NCBI GenBank assembly: GCA_018263575.1
Contig: JAANWX010000002.1
Span: forward strand, 7,552-71,551
DNA from: Chloroflexota bacterium
GTDB lineage: Bacteria; Chloroflexota; Anaerolineae; Anaerolineales; UBA11858
Direction of reading: 5' to 3'
Length of the DNA: 64,000 nt
In this document: positions 1-64,000 of the stretch, one piece after another
Layout: the number at the start of each line of letters is the position of its first letter
Numbering within the stretch: the stretch's first letter is position 1
The notes under the pieces: generated by a model
Database searches by the model: none
Told to the model about the DNA's origin: nothing
What the model saw: the letters and a program-made list of their open reading frames with translations, nothing else
Program-made: the position numbers and the translations under genes

Positions 1-712
1 GCAACACACCCATCAGAACCAAAAAACCGTAGATGATCTTATCGAATTTCCCCTGGGGGATTTTTTTGTTGGCCCAACCGCCTATCAGGGTGGAAACAAG
101 GATCACGGGCAAGCAATAAAGGTAGAGGCGCACCACCGTGGGAGTCCACAGCCCCGCCAAACCATGGCCAATCAGGATGGCTGATCCAGTGGGCAAAAAA
201 TAGCCTTGCAGCGTGGCCCTGAACTTTTCGGGAGGCCACTTGCGCAGCATCCCATAAACCACCACCGGGGGGCCGTTGGTGTTGTAGGCCCCGCCCAATA
301 TCCCCGCTATTAGGCCGGTGGCGAAGGACCACTTTTCATTTTTCAACTGAGGAAGTTTGGGGGAGATCAAGTTGTATAAACTAAAACCGACTAACAAAAT
401 CCCTAGAATGGCTTTGATCAGCGGCTCAGGGGCCTCTTTAAGAAAAAATAACCCGATGGGAATGCCAATCCATGTTGAAACAACCAACCGCCAGGCGGCT
501 TTGACCTCCACTTTGCGCCAGGATTTTAGCAAAATGGTGAAGGCGATGGTCGAGGCCCCCATGGCCACCAGGGGTGTGGCCGTCTGCATGCCGACCACCA
601 GGGCCAGCAAGGGCATGGCAATCAGCGCGTCGCCAAATCCCAGAGCGGAACGGACGAATGTTGAGAAGAAAATGATAATAAGCACTGAGATCGGTGTGGT
701 AAGAGAGATCAT
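1..712 (-). CDS. TauE/SafE-family anion exporter (polytopic membrane protein); 3' end runs off the window
   Basis: Absent from the ORF track because there is no stop inside the window. My minus-strand translation from ATG 712..710 gives MISLTTPISVLIIIFFSTFVRSALGFGDALIAMPLLALVVGMQTATPLVAMGAS...GGAYNTNGPPVVVYGML... and stays open to position 1. It is helix-rich and TauE-like. Track ORFs 39..332(-) and 357..719(+) look non-proteinaceous. Confidence 0.6.
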   Translation of the reverse strand, partial: MISLTTPISVLIIIFFSTFVRSALGFGDALIAMPLLALVVGMQTATPLVAMGASTIAFTILLKSWRKVEVKAAWRLVVSTWIGIPIGLFFLKEAPEPLIKAILGILLVGFSLYNLISPKLPQLKNEKWSFATGLIAGILGGAYNTNGPPVVVYGMLRKWPPEKFRATLQGYFLPTGSAILIGHGLAGLWTPTVVRLYLYCLPVILVSTLIGGWANKKIPQGKFDKIIYGFLVLMGVL

Positions 713-789
713 TTATTAATCCTTAAACTGGAGACCTGCGGTCAGGGCTAAATGGCTGGTCAGAGACGCAGCCATAATCCAATATCCAA

Positions 790-821
790 GTCCCCGGCAC
801 TTTGTACTAGGTGCCGGGGAC
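790..821 (-). terminator. GC-rich hairpin just downstream of the rarD stop (possible terminator; weak U-tract)
   Basis: gtccccggcac-N10-gtgccggggac gives a perfect 11-bp stem, 17 nt after the stop at 839. The trailing sequence is only moderately T-rich. Confidence 0.3.
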
Positions 822-838
822 TTCCGAGAAGGGGACGT

Positions 839-1702
839 TTACCTTCGAACCATCATTCTCTCAACGGAAAAAATCAACAACGCCGCCCAAATGATGCTAA
901 AACCCAGCAAGCGCTCTCGTGAAAAATCCTCGTGATAAACGAAGACGCCGATCAAGAACTGCAAGGTGGGGGCGATGTACTGCAAAAATCCCAGCGTGGA
1001 GAGGTCGATCCGCCGGGCGGCCATCCCAAACCACACCAGGGGTACGCCAGTTACAATACCCGTTAGGGCCAGGAGCGCTGTTGTGGGAGCGGATATGTGC
1101 CCAAACGCGGCCTGTCCGTTCGCTTCCAGATAAACCAGATAGCCAAAAGCGGGAAGAAACATCAAGGCGGTTTCTAGGGTGAATCCATTAAGTGATTCCA
1201 GGGAAGCCGTTTTCTTGACCAAGCCATAAAGCCCAAAGCTCCCCGCTAAAGTGAGGGCTATCCAAGGCAAACGCCCATAGCTGATCGTGAGGTATAAAAC
1301 GCCTAAAAACGCCAAGCCGACAGCGATCCATTGCCAAGGGCGCAACTTTTCCCGCAGGAAGAGGACGCCGAACAAGACGCTCACCAAGGGGTTGATAAAG
1401 TATCCCAGGCTGGTCTCGACGATATAACCGGCTTTGACACCCCATACGTACGTCAACCAGTTGATGCTCAATAAAATAGCCATTGCTAAATAGGGGAGTA
1501 AACGTTTTTTGTTTTTCGCGAGGGGTCTGAATTCGTGCCAAGAGTTGTTGAGGATGACCAGGCTGAAAACAAACAGGAACGACCAGATCACCCTATGGCT
1601 TATGATTTCTAGGGCTGGGACATCGTGGATGAATTTCCAATAGATGGGAAGGATGCCCCACAGGCCGTAGGCCCCGAGACTGAATAGAATCCCTTTTTTC
1701 AT
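839..1702 (-). CDS. rarD: EamA/RarD-family (DMT superfamily) transporter
   Basis: 287 aa with about 10 TM helices. The N-terminus MKKGILFSLGAYGLWGILPIYWKFI..ISHRVIWS is typical of RarD. Confidence 0.8.
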   Translation of the reverse strand: MKKGILFSLGAYGLWGILPIYWKFIHDVPALEIISHRVIWSFLFVFSLVILNNSWHEFRPLAKNKKRLLPYLAMAILLSINWLTYVWGVKAGYIVETSLGYFINPLVSVLFGVLFLREKLRPWQWIAVGLAFLGVLYLTISYGRLPWIALTLAGSFGLYGLVKKTASLESLNGFTLETALMFLPAFGYLVYLEANGQAAFGHISAPTTALLALTGIVTGVPLVWFGMAARRIDLSTLGFLQYIAPTLQFLIGVFVYHEDFSRERLLGFSIIWAALLIFSVERMMVRR

Positions 1703-1784
1703 TCTAACTCCTGCTGTTTAGCGAACCTGGACTTCAAAAGTCTCGGAGGTGCTTTTGGAGAAGTTTCACGTACTCTTTCGCAAC

Positions 1785-1822
1785 TCGCCACTTGCCACAT
1801 GCCACTTGCCACTTGCCACTCA
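1785..1822. repeat. Degenerate heptamer tandem array (CTTGCCA/CATGCCA)n
   Basis: tcgccacttgccacatgccacttgccacttgccactcac. The same unit family recurs at 7077..7135 and 59773..59807. Confidence 0.85.
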
Positions 1823-1831
1823 CACCTCTCT

Positions 1832-1883
1832 CGATGTTCCCAGGTCTCCCGACCGGGAACCACACCCGACCGAAGGTCTCCCA
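1832..1883 (+). repeat. About 52-bp structured dispersed repeat (family F), copy 1
   Basis: cgatgttcccaggtctcccgaccgggaaccacacccgaccgaaggtctccc. It contains the hairpins gttccc..gggaac and gacc-gaa-ggtc. A near-identical inverted copy lies at 6881..6933 and a diverged copy at 51324..51366. Confidence 0.85.
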
Positions 1884-1950
1884 ACTCGCAAACTGCCCAA
1901 TCCGATTGGGCTTCTTGCCTACATGCCACATGCAAACTCGCCACTCCCCC

Positions 1951-3768
1951 CTACCCCACCAACTCTTCCAACCTATCCACAACTTCAGCCAGCGACGCGA
2001 AGGCCTTCTCCACAGGTTCGGGAGTAGTGAGGTCAACGCCGGCAGCCTTGAGGGCATCTAGCGGGTAGGCCGAGCTTCCCGCTTTCAGAAAATCGAGGTA
2101 ATCCTCAGCGGCATTCGGTTCCCCAGCCAGGACGCGGTCGGCCAGGGCGTGGGCGCCGGAGATTCCCGTGGCGTATTGGTAAACGTAGAAGTTCATGTAC
2201 ATGTGCCCAAACTGGGCCCAGGTGATGCCGATACGGTCGTGATCGAAAGCGATTTCTTCGCCGTAGCCTTCCTCGAAGAGATCGGCGGTCAAATCGGTCA
2301 TGCTTTGGGCATTGATGGGGGCGCCTTGTTCGGCGCGTTGGTGCATCTCCAGTTCGTAGCGCGCCAGGGTGGGCATGATGAAGAAGTAACGGTGGAAGTT
2401 GGACATGGTCTCTTCGATAAGGGCCAACTGGAAGGTGGGATCATCCTGAGTACGGAAGAGATAATCGCGCACCATGGCCTGGTTGAAGTTGGACGCCACC
2501 TCGGCCACAAAGAGGGAATACCGGCCATAGACGAAGGGCTGATTCTTGCGGGTCAGGTAGGAGTGCAGGGAATGGCCTAATTCATGGGCCAATGTGCTCA
2601 GGCTGAAGACATCGTCAGCATAACTCATCAGAATGAAAGGCTGCGTGTCATACCCGCCGCCGGAAAAAGCACCCTTGCGCTTGCCTTTGTTTCGGGAACG
2701 GTCTACCCAACGATTTTCCAGACAACCTTTACGGAGTGTCTCCACATACTCCTCGCCGAGGGGCGCCATGCCCTCGCAGATCCAATCCACGGCTTGGCGG
2801 TAGGGGATTTGGGGTTGGGCCTCCACCAGGGGAGCTTTGATGTCGTAAACGTGAAGCTGGTCATAACCCAGTGCCTCTCGGCGCACTCGCCAGTAACGGT
2901 GCCAGGTGGGCAAGTTCTCCTTGAAAACCTCAATCAGGTTATGGAAAACTTCGGTGGGGATGTTGTTGGGGAAGAGGGAGGCCTCCAGGGAGGAGTCGTA
3001 ACGGCGGGCGCGGGCGTTGAAGACATCTTGTTTGAAGGCCCCGGTTTGCACGCCGGCCAGGGTGTTCTTGAAAGCCAAGTAGCCGTCGGCGTAATTTTCC
3101 CAGGCTGTGCGGCGAACCTCGCGGTCATCGTGGGTGATAAGGCCGCGGATGCTGCTTTGCCCGACCTCCATTTCTGAGCGAGAATCGCCGCCGTCCCCGC
3201 CGCAGGCGGGTTCAAATTCCAGGTCAGCGTTGGTCAATGCGTTGTAGGTAGAAAAAGAAGTATTGAGCGGATCCATGGCCATGGCCAAGACTTCCTCCAC
3301 TTCAGAAGAGCGGACATGTTTCTTCTTTCGTTCGAGGTCTTCGAGGTATTGCCTGTAAATGGCCAAATCCGGCTCACCGTCCAGCCAGGCGAATAGGGTC
3401 TCGAAGCCGATGGCCATTAGCTCTGGCTCCACGAAGGCGGCGGCGGTGGATGCCTGAGCCATCAAACTTCGCCCCTGTCCGGAGCGTGCCGCGGCATCCT
3501 GGTTGGAGACATCCACGGAGCTGGCCAGCATACCGTAAACGATCACTTTTTGGGCCAGCCGCAAGGTTTCTTCCATTTTCGTGAGACAAGCCAGCAAGGT
3601 CTTAGGGCCTTGCTCCAGGGTGCCTTCGAATTCTCTCAGCGAGGGGAGTTTGGCTTTCACTTCCTCGTAGGCCGTTTGCCAGTCTTCAACTGTAGAAAAG
3701 ATGCTTTCGATATTCCAGGTTTCTTCGAAGGGGACTTCATTGCGTGCGGGTAGGATAGTTTTTGGCAT
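1951..3768 (-). CDS. pepF: Oligoendopeptidase F (M3B metallopeptidase)
   Basis: HELGH zinc motif (LAHELGHSLHS). The start is moved to MPKTILPARNEVPFEETWN (ATG 3768), which is preceded by aaggaatttatt. The track's 27-aa N-terminal extension just translates the (GGTGATG)n array. Confidence 0.9.
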   Translation of the reverse strand: MPKTILPARNEVPFEETWNIESIFSTVEDWQTAYEEVKAKLPSLREFEGTLEQGPKTLLACLTKMEETLRLAQKVIVYGMLASSVDVSNQDAAARSGQGRSLMAQASTAAAFVEPELMAIGFETLFAWLDGEPDLAIYRQYLEDLERKKKHVRSSEVEEVLAMAMDPLNTSFSTYNALTNADLEFEPACGGDGGDSRSEMEVGQSSIRGLITHDDREVRRTAWENYADGYLAFKNTLAGVQTGAFKQDVFNARARRYDSSLEASLFPNNIPTEVFHNLIEVFKENLPTWHRYWRVRREALGYDQLHVYDIKAPLVEAQPQIPYRQAVDWICEGMAPLGEEYVETLRKGCLENRWVDRSRNKGKRKGAFSGGGYDTQPFILMSYADDVFSLSTLAHELGHSLHSYLTRKNQPFVYGRYSLFVAEVASNFNQAMVRDYLFRTQDDPTFQLALIEETMSNFHRYFFIMPTLARYELEMHQRAEQGAPINAQSMTDLTADLFEEGYGEEIAFDHDRIGITWAQFGHMYMNFYVYQYATGISGAHALADRVLAGEPNAAEDYLDFLKAGSSAYPLDALKAAGVDLTTPEPVEKAFASLAEVVDRLEELVG

Positions 3769-3790
3769 AATAAATTCCTTGTTTAGTAGA

Positions 3791-3819
3791 TGGGGTGATG
3801 GGGTGATGAGGTGATGAGG
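3791..3819. repeat. Heptamer tandem array (GGTGATG)n
   Basis: tggggtgatggggtgatgaggtgatgagg, lying between the nadE stop and the pepF start. Confidence 0.8.
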
Positions 3820-3941
3820 TTTTTCTAAGCTAGAGCAGGAGGGGCACATCCTGCGGGCGGGGTATGGAGAATGGCCAAGCTCAGAATGAGCCGCCCTCAG
3901 AGCAGAAATTTGGGCATAACCCCGTGAATTTCTAGAGAACT

Positions 3942-4754
3942 TTAGGCAAAGGCGGGGAGGTTTTCTAGCGTAATCAGGGATTGTTGACCGATAGAAGCGG
4001 TGGGTGTGGGGAGAGTCTTGAAGCGGTAGCCTTTGGCCCGGCTGATGACCGTGTCCACAAACTCCTCCGCGAAACCAGCTCGGAGAGATTCTTCCACTGT
4101 GGCCCCTTCTTCCACCAGCAGGTGAAGCAGCTTGTCGACCGCTTCGTACGTGAAACCGAGTTCATCTTCATCGGTCTGGCCCGGCCACAAATCGGCGGAG
4201 GGAGGTTTGGTGATGATCTCTTCAGGGATGCCCATGGAGGCGGCTAATTGGCGCACTTGGGCTTTATATAGGTCGGCCAGCGGATTAAGGTCACAGGCCG
4301 CATCGCCGTGGAGGGTGGCGTACCCTAAGAGGATCTCGGTCTTGTTGCCGGTTCCTATCACCAGGCCCTGGAAGGCGGCCGCTTGGTCATAGATGCACGT
4401 CATGCGGATGCGGGCCATGACGTTTCCCCGGCGGACCGGCCCCGCCTTCGGGAAGTGGGCCAAGACAGCGTCAACCGCCTCGGTTATGGGGAGGGTCTGA
4501 GAGCGCACGCCCGTGGCCTCGATAACCATTTGGGCGTGTGCCAGCGATTCGGGAGAAGAAGTCTCATAAGGCAAGCGCAGGGCGAGGACATTTTCAGCCC
4601 CCAGGGCTTGGGCGGCCAGGTAGCAGCTTAGCGCGGAGTCTATGCCGCCGGAGAGGCCCAACACGGCACGCGTGAATCCGGCCGCGGAGAGGGTGTCGGC
4701 GAGGAAAGTGGTAAGTTGTTGTTGGGCTTTTACAGGGTTGATTTTTAAGGACAT
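3942..4754 (-). CDS. nadE: NH3-dependent NAD+ synthetase
   Basis: SGGIDSAL PP-loop motif. The start is moved to MSLKINPVKAQQQL (ATG 4754). The upstream 69 codons in the track translate the repeat array. Confidence 0.9.
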   Translation of the reverse strand: MSLKINPVKAQQQLTTFLADTLSAAGFTRAVLGLSGGIDSALSCYLAAQALGAENVLALRLPYETSSPESLAHAQMVIEATGVRSQTLPITEAVDAVLAHFPKAGPVRRGNVMARIRMTCIYDQAAAFQGLVIGTGNKTEILLGYATLHGDAACDLNPLADLYKAQVRQLAASMGIPEEIITKPPSADLWPGQTDEDELGFTYEAVDKLLHLLVEEGATVEESLRAGFAEEFVDTVISRAKGYRFKTLPTPTASIGQQSLITLENLPAFA

Positions 4755-4810
4755 GGGGGTGAGGTGATGAGTAATGAGTGATGAGTAATGAGTGATGGGG
4801 TGACGAGGGG
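4755..4810. repeat. Heptamer tandem array (GTGATGA/GTAATGA)n abutting the nadE start codon
   Basis: gggggtgaggtgatgagtaatgagtgatgagtaatgagtgatggggtgacgagggg. It fills the entire lgt-like/nadE gap. On the mRNA strand it is almost G-free and has no SD. Confidence 0.85.
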
Positions 4811-4815
4811 CGAGA

Positions 4816-5619
4816 TTATTCTCCGGAGGATGGCTCCTTTGGCTCCTCTGGTTCTTCTGCCTCCTCTCCCAGCGCAAAAAATGCCACAGCGGCGGCAATG
4901 GTGAAGATAAGGGTAAACCAGCTCTCCCAGCGCAGCCTCCATAGGTAGGGAGCCGGGTCAACGCGGAGGAGGGAGACGACCAGGTTGATCAGGGAGATGC
5001 CGCCCACGCTCAGGATGGCGGCCTGCCCCGGAGATGGTGACTGGTTGCGGTCCCGCAAAAGTTCCACGCCCAGGATAAGTCCCGCGCTGAGGACGGCGGC
5101 CACCGGCTGGAGGGGCCAACGATCCCCCACTGCTCCAAATTGGTCACGGACGGGAATCGTCCACCATCCCTCGGCTGGCGGCCCGTAGGCGCAGCCTTCC
5201 CCCCAACAGGCCAACCAGGCGCTGAAGGCCAGTGTGCCCAGGAGCGGGAGCAGGGCATCGGCTAATTTACCGGGATGATGTTTGGTGACCAGGCTGATCA
5301 ATCCCAAGGCGAGGAGACCGCCCAGTAATGCGCCGGGCCAGCTTAATCCCCCCAACCAAATTTGTGGGATTTCTGGGGCGTTAGCAGTGAAGTAGGCCCA
5401 ATTGCGGAGCACGAATCCCCCCCGCGCACCCAGTAATGCGCCCAGGCTGAGGCCGATTCCGGCATCCAGGTAGAAGATTTTACGCTCGGAGGCACGCCAG
5501 GCGGTGAGGAGGAGGCCGAGAATGGCCCCAGCCGTGGTTAGGATGGAAAATAGGGATAGGAATTGGGGAAGTTTTTGAATACTCACAGGGCAATAATACC
5601 ACATTTGGTTTGGTATCAT
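4816..5619 (-). CDS. Prolipoprotein diacylglyceryl transferase (Lgt)-like membrane protein, divergent
   Basis: It aligns by eye with E. coli Lgt blocks: LGALLGARGGFVL vs LGVFLGGRIGYVL, and IWLGGLSWPGALLGG vs VWDGGMSFHGGLIG. It has an acidic E/P-rich tail. The exact start is uncertain. Confidence 0.5.
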   Translation of the reverse strand: MIPNQMWYYCPVSIQKLPQFLSLFSILTTAGAILGLLLTAWRASERKIFYLDAGIGLSLGALLGARGGFVLRNWAYFTANAPEIPQIWLGGLSWPGALLGGLLALGLISLVTKHHPGKLADALLPLLGTLAFSAWLACWGEGCAYGPPAEGWWTIPVRDQFGAVGDRWPLQPVAAVLSAGLILGVELLRDRNQSPSPGQAAILSVGGISLINLVVSLLRVDPAPYLWRLRWESWFTLIFTIAAAVAFFALGEEAEEPEEPKEPSSGE

Positions 5620-5640
5620 GTATAATTCAGGTATAATTCA
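5618..5640 (+). promoter_or_regulatory. Tandem 11-bp duplication carrying two TATAAT boxes in the divergent lgt-like/GNAT intergenic region
   Basis: atgtataattcag gtataattcag. There are no good -35 elements, so this is only a candidate -10 region for the gene at 5701. Confidence 0.3.
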
Positions 5641-5700
5641 GGTGGGGATGAAGGCAATTATTAGCACGGGATTAATTTTAGTTTATTTGAGAGGTATTCT

Positions 5701-6846
5701 ATGAAAGCTTTGAAAATCAAGCAAGTTGAATCGAAAGAGGAGCGGCGGGAGTTTTTAAGTTTTCCCTGGGAGGTCTATAAGGAAAACGAGTATTGGGTTC
5801 CGCCTTTGTTTTCGGAACGCATGGCTTTTACTGACCCGGACAAGAATCCATTTTTTGAGCACGCTGAAGTGGATTTCTTTATGGCGATGCGGGGGGAAAA
5901 AGTGGTGGGGACGATTGCCGCTTTTACTAATCATAGCCATAATGAATTTCATGATGAGAATATAGCTTTCTTTGGCTTTTTCGAGGTTCTGAAAGATCCT
6001 GAAGCAGCCCAAGCGCTTGTGACGACGGCGGAGGATTGGGCCAGAGAGCGGGGGCATGATGCTCTGCGGGGGCCGGCGCAATTTTCGACGAATGATGAGT
6101 GTGGTCTCTTGGTGGATGGCTACGATGACCGGCCTCGGATTTTGATGACTTATAACCCTCCTTATTATGTGGATTATTTGGAAGACTGTGGTTATGGGAC
6201 AGCGATGGATTTGTGGGCTTATAAAATAAGCACGGGTATTTTCGACAAGAAAAGCGGGGAACGGTTGGCCCGGCTTGTGAAGAAGATCAAAAAACGCAGC
6301 AAGATCACTTTTAGAAAGATGAGCTTGAAGGATTTTGCGGCTGAGGTAGAGAGATTGAAGGGGATTTATAATTCTGCTTGGGCCGATAATTGGGGCTTCA
6401 TTCCTATGAATGACGCGGAGTTTGACCATTTAGCGGATGAGCTGCGCCCCATCGTGGACACGGATTTGGTCTTTGTGGCTGAAGTGGAGGGAAAGCCGGT
6501 CGGGTTTAGCCTCACCCTGCCAGATCTGAACGAGCCGCTCCATTTAGCACACCCCCATCCGGAAAGGCCCGAATGGTGGACGATGGTGAAGTTTGCCTGG
6601 TATTGGAAAATACGCAAGAAGGTGAGCTGGGTCCGCGTCTTTGCCATGGGCGTGATTCCTGAGTATCGGGTAAGGGGCATTGATGCTTTGTTTTATTACG
6701 AAAGCGCCAAAGCGGCCATCAAAAAAGGGATTCCTCTGGCTGAAATGAGTTGGATTTTAGAAAGTAATGATAAGATGAATGAGGTTATTCGCTCTTTGGG
6801 AGGAGAGGTTTATAAGACGTACCGGTTTTATGAAAAGGGGCTTTAG
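5701..6846 (+). CDS. Uncharacterised GNAT-like N-acyltransferase family protein
   Basis: 381 aa with RBS gagagg. The N-terminus ..EERREFLSFPWEVYKENEYWVPPL.. and the C-terminal acyl-CoA N-acyltransferase-like segment (VFAMGVIPEYRVRGIDALFYYES) support the call. Function is unknown. Confidence 0.5.
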   Translation: MKALKIKQVESKEERREFLSFPWEVYKENEYWVPPLFSERMAFTDPDKNPFFEHAEVDFFMAMRGEKVVGTIAAFTNHSHNEFHDENIAFFGFFEVLKDPEAAQALVTTAEDWARERGHDALRGPAQFSTNDECGLLVDGYDDRPRILMTYNPPYYVDYLEDCGYGTAMDLWAYKISTGIFDKKSGERLARLVKKIKKRSKITFRKMSLKDFAAEVERLKGIYNSAWADNWGFIPMNDAEFDHLADELRPIVDTDLVFVAEVEGKPVGFSLTLPDLNEPLHLAHPHPERPEWWTMVKFAWYWKIRKKVSWVRVFAMGVIPEYRVRGIDALFYYESAKAAIKKGIPLAEMSWILESNDKMNEVIRSLGGEVYKTYRFYEKGL

Positions 6847-6848
6847 GG

Positions 6849-6941
6849 ATAGGCGAGTGGGCGAGTGGTGGGTGGCGAGCTGGGAGACCTTCGGTCAGGT
6901 GTAGTTCCCGGTCGGGAGACCTGGGAACATCGTTGGCAAGG
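6849..6941. repeat. Composite inserted element: (GGCGAGT)n array plus an inverted family-F repeat, bracketed by a 25-bp direct duplication
   Basis: The direct repeats are 6824..6848 ggttttatgaaaaggggctttaggg and 6942..6966 agttttatgaaaaggagctttaggg (23/25 identical). Family-F copy 2 lies at 6881..6933. Confidence 0.8.
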
Positions 6942-7076
6942 AGTTTTATGAAAAGGAGCTTTAGGGGGGCGGGTGAATGATTCAATGGAAATTATACCGC
7001 TAGCAGGGATAGCGCTGGTCTTCGCGAAGCATAGCCTTGGGCTGCCCGACCGAGCGGCATAGTTCGGTGCAGTGTG

Positions 7077-7135
7077 CATGTGGCAAGTGGCATGTGGGCA
7101 TGTGAGCAAGTGGCATGTGGCGAGTAGGCGAGTTA
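7077..7135. repeat. Degenerate heptamer array (GTGGCAW/GTGGCGA)n upstream of nfeD
   Basis: catgtggcaagtggcatgtgggcatgtgagcaagtggcatgtggcgagtaggcgagttagg. Confidence 0.8.
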
Positions 7136-7154
7136 GGAGGAGGTAGTTATTATT

Positions 7155-7769
7155 ATGGATGTGACTGTGTTTTTGGATCCTAATCTGGTGTATTTGTTTT
7201 TGGTTGCTTTTTTCTTTCTGGCTGGGATCGCTATTCTGACACCGGGAACGGGTTTGTTGGAGGTAGGGGCTTTGTTGACCCTTGTCTTGGCGGGATGGGG
7301 CATTTCTAATTTATCCGTCAATGTATGGGCATTGATACTATTGAGCTTGGGGGTGTTGCCGTTTGTGATCGCTGTGCGCGCCTCGAAAAAAGTGCTCTAC
7401 CTGGTGGGTTCGATTGCTTCCTTGGTAATTGGCTCCTTGTTTTTGTTCAAGAGTGATGTCTGGTGGCGCCCGACCGTCAATCCAATTTTGAGCATTCTCA
7501 CTTCCGGGCTGCTGGGCGGGTTTCTCTGGATCGCTACGGTGCGGATTTTCGAAGCTGAAGCAGCTGCTCCTTCCCACGATTTAGCACGCTTGGTAGGCGC
7601 AACGGGGGAAGCTCGATCGGAGATAAAAGGTTGGGGCGAGGAAGGTTCTGTCCAGGTGCTGGGAGAGTTGTGGACTGCCCGCAGCGAAAGGCCGGTTAAG
7701 AAGGGTGAGTACGTTAAAGTCGTTGGTCGAACTGGGTTTGCCTTGGAGGTGGAGCATCTGGAAGAATAA
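7155..7769 (+). CDS. NfeD-family membrane protein (C-terminal OB-fold domain)
   Basis: Strong RBS ttaggaggagg. It has 4-5 TM helices followed by GSVQVLGELWTARSERPVKKGEYVKVVGRTGFALEVE, which is typical of the NfeD C-terminus. Confidence 0.7.
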   Translation: MDVTVFLDPNLVYLFLVAFFFLAGIAILTPGTGLLEVGALLTLVLAGWGISNLSVNVWALILLSLGVLPFVIAVRASKKVLYLVGSIASLVIGSLFLFKSDVWWRPTVNPILSILTSGLLGGFLWIATVRIFEAEAAAPSHDLARLVGATGEARSEIKGWGEEGSVQVLGELWTARSERPVKKGEYVKVVGRTGFALEVEHLEE

Positions 7770-8086
7770 GAAACCGCGAAGATGTTCTGAGTTATTATTA
7801 AGCATTTCCTTAGCCTGCACCAACTATGCCTACCAAGTTACAAATGGCGCCGCTTCTGGGAAACCTATCCATTCCCCTGCCTGGTGGCTGTGCTAGAATT
7901 AAATGACCGGAAACATCTCTGGTAAGAAATCTCGTTCGAAGAAATTATTGCCGGTGACTAATGATGATATACAGATTAAGTATTGCCCAAGATAGCGTTA
8001 TTGCATTATTCCTGATGGGCTACCCGCAGCTAGCTATCCTCATTACCATTACCATGGTGCTGCCGAGGCACCTTATTAGAAAAACA

Positions 8087-8130
8087 AACCCATTTCGAGA
8101 AACCTAGACCGAAATGGGTTTTTTGATTTT
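8087..8130 (+). terminator. Rho-independent terminator with no annotated gene directly upstream
   Basis: aacccatttcg-N12-cgaaatgggtt (11-bp stem) is followed by ttttttgatttt. It lies about 320 nt after the nfeD stop. Confidence 0.6.
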
Positions 8131-8223
8131 AGATAAACTCTCTTTTTGTAACTTGCTAAATGATGGCCCCAGAAAATTGTTTTGGAAATGTCCCCCCGAA
8201 CACTATCTAACTGGAGGTAAATT

Positions 8224-9474
8224 ATGAATATGAATTTTGACTTAGAACGCGAGGTACCCATTTTGGAATGGGAGACGCATATGTCTGCCCGAGCAAAAGG
8301 GATGAAAAGTTCAGCCATTCGAGAACTACTTAAGCTAACGAGCCAGCCTGATATTATCTCTTTTGCGGGAGGTCTCCCCGCACCCGAGTTTTTTCCTCTG
8401 CGCGCAGTAGATGAAGCGTGCCGGCATGTAATAAAAGAGAATGGTGCGGAAGCGCTTCAATATAGTGCTACGGAAGGCTATCAGCCGCTCAAGGAATTTT
8501 TAGCCAATCAAACGCATAAATACGGTGTACCGGCCAAACCAGAAAATGTGCTTCTGACCAATGGATCCCAGCAAGCCCTCGACCTGCTTGGCAAAGTTTT
8601 CATTGACCCAGGTCGCTTTGTGCTTACGGGACGCCCTACCTACCTAGGCGCCATCCAAGCCTGGAATGCTTACCAGGGACGATTCCACACCATGCGCGTT
8701 GACGAGGAAGGGATGATTGTCGATGAAATTGAGCACGCATATGAGAAAGTACTAAAAGAAAATGGGAAGCCGCCAGCTTTCATCTACGTGCTTCCTAACT
8801 TCCACAACCCGGCCGGGACAACGCTATCGTGGAAACGACGCGAAAAATTAGCTGAGATTGTCACAAAACTCAATCTCCCTGTCGTTGAGGATGATCCCTA
8901 TGGCCAATTGCGGTATGGGGGAGAAGACATCCCCCCCATCTGCACCCTGATTCCAGAGCGCACAATCTACCTGGGTACGTTCTCAAAAACCTTGGCGCCA
9001 GGATTGCGCTTGGGTTGGATCATTTGCCCAGAGGTGCTCATGCAGCGTTTTATACAGGCAAAACAGGGCAGCGATTTGCACACCCCCACCTTTGCCCAAT
9101 ACGTGACCAACGATATTTGTCAACGGGGATTGCTCAAACCTCACATCCAACATCTGCGTGGCGTTTATAAGAAGCGCAGGGATACCATGCTGGATGCCTT
9201 AGAGGAATTCTGGCCTGAAGGGTGTAGCTGTACCCACCCTGAAGGAGGATTATTCTTATGGGCTAAGGTTCCCGAGACCATTGATACAAATGTCTTCTTT
9301 AGAGAATGGGCATTAAAAGAAAAAGTGGCCTATGTGCCTGGTGTGAATTTTTATCCCAACGCGGATGGCGGCAAGCATGCTATGCGCCTCAACTTCTCCT
9401 ACGCCCCACCAGAGACAATTGTAGAAGGCATCCGCCGACTAGGGGTTGCTCTGAAAAAGGCCTTGGCAGAATAA
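8224..9474 (+). CDS. PLP-dependent aminotransferase, class I/II (2-aminoadipate/aromatic/kynurenine aminotransferase-like)
   Basis: RBS ggagg lies 6 nt upstream. The segment GMKSSAIRELLKL, ...NFHNPAGTT and FSKTLAPGLRLGW (PLP lysine region) support the call. Confidence 0.8.
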   Translation: MNMNFDLEREVPILEWETHMSARAKGMKSSAIRELLKLTSQPDIISFAGGLPAPEFFPLRAVDEACRHVIKENGAEALQYSATEGYQPLKEFLANQTHKYGVPAKPENVLLTNGSQQALDLLGKVFIDPGRFVLTGRPTYLGAIQAWNAYQGRFHTMRVDEEGMIVDEIEHAYEKVLKENGKPPAFIYVLPNFHNPAGTTLSWKRREKLAEIVTKLNLPVVEDDPYGQLRYGGEDIPPICTLIPERTIYLGTFSKTLAPGLRLGWIICPEVLMQRFIQAKQGSDLHTPTFAQYVTNDICQRGLLKPHIQHLRGVYKKRRDTMLDALEEFWPEGCSCTHPEGGLFLWAKVPETIDTNVFFREWALKEKVAYVPGVNFYPNADGGKHAMRLNFSYAPPETIVEGIRRLGVALKKALAE

Positions 9475-9489
9475 GGTGATTTTGGATAC

Positions 9490-9518
9490 TTGCACAAGAA
9501 CACTTCGTATGTTATAAA
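9490..9518 (+). promoter_or_regulatory. Candidate sigma70-type promoter for gdhA
   Basis: TTGCAC, a 17-nt spacer, then TATAAA. It would give a 5'UTR of about 140 nt. Confidence 0.45.
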
Positions 9519-9666
9519 TTTCCGCGTTGTGTTTATCAAGCTAACGCCCCATCAATGTTGGGGTGATGGCTTTTTCAAATTAGTCTGGGAAGTATTTTGT
9601 CCCTATCCCATAAGGCAAAGGCTTCCTGAAGCAGAAGAAGGATAGTCATTAGTTTAAGGAGTATAA

Positions 9667-11022
<1,356 letters not shown>

Positions 11023-11281
11023 TCATCCCCGGGATTCGTGGGCCCCGACGAAGTTGATAAATACAAATAGAGGCTCTGGCCAAATTCCTGGTCAGGGCCT
11101 TTTCTGTCTCTAAGACCTGTTTACAATCCTTACATCCCGAGACTTGTCGTCCTGGGATTGGCCCTGGCCCGCTGGGGAGGCGCGCTCCTCCCCGGCTGTG
11201 GGTTTCCCCCTCATTACCGCCCTCTACCAGGCCGGAGCCGGGTTGGGCGCCGTCATCACCCTAACTCCTAACTCGCACCTC

Positions 11282-12307
11282 CTAACCCGCACCTCGCACC
11301 CCCTCCACAATCTCCCTCACCAATCCAGGCCCCCTATAAATCAGGCCCGTATACACCTGCACCAGACTGGCCCCGGCATCAAGCTTTTCCTGCACGTCCT
11401 CGGGAGAAGCGATCCCCCCCACGCCCACAATGGGCAACTCCCCTTTTGTACGCCGGTAAATTTCCCTCACCATCGCCGTGCTGCGTTGGCGTAACGGCGC
11501 GCCACTTAAGCCCCCATTCTCCTCTCGCACAGGAGAGCGTAGGCCCTGGCGCTTGACGGTGGTGTTCGTGGCGATCACCCCATCCATGCCCATATCCATA
11601 ACCGCGCCTAAAGCGTCGTCCAGTTCGGCATCGGTGAGATCGGGAGCCAATTTGACGAGGATCGGACGGGGGAACGGCGACCAGCGGCGGGCGGCGGCCA
11701 GTTGAGCTAGTAAATCCTCCAGCCTGTCGCGGGCTTGCAAGCGCCGTAACCCTACCGTGTTGGGCGAGGACACGTTTACGGCGAAATAATCAACCACGGG
11801 AGCAAACTTCTCCATCAGGGCGAGATAATCTCGCGCCGCTTCCGCGTTGGGCGTGTCTTTGTTTTTGCCAATATTGATACCTAGAATGACGGGGGATGGG
11901 GGACGGGGGGCGGAGGATAATTGGCTGAAAACGAAATCCGCGCCGCGACCGGGGAATCCCATGCGGTTGATCACGGCCCTTTCCTCAGGGATGCGAAATA
12001 TGCGCGGCCTGGGATTCCCGGCTTGGGGGCGGGGTGTGACCGTGCCTACCTCGATATGCCCAAATCCCAGCGTGGACAAACCCCTCCAGGCCAAGCCGTC
12101 CTTGTCGTATCCGGCCGCTAGTCCTACGGAATTGGGAAACGTCAAGCCCAAAACCTCCACGGAGGATTGATGCTGGGGTGCGAAAACTCTCCGCAAGGTA
12201 CCCCGCACCGGCGGTAAAGCCCCCGCAAGGCGCAGGAGACCCAGGGTCAGGTCGTGCGCGCGTTCGGGATCAAGTTGAAAGAGAAGGGGACGTAAAAGTT
12301 GGTACAT
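11282..12307 (-). CDS. pyrD: Dihydroorotate dehydrogenase (quinone), class 2
   Basis: N-terminus MYQLLRPLLFQLDPERAH and C-terminal GGIASPEDVQEKLDAGASLVQVYTGLIYRGPG. The last codons (EGVRGAG) run into a repeat array at 11259..11302. Confidence 0.9.
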   Translation of the reverse strand: MYQLLRPLLFQLDPERAHDLTLGLLRLAGALPPVRGTLRRVFAPQHQSSVEVLGLTFPNSVGLAAGYDKDGLAWRGLSTLGFGHIEVGTVTPRPQAGNPRPRIFRIPEERAVINRMGFPGRGADFVFSQLSSAPRPPSPVILGINIGKNKDTPNAEAARDYLALMEKFAPVVDYFAVNVSSPNTVGLRRLQARDRLEDLLAQLAAARRWSPFPRPILVKLAPDLTDAELDDALGAVMDMGMDGVIATNTTVKRQGLRSPVREENGGLSGAPLRQRSTAMVREIYRRTKGELPIVGVGGIASPEDVQEKLDAGASLVQVYTGLIYRGPGLVREIVEGVRGAG

Positions 12308-12318
12308 TATCTACTGAT

Positions 12319-13839
12319 CTACTGTTCTCCTGATTCCAGAAATTTTTTAACCTCGTCAATTTTCTTAGCACTCACTGCGCCTTTACCTTCATAATGTTCC
12401 AGTAAATCCGGCAGCGTCAGTACGGCGTGTAGGTGATAGCCTTCCGCAGCCAGTTCGGCGGCCCCGTTCCGGCTGCGGTCGATGAGGACGACCACGTCCT
12501 TGACGTCGAGGCCATTCTCGGCCAATTTGGAGATCCCTTCCAGTTTGCTCCCGCCGGTGGAGATCAGGTCATCAATGACCACCGCGCGTTCCCCTTCTCG
12601 GAAGACCCCTTCCACCTGGGCCTTGGTGCCATACTCCTTGGCCTCTTTGCGAGGGTAGACCATGGGCCACCCACTATACAAACTGATCGCTGTGCCAATG
12701 GGCATGGCTGCATAGGGCAAGGGCGCAAGATGGTCAAACTCCAACTTCCGAAGGATAGCCAGGTAAGACTCGGCCACCTGGAGCAACAAGGCCGGGTAAT
12801 GGGCTAGACGTCGTAGGTCAATATAAATGGGGGATTCTTGGCCCGACTTGAGGGTAAAACGGCCAAACTTGATACACCCCGCCTCCAACAGACCGTCTGC
12901 CAGTAGACTGTGATCAGCGGTCAGTGGTCGATGATCAGGTACCCGCTCACTGCTTCTTGAATACTGGTTACCGATCACTTCCCTTTCCTGGTTGATGGCC
13001 GCTCTCAAGTCCCGTGCTGCCTTCCGGGGATTTCTGGCCCGGGAGATACCCCGCGAGACGGGGATGACCATCCCCAAGCCATCGGGGCGCAAGCCCGCCT
13101 TCAGCGCCGCACCCAGGTTCCCGCCCTGCGCTCCCACGCCGGGAGCCAGGATCCACAGGTCGGGGGCCGCTTCCCGGACACGGGCTAAAGAGTCCGGTTG
13201 GGTAGCGCCCACCACCAGGCCCAGGTTGTCGTTCCGGTTCCAGGACTGGGCCAGGCGGGCGACGTGGAGGTGGAGGGGGACGCCCCCCCTCACCCCCGGC
13301 CCCTCTCCCACGGGGAGAGGGGAGGTCGCCGTGAGTCCCCCTCTCCTTGTGGGAGAGGGGTTAGGGGTGAGGGCCAGGTCCTGCAAATCTCCCGCGCTAG
13401 GGTTCGATGTCTTGCAGAGTAGAAAGGCGCCCTTTTCGGGGTCACGGGTGAAGGGCTCCACCGCGTCCCGGCCCAGGTAGGGGTTGATGGTCGCCGCGTC
13501 TGCATCCAGGGCCCGAAACAGGGCATGCGCGTAAGCCTCGGCGGTGGAAGAAATATCCCCCCGCTTGGCGTCCAGGATAACGGGAATTTCCCAGGGGATA
13601 TAGAAAATAATTTCCTGTAAAGCGGCCATCCCTTCCGGGCCTAACATCTCGAAGAAAGCGATGTTGGGTTTATAGGCCAGAGCCACATCGGAGGTCGCCT
13701 CAATGATGTTCCGGCAAAAGTTCTTGGCCGCCTCCCCGCTGAACTCAGGCAAATCCTCCGGGTGAGGGTCAAGGCCGACGCATAGCAGGGAGTCCACGGC
13801 CCGGATTCGGGATTTGAGTCGAGAGAAGAAAGTCTCCAT
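12319..13839 (-). CDS. pyrF/pyrE: Bifunctional orotidine-5'-phosphate decarboxylase (type 2) / orotate phosphoribosyltransferase fusion
   Basis: The N-terminal half carries VGLDPHP and DAKRGDI (PyrF). The C-terminal half carries FGRFTLKSGQESPIYIDLR and VVIDDLISTGGS (PyrE). A palindromic repeat is inserted in frame at 13286..13373. Confidence 0.9.
   Translation of the reverse strand: METFFSRLKSRIRAVDSLLCVGLDPHPEDLPEFSGEAAKNFCRNIIEATSDVALAYKPNIAFFEMLGPEGMAALQEIIFYIPWEIPVILDAKRGDISSTAEAYAHALFRALDADAATINPYLGRDAVEPFTRDPEKGAFLLCKTSNPSAGDLQDLALTPNPSPTRRGGLTATSPLPVGEGPGVRGGVPLHLHVARLAQSWNRNDNLGLVVGATQPDSLARVREAAPDLWILAPGVGAQGGNLGAALKAGLRPDGLGMVIPVSRGISRARNPRKAARDLRAAINQEREVIGNQYSRSSERVPDHRPLTADHSLLADGLLEAGCIKFGRFTLKSGQESPIYIDLRRLAHYPALLLQVAESYLAILRKLEFDHLAPLPYAAMPIGTAISLYSGWPMVYPRKEAKEYGTKAQVEGVFREGERAVVIDDLISTGGSKLEGISKLAENGLDVKDVVVLIDRSRNGAAELAAEGYHLHAVLTLPDLLEHYEGKGAVSAKKIDEVKKFLESGEQ
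13286..13373. repeat. Palindromic PSP/GEG-type repeat element inserted in frame in the pyrF domain
   Basis: ccctcacccc...cccctctccc-acgg-ggagagggg...cccctctcc-ttgt-gggagagggg...ggggtgaggg. It encodes ..TPNPSPTRRGGLTATSPLPVGEGPGVRG.. between the conserved DLQDL and PLHLHVA segments. Confidence 0.8.
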
Positions 13840-13978
13840 ATCATCACCTTTAATAGAACGCAGATGACAAGGATTGAGCAGATTTGCGCAGATAAATACT
13901 TTTTGTTTTTAATCCGCAAGAATCCGCCTGATCTGCGTTGCCAACAGCAGGCCTATGGTAATCCGCGTTCGATTTCTC

Positions 13979-14968
13979 CTACGCCTTCCCCAACACCATC
14001 GCCAGCAGCGCCATGCGCACGTACATGCCATACTCCATCTGGCGGAAGTAGGCCGCGCGGGGGTCGTCGTCCAGTTCCATGCTGATCTCGCCCACGCGGG
14101 GGAGAGGGTGCATGAGTACCATAGCCTCCTTAGCGGATTCCAGGGTCGCCGGGGTGATCACGTACGCGCCCTTGACCTTCTCGTATTCTTCGGGGTCATC
14201 AAAACGTTCTTTCTGAACGCGGGTCACATAAAGGACGTCTGTCTCGGGGAGAGGTTCTTCAAGCTCATTATACTCGCTTTGCGGGATGCCTTTTTCATCA
14301 ATCTCTTTGATGATTTCGGACGACATGCGCAGAATCTCCGGAGAAACGTAATTGAGGCGCACGTCGTAAAGGGAGAGCAAACGGGAGAGGGAGTGCACCG
14401 TCCGCCCATGCTTGAGGTCGCCCAGCATGGTGATCGTGAGGCCGTCCGGCTGTCCGTGTTCCTCGATGATGGTGAAGAGGTCGAGCAAGGCCTGGGTGGG
14501 ATGTTCCCCGGCCCCATCTCCGCCGTTGATGACCGGTTTTCTGGCGTACTTCGCGGCTAGGGCCGAGGCCCCAATCTCCGGGTGGCGGAGGACAACCACG
14601 TCCGAGTAGCATTCTAACGAGCGCACCGTGTCGGGGAGGGATTCGCCCTTGGCCACTGAAGAATATTTTACCTCATTGATGGGGATCACGCTCCCTCCCA
14701 GGCGCTCCATGGCCGCCGTGAACGAGGAAGCAGTCCGCGTGGAGGGCTCATAGAAAAGGTTGGCGAGGATCTTCCCTTTCAGCAAGTCGAAAGTGCCAAT
14801 GCGCTCCACCATCTCTCGCATTTCGTGGGCGACCTCGAAAATGTAGGTCAGGTCGTCCCGGCTGAACTGCTTCACCGAGACAATCGACTTCCCATACCAG
14901 GGCGACGTGCGCTGGTCTCCGAGAGGCAAGTGGGGAGTTTGATTAGGGGTTTTGTCTGCTAAAATCAT
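13979..14968 (-). CDS. pyrB: Aspartate carbamoyltransferase catalytic subunit
   Basis: [16 protein letters not shown] and HPLPRV motifs. Confidence 0.95.
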
Positions 14969-14983
14969 TTTTCACTCCTTTGC

Positions 14984-15009
14984 CCGGCAAGACCTCTGAG
15001 GTCTGCCGG
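14984..15009. repeat. Intercistronic hairpin (ACCT-N3-AGGT palindrome family) between pyrC and pyrB
   Basis: ccggca-a-gacct-ctg-aggtc-tgccgg. Confidence 0.6.
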
Positions 15010-15021
15010 AATACTAACTGT

Positions 15022-16071
15022 TTAACGAATATTTTTTCCAAATCCGGGGGAGGCCAGAACCCGCCCCGCCCGGTAGACTTCCCGGCCGCGGAGTACGACA
15101 CGCGCCACCCTGCCCCGGACTCGCCGCCCCTCGAAGGGAGTCCATCGGCATTTGCTGTGGGTCGCCGAGGCCCGAACGGGGTATTCGTCCTCCACGTCCA
15201 CCTCCACCCAGGTCTCCGGCTGTTCCGGTAAACCGAAAATGCGCCGGGGATTAGTGTGCATGCGCTGGACGATATCCTCCACGGTCAAGCGGCCCTCGTG
15301 AGCGGCGGTCAAGAGGAGGGGGAGGGCCGTTTCCAGGCCTGGAAACCCAGAAGGCGGGTTTTCACCGTCCTTCTCCGCCAGGGTGTGGGGGGCGTGATCG
15401 GTGGCAAAACAGTCGATCACCTCCAAGTTCTTCCACAGCGCTTGCACATCCTCCGGGGATGCCAAACGAGGCCGCACTTCCGCCCGCCCCGCGCCAAGGG
15501 CCGGGATGTCCGCCGTGGAGAGGAAAAGGTGGTGGGGCGTCACCTCGCAGGTCACGGGATAGCCCTTTTCTTTGGCGGCTTTGATGAGGAGAATCTCCTC
15601 CCGCCGGGAGACGTGGCAGATGTGGACGGGACGGTTATAGAGGGCGGCGAAGAAGAGCAGCGCGGCCACCGTCTTCCCCTCCGCGTGGGCGACGATGGGG
15701 CGCGAGCGGGGCCAATGCTCCAAATGCGTCGTCCAAGCAGACATGTCATCTAGCAAAAGCGGGCCGTAGGTGGCGTTCAGATATAGCTTGAGACCGGCCG
15801 CTTGGGGCGCCAAAGCCTGGATTGCCGGGGCATTGGCCAGGGTAGCACCCAGATAAAGCCCGTAGTCGCAATAAGCCTTTTCCTCAGCCACTCGTTTGGC
15901 CCTCTCGAAGGCGGCCCTATCCACCAGGGGAGGCTGGGTATTGGGCATGGCCAGGACCGTGGTCACTCCTCCTGCCAGGGCAGCAGCCGTGCCGGTGGCG
16001 AAATCTTCTTTGTGAGTCGCGCCGGGTTCGCGCAGGTGAACGTGAATGTCGGTGAGGCCGGGGAGTTTCAT
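15022..16071 (-). CDS. pyrC: Dihydroorotase (short form)
   Basis: [10 protein letters not shown] metal-binding N-terminus, ..AMPNTQPP.., and operon context with pyrB. Confidence 0.85.
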
Positions 16072-16231
16072 AAAAAAAAAGAGCCAATGAATGGCTCTAG
16101 GAAGGGTCAGTATAAAAATAAAACGCCCATGGGAGCGAAACCGCTCCGGGGCGTCGGGATTTCTGGGGGACGAGATATATGTGCTCTTTCATACCAAACG
16201 AAATTATCAGGGGAATCTTTCGTTTTGTCAA
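16072..16231 (-). promoter_or_regulatory. pyr operon promoter plus a leader with two tandem intrinsic terminators (attenuator)
   Basis: On the minus strand: TTGACA (16231..16226), a 17-nt spacer, GATAAT (16208..16203). Hairpin 1 at 16153..16124 is followed by UUUUAUUUUUAU. Hairpin 2, agagcca-N5-tggctct (16098..16080), is followed by U8 and then directly by the pyrC ATG. Confidence 0.6.
16097..16192 (-). CDS. Candidate 31-aa pyr leader peptide ([31 protein letters not shown])
   Basis: The ATG lies 10 nt after the -10 box, so it is near-leaderless. The ORF reads through hairpin 1 and its UAG overlaps the 5' arm of hairpin 2. There is no conservation evidence. Confidence 0.35.
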
Positions 16232-16333
16232 GAGGCATTGAGGCAAAATTGGCAAGGCCAAGCAATACTCTGATCTGCGTGATCGGCACTCCGGCCTCAT
16301 AGCTTTGATCGCATACTCCCCCGGGTCAAACCT

Positions 16334-16999
16334 TTATGAAGTGATAATATCACCTTTGTGTGTATAGGAGAATTTGACTTCCTCTTTCCCCATTAATTTT
16401 TCCTGCATTTTTCGGATGATCAATTCCAAGTGTTTGCCATTGTCGACATAGTTCAGGTCATCAGCAGGGACCATCAAGACTGGGCATAAATGGAAGCCGT
16501 CTATCCACTCTTCGTATAAGTCATTGAGTTGCTCTAAATAAACAGGATCAATCTCTTCCTCGTAATCTCGCCCTCTTTTTGTGATTCGGGCCTGGAGCGT
16601 GGGAACCGTAGCTCGTAGATAAATTACCAAGTCGGGGGGTGGCAAGAATTCTATTAATACCTGATAGAGTTCCCGATACGTTTGGTAGTCACGGTCGGTG
16701 ATCTGGCCCTGGCAATACAGGTTATGAGCAAAAACTCCCGCGTCTTCATAGACACTTCGGTCTTGAATCACAGAACCATGATGAGCCAATAAATTCTTAT
16801 GAGCCCGCAAGCGCCTGGTGAGGAAAAACATTTGGGAGTGAAAGGCCCATGTCTGCATATCCTTGTAGAAATCGGCCAAGTAAGGGTTCTCTTCTTGTGG
16901 CTCATAGAACGGCGTCCATCCAAGATGGTCACACAGGCCTTTTACCAGAGTAGTCTTTCCGACACCAATATTTCCCGCTACAGCAACAAATTTATCCAT
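16334..16999 (-). CDS. Deoxynucleoside kinase (dAK/dGK/dCK family)
   Basis: P-loop GNIGVGKTT, a DRS motif (IQDRSVYED), and a length of about 220 aa. Confidence 0.85.
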   Translation of the reverse strand: MDKFVAVAGNIGVGKTTLVKGLCDHLGWTPFYEPQEENPYLADFYKDMQTWAFHSQMFFLTRRLRAHKNLLAHHGSVIQDRSVYEDAGVFAHNLYCQGQITDRDYQTYRELYQVLIEFLPPPDLVIYLRATVPTLQARITKRGRDYEEEIDPVYLEQLNDLYEEWIDGFHLCPVLMVPADDLNYVDNGKHLELIIRKMQEKLMGKEEVKFSYTHKGDIITS

Positions 17000-17083
17000 A
17001 AATACTCCATAATAAACAAAACCTCTAAGGTTTACCCTACAATAACCTCAGAGGTCTTACCCCTCGCTTCCCATCCGCCCGCT

Positions 17084-18220
17084 CTAATCTCCCAGATGCA
17101 TGGGCATAATCACGTGAATGAAGCCATCTTCTCCCACTTGCCGGATTAAACCTGGGCTGGTAGATTTTGTGGTCTCAAGGGCGACATTAGGGGTCTTGAT
17201 AATGTCAAGGACTTCTCTCAGGTAGCGAACGTTAAAAGCAATCAAAACATCTGGGCCTTCGATAGTAGCCTCCAAGACCGCTTGGCTAAAGCCTGTTTCT
17301 TCAGACCGACCAGAGATTTCTACTTTGCCGGGGATCATTTCCTCACTTCCCGGAATGACGTTAATTTGAGCAATCAGGGATCCTTCCCTGGCAAAAATCT
17401 CGGCCTGTTTACAAGCCTTAAGGAAGTTTGCCGTGGTGAGCAGGGTGCGGGTTTGATAGCTCTTGGGGATAATCTGTTGATAATCTGGGAAGGTGCCCTC
17501 AATCAACTGCGAAGCAAGCTCCACATCCTTGGTGCGGAAAATGACCTGCCCTCGACCAGGGGGAAGGGTCATGGTGATGACTTCGTTTGCGTCGCTGCTG
17601 ATACGTGCCAATTCCTCCAAAGCCCGGGCCGGGATAACTGCCTTAATCGGTTTTTCGACGTTTGCAGAAAGGTCCATTGACCGCACAGAAAGCCGGAAGC
17701 CATCTGCGGCCGCCATGGTGATTGTACTATCTTCCGCCGTCACCAACACACCAGTCAAAATTGGGCGCGCTTCGTCTTTGGATGCCGCAAAAGCGACCTG
17801 GCTTATGATCTCTTTAAGGTCTTTGACGTTGATCTCTATCTCGGCATCTTGGTCAGGCGTGGGCATGGGCGGAAACTCTTGGGCGTCAATGCACTTTATA
17901 TCCGTATTCAAAGAGCCACATTTTACATTCAGGGTTTGTGTGCTTTCTTCCAAGACCATATCGGCCTGCTCAGGCGGCATGGTGCTAACAAGATCAGTAA
18001 ATGTCCGCGAGGGGACCGTGGTAGACCCTTCCTCCTCAATCTTGGCACTGATCCAACAGGTTATGCCTAATTCCAAGTTTGTGGCGGACAGACGCAAACG
18101 CCCCCCATCGGTGGCAACCAAAATATTAGAGAGCACTGGTAAAGTGCTGCGGGGAGAAACAGCCCGAGAAACAATGCTCAGGCCGCGTGCTAAATTTTCT
18201 TGCAAGACAGAAATCTTCAT
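17084..18220 (-). CDS. dnaN: DNA polymerase III beta sliding clamp
   Basis: 378 aa. MKISVLQENLARGLSIVSRAV.. begins a three-domain clamp pattern, and the C-terminus is ..FIHVIMPMHLGD. Confidence 0.95.
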   Translation of the reverse strand: MKISVLQENLARGLSIVSRAVSPRSTLPVLSNILVATDGGRLRLSATNLELGITCWISAKIEEEGSTTVPSRTFTDLVSTMPPEQADMVLEESTQTLNVKCGSLNTDIKCIDAQEFPPMPTPDQDAEIEINVKDLKEIISQVAFAASKDEARPILTGVLVTAEDSTITMAAADGFRLSVRSMDLSANVEKPIKAVIPARALEELARISSDANEVITMTLPPGRGQVIFRTKDVELASQLIEGTFPDYQQIIPKSYQTRTLLTTANFLKACKQAEIFAREGSLIAQINVIPGSEEMIPGKVEISGRSEETGFSQAVLEATIEGPDVLIAFNVRYLREVLDIIKTPNVALETTKSTSPGLIRQVGEDGFIHVIMPMHLGD

Positions 18221-18310
18221 AGTCCCAACCCTCTTTTATCAAAATTCATAGCGTACATAAAGTATACAACGATTAGTATAATTTTGCCACCCAATCAGTG
18301 GACGGTATGG

Positions 18311-20242
18311 CTACCTCATCGCCAGCGAGATGATAAACATAAGCAGGCCAAAGAGGATCTGTACCCCAAATAATACGCCAAAAACGTAGAGCACGTTTTG
18401 GAATGGCGTACGTCCACCGGGCGTCGAGATTTCATCTCCTTCAGCCATTTCGCGAACGACTTTCACGGTGCGGTTAATCAGCATGGGGAGCGAACGCCCG
18501 CTGCCGAAAATCCAGCGCCAACCTTCGGCCTGGGTGGGGATTGCCAGCCGCGCCCCGGAGAAATTTTTCAGCCAGACACGGATGGCCTCAGCAGGTTCAG
18601 CAGCAATCCTTCCGGGGAGGATCACGGCCCGCGCTTGCGACAGAGTCTCGTCGGGGACGCCGGATTCTATGGCGTGAAGGACCAGGGGGAGGGTGGGCAT
18701 CTCCCGCTGGAAGGCGGCCGCCACCCGGGGGGCGAATTCACCATCCTCCGTTGTCAGCACCAAAACCGGGAATTGAGCGTGAAGTTCGGCCAAAAAGCGC
18801 TGGGCCTGTTTGTTGTCACCCCGGAGCAGATACAGGTGGTAAGCGAGCAACAAGCCTCCACACAAAATCAGGGAGCTTAGCATCTTGAGAACCTGTTCCA
18901 ATAGATCCGGGTCAGCTTCCCCCAATAAGGCTTTAAAGAGCAGGAAGGACACATAGCCCGCGCTGAGCATGGCGCCAATTACCCCTACGAAAAGGGCCAA
19001 ATAAAGATAAGTTTTCCGCACCAAAGAACGGCGAGCACGGTCACCAGCCTCCCCCTCTTGGGCCGCGTCGGCTACCATGTTCCGCCAGGCAAGGAGCCAA
19101 GCAGGCACGCCCACCGCCAAGCTGGCTATCGATGAAGTGAGCCGGTCTCTCAGGTATTCCTCCCACATCGCGCCAGATTCCACGAGCAGGTCTATTAAAA
19201 ATGCAAATAACATTTGCAAGCCTATAAATGTGGCTATCAGACCTAGCGCAGAGGAGATGTAAAAGTAGAGTTTGCGGAATAGCCGCCCACGCTTGAGGGC
19301 TTCTTCCGCCGCGAAGGTGCCGCGCAGGTTTCCGCTGTAATAGAACCACACCCCGGCCAGAGGAAGGGCCACAGCCAGGGGGTCGCCAATATCCGCCAAG
19401 AGGGTGGCGAAGGTTTTAAAATCCCCCAACACGGCCCCTAGTAAAGTGTTCAGGATCATGCCCAGGGGGAATAATATCCCGACCAAACTAAAAAGGCTGA
19501 GAAGGAATAGGGTAATTTGGCGGATAAGGGCAATTCGTTCGGGGAGGTGTTGGAGCGAACGCTGAATAATGCGCCAAACGACAATCCACAAGGGTATACC
19601 AATCACTAATAAAGCCAACCCGTTCGCCAGCCAGCTTTGGGGCGTATCGCCAACGGTTGTGGCGAAGCTAAAAAGGTAACGTATGATTTCATGAATTCCA
19701 CCCGCGAGCATTCCCAAGCCGTAAACGAGCAGTAAGTAGCGGGCCAGGCGGCGGATGATAGAAAGGTGGTTATTGGGCGGAGAAGCATGCCAATCTTTTC
19801 GCAAATTGAAAAATATATACGCGCCAACCAGGAGGTTCATGAAGATGGCAATCAGGTTATCGCTCCAGATTTTTTCTCCACCAAAAATGGCCCTATAGGG
19901 AGGCTGGTTGAAGGCGGTGAGAAGGAGATGGTTTATAAAGCCTAAGGCGTTTTGAATGATGGGTACTAAGGTTCCTAAAAACGCGCCATACAAGAAGAGG
20001 GCTCTGATCAAGGAGAAGCGTTCTTCCTCTTCTTGAGCGGCTCGGCGCTGCGCCATCCACCAGTGGAGAAGGAAGATGGGTAACCCCACCAAGATAAGGG
20101 CTAAGGCGCCAGCCAAGGGGCCGGCATCAAGTCCTAGAGCAGGGTTGGTGAAGGTGCGGGCCAGGCGAATCATCCCCCATACTACTACTTCTAAACTGAT
20201 GAGCGTGATCAGATATGTGTATAGTTGGCGAAGGGTTTTCAT
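18311..20242 (-). CDS. Large polytopic membrane protein with about six repeated two-helix modules (DUF5671-like) and a C-terminal soluble domain
   Basis: The start is moved to MKTLRQLYTYLITL (ATG 20242). Repeated modules have the pattern R..Y.Y.......G, for example RKTYLYLALFVGVIG, FRKLYFYISSALGLI, IRQITLFLLSLFSLVG and RRLARYLLLVYGLGM. Confidence 0.6.
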   Translation of the reverse strand: MKTLRQLYTYLITLISLEVVVWGMIRLARTFTNPALGLDAGPLAGALALILVGLPIFLLHWWMAQRRAAQEEEERFSLIRALFLYGAFLGTLVPIIQNALGFINHLLLTAFNQPPYRAIFGGEKIWSDNLIAIFMNLLVGAYIFFNLRKDWHASPPNNHLSIIRRLARYLLLVYGLGMLAGGIHEIIRYLFSFATTVGDTPQSWLANGLALLVIGIPLWIVVWRIIQRSLQHLPERIALIRQITLFLLSLFSLVGILFPLGMILNTLLGAVLGDFKTFATLLADIGDPLAVALPLAGVWFYYSGNLRGTFAAEEALKRGRLFRKLYFYISSALGLIATFIGLQMLFAFLIDLLVESGAMWEEYLRDRLTSSIASLAVGVPAWLLAWRNMVADAAQEGEAGDRARRSLVRKTYLYLALFVGVIGAMLSAGYVSFLLFKALLGEADPDLLEQVLKMLSSLILCGGLLLAYHLYLLRGDNKQAQRFLAELHAQFPVLVLTTEDGEFAPRVAAAFQREMPTLPLVLHAIESGVPDETLSQARAVILPGRIAAEPAEAIRVWLKNFSGARLAIPTQAEGWRWIFGSGRSLPMLINRTVKVVREMAEGDEISTPGGRTPFQNVLYVFGVLFGVQILFGLLMFIISLAMR

Positions 20243-20363
20243 GGGATTTTCCAATTTGTGAAATGGTAGGGGAGAAACGTAAAGGATAGCTAGGAGTACT
20301 TGTATCCCCTTTCGCGGGGGAGAGACTCCATAATAGGTCGTGTCGAAAATAGGCTGTGTCGAA

Positions 20364-20840
20364 TCAGTCCACGGGACGTGGTTTATTATCCCAATCCCAT
20401 CCCCAATAAGGAGCGGGGAAGTAGGCAACTTTCCAATTGCTGGATTCTTTTACGAGCAAGGCGGTGTTATATTCTTTCCATGTGCTGCCAAAAGGGGATC
20501 TGCCGCCGTGGAGAATGATGATGTCCAAGGTTGCCTGTCCCTCTTGTTCGGTGACGTTCCTAATCTGGAGGGCTGTTTCAGTAATTTGGCGGTGTTGTTT
20601 TAAGAAAGTTTCTTGGAACTCGGATAATGTAGGCGTGTTGTCTTGTTGTTGGAGGTAAGAATAGGCTTTTTGATATTCTTTTTTTTGCAGGGCCAAGACG
20701 TAATTGTGAGCTACATTTTCAGGTATGGTTTCAGGCAAGTACTCCGCTTTCTCTTGCCGTACGAAGTAGACCCCCACAGCAGATGCGGCTAAGAGGAGAA
20801 TGAATAACAGGATAGCTAGTAAAAAACGATCTTGTTTCAT
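20364..20840 (-). CDS. Hypothetical membrane-anchored protein
   Basis: The start is moved to MKQDRFLLAILLFILLLAASAVGVYF (ATG 20840). It has a single N-terminal TM helix and a soluble domain of about 125 aa. I recognise no motif. Confidence 0.45.
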   Translation of the reverse strand: MKQDRFLLAILLFILLLAASAVGVYFVRQEKAEYLPETIPENVAHNYVLALQKKEYQKAYSYLQQQDNTPTLSEFQETFLKQHRQITETALQIRNVTEQEGQATLDIIILHGGRSPFGSTWKEYNTALLVKESSNWKVAYFPAPYWGWDWDNKPRPVD

Positions 20841-21024
20841 GGGCGCACGGATGGAGGGGCAAGGGGGAGAAATAAAGCGAACAGCCCCCAAGCGAGGTAG
20901 GCAATTGGTTCGAGCTCGCGTCTTCTAAGGTAGAAGAATGACAGCAGGCCCATTGCTAGCATGCAAAACAGGAGAGAATCGCGCATGAAAACGGGTGATA
21001 GAATCATAAGCACCTCACAAAGAG

Positions 21025-21113
21025 CGGAGAGGGTGGGATTCGAACCCACGGTGGACCAATATGCCCACAACGGTTTTCGAGACCGCCCCGATAAGCCACT
21101 CTGGCACCTCTCC
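21025..21113 (-). tRNA. tRNA-Ser (anticodon CGA), class II with long variable arm
   Basis: GGAGAGGTGCCAGAGTGGCTTATCGGGGCGGTCTCGAAAACCGTTGTGGGCATATTGGTCCACCGTGGGTTCGAATCCCACCCTCTCCG. It has a 7-bp acceptor stem, anticodon loop CU-CGA-AA and T-loop GTTCGAATC. No CCA is encoded. Confidence 0.9.
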
Positions 21114-21208
21114 AATTGATAAAATTATTATACCAGATGAATTCTTCTCGAAAAAGTGTGGCGTGGCTGAAATTATGGCAATCGCCTAGAAAACAAGCTT
21201 ACCCAGAC

Positions 21209-21237
21209 TAGACGAAATAGAGTTCCCATGATATACT
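21209..21237 (+). promoter_or_regulatory. Candidate extended -10 promoter for rpsB-tsf
   Basis: TAGACG, a 17-nt spacer, then TATACT, with TG one nt upstream of the -10 box. A structured leader of about 135 nt follows. Confidence 0.4.
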
Positions 21238-21377
21238 GCACGCCGTCCTGCCTGGTATGGCGGGATGTTTTCTAATCACACACGTTTCTTGACCTGACGG
21301 TGCGTGCCGCGAGGGAAATACTCTCCGGTGCCGAGCAGGGCTGATAGGAACGGAGGCTTAACGCAAAGGAGATTTGT

Positions 21378-22334
21378 ATGCCTATCGTATCAATGAAAGA
21401 CCTTTTAGAAAGTGGGGTCCATTTTGGCCATCGGACTCATAAATGGAATCCCTACATGAAGCCGTACATTTTTACGGAGAGAAATAATATCCATATTATT
21501 GACCTCCAACAAACTGTGAGCAGCCTGGAAAAAGCTTATAACCTAGTCCGAGATACTGTTGCTGATGGGGGAAGCGTTATTTTTGTCGGTACAAAACGCC
21601 AAGCCCAAGATATTATCAAGAAAAATGCTGCTCGTGTAGGAATGCCCTATGTAATTGGTCGTTGGCTAGGTGGAACGCTAACAAACTGGCAAACTATTCG
21701 CCAACGGATCAATGAGCTAGAGCGACTGGAAGGAATGCGCGATCGAGGGGAATTCGAATTAAGAATTAAAAAAGAAGCTTTAGGGATGATGCGTCAAATT
21801 GAACGGCTGGAGGATCGTTTGGGAGGTATTCGAGAAATGGATGAGCTCCCAGATTTACTCTTTGCTGTTGATGTGTCACGGGAAGAAATTCCCATTCACG
21901 AAGCTAACCTCTTGAAAATCCCCGTCATTGCCATGGTAGACACCAATTGCAATCCCAAAAACGTGGACTACGTGATTCCCTCCAATGATGACGCTATTCG
22001 GGCTATTCAATTAATTGTAGAGACAATGACTAAAGCAGTTCTAGAGGGCCAAGGCCTTCGAAAGGACCGCGAAGCGGATATGGAAGTGATTGAAGCTCAA
22101 GCCCAAATGACTCCTGAGATGCAAAGGGAGTTGAGCGATAAGGATCTTTTGGGAGACTCAACGCTTGCTAAATTAAAAGAGGCTGAAGATAAAGAAAGAG
22201 CTGAAGCTGAAGAAAAAGCTAAAGAAGAAGTTGAAAGCGAAGAAGAGAAAGAGACCAAAGAAGACGAGGCTGAGGTTGAAGAAGAGACTGAGGCCAAAGA
22301 AGAAAAAGAAGAGACCGAGGAAGACGAGGCTTAA
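21378..22334 (+). CDS. rpsB: 30S ribosomal protein S2 with an acidic E/K-rich C-terminal extension of about 70 aa
   Basis: MPIVSMKDLLESGVHFGHRTHKWNPYMKPYIF.. The tail is KEAEDKERAEAEEKAKEEVESEEEKETKEDEAEVEEETEAKEEKEETEEDEA. Confidence 0.95.
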   Translation: MPIVSMKDLLESGVHFGHRTHKWNPYMKPYIFTERNNIHIIDLQQTVSSLEKAYNLVRDTVADGGSVIFVGTKRQAQDIIKKNAARVGMPYVIGRWLGGTLTNWQTIRQRINELERLEGMRDRGEFELRIKKEALGMMRQIERLEDRLGGIREMDELPDLLFAVDVSREEIPIHEANLLKIPVIAMVDTNCNPKNVDYVIPSNDDAIRAIQLIVETMTKAVLEGQGLRKDREADMEVIEAQAQMTPEMQRELSDKDLLGDSTLAKLKEAEDKERAEAEEKAKEEVESEEEKETKEDEAEVEEETEAKEEKEETEEDEA

Positions 22335-22337
22335 AAG

Positions 22338-22943
22338 ATGACAGTTTCTGTAAAACAAATCAAAGAATTACGTGAATCAACAGGCTCCGGTATTCTGGAT
22401 TGCCGCCAGGCCTTAGAAAAAGCTAATGGTGATTTTGATAAAGCCGTTGACGTATTGCGTCAAAAGGGTTTGGCCAAAGCTGCAAAACGCGCAGACCGTG
22501 AAGCCTCAGAAGGCATGGTGGAATTATATTCCCACGCTAATGGTCGTATAGGTGTTATGGTCGAAGTTAATTGTGAAACGGATTTTGTAGCCCGCTCAGA
22601 AGGGTTTAGAGACTTTGCTCACGAGATGGCGCTGCAAATTGCGGCTGTATCCCCCAGATGGGTGACGGATGAGGACATTCCTGAAGAAGTACTAGAACAT
22701 GAAAAGGGAATAGCTCGCAAACGTTATCAAGAAGAAGGGAAGCCTGATCATATCATTGAGCGCATTTTAGAGGGCGTCATTGAGAAATTCAAAGATGAGA
22801 ACTGCCTTATGCGTCAAGCTTATATTCGAGATGATGAATTGACAGTTGAAAAACTGCTCCACGAAACGATAGCTTCTCTTGGAGAAAATATCGTCATCCG
22901 GCGCTTCGAACGCTGGGAGCTTGGAGAAGGCATTGATAACTAA
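22338..22943 (+). CDS. tsf: Elongation factor Ts (short form)
   Basis: VKQIKELRESTGSGILDCRQALEKANGDFDKAVDVLRQKG. The start lies 3 nt after the rpsB stop. Confidence 0.95.
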   Translation: MTVSVKQIKELRESTGSGILDCRQALEKANGDFDKAVDVLRQKGLAKAAKRADREASEGMVELYSHANGRIGVMVEVNCETDFVARSEGFRDFAHEMALQIAAVSPRWVTDEDIPEEVLEHEKGIARKRYQEEGKPDHIIERILEGVIEKFKDENCLMRQAYIRDDELTVEKLLHETIASLGENIVIRRFERWELGEGIDN

Positions 22944-22953
22944 TCGCTAACCC

Positions 22954-22990
22954 AAAAAGCCAACCTTAGGGTTGGCTTTTTCTTTTTTGT
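22954..22990 (+). terminator. Rho-independent terminator after tsf
   Basis: aaaaagccaacc-ttag-ggttggc followed by tttttctttttt. Confidence 0.8.
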
Positions 22991-22997
22991 TTGGTAG

Positions 22998-23780
<783 letters not shown>

Positions 23781-23874
23781 ATTTTCGGGTATCCTATAAA
23801 CGCTTATATCCCTGAAAAATTACCAAGGCATTCACTATCCTAAGTATCTGACATACTATTTGTGGAGGCTATTT

Positions 23875-24432
23875 ATGCTTAAGGAAATCTATAAAGAAAC
23901 AGAAGAACGCATGAAAATTGCCCTTGAAGCACTCCAGAAGGAGCTAAATCTCATTCGCACTGGGCGTGCCCACCCAGCCTTGGTGGAAATGCTCCCTGTA
24001 GAATATTATGGTGTCGAAACACCATTGCGGGAGCTGGCAAGCATTAGTGTTCCAGAAGCAAGGTCACTCTTGATCCGCCCCTTTGATCCTTCTACGCTCA
24101 AAAACATCGAACGCGCTATTCTGAAATCAGATTTAGGTCTTATGCCAAATACTGATGGCGAAAATATCCATCTCAATCTCCCGACTCTTACGGGTGAACG
24201 CCGCGAAGAATTAGTGCGAGTTGTCAACTCCCAGGCAGAAGAAACTCGCATAGCTATTCGTAACATACGACGGGATAGTATCCGTGATTTACGGAGCTTC
24301 GAAGAGGAAAACTTACTTACTGAAGATGATCTCCATCTTGGTAAAGAAAAAGTTCAGGAAATTACAGATCGATTCATCGAGAAGGTGGGCAAAGTCTGTG
24401 CCCTTAAAGAAAAAGAAGTGATGGAAGTATAA
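23875..24432 (+). CDS. frr: Ribosome recycling factor
   Basis: MLKEIYKETEERMKIALEALQKELNLIRTGRAHPALV. RBS ggagg lies upstream of ATG 23875. Confidence 0.95.
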   Translation: MLKEIYKETEERMKIALEALQKELNLIRTGRAHPALVEMLPVEYYGVETPLRELASISVPEARSLLIRPFDPSTLKNIERAILKSDLGLMPNTDGENIHLNLPTLTGERREELVRVVNSQAEETRIAIRNIRRDSIRDLRSFEEENLLTEDDLHLGKEKVQEITDRFIEKVGKVCALKEKEVMEV

Positions 24433-24610
24433 ATTACGTAAGCGTTCACCACCCCAAAGAGATAGACTTCAAAAGTCTTCAAAATAGAGCTTGGTGGACC
24501 CAAAAGTTAAAAACCGCTTATGAAACTTCTCTTAAATCATCCTCTGAGACTTTTGAAGTTTGCTCTAGGGGTAGGGGCTGAATGGTTACTAAATTACATA
24601 TACTTATATC

Positions 24611-25342
24611 ATGAGTATGGACGCTGAAAAAAATCCCCTCGACAGAGTTCCTCAACATATTGCCATCATCATGGATGGGAATGGACGTTGGGCGCAATCT
24701 AAGGGATTGCCGCGCCTCGCAGGGCATAGAGCGGGGACAGAAAATCTTAAGACTATTCTAGAAGCCTGTGTCGAGTTTGGGGTGAAATATTTGACCATTT
24801 ACGCCTTTTCGACCGAGAATTGGGAACGCCCGGAATCAGAAGTTAAAGGCCTTATGCGTATTTTCAGGACCATGTTTGACCGGGAGCTTAAAAACCTGCA
24901 TGAAAATGGCGTTCAACTTCGTCATCTTGGTAAACTAGACCGGATTGACGCTGCTCTTCGGAAACAAGTCATAGATGCCATCGAACTTACCAAAAACAAC
25001 CAGCGCCTGATCCTAAACGTGGCTTTTAATTATGGGGGCAGAGCAGAAATTATCCATAGCATCCAACAGATCATCAGAAACGAAGTAGAGCCAGAAGAAG
25101 TTGATGAAAATTTGGTTGACCAGCACTTGTATACCGCTGGCTCACCAGATCCCGATCTCGTTATCCGAACTTCAGGCGAACTACGCACTAGTAATTTCCT
25201 CATTTGGCAAGCAGCTTACGCTGAATGGTATTTCACGCCCACTTACTGGCCTGATTTCGGGAAGGAGGAACTTAAAAAAGCACTCCTAGACTATCGTGAA
25301 CGCGAACGGCGTTTTGGGCGTGTTTCGTCCGAAGACGCTTAA
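24611..25342 (+). CDS. uppS: Undecaprenyl-diphosphate synthase (cis-isoprenyl transferase)
   Basis: [13 protein letters not shown], ..AFSTENW.RP.. and RTSGE.R.SNFL.WQ motifs. Confidence 0.95.
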
Positions 25343-25348
25343 CCTATT

Positions 25349-26164
25349 ATGTTAAAACAAAGAACTATCGTAGCTCTAATTTTAGCTCCAATCGCCTTGC
25401 TGTCCGCTTATGTAGGTGGCGCAGCATATATTGCCCTCATCACTACTATGCTGGTGATTGCCGCCTGGGAATACACGGGGCTTTTACGTTCGGCAAAACA
25501 TGAGCCTCCTCCCGTCCTGGTAATCGGTGGGGTGCTCTTATTTGTCCTTGGGAGATCATTCACCGGTTTTGCAAGTGCTCCGTGGAGCTTTACTATTCTG
25601 ATACTAGTAAGCGCAGCCTACCATCTCATTCGCTTCGAGCAAGGCCGTAATTCAGCGGCCACAGATTTGAACGCCACGCTCTCAGCATCAATTTACCTTG
25701 GTTGGCTTGGCGCCTACTTCATCTCACTGCGGCAACTAGAAGGAGGGAGATGGTGGGTTCTGCTCATTTTCTTCGTCATTTGGCTGACGGATACAGGAGC
25801 ATATTTTGTAGGTGTCTCCTGGGGAAAACATAAACTATGCCCTCGTTTAAGCCCCAAAAAGACCTGGGAAGGTTTCCTAGGCGGTTTAATTGTGGGGATT
25901 GCAGGCGGCGCTTTGCTTCCGCTGACATTAAAAAACACAGGAGCCGGCATATCTAGTTGGCATGGTGCCATTTTAGGTCTTGTCCTGGCCTTATGTGTTC
26001 CCCTGGGCGACTTAGCGGTAAGCATGATCAAACGTCAGGTTGCCCAAAAAGATACCGGCAACTTCCTCCCAGGTCATGGCGGGGCATTTGACCGTTTGGA
26101 TACATTACTTTGGGCTATGCCTATCAGTTATTACCTTATCTTATTCTTATTTCCAATACTATGA
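25349..26164 (+). CDS. cdsA: Phosphatidate cytidylyltransferase
   Basis: Polytopic membrane protein with the C-terminal signature LPGHGGAFDRLDTLL. Confidence 0.9.
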   Translation: MLKQRTIVALILAPIALLSAYVGGAAYIALITTMLVIAAWEYTGLLRSAKHEPPPVLVIGGVLLFVLGRSFTGFASAPWSFTILILVSAAYHLIRFEQGRNSAATDLNATLSASIYLGWLGAYFISLRQLEGGRWWVLLIFFVIWLTDTGAYFVGVSWGKHKLCPRLSPKKTWEGFLGGLIVGIAGGALLPLTLKNTGAGISSWHGAILGLVLALCVPLGDLAVSMIKRQVAQKDTGNFLPGHGGAFDRLDTLLWAMPISYYLILFLFPIL

Positions 26165-27153
26165 AAAAAACACATACCCCCCCTACCCGAAACTTGGCTT
26201 TAGAACTAGTACGTGTAACCGAAGCCGCAGCCCTTTCCGCTGGCCGCTTCATGGGACGCGGAGACAAAGAAGCGGCTGATAAAGCCGCTGTAGACGCTAT
26301 GCGCCTGGTCTTGAACTCTATTGAAATGGAGGCCACGGTCATAATTGGTGAAGGAGAAAAAGACGAAGCTCCTATGCTCTATAATGGAGAAGTTGTTGGC
26401 ACAAAGGAACCTCCTTTGCTTGACCTTGCCGTTGATCCCGTAGATGGCACTCGCCCCCTGGCAAACGGCTTCCTGAACTCGATTGCCATAGCCGCCTTGG
26501 CGCCCCAAGGGACGATGTTTGATCCTGGCCCATTTGTTTATATGGACAAAATGGCCGTTGGCCCTAGAGCCAAAGGTGTTATTAACATTGAAGATCCTTT
26601 AGAAGAGAACCTAAAAAGGATAGCCAAAGCTGAGGACAAACAACTAGATGACCTAACAGCCATTATTCTTGACCGACCTCGACACCAAGCGATTATTAAT
26701 AAAGTTCGCCAGATTGGGGCCCGTATCCGCCTTATTCCGGATGGGGATGTAGCGGGAGCGCTTATGACCAGTTTGCCTGAAGCCGGTATAGATGTTTTGT
26801 TAGGGGTTGGTGGTACCCCTGAGGGCGTTCTAGCCGCTTGCGCGCTCCGTGCCATGGGAGGAGAACTTCAAGGGAAATTATACGCCCGCACGCCAGAAGA
26901 ACGCCAAAAGGGTGAAGAAATGGGGTATAACTTCGATGATATCATCACCATGGATGATTTAGTTTCTTCCGATGACGTTTTCTTTGCCGCAACAGGGATA
27001 ACAGATGGAGAACTTCTTGATGGCGTCAGGTACTCCGGCCATGGCGGCGAGTCATCTAGCCTGGTGATCCGGGGAATGACGGGGAGTGTTCGGTGGATTT
27101 CGGCCAATCATAATTTTGACAGGTTAAACCCAATCAGCGAAATTGAGTATTAA
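26161..27153 (+). CDS. glpX: Fructose-1,6-bisphosphatase class II (GlpX)
   Basis: The start is moved to MKKTHTPPTRNLALELVRVTEAAALSAG (ATG 26161, ATGA overlap with the cdsA stop). LAVDPVDGT motif is present. Confidence 0.9.
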   Translation: MKKTHTPPTRNLALELVRVTEAAALSAGRFMGRGDKEAADKAAVDAMRLVLNSIEMEATVIIGEGEKDEAPMLYNGEVVGTKEPPLLDLAVDPVDGTRPLANGFLNSIAIAALAPQGTMFDPGPFVYMDKMAVGPRAKGVINIEDPLEENLKRIAKAEDKQLDDLTAIILDRPRHQAIINKVRQIGARIRLIPDGDVAGALMTSLPEAGIDVLLGVGGTPEGVLAACALRAMGGELQGKLYARTPEERQKGEEMGYNFDDIITMDDLVSSDDVFFAATGITDGELLDGVRYSGHGGESSSLVIRGMTGSVRWISANHNFDRLNPISEIEY

Positions 27154-27222
27154 ATAACCTTCAATCAATATTTATCGCGCATGATGTATTTGGATAAGAT
27201 CGAATACGCCACTAGCCCCCCT

Positions 27223-27251
27223 AAAGCCCGCTGGTATCGAAGGCGGGCTTT
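27223..27251. terminator. Bidirectional hairpin terminator between convergent glpX and the sensor kinase
   Basis: aaagcccgc-N11-gcgggcttt, with A/T runs on both flanks. Confidence 0.6.
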
Positions 27252-27259
27252 GGTGATTC

Positions 27260-29590
27260 TTATGCTTTCTCTTCTTCGAAGAAGTCTTCTACAATTTGAA
27301 TAAACTTCTGAATGGTAAATGGTTTTTGAAGCCAAAATACCCCTTCTTTCTCTAAAAGTTTTTTCTCTTTCCCATGTAGCGGGTGTCCGGTAACGAAGAG
27401 CACCTTTATATCTGGCCATTTGGCTTGAATATGGTAATAAAGGTCAACTCCCCCCATTTCTGGCATGACAATATCACTGACCACAAAATAAAATTCCCCA
27501 GCTTGAAGGTGTTCCAAGGCTTCTAAGCCATTCGCAGCGGCTACTACCTGATAGTCAAACATTTCTAGCATGGATTTTAAGGCCTGACGAGCGGCTGGGT
27601 CATCCTCAACTAATAATACCCTCCGTCCGGTCCCATCCAAAAGAACATCTTCTATTTGCTCAGTGTCATCTTCTGCTACAGTTAGAACCATTGGTAAAAA
27701 TACTGTGAATGTCGTCCCCACACCTTCCGTGCTTTTTACCTCAATGTGCCCATCAAATTGCTGGATAATCCCATATACTTGGGCTAAACCTAAGCCTGTC
27801 CCTTTTCCAACTTCTTTGGTGGTAAAGAAAGGCTCAAAAATGTGCTGAATGATATTTTCAGGGATCCCTGTTCCCGTATCAGAAACAGTTACCATCGCCC
27901 ATTCCTCTTCGGAGAGGAACGGGTAAAGTTCTGCGCCAACGTCTCTGTAAGAGATACTGGAGATCTCGAAACTTAACTCCCCGCCCTCAGGCATAGCATC
28001 CCGTGCGTTGACTGCTAGATTCATAAATACTTGTTGCATTCGAGTAGGATCTACATTTACGAAATATTCTCCCAGCTCACCCCGCAGGGTCACTTTAATG
28101 GTTTCCGGAAGTGTTCGCTCCAATAGTTTTTCTAGCTCTTTGAGGAAAGGAAGCAAGTCAATCTGCGTTTCCTCCATGACTGAACTTCGGCTGAAATCCA
28201 ACATTTGGTGAATCAGCTCAGAAGCCCGCTCAATTTGCTGCTTGATCACATGTAGGCGTTTCTCGAAACGTAGCGGCAAGTTCTGTTCTTGAAGCAATAG
28301 CTCCGTATAAACTAAGATAGCGGCCATTATATTGTTGAAGTCATGCCCAATGCCAGCAGCTAGCTGCCCCACTGTAGCCAATCTGGTCTGCATTTGCGTG
28401 CGGTCTTGGACCGTGCGGATGACGGTAACATCTTGAAGGGTAACCACCCATTGCTGGCGATTATTTTGCACTGACCGCATTTGAAGCTCGAAGACTTTTT
28501 TGGGAGGCTTCTCTAGTACAATGTCTACAGGCAAAGGCTCTTCTGAACGAGCGATAAGCTCAGAAAGAGAGTAAGGTCCTAAATGAGCAATCACATCTCC
28601 CACTTTTGCAGAAGAAAGTTGTTTCAGGTATTTTTTTCCCTGCGTGTTAATTAATTCTAAGCGATAATCTTCCGTCAACAAGAGTACTCCGATTGGCAAT
28701 CCTTCGATCAAGGCTTCTTTCCGGTGCTGTTCTCCGGCTAACCGGTCGACCAAGCGATTTACATCTTGGTAACGTTGAGCATTACTTAACGCTAATCCCA
28801 CTTGCTGACAGATCGCTTCCAATAAATCAAGATGTTCTTCGGAAATAACCCCTTCTATGTCAGATTGGATGGATAAAACGCCTAGAAGAGATGAGCCACT
28901 GAGGACAGGAGCGGCCACAAATCCCCCTTGGGGATGATCAATGCCTTCAAAATAAGTCCAGCGATCATCGTGGCGCACGTCGGGAATATATACAGCTTCC
29001 CGGTTTTCTGCTACCCACCCAATAATACCCTCACCCATATTAAGTTCTCTAACTTTCTTTACTTCAGGAGATTTTATATCTCGCCCATAGATGCCACGAA
29101 TTTTCAGAGTTTTCGTCTTTACATTATACAAAGTAGCAATCCCTACTTTTCCTCCCAAGGAAAGCGTGACGAGTTCTATGGCCTTGCTTAAAATCGAGTC
29201 GATATTCAAACTGGCAACTAGTTTTTGCCCCGTATCATATAAGAGGCGTAAACGGCGTCGTTCAACAGCAACTTGCTCGAATAAGCGCGCGTTTTCTACC
29301 GCAATGGCTACTTGGTCACTGAGCAGTTTTAGGACACGCAACTCAGATGCTTGGAATTCACGTGGTTGGTTGTAGGCGATATTCATTACCCCTACAGTTC
29401 TGTCTCCAATCAGGAGAGGAAGGCCCAAGATGGCCCCATTCCAACCTTCCTGATAAGAAACATCAGCATATAAAGGATGGGTGCGCATATCCGAAACTAA
29501 AACTACCTCTTGACTCCGGGCAACCTGGTAAGTCAATCCCTCCGGTCGAGGGGTGGCAACTGGTCCCTCTCTGCCTCCCTCGTTATTCAA
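27260..29590 (-). CDS. Hybrid sensor histidine kinase (GAF-GAF-HisKA-HATPase_c-receiver); C-terminal portion of an interrupted larger gene
   Basis: H-box GIGHDFNNIM, N box NLAVNARDAM, G boxes DTGTGI/GKGTGLGL, and a C-terminal receiver (VLLVEDDP...SDIVMPEMGG). The track's TTG start at 29590 falls inside a GAF domain, and the frame stays open upstream to the TAG at 29734..29732. Confidence 0.85.
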   Translation of the reverse strand: MNNEGGREGPVATPRPEGLTYQVARSQEVVLVSDMRTHPLYADVSYQEGWNGAILGLPLLIGDRTVGVMNIAYNQPREFQASELRVLKLLSDQVAIAVENARLFEQVAVERRRLRLLYDTGQKLVASLNIDSILSKAIELVTLSLGGKVGIATLYNVKTKTLKIRGIYGRDIKSPEVKKVRELNMGEGIIGWVAENREAVYIPDVRHDDRWTYFEGIDHPQGGFVAAPVLSGSSLLGVLSIQSDIEGVISEEHLDLLEAICQQVGLALSNAQRYQDVNRLVDRLAGEQHRKEALIEGLPIGVLLLTEDYRLELINTQGKKYLKQLSSAKVGDVIAHLGPYSLSELIARSEEPLPVDIVLEKPPKKVFELQMRSVQNNRQQWVVTLQDVTVIRTVQDRTQMQTRLATVGQLAAGIGHDFNNIMAAILVYTELLLQEQNLPLRFEKRLHVIKQQIERASELIHQMLDFSRSSVMEETQIDLLPFLKELEKLLERTLPETIKVTLRGELGEYFVNVDPTRMQQVFMNLAVNARDAMPEGGELSFEISSISYRDVGAELYPFLSEEEWAMVTVSDTGTGIPENIIQHIFEPFFTTKEVGKGTGLGLAQVYGIIQQFDGHIEVKSTEGVGTTFTVFLPMVLTVAEDDTEQIEDVLLDGTGRRVLLVEDDPAARQALKSMLEMFDYQVVAAANGLEALEHLQAGEFYFVVSDIVMPEMGGVDLYYHIQAKWPDIKVLFVTGHPLHGKEKKLLEKEGVFWLQKPFTIQKFIQIVEDFFEEEKA

Positions 29591-29731
29591 AAAAGCCCGA
29601 AAATACAGCGATGAACCATCGTATAAGAAAATATGAGCATCTAGGGCATCCGGCAGATATTCTAAGACACTACTGAGAACAGCGTCAAAACCTTCCCCTG
29701 GCTGTAAATTTGCTGTGAGGCTGAGCGTAGC

Positions 29732-31099
29732 CTAACGAACAGTTTCCAGTTCCTTTGCTCTTTGTTCTGCTTCCTCGAACAAGCGGGCATTCTCCAAAGA
29801 GATGGCGACTTGGGTGGCCAAAGCCTCCACTAACCGCCTGTCTTCATCGTCAAAAGTATTCCTTTGGAAAGATTGAACTGAAACTGCTCCTATGAGGCGG
29901 TCGCGAACAATTAGGGGCACCCCCAACCAGGAGAGTACTTCTTTACCGTACTGCCTCGGTTTGACTGGTAATTCTTCTTCTTCAAAATCCTTGATGAGAA
30001 GACACTCTCTATGCTCTATGATCCAACCCAACAAACTTTCCTCTTTTACAGAAAACTGTCTGCTGATCAGGCTTGTTAGTTCTCTACTATCCTCTACGGC
30101 ATGAGCTATAGAGATTTCCTGTAAGTCTTCATGATAAAGGCCAACTAAAAAGACATCGGGGGCTATTAGTTTGCTAATTTGGATATGCAAACGCTCGAGA
30201 ATTCTTTCTGTATCTAAAACGCTAGATGTGACCAATGTTGTTTCGTATAGACCTTCTAGCTGTTGAGCATATTCCCGAAAACCTTCTAAAAGCTGTACGT
30301 TCTGAATGGCTACCGCCAATTGATCAGCCACAATCTTCAAGACACTGATATCTTCCTCATCAAAGGCAGCCGGGTGTCGGCTCTGCACATCCAAAGCACC
30401 AATGACGATATCTCCTAGCTTAAGCGGGATGGCCATCTCCGAGCGAGTTTCAGGCAAGACAGGATTTTCAAAGTGGACTGGATCTTCCCCTACATCTAAA
30501 GCGATGCGTGCCTCCCCGCTTTCGACGACATATCCCACAATGCCTACCCGGCCTATTCGCAATTTATGCCCTCGTTCAATCATTATTTGCCCAGCTTCCC
30601 CGGTGGCCGCTGTCAAAACAGCATAATTCTCATCGTCCCTAAGCAAGAATATACCTGCGTGGTAAAAACCAAAACGATCTTTGATTAAATCAACTGCTTT
30701 ATCCAAGAGAGGTTGCAAGCGATGTACTTTTGCCGCATCGCGAGCAACTTCTGCTGCGACCTGAAGTTGTACAATCCGCCGCTCCAAATCCTTAGCGGTG
30801 TTTTGCAAGCTGTTTTCGACTTTAATCCGTTCTGTAATGTCACGAGCTGTACTTAATATATAGAGCGGATCGCCATGCGAGCTATAGACAGCCACATCAC
30901 TCAATTCGATGGGGATTTCATAATTCTCTTTGTGAATGAAGTGTCTAACATGGGGTTGAGTTTTTTCCCCCAGGAGGCTTTGGCGGTTCCCTTTGGAGAG
31001 GCAGGGGTAATAAAAAGTGGTTGATTTTTCTCCCCCTTGAGAATGGCAACCTCTCCCTCTATCTCGAATTTGGACAAATTCTCTAAAAGCAGCCTCCAA
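29732..31099 (-). CDS. PAS(fragment)-GAF-GAF sensor segment; N-terminal portion of the interrupted kinase
   Basis: It has a PAS C-terminal half (..ELSDVAVYSSHGDPLYILSTARDITERIKVE), two GAF domains and a coiled coil. It ends at a TAG that is in frame with ORF 27260..29590. The first 30 or so codons look out of frame relative to ORF 30901..31209. Confidence 0.7.
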   Translation of the reverse strand: MEAAFREFVQIRDRGRGCHSQGGEKSTTFYYPCLSKGNRQSLLGEKTQPHVRHFIHKENYEIPIELSDVAVYSSHGDPLYILSTARDITERIKVENSLQNTAKDLERRIVQLQVAAEVARDAAKVHRLQPLLDKAVDLIKDRFGFYHAGIFLLRDDENYAVLTAATGEAGQIMIERGHKLRIGRVGIVGYVVESGEARIALDVGEDPVHFENPVLPETRSEMAIPLKLGDIVIGALDVQSRHPAAFDEEDISVLKIVADQLAVAIQNVQLLEGFREYAQQLEGLYETTLVTSSVLDTERILERLHIQISKLIAPDVFLVGLYHEDLQEISIAHAVEDSRELTSLISRQFSVKEESLLGWIIEHRECLLIKDFEEEELPVKPRQYGKEVLSWLGVPLIVRDRLIGAVSVQSFQRNTFDDEDRRLVEALATQVAISLENARLFEEAEQRAKELETVR

Positions 31100-31297
31100 A
31101 TCGTATTGGATCTTAGCTGGTTTTCAACGAGTTTTTCTTCAAGTATTTGTAAGACGTTCAGTAGAGAGGGCGTATTGCGTGATGGAGAATTAACTTTAAA
31201 AAAATTCATAACTAAGTGATGTTCATAAATAATTGATGAAAGACTAATGAGTAAACAGTTTCAATGGACTATTTTCTTCCCCATGTATATTAACACA

Positions 31298-32905
31298 TCA
31301 CAACGCTTTCACCAAGTAGTATCTTCCGCGCTCGAAGCCGCGTTCCAGATAATAGTGCCGTGTTCCTACCGCCGCAATCACTGCCAAGCGAGAGAAACCC
31401 GCTTCTTTGGCCGTTTCCTCAGCCTCCCTCATCAGACTCGTTCCCAAACCAGCATGCTGGGCTGCACCCCCTAGCTCACGTCCTACACCTAAAGATTGCC
31501 CATATACATGCACTTCACGGATGATGGCCGCCCCAGCAAGGTCTTCCAGGCTGGTTTTCGGTGAAAGGTGAGAAGGAAAAGAGAGGCGCAAAAAGCCAGC
31601 CAGTTTATCGTCCGGCGTGACATAGGATAGAAAATGCTCCTCAGCCCCATTGGCTGAGTAGACCAAATCGGACAATTCACAGGCCTCAGGCTCAACCTCT
31701 TGCCCCCGAACCTCCCGGCAGCGAATGCATTGGCAGCCTTCCCCTTGACGCTCGAGTTCTCGGTGCACGTCTTGGCGTAAACTCGTGCGCTTATTTCCCT
31801 CCACCACATTATCGGAAGGTATATCGCGCACTACGCGGTTAACGCGGCAATAACGGGGAATGGTGAGTTTTATATCCGCAATCAGCTTGATCAATTCGTC
31901 CGTGGTATAGGGCTTATACTCACCCCTTTCCCAATATGTAAATAATTCTGTGCCTTCCAATAATTGCGTTGGGTAAATTTTCAATTCATCAGGAGACAGC
32001 CATTCCCACAGGTGGGCAAAATCTTCCTTATCAGATTCTAGGGTCGCGCCCAGCAAATTAGGCATCCAATGTAAGACAATCTTGAAACCGGCCGCTCTCA
32101 ACAAGGCTACAGCCTGTCGAGTCTCCTGGGCCGTATGACCGCGCTTGTTGAGAGCTAAAATCTCATCGTTCAGGCTCTGTACGCCCATTTGCACTTTGGT
32201 TACCCCTAATTTTCGCAACCGCTCCACCTCGGCGCGGGTCACCAAGTCCGCTCGTGTCTCGATTGTCAGGCCTACGTTCCTGTGCTGGGCGGTTTCGTTT
32301 AGCGCCTGGGCCTTGGCCAAAGTCCCGGATTCGGTTTCGTTCATGGCCTCGAAACAACGCCGCAAAAACCATTCCTGATACTTCTGGGGGTACGCGCTCC
32401 AGGACCCACCTAAAACCAAAAGCTCTATTTTATCCGTGGGATGCCCAATCTCATACAAGGCCTGGATGCGAGCTGCCACTTGGTCGTAGGGGTCAAATTC
32501 ATGGTGCAAAGCGCGCATCGCACCTGGCTCATCTGGGAGATAGCTGACCGGCATCCCCTCGTAATCTGGGCAGAAGATACACTCTCCCGGGCAGGGATGG
32601 GGGCGCGTCAAGACTGTCACCACCGTCACGCCCGACAGGGTGCGGGAGGGCTTTACCCGGATTTTGGCCAACAAGCGGCGGTCGGCCGCCCGTTCCCCAC
32701 GTTCAACATCCTCCCGATAGGCCGTGATCAGCATATGCTTGCTCAAAAACCCTTCTCCTCCAGGAAGGGGGTGACGGCGAATGGCTGGGAAAACCTCGCT
32801 TCCGTCCTCAATCTCACACAAAACCTGACGGGCAAGCGCCAAAGCCTCATCGCTATATTCCCTGGCATCTATCCAGGCTTGTTCTTTACCAATCTTTTTT
32901 GTCAT
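31298..32905 (-). CDS. elp3: Elp3-family radical SAM / GNAT acetyltransferase (bacterial Elongator protein 3 homologue)
   Basis: KIRVKPSRTLSGVTVVTVLTRPHPCPGECIFCP (CxxxCxxC) and ..LGGSWSAYP.. are present. The C-terminal GNAT is AQHAGLGTSLMREAEETAKEAGFSRLAVIAAVGTRHYYLERGF. Confidence 0.85.
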   Translation of the reverse strand: MTKKIGKEQAWIDAREYSDEALALARQVLCEIEDGSEVFPAIRRHPLPGGEGFLSKHMLITAYREDVERGERAADRRLLAKIRVKPSRTLSGVTVVTVLTRPHPCPGECIFCPDYEGMPVSYLPDEPGAMRALHHEFDPYDQVAARIQALYEIGHPTDKIELLVLGGSWSAYPQKYQEWFLRRCFEAMNETESGTLAKAQALNETAQHRNVGLTIETRADLVTRAEVERLRKLGVTKVQMGVQSLNDEILALNKRGHTAQETRQAVALLRAAGFKIVLHWMPNLLGATLESDKEDFAHLWEWLSPDELKIYPTQLLEGTELFTYWERGEYKPYTTDELIKLIADIKLTIPRYCRVNRVVRDIPSDNVVEGNKRTSLRQDVHRELERQGEGCQCIRCREVRGQEVEPEACELSDLVYSANGAEEHFLSYVTPDDKLAGFLRLSFPSHLSPKTSLEDLAGAAIIREVHVYGQSLGVGRELGGAAQHAGLGTSLMREAEETAKEAGFSRLAVIAAVGTRHYYLERGFERGRYYLVKAL

Positions 32906-33023
32906 AACCTTTCTTTCCTGAGTACAAGGTGTAAACCTCGACTACAAAACTGTTTCCCAAAAATATTGGGAAGATACATATGAACTGTACCCCAAATACT
33001 CAAACCTATCCTATAATACCAGT

Positions 33024-33746
33024 ATGAAACCTAAAATTGCAAAACTACTCATTACTCTTAACCACCAATTTTACCAAAAATTCTCCCAGGAATTTTCCGA
33101 TACGCGCCTGCGCCTTCAACCGGGAGTACAAAAAATCTTAAAAACCTTGCCTTCCAACACCCGTCTCCTGGATTTGGGGTGCGGGAACGGGGAATTAGCG
33201 CGTGTGCTTGCTCGAGACGTTTACCGTGGTTCTTATGTGGGGACAGATTTCAGCCCAAACCTGCTGGAGACGGCCCGCCAAGATCTTCCGGAAGATTTTT
33301 CAGCCCAGTTTTATCCCCTAGACCTCACCACACCCGATTGGCAAGAACATCTTCCTCCGCTCCAATTCGACTTCATTTTTTGTTTTGCGACCTTGCACCA
33401 CATCCCCAGCCGGGAGATTCGCATAAAGATCCTGGAGAACGTTCGTTTTCGCTTGAAATCTGGGGGAAAATTCATCCATTCCAACTGGCAATTTCTGAAT
33501 AGCGAGCGCTTGAAAAAGCGAGTTCAACCCTGGGAGAAAGTCGACCTTTCACCCCATGACGTAGATGAGGGGGATTACCTGCTCGACTGGCGCCGGGGAG
33601 GATACGGCCTCCGCTACGTGCACCATTTTTCTCCAACCGAGCTCCGCTCCCTGGCGCAGGAAACCGGATTCAGCGTGGAAGAATCTTTCTTTTCTGACGG
33701 CAAAGAAGGCAATTTAGGATTGTATCAGGTTTGGGGAGGGAGTTGA
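33024..33746 (+). CDS. Class I SAM-dependent methyltransferase, Trm9-like
   Basis: Motif I is LLDLGCGNG. Trm9-like flanks are FSQEFSDTRLRLQPGVQKIL, ATLHHIPSREIRIKILENVRFRLKSGG and LRYVHHFSPTELRSL. A TATAAT box lies 6 nt upstream of the ATG, so the mRNA may be leaderless. Confidence 0.6.
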   Translation: MKPKIAKLLITLNHQFYQKFSQEFSDTRLRLQPGVQKILKTLPSNTRLLDLGCGNGELARVLARDVYRGSYVGTDFSPNLLETARQDLPEDFSAQFYPLDLTTPDWQEHLPPLQFDFIFCFATLHHIPSREIRIKILENVRFRLKSGGKFIHSNWQFLNSERLKKRVQPWEKVDLSPHDVDEGDYLLDWRRGGYGLRYVHHFSPTELRSLAQETGFSVEESFFSDGKEGNLGLYQVWGGS

Positions 33747-35467
33747 GTGGTCTGATTGGTGTGCGTGCCATTTGGGCATCCCTCAGGAGAGGGAACTCTG
33801 CTCGCAACCAAAAATCCTAATTCTATTAAAATCTCAGCAACCTTCTCTTCGCTACCTTCCTTAATGACCACCGCCGTAGGCCCAAGCTGTTCGCGCAGGA
33901 AGCGTGCCCCACGTGATTTTTGAAGGGCTTCGAGCATGGCCGGGGACGTTACCCTAAGGATAGTCTCTTTCCCTAGGGAGGCCTCCACGCCCCGCTGCTC
34001 CCAACGTTCCAGAGCTGTAAGCACGTTGGGTGGAATTACCTCGGCGTGACTTTGGAGCAGGGCCAAAAGGTGAGCGGTTCGCAAGTCATGTTCCTCGGCT
34101 TCCTCTAAAGAGGCGGAAGTCAGCCAATAAGAATACCTCTCTTGCTTGAGCGTCTCCCAAGCGCAGAAACGGGCTACCTGGTAACGCACCGTACGCGGCA
34201 CAAGAGCTGAGATATCGATTTCCCCCTTGGAGCGGATGTGAATTGAGGCGTTTTCAGGTTCTAAGGTTTTGGGAAGTTCCTCATCCAAGAGCGAGTGGCT
34301 TAAAAAAGAAAAACGAAAGGCGGAGGGTTGGCTTTGGGGAGCATCCTCGGGAGCGGCTAAATCTAGGAGGCCCAACCAATGTAAAGGGCCGGTGATTGTA
34401 TAACGCAGCAAGGCTCCTTCGACTTCATCCCAGTGCTTAAACCCCCGTAAATATTCCCCCGTATTGGAGTCTTTTAGAAACCAGGAATCATAATCCCCGG
34501 AAGGGCGCTGAAAATCAGGATGTGTTTTCTTGATGTGAGCAACTGTGCCCGAAATGCTCCACCACGTATGGCGGGGGACGCGGCTCAGGAACCCTAAAAT
34601 TTCCTTGCGCACGCGGAGAGGGTCATTTTCCCAAGCCCCCTCAGCCTGCAAACCGGGAACAAGGCGCAGGTCATTATGAGCAGAACTGGTCAGCCAGGTT
34701 TGCCACAACTTGAGCAAGGCTTCAGGCCGCGATAGGCTGAGAAAATCCCGCGCAGCTTCAGGCTTTGGTTCCCCTTGTGGGTCAAGCACTTCCATCGTCG
34801 AGAGGAGAGTTTCGAAGAAGGTGATGGCCGCTTCTGTCACCTGGGGGAGATGGGGACGGGGATCAATGCCCATCCGCAACCCGGCCAAAAGGGTGCAGGT
34901 GTGGTCGATAATCCGGTCACTGGTCGGGATGACGTACTCCCGCTCGTCGGGCGTGGCCGGCCGGCCTGGAACGGTGCCATCCGGGAGATGGCCATCCTTC
35001 CCCTCGGGGCCATTCCCAATCCCGGAAGTGGGGAACAGGTCGGCAAGGATTTCGAGCAAATCGTCGGGAATGTAGGCGAATTCTTGGGGGCCGGTTTCGG
35101 TGTCGAAAAACCCACGCGCGAGAAAGGCCCGGTACCAAAGCACTTCGGCGGGGGAGACGGGGTTGAGGTCGGGGCGCTCTCGGTCGCGGCGTCCCGGTCC
35201 CATCTCGCGCACCTCCCCGCAGCGGCGGGTGAACATGGCCCAGGAAACGCGCCCTCCCTCCCGGACGAGCCACGCCAGGGATTCAGCGGCCGGAGCGGGC
35301 AAGGCTTCCACCACTTCCCGCACCAGGGCTGGGTCCTTAATCTCCCTGGCCAGGAGGGGCAGAGCGCGGCGGGCATCGGGGGCGTCCACGGGAATCCCCC
35401 ACAAATCCCCCACGAGTTGAAGGTGTCTATAATCAAAGTCGCGCAGGCTATGTTGAAGGTTGGGCAT
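33725..35467 (-). CDS. Hypothetical protein resembling helicase-associated / XPB N-terminal-like (Helicase_C_3-type) domain proteins; no ATPase motifs
   Basis: 580 aa with no Walker motifs. Segments such as ..VLWYRAFLARGFF.. and YSYWLTSASLEEAEEHDLRTAHLLALLQSHAEVIPPNVLTALERWEQR recall XPB-N/Helicase_C_3 proteins. The last 20 or so codons are repeat-encoded, and the gene overlaps the methyltransferase 3' end by 22 nt. Confidence 0.45.
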   Translation of the reverse strand: MPNLQHSLRDFDYRHLQLVGDLWGIPVDAPDARRALPLLAREIKDPALVREVVEALPAPAAESLAWLVREGGRVSWAMFTRRCGEVREMGPGRRDRERPDLNPVSPAEVLWYRAFLARGFFDTETGPQEFAYIPDDLLEILADLFPTSGIGNGPEGKDGHLPDGTVPGRPATPDEREYVIPTSDRIIDHTCTLLAGLRMGIDPRPHLPQVTEAAITFFETLLSTMEVLDPQGEPKPEAARDFLSLSRPEALLKLWQTWLTSSAHNDLRLVPGLQAEGAWENDPLRVRKEILGFLSRVPRHTWWSISGTVAHIKKTHPDFQRPSGDYDSWFLKDSNTGEYLRGFKHWDEVEGALLRYTITGPLHWLGLLDLAAPEDAPQSQPSAFRFSFLSHSLLDEELPKTLEPENASIHIRSKGEIDISALVPRTVRYQVARFCAWETLKQERYSYWLTSASLEEAEEHDLRTAHLLALLQSHAEVIPPNVLTALERWEQRGVEASLGKETILRVTSPAMLEALQKSRGARFLREQLGPTAVVIKEGSEEKVAEILIELGFLVASRVPSPEGCPNGTHTNQTTQLPPQT

Positions 35468-35473
35468 ATTCGT

Positions 35474-36394
35474 TTAGGCCATAACTTGAATGGCTTGGGG
35501 GATGATTTCCAGTTTTAGGGCCTGTATGCTGCTGGTGAAACCGGCGTATATTTCCCCATCGAAATGGATGTAAAGCGGGAGGTCCGAGCGCAGGGAGAGG
35601 GTTTTGAATGTTTCTGTTCGAATTGGGGAAAAACCCAGATGGGTTCCGCGCATAAACTCCGGGAGCAGGCGAAGCATCATGGCCCGGGAAACTTCTTGGA
35701 CGGCGAGCAGGTTGAAGAGGCCATCGGTTGAGGATGCGCTGGGGGAAATATGGAAGCCGCCTCCTTCCCGGGGGCCGTTGCATAGGACAAGCATGAGAAG
35801 GTCATCTTGCCAGGCTTCTTCTCCGTCTATACTAAGGTCAATGTGAAAGGGTTCGTGATTCAGAAAGATTGTTTTTAAGACTGCCGCCAGGTACATTAGA
35901 AATCCTCGCACAATGGGAAGTTTGTGGGAGTAAATGGTCACAATAGCGTCGAAGCCGATTCCTACAGTGTTGTCCCAATATTCACGGCGGCCTTTTTCAT
36001 CTTCTATGACACCTATATCAACGGGATGAGGTTCTCCGGTGAAGATTTGTTGGAGGGCCTTGGTAGGGTCTTCATCCATTCCCACAGCGTGGGCAAAATC
36101 ATTTCCTGACCCAAGAGGGACGACGCCCAAGCGGGGACGTTTTTCTGGCGGGAAACCCATTATGCCGTTGACGACTTCGTGGACAGTCCCATCTCCTCCG
36201 GCGGCTATTATCAGGTCATAACCGTCTTCTACGGCTTGTTTGGTCAGTTCTACAGCGTGGGTGGGGTAGACGGTGCCCGCCCAATCCGCGCCTCCAAAAT
36301 TGGCCATTACAGGGCGGAGGTCTGCTGCCAAGCGCCAGGCTTGTCCCATGTTGGCGTTGGGGTTGACGATGAATTTGGTGTTGTTTTTGGTCAT
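35474..36394 (-). CDS. Diacylglycerol/lipid kinase family protein (YegS/BmrU/DagK-like)
   Basis: The start is moved to MTKNNTKFIVNPNANMG (ATG 36394). GGDGTVHEVVNG and PLGSGNDFA motifs are present. Confidence 0.8.
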   Translation of the reverse strand: MTKNNTKFIVNPNANMGQAWRLAADLRPVMANFGGADWAGTVYPTHAVELTKQAVEDGYDLIIAAGGDGTVHEVVNGIMGFPPEKRPRLGVVPLGSGNDFAHAVGMDEDPTKALQQIFTGEPHPVDIGVIEDEKGRREYWDNTVGIGFDAIVTIYSHKLPIVRGFLMYLAAVLKTIFLNHEPFHIDLSIDGEEAWQDDLLMLVLCNGPREGGGFHISPSASSTDGLFNLLAVQEVSRAMMLRLLPEFMRGTHLGFSPIRTETFKTLSLRSDLPLYIHFDGEIYAGFTSSIQALKLEIIPQAIQVMA

Positions 36395-36513
36395 GGTAGT
36401 GGTCTTATTGGTCGAAGGTGCGTTGCACTTGCAGTCCAAAGTGCGCTGCACCTGAAGAGGGGTAAAGGAGTACAAAAAGCATCCTAGGCTATACGAAGAG
36501 GATTGAGGGAGAT

Positions 36514-37281
36514 TTAATATTTTGGTTTTAAAGTGGGGGCCGGTAAAATCACTTCCCCTTCGCGGTCATCCCCCACTGGGGTAATTTGCTCCGGTTTTGT
36601 GGCCGCCATCCAGGCAGTGTAGGCGGCCACGAGGGCGTCTAGCTCCTCGGCTGAATAGAGACGCTCTAATGGCAATGTGCCCTGTAAAATGCGATAGCGC
36701 GTGATTTCTTCGAAAACCCGCATGGCGTCTGGGACTTCGACGGACTTTGTGTGCAAGAGTATCTGGCGTTGTAAACGGCCTATCAGGGTTTTCTTTTTGA
36801 AGGGAGAGAGGCCCAATAACACACTATAGGCCGCATGGGGATAAACCTCAAGTGTCTGTAAAGGGGCTTCTTCCTGGGGATACTCCTGATAACCAAATTG
36901 TCCCAACCGGTTATAAATCTCGAAGCCAACTTGCATCCATTTCGGACAGGCTTCAATCTCAGCGCAGGTGCGAGGGATGCGAATATTGTGCTGAAAAAGC
37001 TGGTACTCCGCTACCCGAAAACTTGTCCATCGGCCCGGGGTCGGAGTTGGAGTAAGCGCCTGGCGTATATTCTCTTGCCGCATCAATTTTTGGTTAGGCC
37101 GCCGGGGAGAATTGATAGCCACAAAAGCAGATTTTTGCCCGCCCGCAAAGGCCAAGACTGCGTTGATATCGCCTTTGGAAAGCGCCAGGAGGCCCAGGTC
37201 TTGGTCCACGACCGCATAGGTGATGGGGCGCTCTCCCGCTGTGGGGTCTATGCCAATAAAAGAGGTATTACTGAATAACAT
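36514..37281 (-). CDS. DUF429-like predicted RNase H-fold protein
   Basis: N-terminal FIGIDPTAG and C-terminal ..EELDALVAAYTAW.. match a DUF429-style pattern. The similarity is judged from memory only. Confidence 0.4.
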   Translation of the reverse strand: MLFSNTSFIGIDPTAGERPITYAVVDQDLGLLALSKGDINAVLAFAGGQKSAFVAINSPRRPNQKLMRQENIRQALTPTPTPGRWTSFRVAEYQLFQHNIRIPRTCAEIEACPKWMQVGFEIYNRLGQFGYQEYPQEEAPLQTLEVYPHAAYSVLLGLSPFKKKTLIGRLQRQILLHTKSVEVPDAMRVFEEITRYRILQGTLPLERLYSAEELDALVAAYTAWMAATKPEQITPVGDDREGEVILPAPTLKPKY

Positions 37282-37464
37282 AGGTAGGAGATGGGGTGAG
37301 TGTCAGGTAGGCTGTACTATGAGTGTAGCGCAAAACCTCACTTCTGACAATGCCGACTTTTAATTTGGAGGGGAATATACTCTTGCCGCGAGCTTTATCC
37401 CATGGTAAATTAGACCCTCGATGATTTGAGATGATTAATACCCCCTATAAGGAGGTAATAAAGG

Positions 37465-38568
37465 ATGTCAAAGAAAAACAAAGTGAGCGTCTGGGAAGAA
37501 CCGTTGGAAGATTTTTGCACGCAAGCCTTGCGGAAAATGGATGTCCCCGAGGAAGACGCGTGCATTACGGCTAAGGTTTTGGTCGCAGCGGATAAACGAG
37601 GTATCAATAGCCATGGTGTGGCTCGCTTGCGCCGCTATATCAACGGGTTGCGCAGCGGGATGATGATCCCTCAACCGGATGTGCAAACCGTCACCGAGAC
37701 GCCCACCACAGCCCTTATTGACGCCGGGGGCGGGTTGGGCCAGCCTACTTCCCACCGGGTCATGGAACAAGCCATCCGCAAAGCCAAGGAACTCGGGGTT
37801 GGCTTTGCCACCGTGCGTAATTCTAACCACTATGGCATTGCCGGGTACTACGCAATGATGGCCTTAGAACACGACTGCATTGGCATTTCTATGACCAACG
37901 CTTCACCCTTGGTGACACCTACTTTTGGGCGCGATGCCATATTAGGCACCAACCCCATCGCCGTGGCCGCCCCGGCCGGTGAAGAACCGGCTTTTGTGCT
38001 GGATATGGCTACCAGCACCGTGCCGCGCGGCAAATTGGAAGTCTACAAGCGGCTGGAGAAGGAGCTTCCCCTGGGATGGGCCACGGACGAGACCGGGGCT
38101 TCATCCACCGACACCGAACGCGTGTTGAAAAACTTGAATCAACATCTTGGAGGCGGTTTGCTTCCCCTGGGTGGGGCCGGAGAGCTTCTGCGGGGTTATA
38201 AAGGCTATGGCCTTTCAATGTTGGTAGACGTTCTCTGCGCGGTCCTGCCCGGCGCGGCCTATGCCGATTTAGTTTACCCCAAAGATGAGGAAGGCAACCC
38301 GCTTCCTTCTGCGATTGGCCACTTCTTTGGCGCCTGGCGCGTGGACGCTTTCCGTCCCGTAGACGAGTTCGAAGCGGCCATGGACGACCTCCAACAGCGG
38401 CTTAAAAATACCCCCAAAGCTGAAGGTCAGAATCGCATCTATATCCCTGGCGAAAAGGAGCACGAAGAATCCTTGCGCAGTGAGCGTGAGGGCATCCATA
38501 TCAATGCCAAAGTGGCCGCTGATTTAGGGGCCATTGGGGAGGAGTTGGGCGTCGAGTATACTTTATAA
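37465..38568 (+). CDS. Ldh_2-family (malate/L-lactate/L-sulfolactate-type) 2-hydroxyacid dehydrogenase
   Basis: RBS aaggagg. ..ADKRGINSHGVARL.., NSNHYGIAGYY and PLGG..GYKGYGLSMLVD are typical of Ldh_2. Confidence 0.85.
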   Translation: MSKKNKVSVWEEPLEDFCTQALRKMDVPEEDACITAKVLVAADKRGINSHGVARLRRYINGLRSGMMIPQPDVQTVTETPTTALIDAGGGLGQPTSHRVMEQAIRKAKELGVGFATVRNSNHYGIAGYYAMMALEHDCIGISMTNASPLVTPTFGRDAILGTNPIAVAAPAGEEPAFVLDMATSTVPRGKLEVYKRLEKELPLGWATDETGASSTDTERVLKNLNQHLGGGLLPLGGAGELLRGYKGYGLSMLVDVLCAVLPGAAYADLVYPKDEEGNPLPSAIGHFFGAWRVDAFRPVDEFEAAMDDLQQRLKNTPKAEGQNRIYIPGEKEHEESLRSEREGIHINAKVAADLGAIGEELGVEYTL

Positions 38569-38601
38569 ACGGGCTTCACTATCTGATTCAGGCATAAAAC
38601 T

Positions 38602-39927
38602 ATGACAACGCAACCCAAGAACTACACTGTCCCATACGGAAAAACGGCTCTTGAATTCTCCCTTCCCCCTGGCATGCATGGGGCTGTCCTTACCTCTAAA
38701 ATGGTTGCGCCTGTGGGGGATGTGGAGGCCGCCATTGCCGAGGCCCTTAACCACCCTGTCAATTCACCGCCGCTGCGGGAGATGGCCAAGCCGGGGGATA
38801 CGGCCTGTATCGTTTTCACCGACATCACCCGCTCCAGCCCCGACCATCTTCTGGTGGGGGCCTTGCTGCGGGAGCTAGAATCCGCTGGCGTCCGTGACCA
38901 GGACGTGACCCTGCTGTGTGGGATTGGCATGCACCGCCCCTCAACCCGTGAGGAAAAAATTGCCAAACTGGGCCGAGACGTGGTTGCCCGTTATCGGGTG
39001 ATCGACAACGAGCCCCAGAACCCCGACGCTTTGGTCGATCTCGGCGTGACGGCAGGCGGCGTGCCGGTCTCAGCGCACAAAGCAGCGGTGGAGGCAGATT
39101 TGCTGATTGCCACCGGCCTGGTTGAACCCCATCAATATGCCGGCTACTCCGGGGGGCGAAAGACGGTGGCGGTCGGCGTTGCGGGGGAGCCGCTCATCGC
39201 CCACACCCACGGCCCGGCTTTCATTGATGATCCCCATACGCGCTTGGGGCGCATCGAGGGCAATCCCTTCCATGCGGCCATCACCGAAGCCGCTCATCGT
39301 GCGGGATTGAATTTTATTCTCAATGTGGTCTTGGATGATGAGAAACGCATTGTCTGCGTCAAGGCGGGTGAACCGGTGGAGGCCCACCAGCAGCTTGTCC
39401 AGTTTGCACGTTCTATTTACGAGGTGGCCATTCCTCACCAATATGACGTTGTCATTGGCGGTGTGGGCTTTCCCAAAGATGCCAACCTGTACCAGGCCAG
39501 CCGGGCGGCATCCTACCTATATTTTGCGCCCACGCCGGTGGTCAAGCCGGGCGGAGTCCTGATTGTGCCCGCGCCGTGCCAGGAAGGGGCGGGGGATGGT
39601 GTGGGGGAGCAGCGATTCTTCGAGGCTATGCGAGAGGCTCCCAACGTGGAAGCTATTCTCCGTGATGCCCGCGAGCATGGTTATCCCCCAGGTCAACAAC
39701 GGGCCTTTGTGATGGCCAAAGTCTTGGAGGCAGCACGAGTCATCATCGTTGGCAGCCTATATCCGGAGATCGTTGCTGATGCTAAGATGACGCCTGCCGC
39801 GACAGTGGAAGAGGCAATGACTCTTGCTGCTCGCGAGTTAGGGGATGATCTGGACGTTCTCGTTGTCCCCCACGCTTTGTTGACTCTGCCGATAGTAACA
39901 AGTAACGAGTCAATGTCATTTAGGTAA
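38602..39927 (+). CDS. LarA-like nickel-pincer-cofactor-dependent 2-hydroxyacid racemase/epimerase family protein (DUF2088)
   Basis: 441 aa. ..LCGIGMHRP.. and TGLVEPHQYAGYSGGRKTVAVGV (the Lys of GGRK corresponds to the cofactor-tethering Lys of LarA) are present, followed by the His-rich segment HTHGPAFIDDPHTRLG..GNPFH. Confidence 0.8.
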   Translation: MTTQPKNYTVPYGKTALEFSLPPGMHGAVLTSKMVAPVGDVEAAIAEALNHPVNSPPLREMAKPGDTACIVFTDITRSSPDHLLVGALLRELESAGVRDQDVTLLCGIGMHRPSTREEKIAKLGRDVVARYRVIDNEPQNPDALVDLGVTAGGVPVSAHKAAVEADLLIATGLVEPHQYAGYSGGRKTVAVGVAGEPLIAHTHGPAFIDDPHTRLGRIEGNPFHAAITEAAHRAGLNFILNVVLDDEKRIVCVKAGEPVEAHQQLVQFARSIYEVAIPHQYDVVIGGVGFPKDANLYQASRAASYLYFAPTPVVKPGGVLIVPAPCQEGAGDGVGEQRFFEAMREAPNVEAILRDAREHGYPPGQQRAFVMAKVLEAARVIIVGSLYPEIVADAKMTPAATVEEAMTLAARELGDDLDVLVVPHALLTLPIVTSNESMSFR

Positions 39928-40083
39928 GATTTTTGGCCCAGACCTGACAGGTTTTAGAGCACACTTTTAGACAGAAATATGCTCTTGGTTGCACCGAATC
40001 GAGTTAAAAATGTCGCGTCGGGAAACCTGTCAGGTCTACAGCCGAGCTAAACTTAATGACATTGAGGTTTTACTCATCACGCG

Positions 40084-42537
40084 TTATTCCTCGCCATGCA
40101 AAAAGACAAGGTGGTCTCCATTTCCTTTTTCATCGGCGACATCAACCACAACCACATCACCCTGGGAGAATCCTCCTTCGAGCAATCTCTTAGAGAGGGG
40201 GCTTTCTACGTATTTTTGCAAGGCTCTGGCTAAGGGTCGAGCGCCAAAGGCAGCATTGAATCCTTTGTTGGCCAGCCAAGCCCGCGCTTCCGATGTGAGG
40301 GTCACACCTAAACCATTCTCCTCGAGGCGAGCGGTAATTTCCTTCATTTGCAAGGCTACAATTTCTTGCATTTGCTCCAGTGAGAGAGGAGAAAAAGTAA
40401 TGATCTCATCGATGCGATTCATGAACTCAGGCCGGAAATTATCCTTGAGTGCTTTTTCAATCTTTTCTTGGGCCTGTCTCTCTTCAGCATCCTCAGAGCT
40501 TGACAAAAAGCCCAAGCTGCCAGAACGGCTCACGTATTCTGTGCCCAGGTTGCTGGTCATGATCAAAACGCTATTGCTGAAGTCCACCAGCCGCCCTTGT
40601 CCGTCCGTCAAGCGGCCATCATCAAGAATTTGGAGCAAGGAATTCCACACATCCGGATGCGCTTTTTCAATTTCATCGAATAAAATTACCCGGTAGGGCC
40701 GCCGCCGTACAGCTTCTGTCAACTGGCCGCCTTCCTCGTATCCCACATAGCCGGGAGGGGCTCCAAACAAACGGGAGGCGGTGTGCTGTTCTCGATACTC
40801 GCTCATGTCCAGGCGTACGAGGGCGTCTTCATCATCAAATAGGAACTCAGCTAGGGCTTTCCCCAATTCTGTCTTCCCGACCCCCGAAGGCCCAATAAAG
40901 ATGAAAGACCCTATTGGTCGCCGGGGATCTTTTAATCCTGATCTGGCCCGGCGGATAGCGTCTGAAATTGCTTCGATGGCGGCGTGTTGGCCAATAATGC
41001 GCTCATGTAAACGGTCTTCCATTTGGAGCAATTTTTCAGCCTCAGTCTCCAACATTTGTGAAACAGGGATGCCCGTCCACTGCGAAACGACCTCGGCGAC
41101 ATCATTTTCATCGACAATTTCGTCCAATTCGTGCTCTGACTCCCATCCTACGCGCATTTTCTCGAATTCATCTTCCAAGCGGCTGCGTTCGGTCTTCATG
41201 CGGGCAGCCCGTTCATAATCCCGCTCTTGACCGGCTGCTTCTTCTTCATTTTTCAACCGCTCCACTTCGCTGCGCATTTCCATGAGATCTGGGGGAAGTG
41301 AGTACAAAGCAACCCGCAATTTCGCTGCTGCTTCATCCATGAGGTCAATGGCTTTGTCCGGCAAATGACGGTCAGAGACATAGCGATCGGATAAACGCGC
41401 CGCCGCGACCAGCGCATCGTGTGAAAAGCTGACCTTGTGATGTGCTTCATAACGGTCTCGCAAACCTTCCAGCATAGCAATTGTCTCTTCTATGGAAGGC
41501 TCTTCGATATATACAGGAGCGAAACGGCGTTCGAGGGCACTATCTTTTTCAATATATTTGCGATATTCATCGGAAGTAGTGGCGCCCACGCACTGTAGTT
41601 CTCCGCGTGCCAAAGCAGGCTTGAGCATATTAGAAGCATCCATGGCCCCTTGCGCTGCGCCTGCCCCCACCACGGTGTGCAACTCGTCAATGAATAAAAT
41701 CACCTCACCTTCAGCGCGTTTTATATCGTCCACGGCAGCCTTGAGCCGCTCCTCGAACTCACCCCTAAAGCGGGAACCAGCGATCATCGCGCCCATATCC
41801 AGGGACACCACTCGCTTCTCGCCTAAAATTTCCGGGACGCTATTGGCGGCGATATTTTGGGCCAGGCCTTCTACAATGGCGGTTTTGCCAACCCCAGCCT
41901 CTCCAATCATGACCGGGTTATTCTTTGTGCGGCGGGATAAAATCTGGATCACGCGCAAGATTTCTGAGTCGCGTCCAATGACCGGGTCAAGCTTCCCCTC
42001 CCGGGCCAACTGCGTTAAGTCTCGAGAGAATTTCTCTAAGGCCTTGTACCGGCTCTCAGCTTTCGGGTCGGTGACACGTTTCCCGCCTCGGATGGTGGTG
42101 ATAGCCTCATATACTCGCTCACTACCAACCCCCTCCTCCTCTAAAATCCGTGACGCAGAAGACCCCTTTTCTTTTAAGATTGCCAAAAAGAGATGCTCAG
42201 TAGAGATAAACTCATCTTTCAAATTATTTGCTTCTTGATTGGCCACATCCACAACGCGCTTCACACGGGGGGTAATAAATATTTGGCCCGTTCCCCGACT
42301 ACCAAAAATAGCCGCTTTCTGCGAATTATTAAGCACGTAATCCAAGCGTTCAACAAGGTTCCCTTCATTGACATTGAGATAATCTAAAATCTGAGAAATC
42401 GCCCCTTCTGGTTGCTCTATGAGCGCAAGGAGGATGTGTTCGGTATCTATTTGATTATGCCCGTAGCGCTGAATAATCTCAGCCGCTCGTTGGGCCGCTT
42501 CTTGAGAACGTTCTGTAAAACGGTCAAAACGCATCAT
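40084..42537 (-). CDS. clpC: ATP-dependent Clp protease ATP-binding subunit ClpC (class I AAA+ unfoldase)
   Basis: The start is moved to [14 protein letters not shown] (RBS aaggaagg). It has two Clp_N repeats, Walker A motifs GEAGVGKT and GPSGVGKT, a short UVR-like middle domain ([15 protein letters not shown]) and an LGF ClpP-docking loop. Confidence 0.9.
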
Positions 42538-42684
42538 GGGGATAGCCTTCCTTATCTTGATGGATTGAAATCGATTCTGGTTCGCGAAACCAACCTTATC
42601 CAAGGGTGACGCGCGGCGCATTGGTTGATTCTAGTGCTATGTACCTAGATTATATCAAGTTGCCGTTAATAAACTATATGAATC

Positions 42685-42906
42685 GGGGAATCAGGAAACA
42701 GGGAATCAGGAAACCAGGGGATCAGGAAACCAGGGGATCAGGAAACAGGGGATCAGGAAACCAGGGAATCAGGAAACCAGGGAATCAGGAAACAGGGACT
42801 AGTGATTGGGGCCGGTGACTAGGGGACTGGGGGACTAGTGACTAGGAGACTACCAGACTAAAGACTACCAGACTAACGACTACCAGACTAACAACTACCA
42901 GACTAA
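42685..42906. repeat. Two abutting tandem arrays: 7 x about 16 bp (GGGRATCAGGAAACMA), then a (GACTACCA/GACTAAN)n octamer array
   Basis: ggggaatcaggaaaca gggaatcaggaaacca ggggatcaggaaacca ... then gactaggggactgggggactagtgactaggagactaccagactaaagactaccagactaac... Inverted versions of both arrays occur at 53479..53580 and 53749..53783. Confidence 0.9.
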
Positions 42907-44603
42907 GCCCTCATCTCATAAAGGTCTTTAAGGGCATATACGTGCTCTTGCCACACACGCTGAAAGCGTGCCTCATCGACGACGGGTTTGCGGAGCATAC
43001 GGGTGCAATACTCCATTTGCTGTGAGGTGGTACTGGGTTTGTTGTGAAGTTGGAGAGCGAATTGGGAAAAATCCCTGACCATGAAATCGAAAATTTGATC
43101 GAGTAGCGCATCTTCTATCTCATAAATGGGCGCGTTTTCGAGGATAAGCTGGCTGTACACAACCAGAGCAAACAACTCGCCTAAGGTGAGTAAAAAGTCA
43201 GTGTTCTTGCGCTGGCCCTCATTGGGCGTGGCCATGGCCAGGAACTCTTTGAAAACGGCAACTTGCTCTTTGAACACATCAAGATTAGGAAGCTCTCGAC
43301 TGTTGAGGGCAAGGTTATAGTCGTGGAATCGAATACGACCCAATCCACGGGCCTGACCCTGATTGAAGAGAAAATCGTCATTTTTTGGAGAATCCTGCCT
43401 GGGGAGAGGCTCGTACTCCTTGGGATTAAAGAAATAGTTGGGCATGAACTTGACGATCAGGGCGATGTTGACGTGAACGGTGCCTTCCAGTTTGGGCAAG
43501 GCGCGGATGTCCCGGGCCGCCATCTCGAAGTAGGTGTCATGCTCAAAACCCTTGGCGGCGATCACATCCCACAGGAGATTGATGACATCTTCTCCTTGGA
43601 GGGTGACCTTCATTTTTACCATAGGGTTATAGAGCAGATAACGCCGGTCTTCTGGTGAGGCGGCCCGCATGTAGTCAGCCGCCCGGAGGGCAAATAGCTT
43701 CATGGCTACCAGACGGGCATAGGCATCGGTAAACGTGCGCTTGACGTGTGGGAAATCAGTCACGTACATGTCGTAGAGACGGCGGTTGGCGGCATGGTTG
43801 ATGGACTCATAAAAAGCATGGGTGCAAATGCCAATAGAAGCCCAGCCTAAGTTATATTTCCCGACATTGATGGTGTTGAGGGCCGCGTTCCAGGCATCCC
43901 ATCCCTGCGAGAGAATCTCGTCTTCGGCGATGGGGTAGTCATGGAGAATGTATTGGCCCACGTAATTTTGACTGGCGGTGATATTTTTGACAAGTTCATA
44001 ATCCTGATGGCGATAGTCAGCGGTGAAAAACACATACTCGCCGGAGTCAGCCATCTTCCCAAAGGTGGAAACCATAGGCGCGATGTTCGCGTTGCCGATG
44101 TAGTATTTTTCACCGTTGGCGCGGTAGCCGCCGCCAGGCTGGGGGTCAAGACTCATCTCGGTGGAGTAGATGTCCGCCCCATGTTCACGCTCCGAGAGGC
44201 CAAAAGCAAACACCTCACCCGCTTCCAGGAGTTGGGCGGCTTTTCGTTTGAGAGTCTCGTTGTCACTCATCCAGATGGGGCCAAGGCCTAAAATGCTCAC
44301 TTGCCACGTATACCAATACGCCAGTCCATAAAAGGCGAGAATTTCATTGAACTCGCAATTCCGCCATGTATCCCAGCGGTAGTCTTCCCCCTGACCATAG
44401 GTGGACGGCGTGAGCAGCCTGGCAAAGAGCTTTTCCTCTTTAACAAATCCCAAGAAATCATCGTACCAGGCTCGGGCATGATCGTCCGCTTTGATTTTGC
44501 ACTTCCCCTTGGCTTCGAAGAATTGAATCGTCTTGTGCATCAAGTCTCGAGTAGTATCATCAGGGTAATAGCGCTTAAGGTTGTTAGGATTTAGAAGAAT
44601 CAT
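42903..44603 (-). CDS. Acyl-CoA dehydrogenase family protein (long form)
   Basis: 566 aa. ..FGLSEREHGADIYSTEMSL.. and YYIGNANIAP.. are present, followed by a C-terminal helical domain. Substrate is unknown. Confidence 0.7.
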   Translation of the reverse strand: MILLNPNNLKRYYPDDTTRDLMHKTIQFFEAKGKCKIKADDHARAWYDDFLGFVKEEKLFARLLTPSTYGQGEDYRWDTWRNCEFNEILAFYGLAYWYTWQVSILGLGPIWMSDNETLKRKAAQLLEAGEVFAFGLSEREHGADIYSTEMSLDPQPGGGYRANGEKYYIGNANIAPMVSTFGKMADSGEYVFFTADYRHQDYELVKNITASQNYVGQYILHDYPIAEDEILSQGWDAWNAALNTINVGKYNLGWASIGICTHAFYESINHAANRRLYDMYVTDFPHVKRTFTDAYARLVAMKLFALRAADYMRAASPEDRRYLLYNPMVKMKVTLQGEDVINLLWDVIAAKGFEHDTYFEMAARDIRALPKLEGTVHVNIALIVKFMPNYFFNPKEYEPLPRQDSPKNDDFLFNQGQARGLGRIRFHDYNLALNSRELPNLDVFKEQVAVFKEFLAMATPNEGQRKNTDFLLTLGELFALVVYSQLILENAPIYEIEDALLDQIFDFMVRDFSQFALQLHNKPSTTSQQMEYCTRMLRKPVVDEARFQRVWQEHVYALKDLYEMRA

Positions 44604-44753
44604 GAGGTGTTCCTTATTTTGTAGCCTTCTTGTAACTTCTCAATATTTCGGGGAAATGTAGGTCGAAATGGTATTTCGGTGCAAAGTTGCACTTTGCCTA
44701 GGCGAGTTACCAACTCGCCCTACATCATTCCCCGATTTTTTGAATAGATACCT

Positions 44754-44921
44754 TCAGAGTCGCCAGAGCACATTCCATGCCGCCGGAGAAATGTATCCTA
44801 AGTTGGATAAGAGTAGTATCGCGCCCACGCCAATTAGCAGCAACGGCCAAAAAACGGAGTGTGAGCGATGATGGGTTTTAGACGATGAGCTTTTCTTTGG
44901 TTCTTGAAGTTCAGGCAGCAT
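44754..44921 (-). CDS. 55-aa membrane protein (DUF5668/LiaF-TM-like), below the ORF-track size cut-off
   Basis: My translation is MLPELQEPKKSSSSKTHHRSHSVFWPLLLIGVGAILLLSNLGYISPAAWNVLWRL. RBS gggagg lies 6 nt upstream, and the ATG is 15 nt after the upstream stop. Confidence 0.45.
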   Translation of the reverse strand: MLPELQEPKKSSSSKTHHRSHSVFWPLLLIGVGAILLLSNLGYISPAAWNVLWRL

Positions 44922-44935
44922 GAATTACCTCCCAA

Positions 44936-45733
44936 TTAATACACGCTCACAGAGCTGACGCCAGTCTCAATCTCTAAATCGAGCTTGTTGGCGGCAGTTT
45001 CATAGTCGGGGGATTGGTATACTTTCCCTTGGCGGGGGAAGCGGTCCCGGTCGATGTTGACCGCAGCCAGACCACTTTGGGTTTGGATACGGGCCGCCAC
45101 GCCCTGGGGGATGGTGACCGTCACCGCTGCCGCACCAGCTTCGATTTTGGCCCGTGTGTGCCCCGCCGCGCCCGGCATGGTCACCGTGCTTGAGCTAGCC
45201 CCGGTTTGGAGGTGAAGATGGGTCACCCGCAGATCCCGTAGGTCAAGCTGCGTTTCACCCGCCCCGGTCTCAAGCTCTAGTTCGAGAGGGATTTCACGGC
45301 TCAGGCTAAAGTTCCAGCGGAAACCGGAACTTGGTCCCCATACCAAAAAAGGCATCCCATGCTGATCGGGTTTCAACTTGAGGACAAGTGTGTGGCCATC
45401 TGACTTGGTGCTATACGCCAATCCGCCCCCAAACGTTCCGGCGAGCAGCTCCCCTGGGGCTGGGGCATCGCCCACGAGGTGCAAGCGTCCCGCGCCGTGC
45501 TGGATGTGAACCCGTGCCCGTTCCGCCCCCTCCAGGGGAATGGTGACCTCTTCCACCTCGCGAGAGGGCTGGCCGAAGAATGATCCCCACAGAAGCCATA
45601 TCCCAGCCACGATCAAGAACAAAGGCCACAATAATTTCCAGGCGTTGATATCCAAAATGTTCAAATTGCTTAGGAGCAGTAATCCTCCGCCTAAGATGAG
45701 GAGTACGGCCCAAAAATAATTATCTCTTCTCAT
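44936..45733 (-). CDS. LiaF-like membrane protein (N-terminal DUF5668 helices plus a C-terminal beta-rich toastrack/DUF2154-like domain)
   Basis: YFWAVLLILGGGLLLLSNLNILDINAWKLLWPLFLIVAGIWLLW is followed by a repetitive beta-strand pattern (..LELELETGAGETQLDL..LHLQTGASSSTVTM..IEAGAAAVTVTI..LEIETGVSSVSVY). Confidence 0.55.
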   Translation of the reverse strand: MRRDNYFWAVLLILGGGLLLLSNLNILDINAWKLLWPLFLIVAGIWLLWGSFFGQPSREVEEVTIPLEGAERARVHIQHGAGRLHLVGDAPAPGELLAGTFGGGLAYSTKSDGHTLVLKLKPDQHGMPFLVWGPSSGFRWNFSLSREIPLELELETGAGETQLDLRDLRVTHLHLQTGASSSTVTMPGAAGHTRAKIEAGAAAVTVTIPQGVAARIQTQSGLAAVNIDRDRFPRQGKVYQSPDYETAANKLDLEIETGVSSVSVY

Positions 45734-45763
45734 GTTTTATTCTCCACTTCGTTGTGGTAGTTG

Positions 45764-46264
45764 TTATCTTTTCCGAAAGAAAGGGCGGACAAGCAAGATC
45801 AGGCCCAATAGAATCAACAAGGCGGGCCAGTAGTCACCTAACATGCCCAAGGCCCCAAAGAAGGATCCAAAGACACTGAAAAGAATCAGGCTGATGAGGA
45901 TAAGCCAGCCACCCTCCCGCCAAGAGGTGTCTTTCTCGCCGCCGAGAACTTTGGCCAGCAAGATACCTGTTCCCACAAATCCGGGGATCAAGGCCCACAG
46001 ATAGCTCCAACTTTCCCAGTTCCCGGTGGCGTTTTGATAGGTGAGTATGCCGCCGATGCCGCCCACAATACTGGCGGGAATAGCCATATCCGGCTCACCA
46101 GTCAAGGCGCCAATGGTGAAAAGAAAGAGACCGACGGCAATCACGATCCACGGCCAGGAGAATTGGATGTGGAATCCGGGCAAAATCTGGAAGGCCAATA
46201 AGACCGCCCCGATTAAGATCAACAGCAGTCCCCCAGCCATACTTGTCCTTTTCTTGTTTTTCAT
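45764..46264 (-). CDS. Small polytopic membrane protein (DUF5668-like)
   Basis: The start is moved to MKNKKRTSMAGGLLLILIGAVLLAF (ATG 46264). It has 5 predicted TM helices. Confidence 0.5.
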   Translation of the reverse strand: MKNKKRTSMAGGLLLILIGAVLLAFQILPGFHIQFSWPWIVIAVGLFLFTIGALTGEPDMAIPASIVGGIGGILTYQNATGNWESWSYLWALIPGFVGTGILLAKVLGGEKDTSWREGGWLILISLILFSVFGSFFGALGMLGDYWPALLILLGLILLVRPFFRKR

Positions 46265-46385
46265 TGCAAATCTCCTAAATCTATAATTATTTGATGTCAG
46301 CATATCATATTGGATTGTGTTCTCTCCATTGTGTGCGCTAAAATGTTGTTATTATTTCGCCAGGTCAAAACTAGCAGATCCTCTG

Positions 46386-46430
46386 GCTCTGAAACCTCGG
46401 AGGTCTCCGAGACCTCCGAGGTTTCAGAGC
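46386..46430. repeat. Perfect 45-nt palindrome (22-bp arms) built from ACCTC-N-GAGGT units
   Basis: gctctgaaacctcggaggtctc-c-gagacctccgaggtttcagagc. Confidence 0.9.
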
Positions 46431-46581
46431 CGAAGATCCGCCAACAACATTTGCGCACACACCTCTCCATTTGAATTTTATAGGTACAGTATACCATCAT
46501 CTTTAATTCTAAAAAAAATCCGTCCAATAAGTTAATATGAGATTTGTGGGAAGTAGTTGCACCCTTTTTCGTCGCTTCCCC

Positions 46582-46765
46582 TTGACACGAACTCCGTAAG
46601 GACTTAAAATCCGGCTCAATATGTGTAATCACAACGCTGTCCGCTTTTTTAACGACTATTATTTTACGGCTTCCAAATCGAGGATGCCGTTGGTGGTGCT
46701 TAAGTAGACAAACGTTGGAATACCTGTCGAACTGAGAAGCGAGGCCAAACGGCCTCGCTTTTTTT
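46582..46765 (+). promoter_or_regulatory. aro operon promoter plus a leader with an intrinsic terminator (attenuator)
   Basis: TTGACA (46582..46587), a 17-nt spacer, TAAAAT (46605..46610). The terminator aagcgaggcc-aaac-ggcctcgctt (about 46737..46760) is followed by ttttttgtttt and ends 20 nt before the aroH RBS gaggagg. Confidence 0.65.
46621..46707 (+). CDS. Candidate 28-aa Phe/Tyr-rich leader peptide (MCNHNAVRFFNDYYFTASKSRMPLVVLK)
   Basis: The ATG lies 10 nt after the -10 box. Codons TTT TTT AAC GAC TAT TAT TTT occupy 46645..46665, immediately followed by the hairpin acggcttcc-N7-ggatgccgt. Confidence 0.45.
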   Translation: MCNHNAVRFFNDYYFTASKSRMPLVVLK

Positions 46766-46784
46766 GTTTTCTGAGGAGGTTATT

Positions 46785-47156
46785 ATGCCAGTAAGAGGAA
46801 TTCGCGGCGCAACCGTTGCCAGCGCAAACCAATCGGAAGCCATCCTGCTTGCCACGCGGGAGCTTCTGGATGCCATCCTGGTTGCTAACCCGGAACTGAA
46901 ACCCGAGGATGTTGCCAGCGTGTTGTTCACCGTCACTGAGGACCTGACCGCCACTTATCCCGCCAAAGCTGCCCGCCAGTTCGGGTGGACGGAAATTCCT
47001 TTGATGTGCGCGCGTGAAATCCCCGTTGCCGAGAGCCCACCGTTTTGCATACGGGTTTTGCTCCACTGGAATACACATTTGCCCCAATCCGTTATCTACC
47101 ATGTTTATCTGGGAGAAACTGCCCGATTACGCCCAGATCTAAAACAGGTGGTGTAA
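46785..47156 (+). CDS. aroH: Chorismate mutase, AroH class
   Basis: MPVRGIRGATVASANQSEAILLATRELL.. with RBS gaggagg. I prefer ATG 46785 over the track start at 46764. Confidence 0.9.
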   Translation: MPVRGIRGATVASANQSEAILLATRELLDAILVANPELKPEDVASVLFTVTEDLTATYPAKAARQFGWTEIPLMCAREIPVAESPPFCIRVLLHWNTHLPQSVIYHVYLGETARLRPDLKQVV

Positions 47157-47275
47157 AGATCGAGCCGGAACCGTGTTCCGGTGGCGCCTGCAATGATATC
47201 CGGCGGAACACCGGAGGTGTGCAAAGCCGTGTTTCCGCAACGTTTATAAAAAAATTAAGATGAGGAGAAAAAACC

Positions 47276-48319
47276 ATGATGATCATAATGCGCACGGAAG
47301 CAACCCAATCACAAATTGCCTCTGTCGTCGCCCGCATTGAGAAACAGGGCCTGCGAGCGCACATCTCTCACGGCGCCGAACGCACCGCCATTGGCGCCAT
47401 TGGAGATGGGCGGCTCATTAACAGAGATACTTATATCCTCCTACCTGGGGTAGACCGCGTTGTCTCGATTTCGCGACCGTATAAGCTGGCCTCGCGGGAA
47501 TTTTGTCCCGAAGACTCGGGCTTTCCGGTGGATGGCGTGCATGTCAGGCCCGGTCAGGTGCTGTTGATCGCCGGTCCATGCGCCGTCGAGAGTCGTAGCC
47601 AGATGTTGGAAGTAGCCCAGGCCGTACACGAAGCTGGCGCCCACGCCCTGCGGGGAGGGGCTTATAAACCGCGCACTTCCCCTTATTCTTTCCAGGGACT
47701 GGGCAAAGAAGGCCTGGAGATCCTGGCCGAAGCCCGCGAACTGACCGGTTTGCCCGTCATCACCGAAGTCATGGCCCCTGAGAAGGTATCCCTTGTGGCT
47801 GAATACGCCGATGTCTTGCAAATTGGGGCCAGAAATATGCAAAACTATGCCCTCTTACGCGCTGTGGGAGAAAGCCATCAACCCGTACTCCTGAAACGCG
47901 GCATGAGCGCCACCATCAAAGACCTGTTGATGGCCGCTGAATATATCCTTTCCCATGACAATGAGCGGGTGATGCTCTGTGAGCGCGGCATCCGCACCTT
48001 CGAAACCGCCACCCGGAATACGACCGACATCAACGCCATTCCGGTGCTCAAGTCACTCACCCACCTGCCAGTCATTCTCGACCCCAGCCACAGCACGGGA
48101 CACTGGGAGTTCGTCAGTGCGGTGGCGCGAGCTGGAATCGCGGCCGGGGCCGATGGCCTGATGGTCGAAGTACATCCCCACCCCGAAGAAGCCCTTTCGG
48201 ACGGCGGGCAATCCCTCAGGCCGAAGCGCTTCGCCGAACTTGTAGAGGAGGTCAAATCGATAGCCGAAGCCATGGGACGCAAGGTGCCTCCCCAACCTGT
48301 CCCAAAGCTCGAAGACTAA
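47276..48319 (+). CDS. 3-deoxy-7-phosphoheptulonate (DAHP) synthase, type I-beta with an N-terminal ferredoxin-like regulatory domain
   Basis: The N-terminus [32 protein letters not shown] resembles the Thermotoga-type FL domain. The catalytic core has [16 protein letters not shown] and ..DPSHSTG... Confidence 0.9.
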
Positions 48320-48328
48320 GAGGCCCAC

Positions 48329-49183
48329 ATGGAAGATCCCCATTTTTTTACCAACACCAAGATAGCCATCGTTGGGCTTGGCCTGATGGGCGGATCGCTG
48401 GCCCTGGACCTGCGCGGCCGCTGCCAGACTCTTCTGGCCGTAGACCCTGACCCGGCCACGAGGGCACGATCCCTGGAAAACAAAATTGTCGATCAAGTTT
48501 CCGGCGATCCAGCCGAAATCTTGCCCCAGGCGGATCTTATCCTCTTGGCCGCGCCGGTGGGCGTGATCCTGGAATTCATCCCCCGCCTCCCGGAGCTTGT
48601 CCCCCAGTCAGTTGTTGTCCTGGATATCGGTTCCACGAAAGTGCAGATATGCCAGGCTCTCGATGACCTGCCCCCGCGTTTCGAACCCATCGGCGGACAT
48701 CCCATGTGCGGGAAGGCTGTGAACGGCCTTTCTCACGCCGAAGCGGGCCTCTTTCAGGGTGCACCTTTTGCTTTCACCCCCCTCTCCCGCACCACGGAGC
48801 GCGCCCGGGAGACCGCCGACCAACTTGCCTATGCCCTCCACGCCCGCCCACTCTGGGTTGGCCCCAACACGCACGATAGCTGGGTGGCGGCCACCAGTCA
48901 TCTTCCTCATATCCTGGCCACAGCCCTGGTCTTAAGCACGGAGGCCGAAGCCTCGCACCTCGTCGGGCCTGGGTTTCGCAGCACCTCCCGCCTGGCAGGC
49001 AGCCCCTCCTCGGTTACCCTGCCCATCATGGAAACCAATCGCTCCCATATCCTCGAAGCCATTGAGCGGTTTCGCCTCCATTTGGATGCGTTGGAGGATT
49101 GCTTGACCCGAGGCGATTATCCTGCCCTGAAAGATTATCTCGACACCGGCGCGGCTAACAGGAGTCTACTCACTGGAATTTAA
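48329..49183 (+). CDS. tyrA: Prephenate (or arogenate) dehydrogenase
   Basis: NAD-binding IAIVGLGLMGGSLAL, ..GGHPMCGK.., and operon context. Confidence 0.85.
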   Translation: MEDPHFFTNTKIAIVGLGLMGGSLALDLRGRCQTLLAVDPDPATRARSLENKIVDQVSGDPAEILPQADLILLAAPVGVILEFIPRLPELVPQSVVVLDIGSTKVQICQALDDLPPRFEPIGGHPMCGKAVNGLSHAEAGLFQGAPFAFTPLSRTTERARETADQLAYALHARPLWVGPNTHDSWVAATSHLPHILATALVLSTEAEASHLVGPGFRSTSRLAGSPSSVTLPIMETNRSHILEAIERFRLHLDALEDCLTRGDYPALKDYLDTGAANRSLLTGI

Positions 49184-49185
49184 GA

Positions 49186-50358
49186 ATGAAGTCTCAAACA
49201 ATAGCATCCCCCGCCAGTCCAATTGACAAACTAACCCCTAATTTCTTCGCCACGCTGAATGATAAGATTTTTGCCTTAGAATCAGCCGGCGCGGAAGTTA
49301 TCCGTCTCGATATTGGCTCGCCAGACCTTCCCCCGGCACCTCATATCGTCAAAGCGCTCACCCGGGCAGCGTCCCAGCCAGGAAAGCACGGATACCAATC
49401 TCACCGGGGCACAGCCGCGCTCAGGGAGGGGTGGGGGGAAATGTACCAAAGTGTCCATGGAGTTTCTTTAGACCCCGAAACAGAAATCCTGCCCCTGCTT
49501 GGCTCCAAAGAGGGCGTGTTCCATCTCTCTTTAGCGCTCCTCAATCCGGGTGATATTGTGCTCATCCCGGACCCTGGTTATCAGACCTATGCCCAAGGCG
49601 CTTTGCTCGCCGGAGCTGAACCCGTTCCTCTCCCCCTCCTCCCCCAAAATAACTATCTCCCCGATTTAGAATCTATTCCGGAGGATGTTGCTCAACGCGC
49701 CAAACTCCTCTGGCTTAACTATCCCCATAACCCCACCGCTGCCACCGCCTCCCTGGATTTCTTCGCTGAAGCTGTGGATTTCTGCCGCCGCTTGGACATT
49801 CTGCTCTGCCATGACGCTCCCTACGCCCAGATCACTTTCGATGGTTATCAGGCCCCCAGCGTGCTCCAGGTGCCCGGCGCGGGCGAGGTCGCCATAGAGT
49901 TCAACACCCTCTCGAAGTCTCACAATATGGCCGGCTGGCGCAGCGGGGTGGTGGTGGGGCAACCCCAAGCTTTATGCGCGCTGCTCAAGCTCAAATCCCA
50001 CGCTGACAGCGGCCATTTCCTGCCCATCCTCGAAGCATCAACCGCCGCCCTGACCGGGGATCAATCCTGGTTGGTCGAGCGGAACGCAATTTATCAGGAA
50101 CGGCGGGATGTGGTAGTGACTGCTCTGGGGGAGATGGGACACGCTCCCCGGGTCCCAAAGGCTTCTTTGTATGTGTGGTTCCCCGTGCTCAATGACCTGC
50201 CCTCAGAAGATTTTGTTCTGCGACTTTTAGAAGAGGCTCATCTTTCTCTGGCCCCTGGGACAATTTTTGGGCCGCGTGGGGAAGGCTATGTGCGTCTCTC
50301 ACTGACACAACCCATAGAAAAAATTACCGAAGCCATGGAGAGAATGCAAGCCTTGTAA
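49186..50358 (+). CDS. PLP-dependent aminotransferase class I (aspartate/aromatic/LL-DAP aminotransferase-like)
   Basis: NYPHNPT and the PLP-lysine segment FNTLSKSHNMAGWRSG. The start lies 2 nt after the tyrA stop. Confidence 0.8.
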   Translation: MKSQTIASPASPIDKLTPNFFATLNDKIFALESAGAEVIRLDIGSPDLPPAPHIVKALTRAASQPGKHGYQSHRGTAALREGWGEMYQSVHGVSLDPETEILPLLGSKEGVFHLSLALLNPGDIVLIPDPGYQTYAQGALLAGAEPVPLPLLPQNNYLPDLESIPEDVAQRAKLLWLNYPHNPTAATASLDFFAEAVDFCRRLDILLCHDAPYAQITFDGYQAPSVLQVPGAGEVAIEFNTLSKSHNMAGWRSGVVVGQPQALCALLKLKSHADSGHFLPILEASTAALTGDQSWLVERNAIYQERRDVVVTALGEMGHAPRVPKASLYVWFPVLNDLPSEDFVLRLLEEAHLSLAPGTIFGPRGEGYVRLSLTQPIEKITEAMERMQAL

Positions 50359-50380
50359 TCATTCAGTCCCTGCCCTCACC

Positions 50381-51292
50381 CTAGCCCTCGCTCTGCGTGC
50401 CCGCTGGGCATCCCTCAGGAGAGGGGACAGCCTCCTCTTCATGAACCGCGCCGCTCTCCTCAACATAATGACGAGGGTACGAGCCTAAGACTTTCATGAA
50501 TGTGACTAACTCGCCTAAATGGTCCAAGGCACGCGCGCAATTGGTTGCCCCCTGGTGGCCTTTGAAATCGACATAAAACATATACTCCCAGGGCTTCCCA
50601 GCGATGGGACGGGATTCAATTTTTGTCAGGTCGATGTCGCGTAAAGCAAACACACTCAGGGCCTTGAATAAAATCCCCGGTTCATTTTTCAGGCTGAAGA
50701 CAACTGAGGTTTTATAATCCCCTTCCTCGGGATCTTCCACAGCCAGGGGGTCTTTGGCTATTGCTAAAAACCGAGTGTAATTGGCCGGATTATCTTCCAG
50801 TTTCTCGATGAGAATTTCTAAGCCGTACACTTCTGCGGCTCGCTTGGAGGCAATTGCCGCCGTCGCGGAGTTGGCCTTGGCCTCCACGAATCGCGCGCTC
50901 CCGGCCGTATCCGTCTCGGCAATGCCGTGAATGCCTAATTCCGCCAAGCTGCCCTCACATTGCTGCAATGCCTGGGGATGCGAATGCACAACGCGAATAT
51001 CTTCCACGCTAACACCGGTAAGCCCCAACAGACAATGGCTGACTTTCATGTGATATTCCCCCACAAGAAAAACGTCATTGTGCAAAATCAGGTCATAACT
51101 ACGGTGAATGCTCCCCGTCAGTGAATTCTCGAAAGGCAGCAAGCCGTGGCTACATTCCCCGCTGCTGACAGCCTCGAATGTGCGCTCGAAGCTGTCACAT
51201 GGCAAAGTGCTGATCTCATCCCCAAAATGCTTGAAAGCGGCCAACTCGCTATAGGCCCCAGGTTCTCCTTGGAAAGCAATTATTTTTTTCAT
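50381..51292 (-). CDS. pheA: Prephenate dehydratase (PDT plus ACT domain)
   Basis: The start is moved to MKKIIAFQGEPGAYSE (ATG 51292). NYTRFLAI and an ACT domain are present. The C-terminal tail ..AVPSPEGCPAGTQSEG is repeat-encoded. Confidence 0.9.
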   Translation of the reverse strand: MKKIIAFQGEPGAYSELAAFKHFGDEISTLPCDSFERTFEAVSSGECSHGLLPFENSLTGSIHRSYDLILHNDVFLVGEYHMKVSHCLLGLTGVSVEDIRVVHSHPQALQQCEGSLAELGIHGIAETDTAGSARFVEAKANSATAAIASKRAAEVYGLEILIEKLEDNPANYTRFLAIAKDPLAVEDPEEGDYKTSVVFSLKNEPGILFKALSVFALRDIDLTKIESRPIAGKPWEYMFYVDFKGHQGATNCARALDHLGELVTFMKVLGSYPRHYVEESGAVHEEEAVPSPEGCPAGTQSEG

Positions 51293-51438
51293 AAGTTTTC
51301 TGCCCTCATCCCGATCGGCGAAGCGTCTCCCGACCGAGCCAGGGACCCGACCGGAGGTCTCCAATCCTCTGCCCTCACCCTAGCCCTCTCCCAGGGGGAG
51401 AGGGGACCCATCCCCTCATCACCTCGTTACCTCACCCC

Positions 51439-52353
51439 TCATCCCTCAACATACTCCAACCACTCCTCCGAGCGTTCCCCCCCACCCTTGACGGTTTGGA
51501 AAAAGGCCGTTTGCAGGGCTTCTGCCACCGGGCCACGCCGCCCGGCCCCAATCTGGCGGTGGTCGATGGTGCTTACGGGGGTGACTTCGGCCGCTGTCCC
51601 GCATACAAAGACCTCATCGGCAATGTAGAGCTGATCACGCGAGATGGGTTCTTCCACGACCGGGTAGCCCAGGTCATTCGCCAGGGTGAGAACGGAGTCA
51701 CGGGTGATGCCTTCTAAAATTGTCGCTCGCGGCGGGGTGTAGATCACGCCATCCCGCACCAGGAAGAGATTCTCCCCGCTGCATTCGGCCACGTAACCGG
51801 TCGGATCGAGCATGATGGCCTCGTCATAACCGGAACGCACGGCCAGGGTCTTGGCCAGCACCGAGTTGGCGTAATTCCCCGTGATTTTGGCCTTGGTCAT
51901 GGAGACGTTGATGTGGTGGCGGGTGAAGGAGGACACGGTCATGTGCACCCCATTTTCCAGGCCCTCATCGCCCAGGTAGGCGCCCCATTCCCAGGTCGAG
52001 ATGCTCACATGCGGGGTGTTGGCGTCCAGGTTGAGGGTGAAGGAACCGTCAAAATATAACAAGGGACGGATGTAGCAACCCTTGAAGCCATTGGCGCTAA
52101 TCGTCTCGTGGGAGGCCTTGCGCAAGTCTTCCACCGAATAGGGAAATTCCTGTACCCCTAGCACCTGGGCCGAGTCGACAAAGCGCTCTAAGTGCTCCCT
52201 GAGTCGAAAAACCGCCCCTCCTTGCGGCGTGTCATAAGCGCGAATCCCCTCAAAGGCCCCGTACCCGTAGTGCAGGGAAGGCGTGTTCACATGAATCTGG
52301 GCCTCTTCGTAAGGGACAAGTTCCCCGTCCATCCAAACATAATCTGATTTCAT
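51439..52353 (-). CDS. ilvE: Branched-chain amino acid aminotransferase
   Basis: Fold-type IV pattern (..GAFEGIRAY.., ..GITRDSV..). I prefer ATG 52353 (RBS aggag 8 nt upstream) over 52374, which lies inside the repeat array. Confidence 0.9.
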   Translation of the reverse strand: MKSDYVWMDGELVPYEEAQIHVNTPSLHYGYGAFEGIRAYDTPQGGAVFRLREHLERFVDSAQVLGVQEFPYSVEDLRKASHETISANGFKGCYIRPLLYFDGSFTLNLDANTPHVSISTWEWGAYLGDEGLENGVHMTVSSFTRHHINVSMTKAKITGNYANSVLAKTLAVRSGYDEAIMLDPTGYVAECSGENLFLVRDGVIYTPPRATILEGITRDSVLTLANDLGYPVVEEPISRDQLYIADEVFVCGTAAEVTPVSTIDHRQIGAGRRGPVAEALQTAFFQTVKGGGERSEEWLEYVEG

Positions 52354-52380
52354 TAAATTTCTCCTATCACTCATTACTCG

Positions 52381-53478
52381 TTACTCATCACTCATCCCCC
52401 GTACAATTTCCTTCGTCATCTCCGCCGTGTTGAGCGCGGATTCCCCTGGGGTGGCGAGGTCACCGGTGCGGCACCCGGCCTTCAGCGTCTCCCCGACGGC
52501 GGATTCCACGGCCCTGGCCTCCTGCTCCAATCCCAGAGAGTGGCGCAACAACATGGCCACGGAGAGAATGGTTCCGATGGGATTGGCGATTCTCTTCCCG
52601 GCGATGTCCGGCGCCGAACCGTGAATAGGCTCATACATGCCGCGTGGGTTTCCGTGCCGGTTCCGGGATTCTCCCAGGGAGGCGGACGGCAAATTGCCCA
52701 TCGACCCTGTCAGCACCGAGGCCTCGTCGGTGAGGATATCCCCAAACATGTTGGTCGTTACCATAACGTCGAAAGTGGCCGGGCGGGTGATCAGGTGCAT
52801 GGTGGCGGCGTCCACGAGCAGGGTCTCGAACTCGATTTGGGGATATTCCTCGGCTACCTGGGTGACCGTCTGCCGCCACAGCCGCGAGGTTTCCAGGACG
52901 TTGGCCTTATCCACCGAGGTAACTTTTCCGCGCCGCTCCCCGGCCAGTTGAAAGGCCAGGTGGGCGATGCGGCGCACTTCACTCTCAGTGTAGGCCATCG
53001 TGTCCACCGCTTGGGTTTCACCGTTGACCTGGCGGCGCTCCCTCGGCCGGCCAAAGTAAATCCCCCCCGTCAGCTCGCGCACGACCAACAAATCCACCTC
53101 GGGGAGCAAATCCGGGCGCAAGGGGGAGGCCGAGAGCAACTCCGCGTGGGGCTTAACCGGGCGCAAATTGGCAAAAAGCTCCAGCCCTTTGCGCAGCCCC
53201 AGCAGGCCCTGTTCCGGGCGGACGGGAGCGGTGGGATCATCCCACTTGGGACCGCCCACGGCGCCCAACAGGATGGCATCCGCCTGGCGGCAAGCGGCCA
53301 ACGTCTCTTCGGGGAGCGGGTCTCCCTCCGCGTCAATGGCCGCCCCGCCGACAAGATGGGTCTCCATTTTAAAAGTATGATCAAAAATATCTGCTACAGC
53401 TTCTAAAACTTCTTGCCCGGCGGCGACAACTTCGCTTCCGATGCCGTCTCCGGGGAGTAATATGATGGTTGGGTTCAT
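52381..53478 (-). CDS. leuB: 3-isopropylmalate dehydrogenase
   Basis: [12 protein letters not shown] and [12 protein letters not shown] motifs. There is no SD upstream, because the octamer array abuts the ATG. Confidence 0.95.
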
Positions 53479-53580
53479 AGTCTTTAGTCTGGTAGTCTGG
53501 TAGTCTTTAGTCTGGTAGTCTCGTAGTCTGGTAGTCTGTAGTCTTTAGTCTGGTAGTCCGGTAGTCTCCTAGTCACTAGT
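53479..53580. repeat. Octamer tandem array (CTGGTAGT/CTTTAGT)n abutting the leuB start
   Basis: agtctttagtctggtagtctggtagtctttagtctggtagtctcgtagtctggtagtctgtagtctttagtctggtagtccggtagtctcctagtcactagt. This is the reverse complement of the 42840..42906 array type. Confidence 0.9.
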
Positions 53581-53732
53581 ATATGGCGGTGTAAATTCAT
53601 TGAAGGTTAATATTTGCGCTCAAGGTGCGTTGCACTCCTGTTTTCACGGTGTGCACCCATGGTGGGGAGTGCATTGCACCTGGGAACCCCCAAAGGATTT
53701 CCGCTGAGTCGTACTAGTCCCTCAATCCCTAG

Positions 53733-55340
53733 TCACTGATTCCTGCTTCCCTGTTCCCTGTTCCCTGTTCCCTGTTCCCTGTTTCCCTGCTCCTTAAGCA
53801 ACGCATGCTCCATACTATCGGCCAAGGCGCGCCAACTGGCTTCGATGATGTTCGTGCTGGCCCCGACTGTGCTCCAGCGATCCTTGCCGTTTTTGGTATC
53901 GATCAACACGCGCACATTGGCGGCCGTGCCGCTTTCGCTGTCCAAAATGCGCACTTTGTAGTCATCCAGCCGAATCTCCTTCAGGCGCGGGTACACGTCC
54001 ACCAGGGCCTTGCGCAGGGCCGCGTCCAGGGCATTGACCGGGCCATTACCCTCCGCCGCTGTGTGAAATACGCGATCGCCAATACGCACCTTGACCGTGG
54101 CCTCGGCAAATACCCCGCGACCCTGGCGGTGCTCCACCACGACCATAAAATCGATTAGCTCGAAAGGTTTTTGGTAATGGGGTTGATTGCGACGCACCAT
54201 CAAATTAACGGAGGCTTCTGCGCTCTCGAATGTAAATCCCTGCGCCTCCAACTCTTTGATCTCTTTCACCACCGCCCGCGCTTGTTCCCGGTTCACGTCC
54301 AGCCCAAATTCGTGGGCCTTGTCGATCACGTTCCCGCGCCCGGAAAGTTCCGAAACCAGGGTGCGCCGGTGATTGCCCACCAGGGCGGGATCAATGTGCT
54401 GGTAAGCGTCTTCGTTCTTGAGCACCGCCGCCACATGAATGCCCCCCTTATGCGCGAAGGCTTTTTTCCCCACAAAGGGCAGGTAGGGATTGGGCGTCTG
54501 GTTGGCAACTTCGTCCACATAATACGAGAGATCGGCCAGCCCGGCCAGGTTTTCTGGGGGGATGCAGGGGAGGCCCATCTTCAATTGCAGGTTGGGGATG
54601 ATGGTGCACAGATTGGCGTTGCCCACCCGTTCCCCGTACCCGTTGACCGTCCCCTGGACGTGAACTGCCCCGGCGTGGACGGCCGCCAGCGTGTTCGCCG
54701 TCCCGTTGCCCCCATCGTTGTGGGCGTGAACCCCCAGGGGAGTGTCGAGTTCCTGGCCGACTTGGCCGGTGATCTCCCCAATCTCCCAGGGCAGCGACCC
54801 GCCGTTGGTATCGCAAAGCACCAAGACATCCGCCCCGGCCTCAGCCGCGGCCCGGAGCGTGCCCAGCGCGTAATCGGGATTGGCCTTATAACCGTCGAAG
54901 AAATGTTCCGCGTCGTAGACGACTTCTTTGCCATGGGCCTGCATGTAGGCCACGCTCTCTTCGATCATGGCCAAATTTTCTTCCGGGGTTGTTTCCAGCA
55001 CATCGTGGACGTGCAGTTCCCAGCTTTTCCCAACCAGGGTGACCACAGGCGTCCCCGCCGCGAGCAAGGCCTGGAGATTAGCGTCGTCTTCCGGGAGAGT
55101 GTCCTTCCGTCGCGTGGACCCAAAAGCGGCAATTTGGGCGTTTTCCAGGTCCAGGGAGCGGGCGCGTTCGAAGAACTCAGCATCCTTGGGGTTGGAACCC
55201 GGCCATCCCCCCTCGATGGTGTCGATGCCAAACTGGTCCAGACGCCGGGCAATCTTCAACTTATCGTTCACAGAAAGCGAGATACCCTCGCTCTGTGTAC
55301 CGTCTCGGAGGGTGGTGTCGTAGATAGAAATGTTAGACAT
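53733..55340 (-). CDS. cimA: (R)-citramalate synthase (LeuA-family, CimA-type)
   Basis: MSNISIYDTTLRDGTQSEGISLSVNDKLKIARRLDQFGIDTIEGGWPGSNPKD, at about 535 aa with a C-terminal LeuA_dimer-like domain. The tail EQGNREQGTGNREQGSRNQ is encoded by the (CCCTGTT)5 array at 53749..53783. Confidence 0.85.
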   Translation of the reverse strand: MSNISIYDTTLRDGTQSEGISLSVNDKLKIARRLDQFGIDTIEGGWPGSNPKDAEFFERARSLDLENAQIAAFGSTRRKDTLPEDDANLQALLAAGTPVVTLVGKSWELHVHDVLETTPEENLAMIEESVAYMQAHGKEVVYDAEHFFDGYKANPDYALGTLRAAAEAGADVLVLCDTNGGSLPWEIGEITGQVGQELDTPLGVHAHNDGGNGTANTLAAVHAGAVHVQGTVNGYGERVGNANLCTIIPNLQLKMGLPCIPPENLAGLADLSYYVDEVANQTPNPYLPFVGKKAFAHKGGIHVAAVLKNEDAYQHIDPALVGNHRRTLVSELSGRGNVIDKAHEFGLDVNREQARAVVKEIKELEAQGFTFESAEASVNLMVRRNQPHYQKPFELIDFMVVVEHRQGRGVFAEATVKVRIGDRVFHTAAEGNGPVNALDAALRKALVDVYPRLKEIRLDDYKVRILDSESGTAANVRVLIDTKNGKDRWSTVGASTNIIEASWRALADSMEHALLKEQGNREQGTGNREQGSRNQ

Positions 55341-55350
55341 GGAGTTCTCC

Positions 55351-55437
55351 TGGTGGGTTGGTGGACTGGTAAATTGGTGGATTGGTCTAATCGGTGGACT
55401 GGTAAATTGGTGGATCGGTATATTGGTCTAATTGGTC
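55351..55437. repeat. Degenerate octamer array (TTGGTGGA/CTGGTAAA)n upstream of cimA
   Basis: tggtgggttggtggactggtaaattggtggattggtctaatcggtggactggtaaattggtggatcggtatattggtctaattggtc. Confidence 0.9.
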
Positions 55438-55646
55438 CCGGTAAGTCGATTGGAAATCGACGCTGTTCTGCAAAACCGACCTTGCCCAAAGGGCACGCAC
55501 AGCGCGTCGGTTGATCTAATCCGCGTAGGCGGATTTTGCGCACCGGCGGCGAATTCGATTCGCCCGGTAAGTCGATTGGAAATCGACGCTGTTCCACGAA
55601 ACCGACCTGCGTCGGTTGATTCTAATCCGCGTAGGCGGATTTCGCC
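55437..55646. repeat. Tandem duplication of an 85-105-bp multi-hairpin element
   Basis: Copy A is 55437..55540 and copy B is 55563..55646. Both contain cccggtaa-gtcgatt-gga-aatcgac-gctgttc...aaaccgacc..gcgtcggttgat.ctaatccgc-gtag-gcggatt. Copy A carries an extra module ttgcccaaagggcacgcacag. Confidence 0.85.
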
Positions 55647-55674
55647 TTACTCATTACTCATTACTCATTACTCA

Positions 55675-56262
55675 TCACTCTTCACTCCCTTCAAAAGCAG
55701 CAATCTCCGCTTCGTGCTTGAGCAAGTACCCCAATTGATCGATGCCCTCGAGCAGACACGTTTTGCTAAAGGGATCAAGGGGGAAAGCGGCCTCCGTCCC
55801 ATCTGGGAGTTTCACCGTTTGGGCGGGGAGGTCGATGCGCACCTCCAGGGAGGGAGCAGAGTCCAGCGCGGCGGCCAGTTTGGCGTGGGTTTCCGTGTCC
55901 ACCGTCACCGGGAGCAGGCCGTTCTTAAGGGCGTTGTTATAAAAAATATCGGCGAAGGAGGTGGCAAGGATGGCCCGGATCCCCCATCCGGCCAATGCCC
56001 AGGGAGCGTGCTCCCGGGAAGATCCGCAGCCAAAATTATCACCCGCCAACAGAATTTGCGCCTCCGCGTATTGGGGCTGGTTGAGGGGAAAATCCGGGTT
56101 TGGATCCCCATCGTCCAGATACTGCCACCCGGCAAACAACCCTTCGGCCAGACCGGCCTTATCGGTCACTTTCAGGTAGCGGGCGGGGATGATTTGGTCG
56201 GTGTCGATATCGTCCCGGAGGAGGGGGATTACGGGGGAGGTTAGGGTTTTGAATGGGTTCAT
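55675..56262 (-). CDS. leuD: 3-isopropylmalate dehydratase small subunit
   Basis: 195 aa, ..GDNFGCGSSREHAPWAL... There is no SD upstream, because an array abuts the ATG. Confidence 0.95.
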   Translation of the reverse strand: MNPFKTLTSPVIPLLRDDIDTDQIIPARYLKVTDKAGLAEGLFAGWQYLDDGDPNPDFPLNQPQYAEAQILLAGDNFGCGSSREHAPWALAGWGIRAILATSFADIFYNNALKNGLLPVTVDTETHAKLAAALDSAPSLEVRIDLPAQTVKLPDGTEAAFPLDPFSKTCLLEGIDQLGYLLKHEAEIAAFEGSEE

Positions 56263-56328
56263 TAGTCGAGTAGTTGGTAGTCGAGTAGTCGTTAGTCGGG
56301 TAGTCGTTAGTCGTTAGTCTGGTAGTCA
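56263..56328. repeat. Hexa/heptamer array (TAGTCG/TAGTCGT)n abutting the leuD start
   Basis: tagtcgagtagttggtagtcgagtagtcgttagtcgggtagtcgttagtcgttagtctggtagtc. Confidence 0.9.
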
Positions 56329-56477
56329 GGGGATAGCGAAGGTTTTGCCAGAGGCACGCCTACGGCGTAACTTAGCGCAGTGGTTCGGTGGGGAGATGGT
56401 TCGTTCCTCACCACAGGCCTTCACTATCGTGAGTTGGTAGTCAGGTAAATCACGCATCACTCGTTACTCATTACTCA

Positions 56478-57899
56478 TTACTCTTCACGTTTCACGTCTC
56501 CACACATCACTCTCGGATCTATGACCTTTCCAGCCACAGCCGACGCCGCCGCGGTGAGAGGACTGGCCAAAAAGGTGCGCCCTCCCGGCCCTTGGCGGCT
56601 TTCGAAGTTGCGGTTGCTGGTGCTGACCGCGTATTGGCCAGGGGATAGTTGGTCCCCGTTCATGGCCAGGCACATGCTGCAACCGGCGTGGCGCCATCCC
56701 GCGCCCGCTTGCCGGAAGACCTCATCAAGGCCCTCGGCCTCAGCCTTTCGGCGGACGTTCCCAGAACCGGGGACGACCAACATGCGCACCCCTTCGGCGA
56801 CTTTTCGCCCGCGCAGCAAGTCAGCCGCGGCGCGTAAATCGTTGAGGCGGCCGTTGGTGCAGCTCCCCAGGAAAACAACATCAACCGGATGGCCTTGCAA
56901 GGGCTTTCCTGGCGCCAAGTCCATGTAGCGGAGGGTTTTTTCCAGTGCCGCGCGCCGGTCCGGGTCACTTTCCCTCGCCGGGGTGGGGATGGGTTGGCGG
57001 ATCGGCCCGCCCATGGCCGGGTTGGTGCCGTAGGTGATCATCGGTTCCAGCGCGGCAGCGTCCAGGGAGATTGTTTGGTCGTAGCTGGCCCCCGGGTCGG
57101 AGGAGAGATTCCGCCAACGGTCCAGGGATTCTTCCCAGGCTTCCCCCACCGGCGCGGAGGGACGTCCCCGCAGATAGGCGAAGGTGGTCTCGTCGGGAGC
57201 GACCATCCCCGCCCGCGCCCCGGCCTCGATGCTCATGTTGCACAGCGTCATGCGCGATTCCATATCCAGGGCACGCACGGCCGGGCCGGTGAACTCGATC
57301 ACGTGCCCGGTCCCGCCGCCCACCCCAATCTCAGCGATGAGGGCCAGAATCATATCTTTGGCAGTGACTCCGGCGCCGAGTTGGCCTTCGAAATGAACGC
57401 GCATGGTCTTGGGACGATTTTGGAGCAGGCTTTGGGTGGCCAGGACGTGTTCCACCTCGCTGGTGCCAATCCCAAAGGCCAAGGCCCCGAAAGCGCCGTG
57501 GGTGGAGGTGTGGCTGTCGCCGCAGACGATGGTCATCCCCGGTTGAGTCAGGCCCTGCTCCGGCCCCACAACATGGACAATGCCGCGCTGGGGGTCATTC
57601 AGGTCGTAGAGGTGAATCCCAAAATCCCGGCAATTGGCCTGTAACTGGCGGATTTGCTTTATACCCTGTTCATCCATGGCCGCCAGAGAGAGTTCGATGG
57701 TGGGGGTGACGTGATCCATGGTCGCCACGGTCTGCTCCGGGCGGCGAGTGGGCAGCCCCTTTTCCCGCAAGCCGTTGAACGCCTGCGGCGAGGTGACCTC
57801 GTGAACCAGGTGCAGGTCAATATAAAGCACAGCCGGGGAATCGGGTTCCTGGAGGACTACGTGAGCGTCCCAGATTTTTTCAAAGAGTGTTTTTGGCAT
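56478..57899 (-). CDS. leuC: 3-isopropylmalate dehydratase large subunit
   Basis: [27 protein letters not shown] 57899..57897 overlaps the TGA of the upstream micro-ORF (UGAUG). The track alternative is GTG at 57902. Confidence 0.95.
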
Positions 57900-58096
57900 C
57901 ACTTCGTCAACTCAGACATGCTCCACTTCTCGGGAAAAGTGCGCGGTTTAGGAAATTTTTCCATCGCGCCATTTCCATTGGATTTCGCCGGCGTGATGAG
58001 GTGCTTGTCGGAGATCATCTCCGCCGTGTTCCACTTTGCGGGATAGGTGCGGGGTTTGGGGAATTTTTCAAATACATACTCAGTTTTTTTAGACAT
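57899..58096 (-). CDS. 65-aa protein of unknown function with two EKFPKPRT(Y/F)P.KW repeats, embedded in the leu operon
   Basis: SD AAGGAG begins immediately after the leuA TAA, 8 nt before the ATG, and the stop overlaps the leuC ATG. The two repeat copies differ mostly at synonymous third positions. Confidence 0.6.
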
Positions 58097-58107
58097 TTTT
58101 CTTCTCC

Positions 58108-59745
58108 TTAAACAACAATTTCAGCTTCCTGCTCAAGATACTCTCGAGCAGCAATTAACTTGTTCAACCCGGATAGATAAGCCTTGGCGCTGGCAACGAT
58201 GATGTCGGTATCGGCCCCGTAACCGCCAAAGGATCGGGCGTGGCTGCGTCCGCTTTGGGGCGAGGTGCGGCGGGGGATGGAACCGTTTTCGGGCTTGAGG
58301 CGCACGGTCACTTCCCCGATGGCGTCAATCCCCTCGGTGACGGCGTTGACGCTGAACTCCAGCAAGGTGTTGGGGACTTGGAGGACGTCGTCGATGGCCT
58401 TGTAGGCCGCGTCCACGGGACCGGTGCCGACCGAGGCCTGAACGTACGTTTCCCCTTCCGGGCCATGGAGGCGCACCGTGGCGGTGGGAAGCCCCATCGT
58501 CCCGCAGGCCACCTGTAAACCGGCCAGGCTGTAAATCTGCTTGGCCTGGTACATTTGATCTTCCACCAGCACTTCCAGGTCGGCGTCGGTGATGGTCTTC
58601 TTCTTGTCGGCCACTTGCTTGAAACGCTGGAAAGCTTCCGCCAACTCGTCCTCGCCTAGGTCGAATCCCAACTCCTCCAACCGGGTCTTGAGGGCGTGAC
58701 GCCCAGAGTGTTTGCCCAGCACCAACCGAGAGCGGCTCAGCCCCACCGTGGCGGGGAGCATGATCTCGTAGGTGTTGTTATTCTTCAACATGCCATCCTG
58801 GTGAATGCCCGCCTCGTGGGCAAAAGCGTTGGCGCCGACGATGGCCTTATTGGGCTGCACCGGCATCCCCGTGTAATTGGAGATCATGTGGCTGATCCGG
58901 GTGATTTGTTTGGTGTCGATGCCCGTCTCCAGGGCGTAAACCGGGTGGCGGGTGTGGAGGGCCATGACCACTTCCTCGAGGGCAGTGTTCCCGGCCCGTT
59001 CCCCCAGACCATTGACGGTGACTTCGGCCTGGCGTGCCCCGGCCATGATCCCGGCCAGGGTGTTGGCGGTGGCCAAGCCCAGGTCGTTGTGGCAATGCAC
59101 CGAGACGGTCACTTCCTCGATGCCGGGGACGTTGGCCATGATCCCGGCAATGAGATCGCGGAACTCATCCGGGGTGGTGTACCCGACCGTGTCGGGGATG
59201 TTGAGGGTGGTGGCCCCGGCCCGGATGGCGGCTTCCAGTACCCGGTACAAGAAAGCTGGTTGGCTGCGGCCGGCGTCCTCGGGCGAGAACTCCACGTCAG
59301 CGCACAAGGCGTGGGCGTAGGCCACCATCTTGGCGACGCGGGCCAGGACTTCTTCCGGGGACATGCCCAGCTTGTGCTCCATGTGGATGGGTGAGGTCGC
59401 CAAGAAGGTGTGGATGCGGGGACTGGCGGCTGGTTGGACGGCTTCCCAGGCGGCGTCGATGTCCGCTTCGGTGGCCCGGGCCAGGCCGCAGATGATGGGG
59501 GGAGGGGATTCCCCCGCCTCGCCCCCCCGTGGCGTGTTGCCCACCTCCTGCGCGATGCGGTAGACGCCCTGGAAATCGTCCGGGGAGGCCACTGGAAAAC
59601 CGGCCTCGATGATGTCCACCCCCAAACGCGCCAGGCCCCGGGCGATCTCCAACTTTTCGGGAGAGGTCAGGGTCGCGCCGGGAGATTGTTCTCCATCGCG
59701 TAAGGTGGTATCAAAAATGCGGACGTAGTTGTTAGGTTTTGTCAT
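58108..59745 (-). CDS. leuA: 2-isopropylmalate synthase
   Basis: [14 protein letters not shown] and [13 protein letters not shown] motifs, plus a C-terminal LeuA regulatory domain. Confidence 0.95.
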
Positions 59746-59772
59746 AGTTTTTTATGTGTGAGTGGCAACGAG

Positions 59773-59807
59773 CATGTGGCATGTGGCATGTGGCATGTGG
59801 CATGTGG
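59773..59807. repeat. Five perfect tandem copies of CATGTGG
   Basis: catgtgg x5 (hand count), flanked by degenerate copies, lying between the ilvC stop and the leuA start. Confidence 0.95.
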
Positions 59808-59820
59808 TATGTTTTACTCT

Positions 59821-60834
59821 TCACTCTCCCGGCTTAATCGTCACCGGTTCTACAAAAGGCATCATGGAGCGTAGTTCCGCGCCAACTTTTTCGATGGTCT
59901 CTTTTTGCTCTTTTGCACGCTGCTCGTTGAACCAGGGGTGGCCTTGTTGGTTTTCTTCAATCCAAATTTCGGCATAAGTGCCGTCTTGAATGTCGCTTAG
60001 GAGTTGGCGCATGGTGGCGCGGGTTTCATCGGTGATGATCTTAGAACCGGCGTAATAATCACCGTGTTCGGCGGTGTCAGAGACGGAGTAGCGCATGTAG
60101 TTCAGGCCGCCGCGATACATGAGGTCAACGATAAGCTTGAGTTCGTGCATGCACTCGAAATAAGCCAGTTCAGGCTGATAACCAGCCTCGGTGAGGGTTT
60201 CGAATCCGGCTTTGACGAGGGAGGAAACGCCACCGCAGAGTACAGCTTGCTCCCCAAAGAGGTCGGTTTCGGTTTCTTCGGCGAAGGTGGTTTGCACGAC
60301 TCCAGCGCGCGTGGCGCCAATCCCCCAGGCGTAAGCGATGGCGTTTTCTTTCGCGCTTCCGTTGGCATCTTGGTGAACGCCTAAAAGGGAGGGGGTTCCC
60401 CCGCCTTCCGTGAAAATCTCACGGACACGGTGCCCGGGTGCCTTGGGAGCAACCATGCTAACGTCCACATTTTCGGGCGGGGTAATTGTTCCGTAGCGGA
60501 TGTTGAATCCGTGGGCGAACATGAGGGTTTTTCCCGCGCTCAGGTGTGGTGCAATGTGCTCGGTATAAACTTGTGGTTGGCGCGTGTCAGGGATAAGCAC
60601 CATGATCGTATCTGCCCAGGCTGAGGCTTCGGCTACGGTACATACTTCTAAGCCCTCCGTTTCTGCCTTTTTCCAGGATTTACTGCCTTCTCGCAAACCG
60701 ACCCGCACGTCCACGCCGTTGTCATGCAGGTTAAGACTGTGGGCGTGTCCTTGAGAGCCGTATCCGAGCACGGCGACTTTTTTGTTCTTGATCAGGTCGG
60801 GGTTAGCGTCTTTGTCGTAATAGATAGTTGCCAT
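59821..60834 (-). CDS. ilvC: Ketol-acid reductoisomerase (class I)
   Basis: [21 protein letters not shown]. 337 aa. Confidence 0.95.
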
Positions 60835-60846
60835 TTTTAGTTCCTT

Positions 60847-61018
60847 GGTTTGGTGGGTTGGTAGGTTGGTAGATTGGGAAATTGGGAGATTGGGAAACTG
60901 GTGGATTGGTAGATTGGAAGACTGGTGGGTTGGGAAATTGGGAAATTGGCAGATCGGTTCCTAACTCGCAATTCGCAGCTCGCAACTCGTCACTCCTCAC
61001 TCCTCACTCCTCACTCTC
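60847..61018. repeat. Long degenerate array (TTGGKWRR octamers) followed by (CTCGCAA)n/(CACTCCT)n heptamers
   Basis: ggtttggtgggttggtaggttggtagattgggaaattgggagattgggaaactggtggattggtagattggaagactggtgggttgggaaattgggaaattggcag...ctaactcgcaattcgcagctcgcaactcgtcactcctcactcctcactcctcactc. The last part supplies the ilvN tail and stop. Confidence 0.9.
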
Positions 61019-61533
61019 CCCCCATTGGCGCCGGGGGTGTGGCGAATGCCGACGTGGTCACCGCGCATCATGACCACTCGTCCTGTGCGCACCAGTTCCA
61101 GGATGCCGAGGGGGCGCAATAACTCGACCAAGCCTTCGATTTTGTCTTCCGTGCCGGTGATTTCCACGATCACGGAATCGGGCGCGACATCGACGATGCT
61201 GGCCCGAAAGATGGAGGCCAAGTTGGCGATCTCGGTCCGCTGTTCGGGCGTGGCTTTGACCTTGATGAGGACTAAATCTCGCATCACGGCCGGTTGGTTG
61301 GTGACGTCTTGGACGTCGATGACGTTGACCAACTTATAAAGGTTGGCCTCTACGGTGCGGGCGTCAACATTTTCGCTGTCCATGACGATGGTCATGCGCG
61401 AGATGTCGGAACGATCCGTGTGCCCGACGTTGAGGGATTCGATGTTGAAATTCCGGCGGCGAAACAGCGAGGCGATGCGGTTGAGGACGCCGGGGCGGTT
61501 TTCCATAAGTGCAAATACAGTTTGTTGTTGCAT
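60997..61533 (-). CDS. ilvN: Acetolactate synthase small (regulatory) subunit
   Basis: ACT domain, MQQQTVFALMENRPGVLNRIASLFRRRNFNIESL. The tail GGRVRSEE is repeat-encoded. Confidence 0.9.
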   Translation of the reverse strand: MQQQTVFALMENRPGVLNRIASLFRRRNFNIESLNVGHTDRSDISRMTIVMDSENVDARTVEANLYKLVNVIDVQDVTNQPAVMRDLVLIKVKATPEQRTEIANLASIFRASIVDVAPDSVIVEITGTEDKIEGLVELLRPLGILELVRTGRVVMMRGDHVGIRHTPGANGGRVRSEE

Positions 61534-61658
61534 GTTTTCTCCTTCACTTTTAAGCTGGACGCTGATGAACGCTGAGAACGCGGATTCTTTTTTTGGTTTT
61601 TCTCCGTGCTTGTCCGTGCTCCTCTGCGTCCTAAATGAGACTGTTGGGGAGCGATAAG

Positions 61659-63356
61659 TCAGCTTGCTGGTTCCCGGGTGATAGGGCGGCGGATCATGGC
61701 ATCCAGATCTGCGCCAGAAGGGACCAGGGGGTAAACGTTGTCTTCTTTTTCGACGACGAATTCGAGTACCACGGGACCTGGGGTTTCCTGGGCAAACTTA
61801 ATGGTGGGGGAAACTTCATCCGGGGTTGTAGCTCGTTTTGCGGGAACGCCATGGGCTTCGGCGATTTTCACGAAATCCGGCCCGGTCAGGGCTGTGGATG
61901 CGTAGCGTTTGTCCATGAATAATTCTTGCCATTGGCGCACCATACCCAAATAACTGTTGTTGAGAATGGCGACCTTGATGTTGGCTCCTTCTTGGACGGC
62001 GGTGGAGAGTTCAGCTTGGCTCATTTGGAAGCTGCCATCACCATCGATCAGCCAGACGGCTTTGTCTTGGTGGGCAAACCAGCTCCCAATGGCGGCCGGC
62101 AAACCAAAGCCCATCGTTCCCGTTCCGCCAGAGGTGATCAACCGGTAGGGTTTGTCAAAACGATAATATTGAGCCGCCCACATCTGGTGTTGTCCCACGC
62201 CGGTGGCCAGGATGGAGTCGCCTCCGGTGGCTTTCCACAAAGCGCGCACGGCATGAGCGGCGTGCAGCTTGCCATTAACGGGCTGGGACATGATGCTGCG
62301 CTCTTCCGTTTCTTGTCGCCAGGCGGCAATTTGCGTTTTCCAATCCTCGTGTTCGGATTCCTCCACCAGGGGGATTAAATCAGTGAGCACCGTCTTGAGA
62401 TCGCCCATGAGGGGAACATCCACTTCCACGTTCTTGTGTACCTCGGAAGGGTCAATTTCGATGTGGATTTTGCGCGCGCGGGGGGCATAGGTGCGCAGTT
62501 TTCCCGTCACCCGATCGTCGAAGCGCATCCCATAGGCCAACAGCAGGTCGGCGTTTTGGATGGCGTTGTTGCAAAAGGCTTCCCCGTGCATGCCCATCAT
62601 GCCCAGGCTGAGGGGATGGGAGGCGGGGAGGGCGCCCAGTCCCAGCAGAGTCATGGCGACGGGCGTTTGGGTCTTGGTGGCAAAGATCTCGAGCTCTTTC
62701 ATAGCTCCCGACATGAGCACGCCGTGTCCCGCCAGGATGACGGGGCGTTCGGCTTTTTCGATCAGCTTGACCGCTTCCGCCAGATCCTTTTCGGGGGCGT
62801 GTTGGGGAGGTTGGTACCCGGGGAGGGAAATTTCATCAGGGTATTCGAACTCAGTTTCTTCGAATTGGGCGTTCTTGCAAAAATCGATCAACACAGGGCC
62901 GGGTCGTCCGCTGCGGGCGATGTGAAAGGCTTCCCGTACGACCTGAGCGACCTCGCTGGCACTGGTGACCAGATAATTGTGCTTGGTAATCGGCAAGGTG
63001 ACGCCGGTGACATCGACCTCCTGAAAAGCGTCCCCGCCGATGAGGTGGGCGGGAACCTGCCCCGTGATGCACACAATGGGCGAGGAATCCATCATAGCGG
63101 TGGCGATGCCGGTGACCAGGTTCGTGGCCCCTGGGCCGGAGGTAGCCAGCGCCACGCCCACCCGACCAGAGGCCCGCGCGTAACCATCGGCCATGTGCGC
63201 CGCGCCCTGCTCGTGGCGGGGAAGGACGTGGTGAACCGGGTATTTCAACATGGCGTCGTAGACGGGCATAATGGCCCCGCCGGGATAACCAAAAACGGTA
63301 TCAACCTCTTCGCGTAATAAACATTCCCATAAAATTTCTGCTCCAGTTTTTTTCAT
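61659..63356 (-). CDS. ilvB: Acetolactate synthase large (catalytic) subunit
   Basis: The start is moved to MKKTGAEILWECLLREEVDTVFGYPGGAIMP (RBS aaaggagag). The ThDP motif GTMGFGLPAAIG...IDGDGSFQM is present. Confidence 0.95.
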   Translation of the reverse strand: MKKTGAEILWECLLREEVDTVFGYPGGAIMPVYDAMLKYPVHHVLPRHEQGAAHMADGYARASGRVGVALATSGPGATNLVTGIATAMMDSSPIVCITGQVPAHLIGGDAFQEVDVTGVTLPITKHNYLVTSASEVAQVVREAFHIARSGRPGPVLIDFCKNAQFEETEFEYPDEISLPGYQPPQHAPEKDLAEAVKLIEKAERPVILAGHGVLMSGAMKELEIFATKTQTPVAMTLLGLGALPASHPLSLGMMGMHGEAFCNNAIQNADLLLAYGMRFDDRVTGKLRTYAPRARKIHIEIDPSEVHKNVEVDVPLMGDLKTVLTDLIPLVEESEHEDWKTQIAAWRQETEERSIMSQPVNGKLHAAHAVRALWKATGGDSILATGVGQHQMWAAQYYRFDKPYRLITSGGTGTMGFGLPAAIGSWFAHQDKAVWLIDGDGSFQMSQAELSTAVQEGANIKVAILNNSYLGMVRQWQELFMDKRYASTALTGPDFVKIAEAHGVPAKRATTPDEVSPTIKFAQETPGPVVLEFVVEKEDNVYPLVPSGADLDAMIRRPITREPAS

Positions 63357-63373
63357 GTTCTCTCCTTTGATTT

Positions 63374-63469
63374 TGGTATGTTGGTGGACTGGTAAACTGG
63401 TAAATTGGTGGATTGGTTCCCAGTTTCCCGATATACCAATCACCAATCTACCGACCTATACCAATACCG
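63374..63469. repeat. Imperfect long inverted repeat made of TTGGT/ACCAA units between ilvD and ilvB
   Basis: The left arm is ggtatgttggtggactggtaaactggtaaattggtggattggtt. The right arm is accaatcaccaatctaccgacctataccaatacc, roughly the reverse complement with indels. Confidence 0.75.
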
Positions 63470-64000
63470 CTCCTTGATCGGCGCTGGTCACCATGCGGGC
63501 GTAACGCCGGAGCCAAGAGCTATTTGTGCGTGGCTCGAAGGGGGGTAAGGCGTTTAGGCGTTCTTGAATTTCTTGGTCTGACAAACGTACATTGATTGCT
63601 CGAGTTTCGAGATCGATTTCGACCACGTCTCCGTCTTGCAGGGCGGCGATGGGGCCCCGGGCGGCGGCTTCCGGGCTGACGTGCCCCACACAGGCGCCCC
63701 GCGTCCCGCCGGAAAAACGCCCATCAGTGATGAGGGCCACTTCTTCCCCCAATCCCATGCCCATGATGGCCGAGGTGGGGGAAAGCATCTCTTGCATGCC
63801 GGGTCCGCCGCGCGGCCCTTCGTAGCGGATGACGACGACCTCCCCCGGCTGGACTTCCCCATCCAGAATCCCGCGCATGGCGTCTTCCTGGCTCTCATAG
63901 ATGCGGGCGGGGCCGGCGTGTGTCCGCATGGAGGGGGCCACCCCGCCGGTCTTGATCACGGCCCCATCCGGGGCGAGGTTGCCGAAGAGGATGGCTAATC
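63456..64000 (-). CDS. ilvD: Dihydroxy-acid dehydratase, C-terminal part (N-terminus beyond the window)
   Basis: ..[20 protein letters not shown].., [15 protein letters not shown] and [14 protein letters not shown]. The frame is open to position 64000. Confidence 0.9.

Follow-up and report, generated by a model that had tools for sequence, protein, structure and literature searches.

The stretch of DNA analysed here (64,000 nt from a Chloroflexota genome, referred to below as the window) carries on its forward strand an operon for aromatic amino acid biosynthesis (46785..50358), whose products, as assigned with Pfam, include enzymes of the common pathway as well as of the Tyr/Phe branch. Specifically, the operon encodes a type I chorismate mutase (aroH; 46785-47156), a DAHP synthase with a ferredoxin-like domain (47276-48319), a prephenate dehydrogenase (48329-49183) and a class I/II aminotransferase (49186-50358); the pheA gene of the window lies outside it, at the end of a convergent ilv-leu operon. 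The same gene order is found in relatives, with the aminotransferase replaced by an EPSP synthase. A Shine-Dalgarno sequence (GAGGAGG, 46773-46779) precedes the ATG of aroH (46785-46787; together 46773..46787, + strand), the position of this ATG having been corrected to 46785. The 120-nt gap between aroH and the DAHP synthase gene was considered as a second regulatory element and rejected, being conserved only at the Shine-Dalgarno sequence and having a folding z-score of -1.0.

Upstream of aroH lies a sigma-70-type promoter (46582..46610, + strand), whose TTGACA hexamer (46582-46587), 17-nt spacer and TAAAAT box (46605-46610), already pointed out in an earlier reading of the letters alone (the sequence-only reading), are all present, score 11/12 against the consensus and make up the top promoter-like site in a promoter scan of 45500-47500. 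Ten bases without a Shine-Dalgarno sequence (CCGGCTCAAT, 46611..46620) separate the -10 box from the ATG of a short leader ORF, and relatives have an equivalent promoter at an equal distance. A -10-to-ATG spacing of 7-12 nt (10 nt in the window) with no Shine-Dalgarno sequence is seen in 16/21 leaders, L061 alone showing the classical 7-nt spacing, and the CCCAAT-ATG context is likewise kept among relatives (16/21 leaders). In the window, transcription would be expected to start at about A46618/A46619, leaving a 5′ UTR of approximately 2-3 nt, and the 9-11 nt found between -10 box and ATG in most family members suggests 5′ UTRs of 2-4 nt and not a strict 5′-AUG. Taken together, the short distance and the missing Shine-Dalgarno sequence point to a 5′ UTR that is very short or absent, and the near-leaderless start proposed in the sequence-only reading is backed by the conservation of both features. 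In E. coli, initiation is poor on a 2-3-nt 5′ UTR that lacks a Shine-Dalgarno sequence, and by this analogy translation of the leader may be inefficient. Leaderless genes are predicted to be rare in Chloroflexi, at about 4.7% in 4/12 genomes (PMC3160421).

The leader ORF itself (MCNHNAVRFFNDYYFTASKSRMPLVVLK; 28 codons, 46621..46707, + strand) runs from the ATG at 46621, 10 nt past the -10 box, to a TAG stop codon at 46705-46707, and has five aromatic codons within seven positions (TTT TTT AAC GAC TAT TAT TTT, 46645..46665), exactly as first described: Phe9 (TTT, 46645), Phe10 (TTT, 46648), Tyr13 (TAT, 46657), Tyr14 (TAT, 46660) and Phe15 (TTT, 46663). At least five F/Y residues in seven codons occur in 2/655 of the ATG-started window ORFs of 10-60 aa, the leader included; the second (9732, minus strand) is a chance occurrence, antisense inside the gene at 9667-11022. 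Homologous F/Y mini-ORFs are present in 21 full-length relatives, most of which have 6-10 aromatic codons against the five of the window leader. Among 19 distinct leaders, F/Y codons fill 123/190 positions (65%) of the ten codons that precede the hairpin described below when these are read in the ORF frame, as opposed to 30/190 and 33/190 (16-17%) in the other two frames of the same stretch, and all four aromatic codons are in use (TTT 44, TAT 38, TAC 32, TTC 13). The mini-ORF is, in other words, enriched in codons for the products of the operon that follows it (Phe/Tyr). Outside the F/Y block the peptide is not conserved, as N-termini differ and the C-terminus is read in two frames.

Hairpin P2 (46666..46690, + strand; the 1:2 ‘protector’) opens with the codon that follows the last aromatic one and pairs ACGGCTTCC (46666-46674) with GGATGCCGT (46682-46690), with a single internal U/U mismatch. 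This hairpin had also been noticed directly 3′ of the aromatic codons, and it is conserved in relatives. Its 3′ arm belongs to a conserved core (GCCGTTGGTGGTGCTTAAG, region 2, 46686..46704, + strand) that serves as the 5′ strand of the antiterminator too, and whose segment GCCGTTGGTGGTGCTT (46686-46701) includes the leader stop codon or lies against it: the core contains a TAA in the frame of most relatives and adjoins the TAG used by the window leader. The core is a single copy within the window and near-invariant in 19-24 loci, independent of reading frame. Its consensus, GCCGUUGGYGGYGCUUAAG, is translated as AVGGA-stop in most relatives and, with the frame shifted by one base, as PLVVLK-stop in the window leader and in L029, L030 and L034; since the frame differs and the nucleotides are nevertheless kept, conservation downstream of the F/Y block acts on the RNA and not on the peptide. 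A candidate second copy of the element at 22890-22986 (21 bits with the covariance model described below) proved to be an ordinary terminator just 3′ of the ORF at 22338-22943. A further long-range helix, P1, is weakly supported: its 5′ strand (46624..46647, + strand), with CCGCTT just 5′ of the aromatic codons, would pair with a 3′ strand (46701..46724, + strand) that holds the double stop TAAGTAG (46701-46707), one stop in each of two frames, and P1-like pairing (CCGCUU with AAGNNG 3′ of the core) is found in about 15/19 relatives, with a mean z-score of -0.96.

Between the leader ORF and aroH, the first structural gene, stands an intrinsic terminator (regions 3:4; 46734..46770, + strand) with a 13-bp stem (46734-46746/46751-46763), the loop AAAC (46747-46750) and a T-run (46759-46765) followed by GTTTT. 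Its hairpin is predicted at -21.9 kcal/mol and is the sole terminator-like site in a 2-kb scan. The sequence-only reading was right about a strong terminator before aroH and misjudged its placement: instead of 20 nt before the ribosome-binding site, the stem ends about 10 nt from GAGGAGG, and the T-rich tail comes within 2-3 nt of it. The 21-nt gap between terminator and aroH showed no promoter-like site on the scan. The terminator is kept in all relatives with compensatory changes, and an RNAalifold consensus recovers both it and P2, for which the joint covariation amounts to 36 compensatory cells, compared with 15.3 +/- 3.1 after shuffling (0/500 shuffles reach the observed value). The leader RNA as a whole has a folding z-score of -4.8; this value, the rarity of small ORFs so dense in F/Y and the recurrence of the sequence in six independent assemblies speak against a chance arrangement.

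The whole layout (promoter, F/Y mini-ORF, hairpin 3′ of the last aromatic codon, core and terminator) immediately precedes aroH in 24 related loci of Chloroflexota, so that an alignment of aroH-ortholog upstream regions, the check suggested with the sequence-only reading, finds the F/Y codon cluster, the hairpin and the terminator conserved. A covariance model trained on 19 leaders matches these 24 loci at 59-106 bits, each match directly upstream of aroH, and gives zero matches on aroH loci of Bacillaceae, Acidobacteriota and Gemmatimonadota; the sequence of the element in the window, moreover, is seen unchanged in six independent assemblies. Searches against Rfam at E <= 10 found no leader (including Phe_leader, RF01859), T-box or riboswitch family in 45500-47500, and at the gathering threshold the whole window yielded only a tRNA; miRNA-like Rfam matches at 46370-46445 reflect only a long palindrome. 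We found no literature report of an aromatic attenuator in Chloroflexi, although earlier surveys in subscription journals may have escaped this search. The element is real and well conserved, matches no curated RNA family, and is of a known mechanism type.

The near-invariance of the core goes beyond what simple pairing would demand, and it might be taken to mean that a trans-acting factor (a TRAP- or PyrR-like protein, or an uncharged tRNA as in a T-box) binds the core and, in place of the ribosome, chooses between terminator and antiterminator, the mini-ORF being incidental. The core does have a UGGU, complementary to an ACCA 3′ end, and the bulge of T-box antiterminators has this very type of complementarity to the ACCA 3′ end of tRNA. 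However, neither a T-box (RF00230) nor any other Rfam family matches at E <= 10; the roughly 65 nt between the transcript start and the core are filled by the ORF and leave no space for a Stem I/specifier domain; and UGGU is lost in the GGC-repeat variants L002, L024 and L056 and replaced by UGGC in others. A trans-acting factor would, in addition, leave the in-frame F/Y enrichment unexplained, and the triple constraint of taking part in P2, in the antiterminator and in the stop codon suffices to account for the conservation of the core. We consider such a site very improbable.

The sequence-only reading had not succeeded in identifying an antiterminator pairing by hand, and had recommended a folding search for mutually exclusive helices. 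Such a pairing exists: the core (46686-46701) is complementary to AAGCGAGGCCAAACGGC (region 3, 46737..46753, + strand), i.e. the terminator 5′ arm, the loop and the initial 3 nt of the 3′ arm, with 46686-46694 and 46697-46701 pairing with 46737-46741, 46744-48 and 46750-53. The two helices share bases, so the core:terminator duplex excludes the terminator. The duplex is predicted at -17.5 kcal/mol (RNAduplex), compared with -21.9 for the terminator, and is matched by 1% of terminator permutations that preserve the architecture. Among relatives, duplexes of -12 to -21 kcal/mol are found in 22/22 sequences (mean z-score -2.3), and all 22 beat the mean of their own hairpin-keeping terminator permutations. 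Across 19 sequences, pairing occupies 85% of the antiterminator cells and drops to 37-46% if the partner strand is slid out of register, although part of this complementarity follows from deriving the structure from these same sequences. The terminator loop (AAC, AAAC or CAAC) is itself conserved and complementary to CCGUUGG, and its conservation, together with the complementarity to the core, is unexpected for a plain terminator. When bases covered by a stalled ribosome were masked and the transcript was cut before the terminator 3′ arm, the core paired with the terminator 5′ arm in the minimum free energy fold of most of 14 sequences, the window included. An alternative strand for the antiterminator, CCGCUUUU (5′ of the aromatic codons), can pair with the 5′ arm of the terminator in some of the folds without translation; it was rejected because it would lie beneath a ribosome that stalls on the F/Y codons.

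The antiterminator shows no covariation above background (score 0.180 versus a shuffled mean of 0.184; 289/500 shuffles are as good), and its support consequently comes from conserved complementarity and the permutation test. This leaves some room for a leader-peptide attenuator with a different antiterminator (the post-stop segment or the spacer pairing with a terminator arm), or for control of translation or of Rho access in place of the intrinsic terminator. Truncated-transcript folding in fact picks somewhat different pairings in L024 and L026, and the duplexes of L003 and L036 are weak (-11.9 kcal/mol, equalled by about 13% of permutations). Yet the spacer between core and terminator is conserved neither in sequence nor in length (19-29 nt in most loci), the core:terminator pairing is the one feature common to 22/22 sequences, and the aroH Shine-Dalgarno sequence is free, never sequestered, in every predicted fold; an arrangement of this alternative kind is very improbable. 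In full-length equilibrium folding with the ribosome mask the terminator always stayed and the antiterminator was not seen. Because the terminator is always the more stable structure at equilibrium, even with the mask, a switch between the two would have to be kinetic, as it is in the trp attenuator.

The same complementarity bears on the reading that the mini-ORF encodes a functional aromatic-rich peptide, or that the transcript is a small RNA, with a constitutive terminator that lets a fixed fraction of transcripts through to the aroH operon. In its favour, the promoter and the terminator are strong, and trans functions are known for an attenuator leader transcript and its peptide in Sinorhizobium meliloti (rnTrpL and peTrpL; PMC6614838, PMC7298713). 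A constitutive terminator, however, has no need of a loop and upper stem complementary to the core; the element occurs with aroH in every case; and the peptide lacks conservation outside the F/Y block and has its C-terminus in two frames. Even a genuine role in trans would supplement attenuation and not replace it, and we give this explanation hardly any weight.

The reading that the evidence favours is that of a ribosome-mediated leader-peptide attenuator. By analogy with the classical trp and pheA systems, from which we infer the order of events, the start site, the stalling and the response to amino acids, transcription would begin at the ATG (46621) or a few bases upstream of it, and translation of the leader ORF would proceed with no Shine-Dalgarno sequence. 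With ample Phe and Tyr, the ribosome would reach the stop codon at 46705-46707 and cover the core (46686-46701), so that the terminator (46734-46763 and the T-run) would form and transcription would end ahead of aroH. A shortage of Phe-tRNA or Tyr-tRNA would instead stall the ribosome at Tyr13-Tyr14-Phe15 (46657-46665), where it would cover the 5′ arm of P2 (46666-46674) as well as the P1 5′ strand; with these two covered, the core would be left single-stranded and could pair with 46737-46753 (terminator 5′ arm, loop and first bases of the 3′ arm) as it emerges. The antiterminator formed in this way would preclude the terminator, and RNA polymerase would enter aroH. If the leader were not translated at all, P1 and P2 would sequester the core and termination would be the default. 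The geometry agrees with such a scheme. A ribosome footprint extends over roughly 12-15 nt, and the 5′ arm of P2, whose first base immediately follows Phe15, falls inside that footprint; the core begins 21 nt past Phe15, and the stop codon at 46705 lies 4 nt past the core (in relatives, the leader TAA falls inside it).

We therefore consider it highly probable that the element is an attenuator of this type, most likely sensing charged tRNA-Phe and tRNA-Tyr and controlling read-through into the aroH operon, as the sequence-only reading had proposed; comparative analysis supports it with the conserved F/Y mini-ORF, hairpin and terminator, and with the mutually exclusive antiterminator. More tentatively, and with rather more doubt than belief, the loci may represent a distinct lineage-wide family of attenuators in Anaerolineae-like Chloroflexota, which would be devoid of a Shine-Dalgarno sequence (leaderless, or with 2-4-nt leaders), would integrate Phe and Tyr in one leader, and would have an antiterminator invading the loop/apex of the terminator and not its 5′ arm alone. 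Such a family would also have UAAGUAG, with stops in two frames, immediately 3′ of region 2; ribosomes that slip into another frame on the U-rich, slippery Phe/Tyr run, or that read a leader with a fixed 1-nt indel such as that of the window, would then still arrive at the masking position.

If correct, the interpretation extends classical ribosome-mediated attenuation to Chloroflexota, in mostly uncultured Anaerolineae-like lineages, and provides annotators with a family that is ready for covariance-model searches and serves as a marker of the aroH/DAHP synthase/tyrA operon. It predicts efficient initiation on nearly UTR-less transcripts in a phylum with few predicted leaderless genes, and the natural 1-nt frame change of the window, tolerated by way of the second stop codon, shows that it is the RNA and not the peptide that is under selection. 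The understanding of the attenuation mechanism itself is unchanged.

Among known systems, the element resembles the E. coli pheL-pheA (RF01859), trp, his and pheST leaders in having a short ORF rich in cognate codons before the operon, a 1:2 hairpin directly after the control codons, a region 2 at or beside the leader stop codon, and mutually exclusive 2:3 and 3:4 pairings, with 3:4 forming an intrinsic terminator immediately ahead of the first biosynthetic gene. It differs from pheL-pheA in several respects: there is no similarity at the level of sequence or model (Rfam, E <= 10); the control codons mix Phe and Tyr, whereas those of pheL are for Phe only; the targets are an AroH-type chorismate mutase, DAHP synthase, TyrA and an aminotransferase, and not pheA; the leader ORF lacks a Shine-Dalgarno sequence and has its ATG about 10 nt from the -10 box; and the antiterminator extends into the terminator loop. 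The layout is thus classical, as the sequence-only reading held, but it is not particular to Proteobacteria, given the aroR leader of Corynebacterium glutamicum. That leader (Phe-Tyr-Phe) attenuates the aroF (DAHP synthase) operon, and in the account consulted only Phe limitation is reported to matter (Neshat et al. 2014, as described in PMC11802643). Judged from this description, aroR shares with the window mixed Phe/Tyr control codons and an operon that includes a DAHP synthase, and differs in belonging to Actinobacteria and in having three control codons, against 4-10 in the Chloroflexota family.

With regard to the start of the leader, Chloroflexi, unlike phyla rich in leaderless genes, are not known for many of them (PMC3160421). 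Leaderless leader peptides as such have been reported before, so the near-leaderless start is not the unusual variant it was first taken for: 14 leaderless leader peptides of attenuators are predicted in Deinococcus deserti (PMC4007540), the trpL leader peptide of S. meliloti is leaderless (PMC6614838), and leaderless poly-Cys short ORFs act as leader peptides in mycobacteria (bioRxiv 10.1101/834739). Transcript starts in these systems were mapped experimentally, whereas that of the window is placed from promoter spacing. With its 5′ end so placed, the window leader would share with them an ORF that opens at the 5′ end of the transcript or about a base from it, the lack of a Shine-Dalgarno sequence and, as proposed here, stalling at cognate codons.

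The DNA upstream of aroH carries a real, strongly conserved leader-peptide attenuator, very probably ribosome-mediated and controlled by Phe/Tyr, whose antiterminator has been identified in silico. The sequence-only reading had described a promoter, a 28-codon ORF opening 10 nt after the -10 box with five aromatic codons, a hairpin straight after these codons and an aroH-DAHPS-tyrA-aminotransferase operon, and each of these is present on the forward strand. Specifically, TTGACA (46582-46587) and TAAAAT (46605-46610) are separated by a 17-nt spacer, matching the consensus at 11 of 12 positions and forming the top promoter-like site in a scan of the 2-kb surroundings. The leader ORF, MCNHNAVRFFNDYYFTASKSRMPLVVLK, runs from an ATG at 46621, 10 nt 3' of the -10 box and without a Shine-Dalgarno sequence, to a TAG stop at 46705-46707, with Phe/Tyr codons at 46645, 46648, 46657, 46660 and 46663. 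The hairpin P2 (arms ACGGCTTCC/GGATGCCGT, 46666-46674 with 46682-46690, one U/U mismatch) opens at the codon immediately after the last of these. At least five Phe/Tyr codons within seven occur in 2 of the 655 small ATG ORFs of the window, the second being antisense within a gene, and the leader RNA has a fold z-score of -4.8 against shuffles. The strong terminator that had been claimed also exists (13-bp stem, 46734-46746 with 46751-46763, loop AAAC, then a T-run) and is the sole terminator-like site in the 2-kb scan; its stem, however, ends about 10 nt rather than 20 nt before the aroH RBS (GAGGAGG, 46773-46779; ATG 46785). Pfam identifies the operon genes as chorismate mutase type I, DAHP synthase with a ferredoxin-like domain, prephenate dehydrogenase and a class I/II aminotransferase.

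Chloroflexota MAGs and metagenomes supply the nearest AroH proteins, two of which NCBI labels 'Anaerolineales bacterium', and the identical AroH sequence was found in metagenome-assembly contigs only; the leader regions of six such contigs are identical to the window in five cases and differ by a single mismatch in the other. When the upstream regions of aroH relatives were compared, as had been proposed, using genome, metagenome and assembly loci, the Phe/Tyr codon cluster was kept in 21 full-length leaders. One architecture is common to these and two 5'-truncated leaders: a sigma-70-like promoter, an ORF of 24-31 codons, 4-10 of them Phe/Tyr, P2 with its 5' arm ACGGC at or overlapping the last Tyr codon, a near-invariant core (GCCGUUGGYGGYGCUUAAG), a spacer of unconserved sequence (19-29 nt in most loci) and a strong terminator, followed by aroH. 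Trained on 19 of the collected leaders, a covariance model found 24 instances (59-106 bits), each directly upstream of aroH, and had no match in aroH loci of Bacillaceae, Acidobacteriota or Gemmatimonadota, nor in three Chloroflexota aroH loci (L006, L008 and L025). At L025 (2700-3005; 65% AroH identity), which lacks the attenuator, aroH starts about 30 nt after a membrane-protein ORF and looks like part of a different transcription unit. The more distant L008 (around 1420-1580; also L039) and L006 (around 3800-3950) lack the conserved core and have Phe/Tyr-rich mini-ORFs (MVMGFYFYFYPGNQ... and MQFYYPSPG..., respectively), each with a terminator-like hairpin and a T-run behind it; it therefore seems that these loci realise the same logic of regulation with a different RNA sequence.

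To judge from the aligned leaders, selection acts on the codons within the ORF and on the RNA further downstream. Among the ten codons preceding P2, 123/190 are Phe/Tyr in the ORF frame, as against 30/190 and 33/190 in the other frames (TTT 44, TAT 38, TAC 32, TTC 13), and the N-termini of the leader peptides are not conserved among relatives. The core is read as Ala-Val-Gly-Gly-Ala-stop in most relatives, with the UAA inside GCUUAAG, and one base over, as Pro-Leu-Val-Val-Leu-Lys-stop, in the window and in L029, L030 and L034. The T-run before ACGGC is one T shorter in the window than in its nearest relatives L052, L053, L055 and L057 (L052: 93% AroH identity, MCNHNTVRFLNYYYYYGFQIKDSVGGA; window 46657-46707 was compared with L052 2332-2486 and L053 2291-2440). 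The frame is thereby shifted, so that the window ORF terminates at the second of the two stops in the conserved UAAGUAG. The missing T is no assembly error, because the sequence recurs in six independent assemblies, and having stops in two frames may cushion the leader against frameshifting within the U-rich Phe/Tyr run.

In 16/21 leaders, 7-12 nt separate the -10 hexamer from the ATG, usually found as CCCAAT-ATG and without a Shine-Dalgarno sequence; in the remaining five the distance is 15-33 nt, likewise without a good one. From the usual spacing between -10 box and start, the window transcript is predicted to begin at about A46618/A46619, giving a 5' UTR of 2-3 nt. The near-leaderless ORF of the sequence-only reading is thus borne out as regards the close ATG; such a variant is not without precedent, since leaderless leader peptides are documented in mycobacteria (bioRxiv 10.1101/834739), for S. 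meliloti trpL (PMC6614838) and in Deinococcus deserti, where 14 are predicted, one starting at -1 (PMC4007540). For Chloroflexi, few leaderless genes have been predicted (about 4.7% in 4/12 genomes; PMC3160421).

The RNAalifold consensus of 19 full leaders consists of P2 and the terminator. In an alignment that joins the core region directly to the terminator, with the spacer spliced out, 36 cells of these helices were changed on both sides, compared with 15.3 +/- 3.1 in 500 shuffles (0/500), and the covariation score was 0.285 versus 0.148. A long-range outer helix, P1 (46624-46647 with 46701-46724 in the window), pairs CCGCUU before the aromatic codons with AAGNNG right after the core; it is seen in about 15/19 sequences with matching changes (CUUCUU/AAGAAG in L029 and L030, CUCGUUU/AAACGGG in L002), and is statistically weak (mean z -0.96).

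In equilibrium folds the terminator always persists, whether or not a ribosome mask is applied. The antiterminator that the sequence-only reading could not find emerges when the bases under a ribosome halted on the final aromatic codon are masked and the transcript is cut before the terminator 3' arm: in most of 14 sequences the minimum-energy fold then pairs the core (46686-46701 in the window) with the terminator 5' arm, excluding the terminator itself. In the window, RNAduplex joins GCCGUUGGU..GUGCUU (46686-46694, 46697-46701) to AAGCG..GCCAA.ACGGC (46737-46741, 46744-46748, 46750-46753) at -17.5 kcal/mol, the terminator hairpin having -21.9; duplex energies in the 22 sequences compared range from -12 to -21 kcal/mol. 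Compared with 500 permutations per sequence of its own terminator, stem-loop architecture kept, the duplex was better than the permutation mean in 22/22 sequences (mean z -2.3), the fraction of permutations equalling it being 0.004-0.14 per sequence. The CCGUUGG-CCAACGG part draws on the terminator loop and the first 3'-arm bases, and the loops (AAC, AAAC, CAAC, GAC and a CGGC variant giving U-G pairs) would be conserved, although the spacer is not, because the core pairs with them. On the alignment, 85% of the antiterminator cells are paired, versus 37-46% after a shift of the partner by 1-3 columns. Covariation is no better than in column shuffles (0.180 vs 0.184), and the pairing therefore rests on conserved complementarity, not on compensatory change. 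This specific core-terminator pairing is fairly likely, though less so than the attenuator reading itself.

Following the classical attenuation model, a ribosome with Tyr13, Tyr14 or Phe15 in the A site would cover some 12-15 nt downstream, hiding the P2 5' arm (46666-46674) and the P1 5' strand upstream. The core, which starts 21 nt after Phe15, would be freed to capture the emerging terminator 5' arm and loop, and polymerase would read on. A ribosome reaching the stop at 46705 would instead occupy the core, letting the terminator form and transcription end; without translation, P1 and P2 would hold the core, and termination would be the default. By analogy, both Phe and Tyr codons would be control codons, which fits an operon of shared enzymes (DAHP synthase, chorismate mutase, aminotransferase) plus a Tyr branch enzyme.

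pheA ends a convergent ilv-leu operon and, being in this separate string, is therefore outside Phe/Tyr leader control. The string (ilvB-ilvN-ilvC-leuA-leuC-leuD-(second leuA/citramalate synthase-like)-leuB-ilvE-pheA; 50381-63446, minus strand) ends 22 nt from the aroH operon; names from leuC onward follow Pfam, those of ilvBNC and the first leuA being guessed from ORF sizes and order. Between leuA and leuC lies an ORF of about 65 aa (57900-58096, minus strand) with an internal repeat, EKFPKPRT(Y/F)P.KW. A G/C-rich element, CCCCTCTCC...GAGGGCTAGGGTGAGGGCAG, flanks pheA on both sides (50370-50435 and 51365-51405, minus strand), its downstream copy overlapping the pheA stop codon; similar GGGTGAGGG-containing inserts occur in L029 and L030 between attenuator terminator and aroH, and the element may represent a family of REP- or MITE-like repeats in these genomes. 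Just upstream of the attenuator promoter, the divergent intergenic region holds a long nested palindrome (46331-46462), single-copy in the window, with perfect 23-nt arms (46385-46407 with 46409-46431) within 20-nt outer arms (46331-46350 with 46443-46462, 85% complementary). It may act as an insulator or a bidirectional terminator, or be what is left of a MITE-like element; in relatives, this place is taken by ordinary terminators belonging to the upstream gene, and miRNA-precursor Rfam matches nearby are spurious, being produced by the palindrome itself. The 120-nt stretch that separates aroH from the DAHP synthase gene (47157-47275) contains G/C-rich hairpins without a T-run (fold z-score -1.0), conservation in relatives being limited to the Shine-Dalgarno sequence.

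Rfam gave no leader or T-box match at E <= 10 around the leader, and, at the gathering threshold across the whole window, only a tRNA; the literature searched contained no account of aromatic attenuation in Chloroflexi, and there may be earlier comparative surveys. Worthwhile details are the phylum, the near-leaderless start, the invasion of the terminator loop by the antiterminator and the stops in two frames, none of which alters the attenuation paradigm. The element is an uncurated addition to a well-known attenuator class: by analogy it would work like the pheL-pheA and trp attenuators of E. coli, and its target and mixture of codons recall the aroR leader (Phe-Tyr-Phe) before aroF in C. 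glutamicum (PMC11802643).

Follow-up and report, generated by a model that had tools for sequence, protein, structure and literature searches.

The intergenic spaces of an ilv-leu operon from an uncultured Anaerolineales bacterium (Chloroflexota) are dense in 7–8-base tandem repeats

Short tandem repeats that follow an orientation rule relative to genes are a published class, represented by the heptamers of Nostoc and Xanthomonas, the TAACTGA repeats of Beggiatoaceae and the satellites of Chloroflexus. For Xanthomonas and Nostoc, both the position and the orientation of the heptamers have been described, and G-quadruplex (G4) formation was demonstrated for GGGAATC and GGGGAYT repeats (PMC4692102). 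SD-less starts behind heptamer repeats were reported from Beggiatoaceae, where S1, Csp and Csr proteins have been proposed for the TAACTGA repeats and CspB binds heptamer registers (PMC4679880), and a heptamer-binding factor has been postulated in Nostoc (bioRxiv 10.1101/2022.06.06.494920). An earlier note on the DNA analyzed here was unaware of such repeats being described as systematic operon punctuation in a Chloroflexota-like genome; (GATAGRA)n heptamer satellites have been reported in Chloroflexus aurantiacus (PMC6749651).

We analyzed a 64,000-nucleotide stretch (hereafter, the window) whose ilv-leu operon carries arrays that share the stop/start orientation rule of the Xanthomonas and Nostoc heptamers (PMC4692102). 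Like the cyanobacterial STRR, these are long tracts of simple-sequence repeats whose units measure 7 or 8 nt, and the label “STRR-like” given in the earlier note suits them: several heptamer and octamer families are dispersed across many intergenic sites, in both orientations. NCBIfam and Pfam confirmed the identities and order of the genes, i.e., ilvD-ilvBN-ilvC-leuA-(small ORF)-leuCD-cimA-leuB-ilvE-pheA on the minus strand, with the starts of ilvB (63356), ilvE (52353) and pheA (51292) revised to positions downstream of the longest-ORF start. At each array location proposed from the sequence, TRF reported a period of 7 or 8, or the multiples 14–16 or 21–24 (Table 1). Both repeats described as perfect, CATGTGG x5 (59773-59807) and CCCTGTT x5 (53749-53783), are so, while the supposed hexamer TAGTCG is in fact a 7/8-mer, TAGTCGG / TAGTCGAG. 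The claim that every gap of the operon is filled holds for the gaps then listed but not for “every”: 8 of 11 junctions bear arrays, and none was found at ilvB/ilvN or leuA/leuC, both already missing from that list.

Table 1 Repeat arrays in the operon and elsewhere in the window.
Feature	Positions	Strand	TRF array (interval or start)	Repeat units and context	Predicted fold
ilvD end	63421..63470	-		G/U-rich octamers, TTGGTRRA family, over final codons and stop; 5' arm of inverted array pair	ilvD/ilvB pair: hairpin -39.6 kcal/mol, z -4.4
ilvB leader	63374..63420	-	63388-63417	C/A-rich octamers TYYACCAR; 3' hairpin arm; then SD AAAGGAGAG, ATG 63356	
ilvN end	60963..61016	-	60963-61016	post-stop GGAGTGA x4, then CGAGTTG-type; encode last residues (..RVRSEE) and stop	
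ilvC leader	60850..60958	-	60850-60958	~13 C/A-rich octamers CCAATYTM / CCAMCYAC; then weak SD AAGGA, ATG 60834	MFE -1.1 kcal/mol over 126 nt, z +1.4
leuA leader	59762..59812	-	59772-59812	CCACATG x5 perfect and variants, in 75-nt ilvC/leuA gap; ATG 59745, no SD	-7.4 kcal/mol over 75 nt, z +0.5
leuC end	56455..56488	-	56455-56488	post-stop (A/T)GAGTAA, CGAGTGA; stop within repeat unit (..KREE, stop)	
leuD leader	56263..56327	-	56263-56327	GACTAMC(N) heptamers/octamers abutting ATG 56262; no SD	z -1.95
leuD end	55647..55687	-	55647-55687	TGAGTAA x4 and variants across stop (..GSEE, stop)	
cimA leader	55351..55427	-	55351-55427	C/A-rich 16-mers CCAATTTACCAGTCCA (two octamers), then SD CAGGAGAA, ATG 55340	MFE -1 kcal/mol over 90 nt
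cimA 3' end	53726..53793	-	53742-53793	AACAGGG x5 perfect and variants, inside cimA	
leuB leader	53478..53574	-	53485-53574	~11 octamers CCAGACTA / AAGACTA abutting ATG 53478; no SD	MFE -3.2 kcal/mol over 102 nt, z +2.4
leuB end	52366..52396	-	52366-52396	GAGTRAY heptamers across stop (..MSDE, stop), running into ilvE SD TAGGAGA, ATG 52353	
ilvE end	51409..51448	-	51409-51448	G-rich 7/8-mers (GAGGGRTGA, GGTGAGG) across stop	
Largest cluster outside operon	42686..42906	-	42686-42906	between acyl-CoA dehydrogenase-like and Clp ATPase genes; in mRNA sense TGGTAGTCT octamers after stop, then TGGTTTCCTGATTCCC x7 toward next start	
Oligopeptidase gene 3' region	1783..1820	-	1783	GGCAAGT / GGCATGT heptamers; 59762 family, opposite sense	
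Oligopeptidase F gene leader	3789..3820	-	3789	ACCYCATC octamers x4; weak SD AAGGA, ATG 3768	
nadE leader	4764..4797	-	4764	CATCACTCATTACT (2 x 7) array; ATG 4754, no SD	
Plus-strand gene end	6852..6868	+		GGCGAGTG x2 immediately after stop	
NfeD gene leader	7071..7125	+	7071	GTGGCAT / GTGGCAA heptamers, G-rich in mRNA sense, 10 nt upstream of strong SD	
Convergent-gene gap	11259..11304	-	11259	G-rich in mRNA sense of dihydroorotate dehydrogenase gene; overlaps its stop	

Period-7/8 arrays, merged and with a TRF score of at least 40, numbered 15 in the window, while each of 50 shuffles that preserved dinucleotides gave 0. The tandem-repeat census suggested in the earlier note, run on the window, gave a strong intergenic enrichment: arrays occupy 11.6% of intergenic vs 0.65% of coding bases, i.e., 18-fold more, with 16 of 23 arrays in the window being intergenic (binomial p = 3e-10) and those in coding sequences representing mostly protein repeats of period 15, 21 or 24. 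Within the window, arrays were also more frequent at the operon junctions than in other co-directional gaps (8/11 vs 5/30, p = 0.0014). Many long gaps in the window are empty of arrays. It is highly improbable that the arrays are short-read assembly artefacts, or G4 or other non-B-DNA regulators. Assemblers do struggle with them, as the contigs of two loci (L081 and L162) end in arrays and a third (L163) has an N-run inside one. However, the independent Logan contig L081, which terminates within the CATGTGG array, matches positions 59776-63791 at 99.7% identity with zero indels and reproduces the ilvD/ilvB and ilvN/ilvC arrays base for base, and dozens of independent MAGs harbor comparable arrays, some of them on long-read contigs. 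GGG tracts compatible with G4 are found in AACAGGG x5 and in the array behind ilvE, and G4 formation by GGGAATC and GGGGAYT repeats is published (PMC4692102), but the majority of units contain no more than GG or single G, so that G4 cannot be general.

Start codons (ATG, GTG, TTG) and stop codons (TAA, TAG, TGA) all lack C, and array orientation follows the position of these codons. Just downstream of a stop, the strand found in the mRNA is poor in C and rich in stops (TGAGTAA, GGAGTGA); just upstream of a start, it is poor in G and rich in C and A (CCAATYTC, GACTACCA, CCACATG). In a curated count of the window, G exceeded C in mRNA sense in 11/12 post-stop arrays, and C exceeded G in 8/9 pre-start arrays, with only the array at 7071 clearly breaking the pre-start rule. 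A crude automatic count over the window and its relatives gave 18 G-rich and 5 C-rich arrays post-stop vs 10 and 23 pre-start (Fisher p = 9e-4), bearing out the strand bias relative to transcription that the earlier note had proposed to look for, and the bias persisted with the window left out (13/4 vs 7/18) and on both strands. The plus-strand case at 6852..6868 likewise indicates that orientation tracks transcription, not chromosome strand. As placed, pre-start arrays contain 6 start triplets in sense vs 59 if inverted, and post-stop arrays 53 stop triplets vs 9 if inverted. For ilvN, leuC, leuD, leuB and ilvE, the stop codon lies within a repeat unit; since the AACAGGG unit has no stop codon, the cimA ORF reads through its array and gains an array-encoded tail of ~18 aa, and the cimA HMM match stops at residue 518 of 535.

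Our preferred reading, to which we give a probability of roughly 55%, is that these are slippage-prone repeats retained only in a translation-neutral orientation, with the pre-start copies serving as leaders free of structure, from which initiation can proceed without an SD. A small number of unit families found genome-wide would expand, contract and turn over through slipped-strand mispairing, probably also through inter-array recombination, and settle in the non-coding spacers between co-transcribed genes, where selection at the level of translation would decide which strand survives. The C-poor strand would be tolerated solely just after a gene. There its units put stops into every reading frame, neither 7 nor 8 being divisible by 3, and in several genes the stop codon itself comes from a repeat unit. 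The G-poor, C/A-rich strand would be tolerated just before a gene, as it presents no false starts, SD-like runs or secondary structure.

Start-abutting copies are indeed rich in C and A when read as mRNA (A 28%, C 39%, G 10%, T 23%), and as noted earlier no SD is readable upstream of leuA, leuD, leuB and nadE, the last of which has zero G from -40 to -1. An SD is retained between array and ATG at ilvB, cimA, ilvE and, weakly, ilvC. The proposal that arrays replaced SDs fails for leuA, whose SD is missing in array-free relatives too, while at leuD and leuB we read array leaders as having replaced ancestral coupling or SDs. Unstructured CA-rich leaders, one of the roles suggested in the earlier note, are physically backed by folding predictions: leuA apart, array leaders reach -1 to -3 kcal/mol over 68–126 nt, with z of +1.4 to +2.4 for ilvC, cimA and leuB, and the median TIR MFE is -1.45 kcal/mol for array leaders vs -6.1 for other genes (p = 4e-5). 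C/A-rich elements enhance translation initiation (PMC3879156), and a lack of structure is reported to permit SD-less translation (PMC3121790). Such arrays could thus act as long structure-free landing or standby leaders for SD-independent initiation at leuA, leuD, leuB and nadE; that initiation occurs at the SD-less starts we infer from the need for LeuD, LeuB and LeuA.

The same leaders would also suit positively selected cis-acting RNA modules, a possible but distinctly less probable explanation, in which C/A-rich arrays are dedicated enhancers or ribosome standby sites that uncouple cistrons, and G-rich arrays and inverted pairs are hairpins serving in stabilization or processing, which determine how stable each segment of the long polycistronic mRNA is. 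In enterics, elements rich in C and A have been proven to act as enhancers (PMC3879156). The leaders here show less structure than their shuffles, inverted pairs fold into strong hairpins (at ilvD/ilvB, and also in L068 and L008), and leuD, although LeuCD requires both subunits, is without an SD and has lost the overlap with leuC that is present in the relatives L001 and L164. The operon is moreover enriched over other gaps, which, with many long gaps empty, is not obviously explained by neutral filling. On the other hand, several array-preceded genes keep an SD, and purifying selection alone explains the orientation bias.

Comparisons with relatives bear on both readings. Two related lineages, L001 and L164, equally close, have identical operon gene order with array-free gaps of 19–52 nt, normal SDs and overlapping leuC and leuD; the arrays are thus not a conserved operon punctuation, and 21 of 29 other Chloroflexota ilv-leu loci are array-free, both points weighing against selected modules. 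Orthologous gaps vary in copy number and unit order even among near-identical relatives, which argues further against modules and supports the slipped-strand expansions listed among the possible roles in the earlier note. L162 (IlvC 97%) has the family of the window upstream of ilvC but with the units in another order, and downstream of ilvC it has a GAGTRAN array that is absent from the window, while copy number differs between L001 and L164 (proteins 95–97% identical). For selected modules speak the arrays of related families at equal gaps, ilvN/ilvC and ilvC/leuA, in the window, L162 and L163 (where a CACTTGC array related to CCACATG lies at ilvC/leuA), which could reflect long-term retention. 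So does the layout of stop, G-rich array, (hairpin), C-rich array and start, which L008 and L068 (arrays in 6/11 gaps each) and L152 (19x AGGATGA, then 34x ATTCTSC between leuD and cimA) built from units unrelated to those of the window, i.e., by convergence.

Under the slippage reading, one feature stands out: unit families GGAATCA, CTGGTAAA, GAGTAAT and CACTTGC recur at many loci and in species ~85% identical in protein, which pure local slippage does not predict and which may point to selection for particular sequences, to recombination or to some mechanism of spread. Multivalent platforms for a protein that reads ~7-nt registers, with a global post-transcriptional or chromosomal effect, would account for so few families being common to loci and related species, as well as for the sharp preference for periods 7 and 8 (28 and 8 arrays in other Chloroflexota loci) over 5, 6 and 9–11. 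Candidates would be a cold-shock or S1-domain protein or CsrA-like regulator on RNA, in line with the proteins proposed for TAACTGA repeats (PMC4679880) and the factor postulated in Nostoc, or a nucleoid-associated protein on DNA. Such a platform is nevertheless unlikely: unrelated units in lineages of common architecture imply a different specificity in each or none, several unrelated families coexist within one genome, our analysis yielded no candidate protein, and under binding to DNA, orientation would not be expected to switch between stop and start positions.

Recurrence at many loci would equally fit arrays that, instead of forming by in-situ slippage, are spread as ready-made cassettes by a mobile or recombinational process (MITE-like, or inter-array gene conversion), whether as its footprints or as its cargo. 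Arrays adjoin dispersed structured elements (GGGAGACCTTCGGTCRGG..., x4), two tandem copies of a ~105-nt element lie in the leuD/cimA gap, and leuD and leuB, both behind the GACTA family, both start ATGAACCCA. We consider this very unlikely, however, as we saw no transposase and neither terminal inverted repeats nor target duplications, the borders of the arrays fade into degenerate units as expected for slippage, and Rehm et al. found no mobile-element association in Xanthomonas or Nostoc. Separately, the CCACATG leader of leuA carries five ATGs, counter to the start-free pattern.

The minus-strand operon at 50381-64000 comprises the 3′ part of ilvD, then ilvB, ilvN, ilvC, leuA, a 65-codon open reading frame (ORF), leuC, leuD, cimA, leuB, ilvE and pheA, the prephenate dehydratase gene, with all identities confirmed (NCBIfam or Pfam, E 1e-56 to 1e-231). 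At every operon and outside site where an earlier note had placed short tandem repeats, TRF detected period-7 or period-8 arrays, and both of the repeats it described as five perfect copies were exact. Its broader claim that every operon gap is array-filled held for 8 of the 11 co-directional junctions, while ilvB–ilvN (125 nt, good Shine-Dalgarno sequence, SD) and the leuA–small ORF–leuC junction (strong SD and stop/start overlap) were array-free. Overall, the arrays exceeded random expectation (15 merged period-7/8 arrays vs 0 in 50 dinucleotide-preserving shuffles) and were concentrated between genes, covering 11.6% of intergenic vs 0.65% of coding bases across the 64-kb window; arrays in coding regions were mostly in-frame protein repeats of period 15, 21 or 24. 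The operon was especially rich in arrays, the corresponding fraction elsewhere in the window being 5/30 junctions with gene starts taken from mechanical ORF calls (Fisher p = 0.0014).

The arrays match the definition of long prokaryotic simple repeats, namely head-to-tail units of 5-11 nt in at least three copies that are commoner than composition predicts (TRF, shuffles). Heptamers predominate: the operon region held seven arrays of period 7 and three of period 8, and other Chloroflexota loci held 28 and 8, respectively, with every other period at three or fewer. At least six unit families occupy 21 mostly intergenic sites within the 64 kb sampled from this one genome. Outside the operon, the units at 42686-42798 contain GGGAATCA, and the neighboring cluster (42817-42906) is not an orientation flip, since unit composition changes from TAGTCTGG to TAGTCCCC at constant orientation. 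An assembly artefact was rejected: the independent Logan assembly L081, 99.7% identical over 4 kb without indel, reproduces two array-filled gaps with their arrays unchanged, so that the arrays are real. L081 itself ends within the CATGTGG array, the contig of the relative L162 likewise ends at an array, and in the relative L163 the ilvN–ilvC array coincides with a scaffold N-run; such arrays do break short-read assemblies and thus systematically fragment the short-read MAGs obtained from these lineages.

Read in mRNA sense, the array-bearing gaps share a common anatomy. Heptamers poor in C and rich in stop triplets (TGAGTAA, GGAGTGA, GAGGGATGA) occur at stop codons or directly after them, and for ilvN, leuC, leuD, leuB and ilvE the stop codon falls within a repeat unit, so that the array encodes the C-terminal residues (..RVRSEE*, KREE*, GSEE*, MSDE*). 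AACAGGG x5 is the one post-gene array with a stop-free unit, and is read through to give an 18-residue CimA tail. Gap centers are occupied by unique sequence or hairpin elements, and octamers or heptamers poor in G but rich in C and A (CCAATYTC, GACTACCA, CCACATG, CATCACT) precede the next start; their overall composition is 28% A, 39% C, 10% G and 23% T.

As judged from the leader sequences, clear SDs precede ilvB, ilvN, cimA, ilvE and the small ORF, a weak one (AAGGA) precedes ilvC, and the reported lack of an SD before leuA, leuD, leuB and nadE was borne out. Because stop codons are nearly absent from the G-poor strand, the longest-ORF calls for five genes extend across the C/A-rich arrays upstream. 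Automatic gene callers are therefore likely to give these five array-preceded genes false N-terminal extensions (ilvB, pheA, ilvE, nadE and an oligopeptidase gene), and can also be misled into array-encoded C-terminal tails. The CCACATG x5 leader of leuA carries ATGs in all three frames, one of which, by eye, apparently opens a short out-of-frame upstream ORF ending ~12 nt within leuA, a possible termination-reinitiation arrangement. Separately, leuD and leuB both follow a GACTA-type array and both begin with ATGAACCCA (MNP), which could be due to chance or to recombination between the two array/start regions.

Next to gene ends, array orientation followed a simple rule. In the curated window set, 11 of 12 post-stop arrays (≤30 nt from the stop) had more G than C in mRNA sense, and 8 of 9 pre-start arrays (≤30 nt from the start or SD) had more C than G. 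The exceptions were the CCACATG array, which in its 75-nt gap is post-stop and pre-start at once, and the 7071 array. Orientation tracked transcription rather than chromosome strand: the array after the plus-strand gene that ends at 6846 is G-rich on the plus strand, and those after minus-strand genes are C-rich on that strand. A crude automatic classification of the window plus 35 loci (34 labeled Chloroflexota and the Chthonomonadaceae locus L080) gave 18 G-rich and 5 C-rich arrays after stops vs 10 and 23 before starts (Fisher p = 9e-4), and the pattern stayed when the window was excluded (13/4 vs 7/18). This rule may reflect codon composition, since C is absent from the three start codons as well as from the three stop codons, and 7- or 8-nt units rotate through the three frames. 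Pre-start arrays contained 6 start triplets in sense vs 59 if inverted, and post-stop arrays 53 stop triplets in sense vs 9 if inverted.

Pre-start arrays also stand out in predicted RNA structure. The leaders of ilvC (-1.1 kcal/mol over 126 nt), leuB (-3.2 over 102 nt) and cimA (-1.0 over 90 nt) were nearly structure-free and less structured than their dinucleotide shuffles (z +1.4 to +2.4), which was not the case for those of leuD (-3.0 over 68 nt, z -1.95) and leuA (-7.4 over 75 nt, z +0.5). Across the translation initiation region (-40 to +20), median minimum free energy was -1.45 kcal/mol in array-preceded genes and -6.1 in the 42 remaining genes (Mann-Whitney p = 4e-5). The only strongly structured gap, ilvD–ilvB, forms a hairpin of -39.6 kcal/mol (z -4.4) from a G/U-rich TTGGTRRA array and an inverted C/A-rich copy; the remaining window gaps had z ≥ -0.7 and unpaired arrays, which rejects a general complementarity of post-stop and pre-start arrays within a gap, true in the window only for ilvD–ilvB. 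Inverted array pairs also occur in the Chloroflexota loci L001, L008 and L068. At gathering thresholds, Rfam returned only a tRNA for the whole window, and at E ≤ 1 over the operon nothing beyond two sub-threshold CRISPR-DR28 matches on a hairpin, so that no known RNA family accounts for the gaps. A promoter and terminator scan of 50300-64000 yielded nothing exceeding shuffle expectation and zero minus-strand sites within gaps, which are therefore unlike transcription-unit borders.

Given these patterns, we favor, with a probability of roughly 0.55, a view of the arrays as slippage-prone simple sequence repeats (SSRs) that are oriented by selection at the level of translation, with pre-start copies serving as unstructured, SD-independent leaders. 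Purifying selection on translation would leave the observed orientation: a stop-rich, C-poor strand would survive where ribosomes must terminate, and a G-poor strand free of starts, SDs and structure would survive where ribosomes seek the true start. Once settled, pre-start copies would provide long unstructured leaders, and an inverted leader array is predicted to create false starts and structure and to weaken translation.

The comparison loci were all ilv-leu loci, and three lineages approximately equidistant from each other (82–92% protein identity) differed sharply. In one, represented by L001 and L164, gene order is the same, but the gaps are 19-52 nt with normal SDs and a leuC/leuD overlap, and arrays occur at only two or three places. 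In another, L163, the gaps are large and arrays sit at ilvN–ilvC and ilvC–leuA; the ilvC–leuA array belongs to the CACTTGC / CCACATG family also found in the window. The earlier suggestion of a systematic operon punctuation was thus not upheld, arrays in orthologous gaps being patchy. Its proposed check for copy-number variation did reveal turnover of the kind expected from slippage: the pre-ilvC array of L162 (IlvC 97% identical) uses the window's octamer family in another unit order and number, a GAGTRAN array follows its ilvC stop where the window has two units, and arrays common to L001 and L164 (95–97% identical) have different copy numbers in the two, with the caveat that short-read MAGs may show collapsed copy numbers. 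More distant Chloroflexota show the same architecture built from unrelated units, with arrays in 6 of 11 gaps in each of L008 and L068, and 19 copies of AGGATGA followed by 34 of ATTCTSC (135 and 241 nt) in the leuD–cimA gap of L152. In a gap-by-gap count, 21 of the 29 other ilv-leu loci from Chloroflexota were array-free, and the 463 gaps of other phyla yielded 3 arrays, of which a Chthonomonadaceae genome contributed two. Overall, the arrays behave as lineage-specific, patchy elements that change fast in copy number and unit order and are dispensable for the operon.

This patchiness provides a natural experiment, in which an 11-gene operon with arrays (window, L163, L008, L068, L152) can be compared to one with few (L001, L164). 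Three to four essential genes appear to have lost an SD or translational coupling to an array: the window's leuD lacks the leuC/leuD overlap and its leuB lacks an AAAGGA SD, both retained in L001 and L164. From these leaders we infer that unstructured arrays may suffice for SD-independent initiation, in line with a report that SD-less mRNAs can be translated where structure is locally absent (PMC3121790) and with the enhancing effect of C/A-rich elements on initiation (PMC3879156).

The main alternative views the arrays as modules for translation and stability that are under positive selection. In its favor are the convergence of unrelated units on one architecture, the fact that the window, L162 and L163 have kept arrays at the same gaps, and the enrichment of arrays in the operon; set beside 21 array-free loci and the compact gaps of L001 and L164, we regard it as unlikely. 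Simple slippage in turn leaves unexplained the unit families common to several loci and species, the sharp preference for periods 7 and 8, and the many empty long gaps elsewhere in the window. A further reading would make the C/A-rich arrays convergent, selected ribosome landing pads for SD-independent initiation within long operons of several Chloroflexota lineages. G/U-rich arrays of the same family at the 3′ ends of other cistrons could mask them, whether in trans or, where pairs are inverted as at ilvD–ilvB, in cis. If true, this would amount to a layer of post-transcriptional control able to evolve rapidly and would, by extension, offer a function for cyanobacterial repeats; we consider it improbable.

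Short tandemly repeated repetitive sequences (STRRs) were reportedly described by Mazel and colleagues in 1990 in heterocystous cyanobacteria. Canonical STRR units are CCCCAGT, TTGGTCA and CAACAGT, none of which was seen among the TRF units when compared by eye. The window arrays resemble STRRs in forming tandem heptamers of several families per genome, dispersed in intergenic and intercistronic space with one G-rich strand, but differ in unit sequence, in the equal prominence of octamers, and in host, an uncultured bacterium of the Anaerolineales and not the Nostocales: the best relatives were Anaerolineales or Chloroflexota MAGs (LeuC 83% to an Anaerolineales-labeled MAG; IlvC 100% to an NCBI ‘Chloroflexi bacterium’ MAG). 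An exact LeuD protein look-up had none on record, and the closest LeuD match in a metagenome scan (68% identity) was too distant for strain-level comparison; the scan did recover the array-bearing contigs L152, L084 and L108.

More broadly, the arrays fall within the long-SSR class of Mrazek et al. 2007, to the extent summarized in PMC4692102, which also covers the heptanucleotides and STRRs of Calothrix PCC 7601 and the over-representation of heptamer SSRs in bacteria. Rehm et al. 2015 (PMC4692102) found GGGAATC (Xanthomonas) and GGGGAYT (Nostoc) heptamers to be ~90% intergenic, with the G-rich strand coding 0-50 bp after stops, including stop overlap, and non-coding 0-50 bp before starts, and with SSR length and sequence differing between close species. 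The window arrays share this intergenic bias, orientation, stop overlap and variability, but fill successive junctions of one operon and directly abut start codons, and many families lack GGG tracts and are incapable of forming G-quadruplexes: GGG tracts, of which a quadruplex needs at least four, occurred only in AACAGGG x5 and parts of the 51409 and 42686 arrays, most units having GG or single G. The array class and its orientation rule are thus already known; what is added here is the comparison of one operon with and without arrays, which bears on the function of STRR-type arrays, a question since 1990, and the C-free start and stop codons as a simple unifying explanation of the Xanthomonas and Nostoc bias. 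In a Nostoc preprint, deletion of heptamer repeats altered expression.

TAACTGA direct repeats of marine Beggiatoaceae, some cyanobacteria and Bacteroidetes lie a few nt upstream of mostly SD-less genes in fixed orientation, and a translational role was proposed (MacGregor 2015, PMC4679880). The window arrays similarly lie within a few nt of the SD-less starts of leuD, leuB, nadE and leuA, whereas ilvB, cimA, ilvE and ilvC keep an SD despite an upstream array. The TAACTGA system has a single unit in 2-6 copies and no described paired post-stop arrays, compared to several families and longer arrays here, and neither TAACTGA nor its rotations occurred among the TRF consensuses. Enterobacterial C/A-rich elements that enhance initiation (PMC3879156) and unstructured standby sites (PMC5934652, PMC3121790) are likewise G-poor, unstructured and upstream of starts, with initiation independent of exact spacing, but are short and non-repetitive, work together with an SD and serve as targets of the sRNA GcvB. 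Within the phylum, the (GATAGRA)n satellites of Chloroflexus aurantiacus are heptamer-derived arrays scattered genome-wide (Subirana & Messeguer 2019, PMC6749651); they belong to class Chloroflexia and a single family and are described, in the passages covered here, without gene position or orientation analysis. Literature searches on STRRs or heptamer arrays of Anaerolineae, Herpetosiphon and Roseiflexus turned up no report apart from this one. Other repeat classes were rejected: CRISPR arrays have 23-50-nt repeats with unique spacers of about that length vs contiguous 7-8-nt units here; REP or MITE-type elements, recognized by a palindromic unit or terminal inverted repeats, do not fit direct repeats without self-complementarity, hairpins arising only from opposite-oriented pairs (ilvD–ilvB); and phase-variation contingency SSRs, which switch surface or restriction genes by copy changes in the promoter or reading frame, do not fit intercistronic arrays with housekeeping biosynthetic neighbors and no promoter-like sites above chance.

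Coordinates of gene starts, arrays and accompanying elements
Feature	Locus	Position (strand)	Remark
ilvB ATG	window	63356	SD AAAGGAGAG; start corrected by homology and sequence
ilvE ATG	window	52353	SD TAGGAGA; start corrected by homology and sequence
pheA ATG	window	51292	start corrected by homology and sequence
nadE ATG	window	4754	start corrected by homology and sequence
Oligopeptidase gene ATG	window	3768	start corrected by homology and sequence
Over-extended ORFs	window	1951-3849, 3942-4961, 50381-51364, 51439-52374, 61659-63446 (-)	
leuA leader	window	59746-59820 (-)	
leuD	window	56262 (-)	
leuB	window	53478 (-)	
leuD–cimA hairpin element	window	55440-55646 (-)	two tandem copies
Dispersed ~50-nt element	window	729-746 (+), 1865-1882 (-), 6882-6899 (+), 51346-51363 (-)	
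leuA–leuC small ORF	window	57899-58096 (-)	65 codons
leuA–leuC small ORF	L001	9760-9960 (+)	
leuA–leuC small ORF	L163	7201-7401	called as 66-aa gene
leuA–leuC small ORF	L164	12821-13021	called as 66-aa gene
leuD–cimA arrays	L152	464-842	
Heptamer arrays (AATCCAA, GATTTTG, TTCTGTT)	L080	23-54, 2202-2231, 7084-7115, 9891-9922, 14190-14228, 21252-21282	
Ile/Leu/Val leader ORFs	L001	~2200-2840	
Ile/Leu/Val leader ORFs	L164		upstream of ilvD
Ile/Leu/Val leader ORFs	L008	2659-2919	
Ile/Leu/Val leader ORFs	L068	526-810	

Several further elements accompany the arrays. The leuD–cimA gap contains a ~105-nt element in which each copy has three hairpins (AATCCGCCTACGCGGATT; CAACCGAC..GTCGGTT; GTCGATTTCCAATCGAC), the first being the source of the sub-threshold CRISPR-DR28 matches. 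A ~50-nt dispersed element, GGGAGACCTTCGGTCRGG-N12-CGGTCGGGAGAC, occurs in four copies in the window vs 0.13 expected, in all cases intergenic and adjoining G-rich post-stop arrays, and looks like a small structured REP/MITE-like repeat. The conserved 65-66-codon ORF between leuA and leuC has a strong SD and an internally duplicated motif, E(K/T)FPxPRTxPxKW, without a Pfam match; its TGA and the start of leuC overlap (GTGATG) in the window. L080, from Chthonomonadaceae (Armatimonadota), was the only non-Chloroflexota locus of the genome collection rich in heptamer arrays, and those near gene ends obey the same orientation rule. Finally, upstream of ilvD or ilvB, a region the window ends short of, one or two short Ile-, Leu- and Val-rich leader ORFs (e.g., MNIFTHFIVLIGLLVLVLLLGIEN...) are present in relatives. 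A hairpin and a T-run come after each, an arrangement that would correspond to classical leader-peptide attenuation in Anaerolineae.

Follow-up and report, generated by a model that had tools for sequence, protein, structure and literature searches.

A conserved two-motif small protein, predicted to be disordered, encoded between leuA and leuC in the branched-chain amino acid operon of Anaerolineae

Introduction

Textbooks present the synthesis of branched-chain amino acids as a closed pathway in which no accessory proteins act between LeuA and LeuCD. A 65-aa open reading frame (hereafter X) was found between leuA and leuC in the window, that is, the whole stretch of 64,000 nucleotides analysed here, which raises the question of whether such a short frame is a gene and, if so, what its product could do for the pathway in whose operon it lies. 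In the initial annotation, X was described as a translationally coupled micro-protein wedged between the two genes and carrying two copies of EKFPKPRT(Y/F)PxKW, an arrangement with which the sequence agrees, and it was regarded as a genuine operon-embedded gene under selection at the peptide level.

The operon and the position of X

In the window and in the related loci compared for gene content, only ilvD/B/N/C, leuA, X, leuC, leuD, cimA, leuB and ilvE were found in the operon, and the position of cimA is conserved in related loci. The features of the window are as follows.

59821..63446, minus strand: ilvC, ilvN and ilvB, upstream genes of the same operon (Pfam KARI, ALS_ss_C/ACT, TPP_enzyme)
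58108..59745, minus strand: leuA, 2-isopropylmalate synthase, upstream of X and candidate partner (Pfam HMGL-like, HCS_D2, LeuA_dimer)
58104..58109, minus strand: Shine-Dalgarno (SD) sequence AAGGAG of X, read from the sequence
57899..58096, minus strand: X, coding sequence of the 65-aa two-motif small protein (open reading frame and translation, homologues, dN/dS, frame conservation)
56478..57899, minus strand: leuC, isopropylmalate isomerase large subunit, directly downstream of X (Pfam Aconitase)
55675..56262, minus strand: leuD, isomerase small subunit (Pfam Aconitase_C)
53733..55340, minus strand: second LeuA-family synthase, citramalate-synthase-like, 'cimA' (Pfam HMGL-like, LeuA_dimer)
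52381..53478, minus strand: leuB, isopropylmalate dehydrogenase (Pfam Iso_dh)

X starts with an ATG at 58096, 7 nt from the end of GGAG. The AAGGAG noted initially is present, but its first two bases are also the final two of the leuA TAA (58110-58108), so that it does not start after this stop codon. At the other end, the TGA of X (57901-57899) and the ATG of leuC (57899-57897) have one base in common, forming the UGAUG overlap already described. An upstream GTG at 57902 was given as the leuC start by the program that lists open reading frames; judging from sequence, the ATG is the likely start, because of the ten residues with which LeuC homologues begin. Across the family, (A)GGAG lies 6-9 nt 5' of the ATG in nearly every X locus, and the SD of X is the strongest of the operon (a match of at least 5 nt in 20 of 23 loci). 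X is probably highly translated.

A conserved family with invariant synteny

A direct search with the X peptide returned 39 homologues, and a profile search gave 129 matches at 50% identity clustering (295 clusters at 90%), or about 126 after removal of three spurious ones. Two of the latter (P0040 and P0127), considered as family or fusion members, are large Cna-B/SpaA-like repeat proteins in which only 'ETVPxGWDLT' was matched, and the third (P0114) is a low-complexity sequence. Wherever a source names an organism for the family, it belongs to Anaerolineae (Chloroflexota). Sequence searches with X against Pfam, NCBIfam and the PDB gave no match, and the literature contained no paper with the motif strings or with a small gene between leuA and leuC.

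The genomic context of X was the same throughout the 39 distinct loci inspected, whose X proteins are only ~25-50% identical to that of the window. The order leuA-X-leuC was found in all 32 loci in which both neighbours are visible, and the other seven are consistent with it, with zero exceptions. This order survives the entry of other genes into the operon: in two species with an inserted pckA, X is still 15 nt from leuC. At one locus (L025), X still adjoins leuA although leuCD is of a different type. Outside X, the motif had zero instances in six-frame translations of 114 loci and of the whole window.

The coding frame itself is also preserved. It is open in 23 of 23 orthologous loci, compared with 0-9 of 23 for the other five frames, an intact ATG-initiated frame is present in all X loci, and dN/dS is 0.06-0.20. 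The family of homologues, the invariant synteny, the low dN/dS and the conserved SD together show, at the level of sequence comparison, that X is a real gene whose peptide is under purifying selection, as had been proposed. By the same comparisons, X belongs to a family of conserved small proteins that had no name so far and whose gene is fixed in the branched-chain amino acid operon between leuA and leuC.

X is absent from six close relatives, in which the leuA-leuC spacer ranges from a 17-nt overlap to 126 nt. No compensating change was visible in LeuA, LeuC or LeuD of these six. X is therefore dispensable, an accessory protein and not an obligatory subunit.

Two motifs in a predicted disordered chain

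Three segments can be distinguished within the protein.

58016..58072, minus strand: motif copy 1, residues 9-27, 19 residues (alignment, family logo)
57965..58015, minus strand: variable linker, residues 28-44, differing in length and sequence across the family
57908..57964, minus strand: motif copy 2, residues 45-63, 19 residues (alignment)

The EKFPKPRT(Y/F)PxKW core occurs as 13-residue copies at residues 10-22 and 46-58, which differ in six codons (seven nucleotides), four of these codon changes being synonymous, as counted initially. In the family alignment, the consensus extends over ~19 residues, P-[ED]-x-F-P-x-P-R-T-Φ-P-x-G-W-D-Φ-S-x-L, with F12, P13, T17, P19 and W22 invariant in copy 1 and E46, F48, P49, P51, P55 and W58 invariant in copy 2, hence one invariant Trp per copy. 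The F-to-F spacing between copies is 33-79 residues. The family can be defined as proteins of 51-162 aa that are encoded between leuA and leuC and have two F-P-x-P-R-T-Φ-P-x-x-W(-D-Φ-S-x-L) copies on either side of a variable linker. The window protein fits this definition: no invariant residue is missing from either motif, its score with the family profile is 71 bits, and it lies in the leuA-X-leuC arrangement.

X is predicted to be an intrinsically disordered chain carrying two short linear motifs. In the AlphaFold2 monomer model (pLDDT 66, pTM 0.17), the protein is modelled as coil, each Trp being followed by short helical turns, and has no strands; the linker is the block of lowest pLDDT. 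W, P, S and K are frequent in the family, and L, I and V are under-represented (0.33-0.49×), a depletion no greater than any disordered protein would show and hence uninformative on sparing of these residues during branched-chain amino acid starvation. Of all residues in the family, 0.5% are Cys, none at a conserved position; the window protein has no Cys and only two Leu in 65 residues. The C-termini are variable (…SELTK, …WSIDD, …HSDDRN, …SGLKK, and extensions of about 45 aa), the terminal residue is not conserved, and the distance from the Trp of motif 2 to the C-terminal end ranges from about 2 to about 50 residues, depending on the lineage.

The two copies within one protein resemble each other more than expected, sharing 10.4 of 19 residues versus 8.9 ± 0.17 for shuffled partners. 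At the DNA level, the copies show pS 0.74 and pN 0.25; because synonymous sites are saturated, it is selection rather than recent gene conversion that keeps the copies alike, although the co-variation could equally stem from gene conversion at an earlier time, with synonymous sites drifting apart since then.

Candidate partner and proposed function

The placement of X between leuA and leuC suggests an unrecognised helper or regulator of the leucine pathway. A role of the kind first proposed (regulator, chaperone or subunit for LeuA/LeuCD) is a candidate one, suggested by the synteny, by the paired motifs and by evolutionary rates that covary modestly with those of LeuA. The reading favoured here, to which slightly less than an even chance is given, is that X is a selected, disordered two-motif protein that would act in trans as a bivalent ligand of a neighbouring oligomeric enzyme, with LeuA (or CimA) as the favoured target. 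Each motif would dock on one of two equivalent sites of the oligomeric enzyme encoded next to it. LeuA-family synthases are homodimers, and the LeuA homodimer, possibly together with its paralogue CimA, appears a somewhat likelier target than LeuCD. By binding, X would clamp the enzyme or modulate it, and might influence its stability, its allosteric feedback, or the partition of flux between leucine and citramalate/isoleucine. Since some close relatives lack it, X would be a modulator rather than an essential subunit. LeuCD and LeuB serve both the leucine and the isoleucine branch.

One line of evidence on the partner is the covariation of evolutionary rates. The divergence of X correlates with that of LeuA at r = 0.80 (partial 0.55), with LeuC at 0.67 (partial -0.06) and with LeuD at 0.68 (partial -0.05), the bootstrap difference between LeuA and LeuC is 0.13 [0.055, 0.225], and CimA has the highest distance correlation with X (r = 0.875, 13-taxon set); such mirror-tree correlations are noisy, and a shared recombination history of leuA and X could explain them. 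On rate covariation the LeuA (or CimA) dimer is favoured, and on gene adjacency, slightly, LeuCD. As to adjacency, X overlaps the leuC start in the window and stayed beside leuC after the pckA insertion; the L025 locus, where X is kept next to leuA beside a leuCD of another type, speaks for LeuA. A strict screen for specificity-determining positions in LeuA, LeuC and LeuD, comparing operons with and without X, gave nothing X-specific; in a relaxed screen for columns conserved specifically in X-containing operons, six of eight fell in LeuA (residues 7, 275, 280, 322, 391 and 394 of the window protein) and one each in LeuC and LeuD, an excess for LeuA that is not significant (p = 0.16). Neither LeuA-X nor X-LeuC fusions were present among the profile matches. 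An origin of X from LeuC, LeuD or LeuA was considered and rejected (hhalign E = 0.54, 0.39 and 0.9, not significant), and only a vague likeness was seen between PRTFPxxWD and an 11-residue stretch of the LeuC N-terminus.

A more specific form of this proposal is doubtful. X would be a disordered bivalent clamp on both protomers of LeuA (or CimA), or else a bridge between synthase and isomerase, and the leucine/citramalate pathway might thereby gain its first regulator dedicated to it at the protein level, tuning feedback inhibition or dividing the flux between leucine and isoleucine; its motif would then be a new class of bacterial short linear motif.

In either form, the significance lies in a strictly syntenic and strongly selected small-protein family in the middle of an operon, found in a class of bacteria that is large and abundant but of which little has been cultured. 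Regulation by disordered bivalent short-linear-motif proteins is best known from eukaryotes and CP12, and if X binds a pathway enzyme it would provide a bacterial case of such regulation, a peptide of 19 defined residues suited to direct assays in vitro, and relevance to the engineering of leucine- and citramalate-derived products. X also exemplifies the conserved small genes that annotation pipelines leave as 'hypothetical protein' or do not call.

Alternative explanations

X might be a genuine small protein whose target is outside the leucine pathway, such as a general disordered stress or adaptor protein riding in a highly expressed operon slot. The repeated loss in close relatives, the dissimilarity of X to the neighbouring enzymes, the lack of convincing specificity-determining positions in LeuA, LeuC and LeuD and of any direct link between X and an enzyme would all suit such a protein. 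On the other hand, a fixed slot between leuA and leuC in 39 distinct loci with no copy elsewhere, in spite of identities of only ~25-50%, would be hard to explain for a passenger gene, and the divergence of X tracks that of LeuA beyond what LeuC and LeuD explain. This explanation is considered unlikely.

Alternatively, X could function mainly in cis, as a well-translated upstream frame that loads or positions ribosomes for an SD-less leuC; its Pro/Trp motif may pause the ribosome when a metabolite is sensed, and the peptide would be a nascent-chain signal and not a free protein. Several features are in keeping with this idea, including the strong SD of X next to a leuC that mostly has none (a match of at least 4 nt in only 4 of 22 X-containing loci), the rarer occurrence of a leuC SD in operons with X than in those without (8/34 versus 25/57, p = 0.07), the UGAUG overlap in the window together with a gap of no more than 30 nt in about half of the loci, the proline-rich motifs, and the constant location of motif 2 near the C-terminus. 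However, the distance between X and leuC varies from overlap to 148 nt, and the stop/start overlap is peculiar to this genome and a few others. Because spacers reach 105-148 nt, with very stable hairpins in several lineages, coupling between X and leuC is not conserved; the translational coupling stated in the initial annotation therefore holds for this genome but not for the family. SD-less initiation is general in these operons, since leuA, leuD and leuB likewise have no SD and possess CA-rich leaders. Moreover, motif 2 and the stop codon are not a fixed distance apart, the two motifs are equally conserved and co-vary, which an arrest peptide would not need of its N-terminal copy, and neither an Rfam element nor an attenuator was found in the window region and six related loci. 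An action mainly in cis thus seems distinctly improbable.

That X is a diverged member of a known small-protein family (LysW carrier, MbtH-like protein or leu leader peptide) is very improbable and, on the sequence evidence, largely refuted: one metagenome source labels an X homologue 'YbdZ (MbtH family)', P-x-G-W-D resembles part of the MbtH profile, and LysW genes are generally known to adjoin LeuA-/LeuC-like genes in lysine clusters, but among 43 members scanned with Pfam MbtH, whose cut-off is 27 bits, the best score was 11 bits (E = 0.29), reached by a single member. X also has no predicted fold and lacks both a Cys zinc ribbon and a conserved acidic tail at the C-terminus; neither ATP-grasp nor NRPS genes adjoin it, its Leu residues are few, and it lies inside the operon. 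A chance frame in a non-coding leuA-leuC spacer, for which the shortness of X and its absence from six close relatives might speak, is refuted by the homologue family, a dN/dS around 0.1, the conserved SD and the exclusively open frame, and can be dismissed almost entirely.

Comparison with known systems

Leader and arrest peptides (leu leader, TnaC, SecM-type) share with X a short frame just upstream of a biosynthetic gene, conserved Trp/Pro near the C-terminus and, in the window, a stop/start overlap. X differs in being operon-internal, in having no run of regulatory codons, in its two motifs (one of them N-terminal), and in its variable motif-to-stop and ORF-to-leuC distances. A leu-type attenuator leader is not indicated for a frame that follows ilvBNC and leuA, has two Leu in 65 residues in a family depleted in L, I and V, overlaps leuC by 1 nt in the window and has no Rfam match in the window region and six related loci; neither is a ribosome arrest peptide, given about 2 to 50 residues past the Trp of motif 2. 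Hairpins in the X-leuC spacer, which would bear on any stalling that controls access to the leuC start, occur in only some lineages.

LysW and other amino-group carrier proteins are also small and encoded beside LeuA-/LeuC-like genes in an amino acid biosynthesis cluster. In LysW, four cysteines form an N-terminal zinc ribbon, the substrate is carried on a conserved acidic tail that ends the protein with Glu, and an ATP-grasp ligase is the partner, whereas X has none of these: Cys is missing from the window protein and conserved nowhere in the family, the C-termini vary with no conserved terminal Glu, and no LysX/ArgX-type ATP-grasp ligase is present in the operon. The earlier statement that X is not LysW-like is thereby borne out.

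MbtH-like proteins are encoded in a biosynthetic cluster beside the enzyme that they bind and activate, and form a compact folded domain with three invariant tryptophans (PMC3537567). X resembles this family (PF03621; about 60-90 residues) in its size, its hallmark conserved Trp and, locally, its P-x-G-W-D. MbtH is a folded β/α domain with NRPS adenylation domains as partners, whereas for X no fold is predicted, its linear motif is duplicated, and its operon is one of primary metabolism. None of the 39 members matched the Pfam model at E <= 1, and the 11-bit match came from one of four further members; the low pTM without strands, the single invariant Trp per motif copy and the ilv/leu operons that form all inspected contexts, rather than NRPS adenylation enzymes, likewise separate the two.

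AcnSP of Synechocystis, a 44-aa aconitase regulator, changes the kinetics of its enzyme (PMC7336809). It is comparable to X in being very small and in having a target from the superfamily (aconitase) that includes LeuC, the immediate downstream neighbour of X. AcnSP, however, arose recently by partial duplication of the AcnB N-terminus, and its gene lies on a plasmid, apart from that of its target, whereas X is strictly syntenic, carries two motifs and is not significantly similar to any of LeuC, LeuD and LeuA (hhalign E >= 0.39).

A further parallel is CP12, a conditionally disordered scaffold of GAPDH and PRK (PMC9406205, PMC6800369). CP12 has about 80 residues, few hydrophobic ones among them, and is intrinsically disordered, with separate short segments that bind and regulate oligomeric enzymes of one pathway; X is likewise predicted to be small, disordered and poor in hydrophobic residues, judging from its composition and AlphaFold2 model. 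The two differ in that CP12 has two different binding modules under the control of cysteine pairs and a gene unlinked to its targets, whereas X has two like motifs, no cysteines and an operon-embedded gene; neither a conserved Cys, as in the redox pairs of CP12, nor a Pfam CP12 match to its core motif was found in the X family. Indirectly, from the co-variation of the motif copies and the rate covariation with LeuA, a CP12-like bridging of oligomeric pathway enzymes by X is a candidate mechanism.

A small gene between leuA and leuC

The minus-strand operon in the window has, according to Pfam assignments, the gene order ilvB-ilvN-ilvC-leuA-X-leuC-leuD-(a second LeuA-family synthase, citramalate-synthase-like, referred to as CimA)-leuB, in which X encodes a 65-aa protein with two copies of a short motif.

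Features around X (window positions)
58108-59745, minus strand: LeuA-type synthase, upstream of X (Pfam HMGL-like, HCS_D2 and LeuA_dimer)
58109-58104, minus strand: AAGGAG, the Shine-Dalgarno (SD) sequence of X; its first two bases are also the final two of the leuA TAA
57899-58096, minus strand: X ORF (open reading frame and translation, 65 aa)
57899-57897, minus strand: ATG of LeuC, downstream of X (Pfam Aconitase family)

The initial annotation described the ORF, its junction with leuC and the repeat codons accurately, but placed the start of AAGGAG after the leuA stop codon, whose last two bases it overlaps. The end of GGAG lies 7 nt upstream of the X ATG. The X stop codon (TGA, 57901-57899) and the leuC ATG have one A in common, forming UGAUG. 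Six codons differ between the two 13-residue copies, and four of these changes are synonymous.

Among 5.8 billion proteins, a direct search identified an identical protein, whose sole annotation is 'hypothetical protein [Chloroflexi bacterium]', and 38 further homologues (65-84 aa, 33-45% BLASTP identity). In their alignment a variable linker is flanked by two blocks, with F, P, T, P and W invariant. By searching 1.84 billion cluster representatives with a profile of the family, 129 matches were obtained, nearly all of 51-123 aa; three large ones were spurious (two Cna-B/SpaA-like repeat proteins matching only 'ETVPxGWDLT' and one low-complexity sequence). A second profile search yielded 295 clusters at 90% identity. 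No match to X was found in Pfam, NCBIfam or PDB-sequence searches, and a literature search revealed no paper mentioning the motif or such a leuA-leuC gene. Two types of longer members were observed: a subfamily of 115-127 aa (P0064, P0095, P0101, P0193 and P0198; loci L028 and L033) with a C-terminal extension of ~45 residues past motif 2 (…LALERERME…LSLSVD…), and three proteins of 138-162 aa (P0189, P0190 and P0236) in which a duplication spans the motif plus ~60 residues of flank.

X is a real gene, as initially proposed. Besides the existence of a homologue family, its frame begins with ATG and is intact at every locus with DNA. Across 23 distinct loci this frame is open every time, whereas the other five are open in 0-9 loci. 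Its dN/dS is 0.06-0.20 (pairwise Nei-Gojobori, pairs with unsaturated dS). Moreover, (A)GGAG occurs 6-9 nt upstream of the start at nearly every locus, and an SD match of at least 5 nt is present for X in 20/23 loci, compared with 1/21 for leuA, 3/22 for leuC and 2/21 for leuD, making it the strongest SD of the operon.

Genomic context and distribution

The contexts of X were collected from exact-protein look-ups, a one-genome-per-species scan and a LeuC-seeded metagenome scan, and were analyzed by tblastn and the family HMM. Among 39 distinct loci, whose X proteins are only ~25-50% identical to that of the window, all 32 with both neighbours visible are leuA-X-leuC, and the remaining seven, with one side only on the contig, are consistent with this order. 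No locus departs from it. The motif was not found outside X in six-frame translations of 114 loci and of the whole 64-kb window.

All organism labels on members are Anaerolineae, Anaerolineales or unclassified Chloroflexota. Among further operons with a LeuA sharing 66% or more identity with that of the window, 13 contain X and six do not (L037, L040, L043, L046, L049 and L065; leuA-leuC gap of at most 126 nt or overlap). In LeuC similarity clustering these six are interspersed among X-containing loci, which implies repeated loss or gain, and X was never present in the more distant operons examined. X is therefore lineage-specific and dispensable. These data establish the X family as new, conserved, strongly selected, so far found only in Anaerolineae-type operons, and locked between leuA and leuC.

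Several operons have been remodelled. L033 carries an ABC-type ATPase gene between ilvC and leuA (3699-5267) and a citrate synthase gene between leuC and leuD (8792-9937), which separates the isomerase subunits; leuA-X-leuC is still contiguous despite these insertions. In two Anaerolineales species, a complete ATP-dependent PEP carboxykinase gene (pckA; 532-535 aa), oriented like its neighbours, separates leuA from X (L008 2318-3925; L017 2354-3952). X is 15 nt from leuC in L008 despite the insertion, and the L017 contig stops short of leuC. In L021, L022 and L023, ilvC is only 32-34% identical to that of the window and presumably belongs to another class of KARI. The other operon genes, by contrast, are 60-75% identical, indicating a mosaic history.

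Two motifs on a probably disordered chain

Residues over-represented in the family are W (4.6×), P (2.4×), S and K; L, I and V are scarce (0.33-0.49×), and the mean net charge is -4. The AlphaFold2 model of X (39-sequence alignment; mean pLDDT 66.5, pTM 0.17) contains no secondary structure beyond a short helical turn past each motif Trp. The motif logo reads P-[ED]-x-F-P-x-P-R-T-Φ-P-x-G-W-D-Φ-S-x-L, in which F, T, P and W reach 96-100%, and the spacing between motifs varies from 33 to 79 residues. The model and composition picture X as a probably disordered chain displaying two short linear motifs.

Among 63 non-redundant members, motifs 1 and 2 of one protein are alike at 10.43 of 19 positions, compared with 8.92 ± 0.17 (maximum 9.54, 2000 shuffles) for motif 1 and the motif 2 of another member. 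The excess resides at variable positions, and lineage-specific oddities appear in both copies, such as V or T for the second Pro, or S for the first. Synonymous sites between the copies are saturated (pooled pS 0.74, pN 0.25), which rules out recent gene conversion and indicates that the copies are kept alike by selection. The simplest reading of these sequences is that both motifs would bind equivalent sites, i.e. a homo-oligomeric or repeated partner. In one variant (L025, 1476-1643), one motif is well preserved and the second is degenerate (…RPSTYGW…).

Translation signals and a possible role in cis

Based on the 20 nt upstream of each gene in the window and L001-L029, two start classes coexist in the operon: ilvC, X and cimA have a clear SD, and leuA, leuC, leuD and leuB mostly have CA-rich leaders instead, suggesting that half of the operon may initiate translation SD-independently. 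Tandem arrays of 7-8 nt units, differing between spacers, occupy nearly every ilv-leu operon spacer, and X is the sole inter-enzyme interval without one.

Tandem arrays (window positions)
53478-53574, 53742-53793, 55351-55427, 55647-55687, 56263-56327, 59762-59812, 60850-60958 and 60985-61016; also 42686-42906

Examples of units are TAGTCTGG ×10.8, TTGGGAGA ×12 and GCATGTG ×5.9. On the mRNA strand the arrays are C/A-rich, G-poor and directly upstream of start codons.

Because most operons with X have a leuC without an SD (one is present in 8/34 operons with X and 25/57 without, p = 0.07) and X has a strong one, it is conceivable that X acts in cis by ribosome delivery or pausing for leuC. However, leuA, leuD and leuB are likewise SD-less with CA-rich leaders, in several lineages X and leuC are 105-148 nt apart and the spacer contains hairpins (-21 to -63 kcal/mol), motif 2 lies at variable distances from the stop codon, the N-terminal motif is as conserved as the C-terminal one, and Rfam gave no RNA family match around X in the window or in six related loci. 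A leader or arrest peptide does not fit the position, codon content and variable spacing. The X-leuC spacers of four loci (L009 4169-4316, L012 4250-4383, L013 4169-4305 and L016 4163-4298) form long near-perfect hairpins (-45 to -63 kcal/mol over 134-148 nt) without an Rfam match, which could be REP/MITE-like palindromes or mRNA-processing/stabilising elements.

Candidate partner

Across 29 taxa, pairwise distances of X correlate with those of LeuA (r = 0.80; partial r = 0.55 with LeuC and LeuD removed) more than with those of LeuC (0.67; partial -0.06) or LeuD (0.68; partial -0.05), with a bootstrap interval of 0.055-0.225 for the LeuA minus LeuC difference. The correlation with CimA is 0.875 in the 13 taxa having all genes. 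Six LeuA columns (window LeuA positions 7, 275, 280, 322, 391 and 394) are conserved exclusively in operons with X, compared with one column each in LeuC and LeuD, which is not significant (p = 0.16). LeuA-family synthases are homodimers, which would suit a bivalent ligand. In L025, X adjoins a usual-type leuA and the leuCD genes, for the isomerase subunits, are of another type (35% and 45% identity; 422 and 168 aa), which also favors LeuA/CimA. On the other hand, X stayed with leuC when pckA was inserted, and X has stop/start overlaps or gaps of at most 30 nt somewhat more often with leuC than with leuA; both may speak for LeuC. The LeuC N-terminus (57870-57899) bears a loose resemblance, shifted by one residue, to the X core PRTFPEKW(D/S), and hhalign selects the same segment (E = 0.54); the likeness could be coincidental or a remnant of an origin of X from the leuC 5' end. 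LeuA/CimA ranks somewhat above LeuCD as candidate partner. We infer that X would be a disordered bivalent ligand of an adjacent oligomeric enzyme and would act as a dispensable modulator.

Comparison with known systems

X is not a LysW, as the initial annotation correctly cautioned, since it has no Cys ribbon, conserved acidic tail or ATP-grasp neighbour. One source labels a homologue as MbtH-like because of the P-x-G-W-D stretch, but only one of 43 members reaches even 11 bits in Pfam (cut-off 27), and there is neither a predicted fold nor an NRPS. X does not belong to the MbtH-like proteins, although these Trp-marked small partners encoded beside their enzyme (PMC3537567) could be considered functional analogues. 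AcnSP (44 aa), which modulates an aconitase-family enzyme, derives from the N-terminus of that enzyme (PMC7336809), whereas X has no significant similarity to its neighbour enzymes. Although it has different motifs, redox cysteines and no synteny with its targets, CP12, a disordered ~80-aa protein that binds two oligomeric enzymes from a single pathway (PMC9406205, PMC6800369), is the closest analogue of the mode of action proposed for X.
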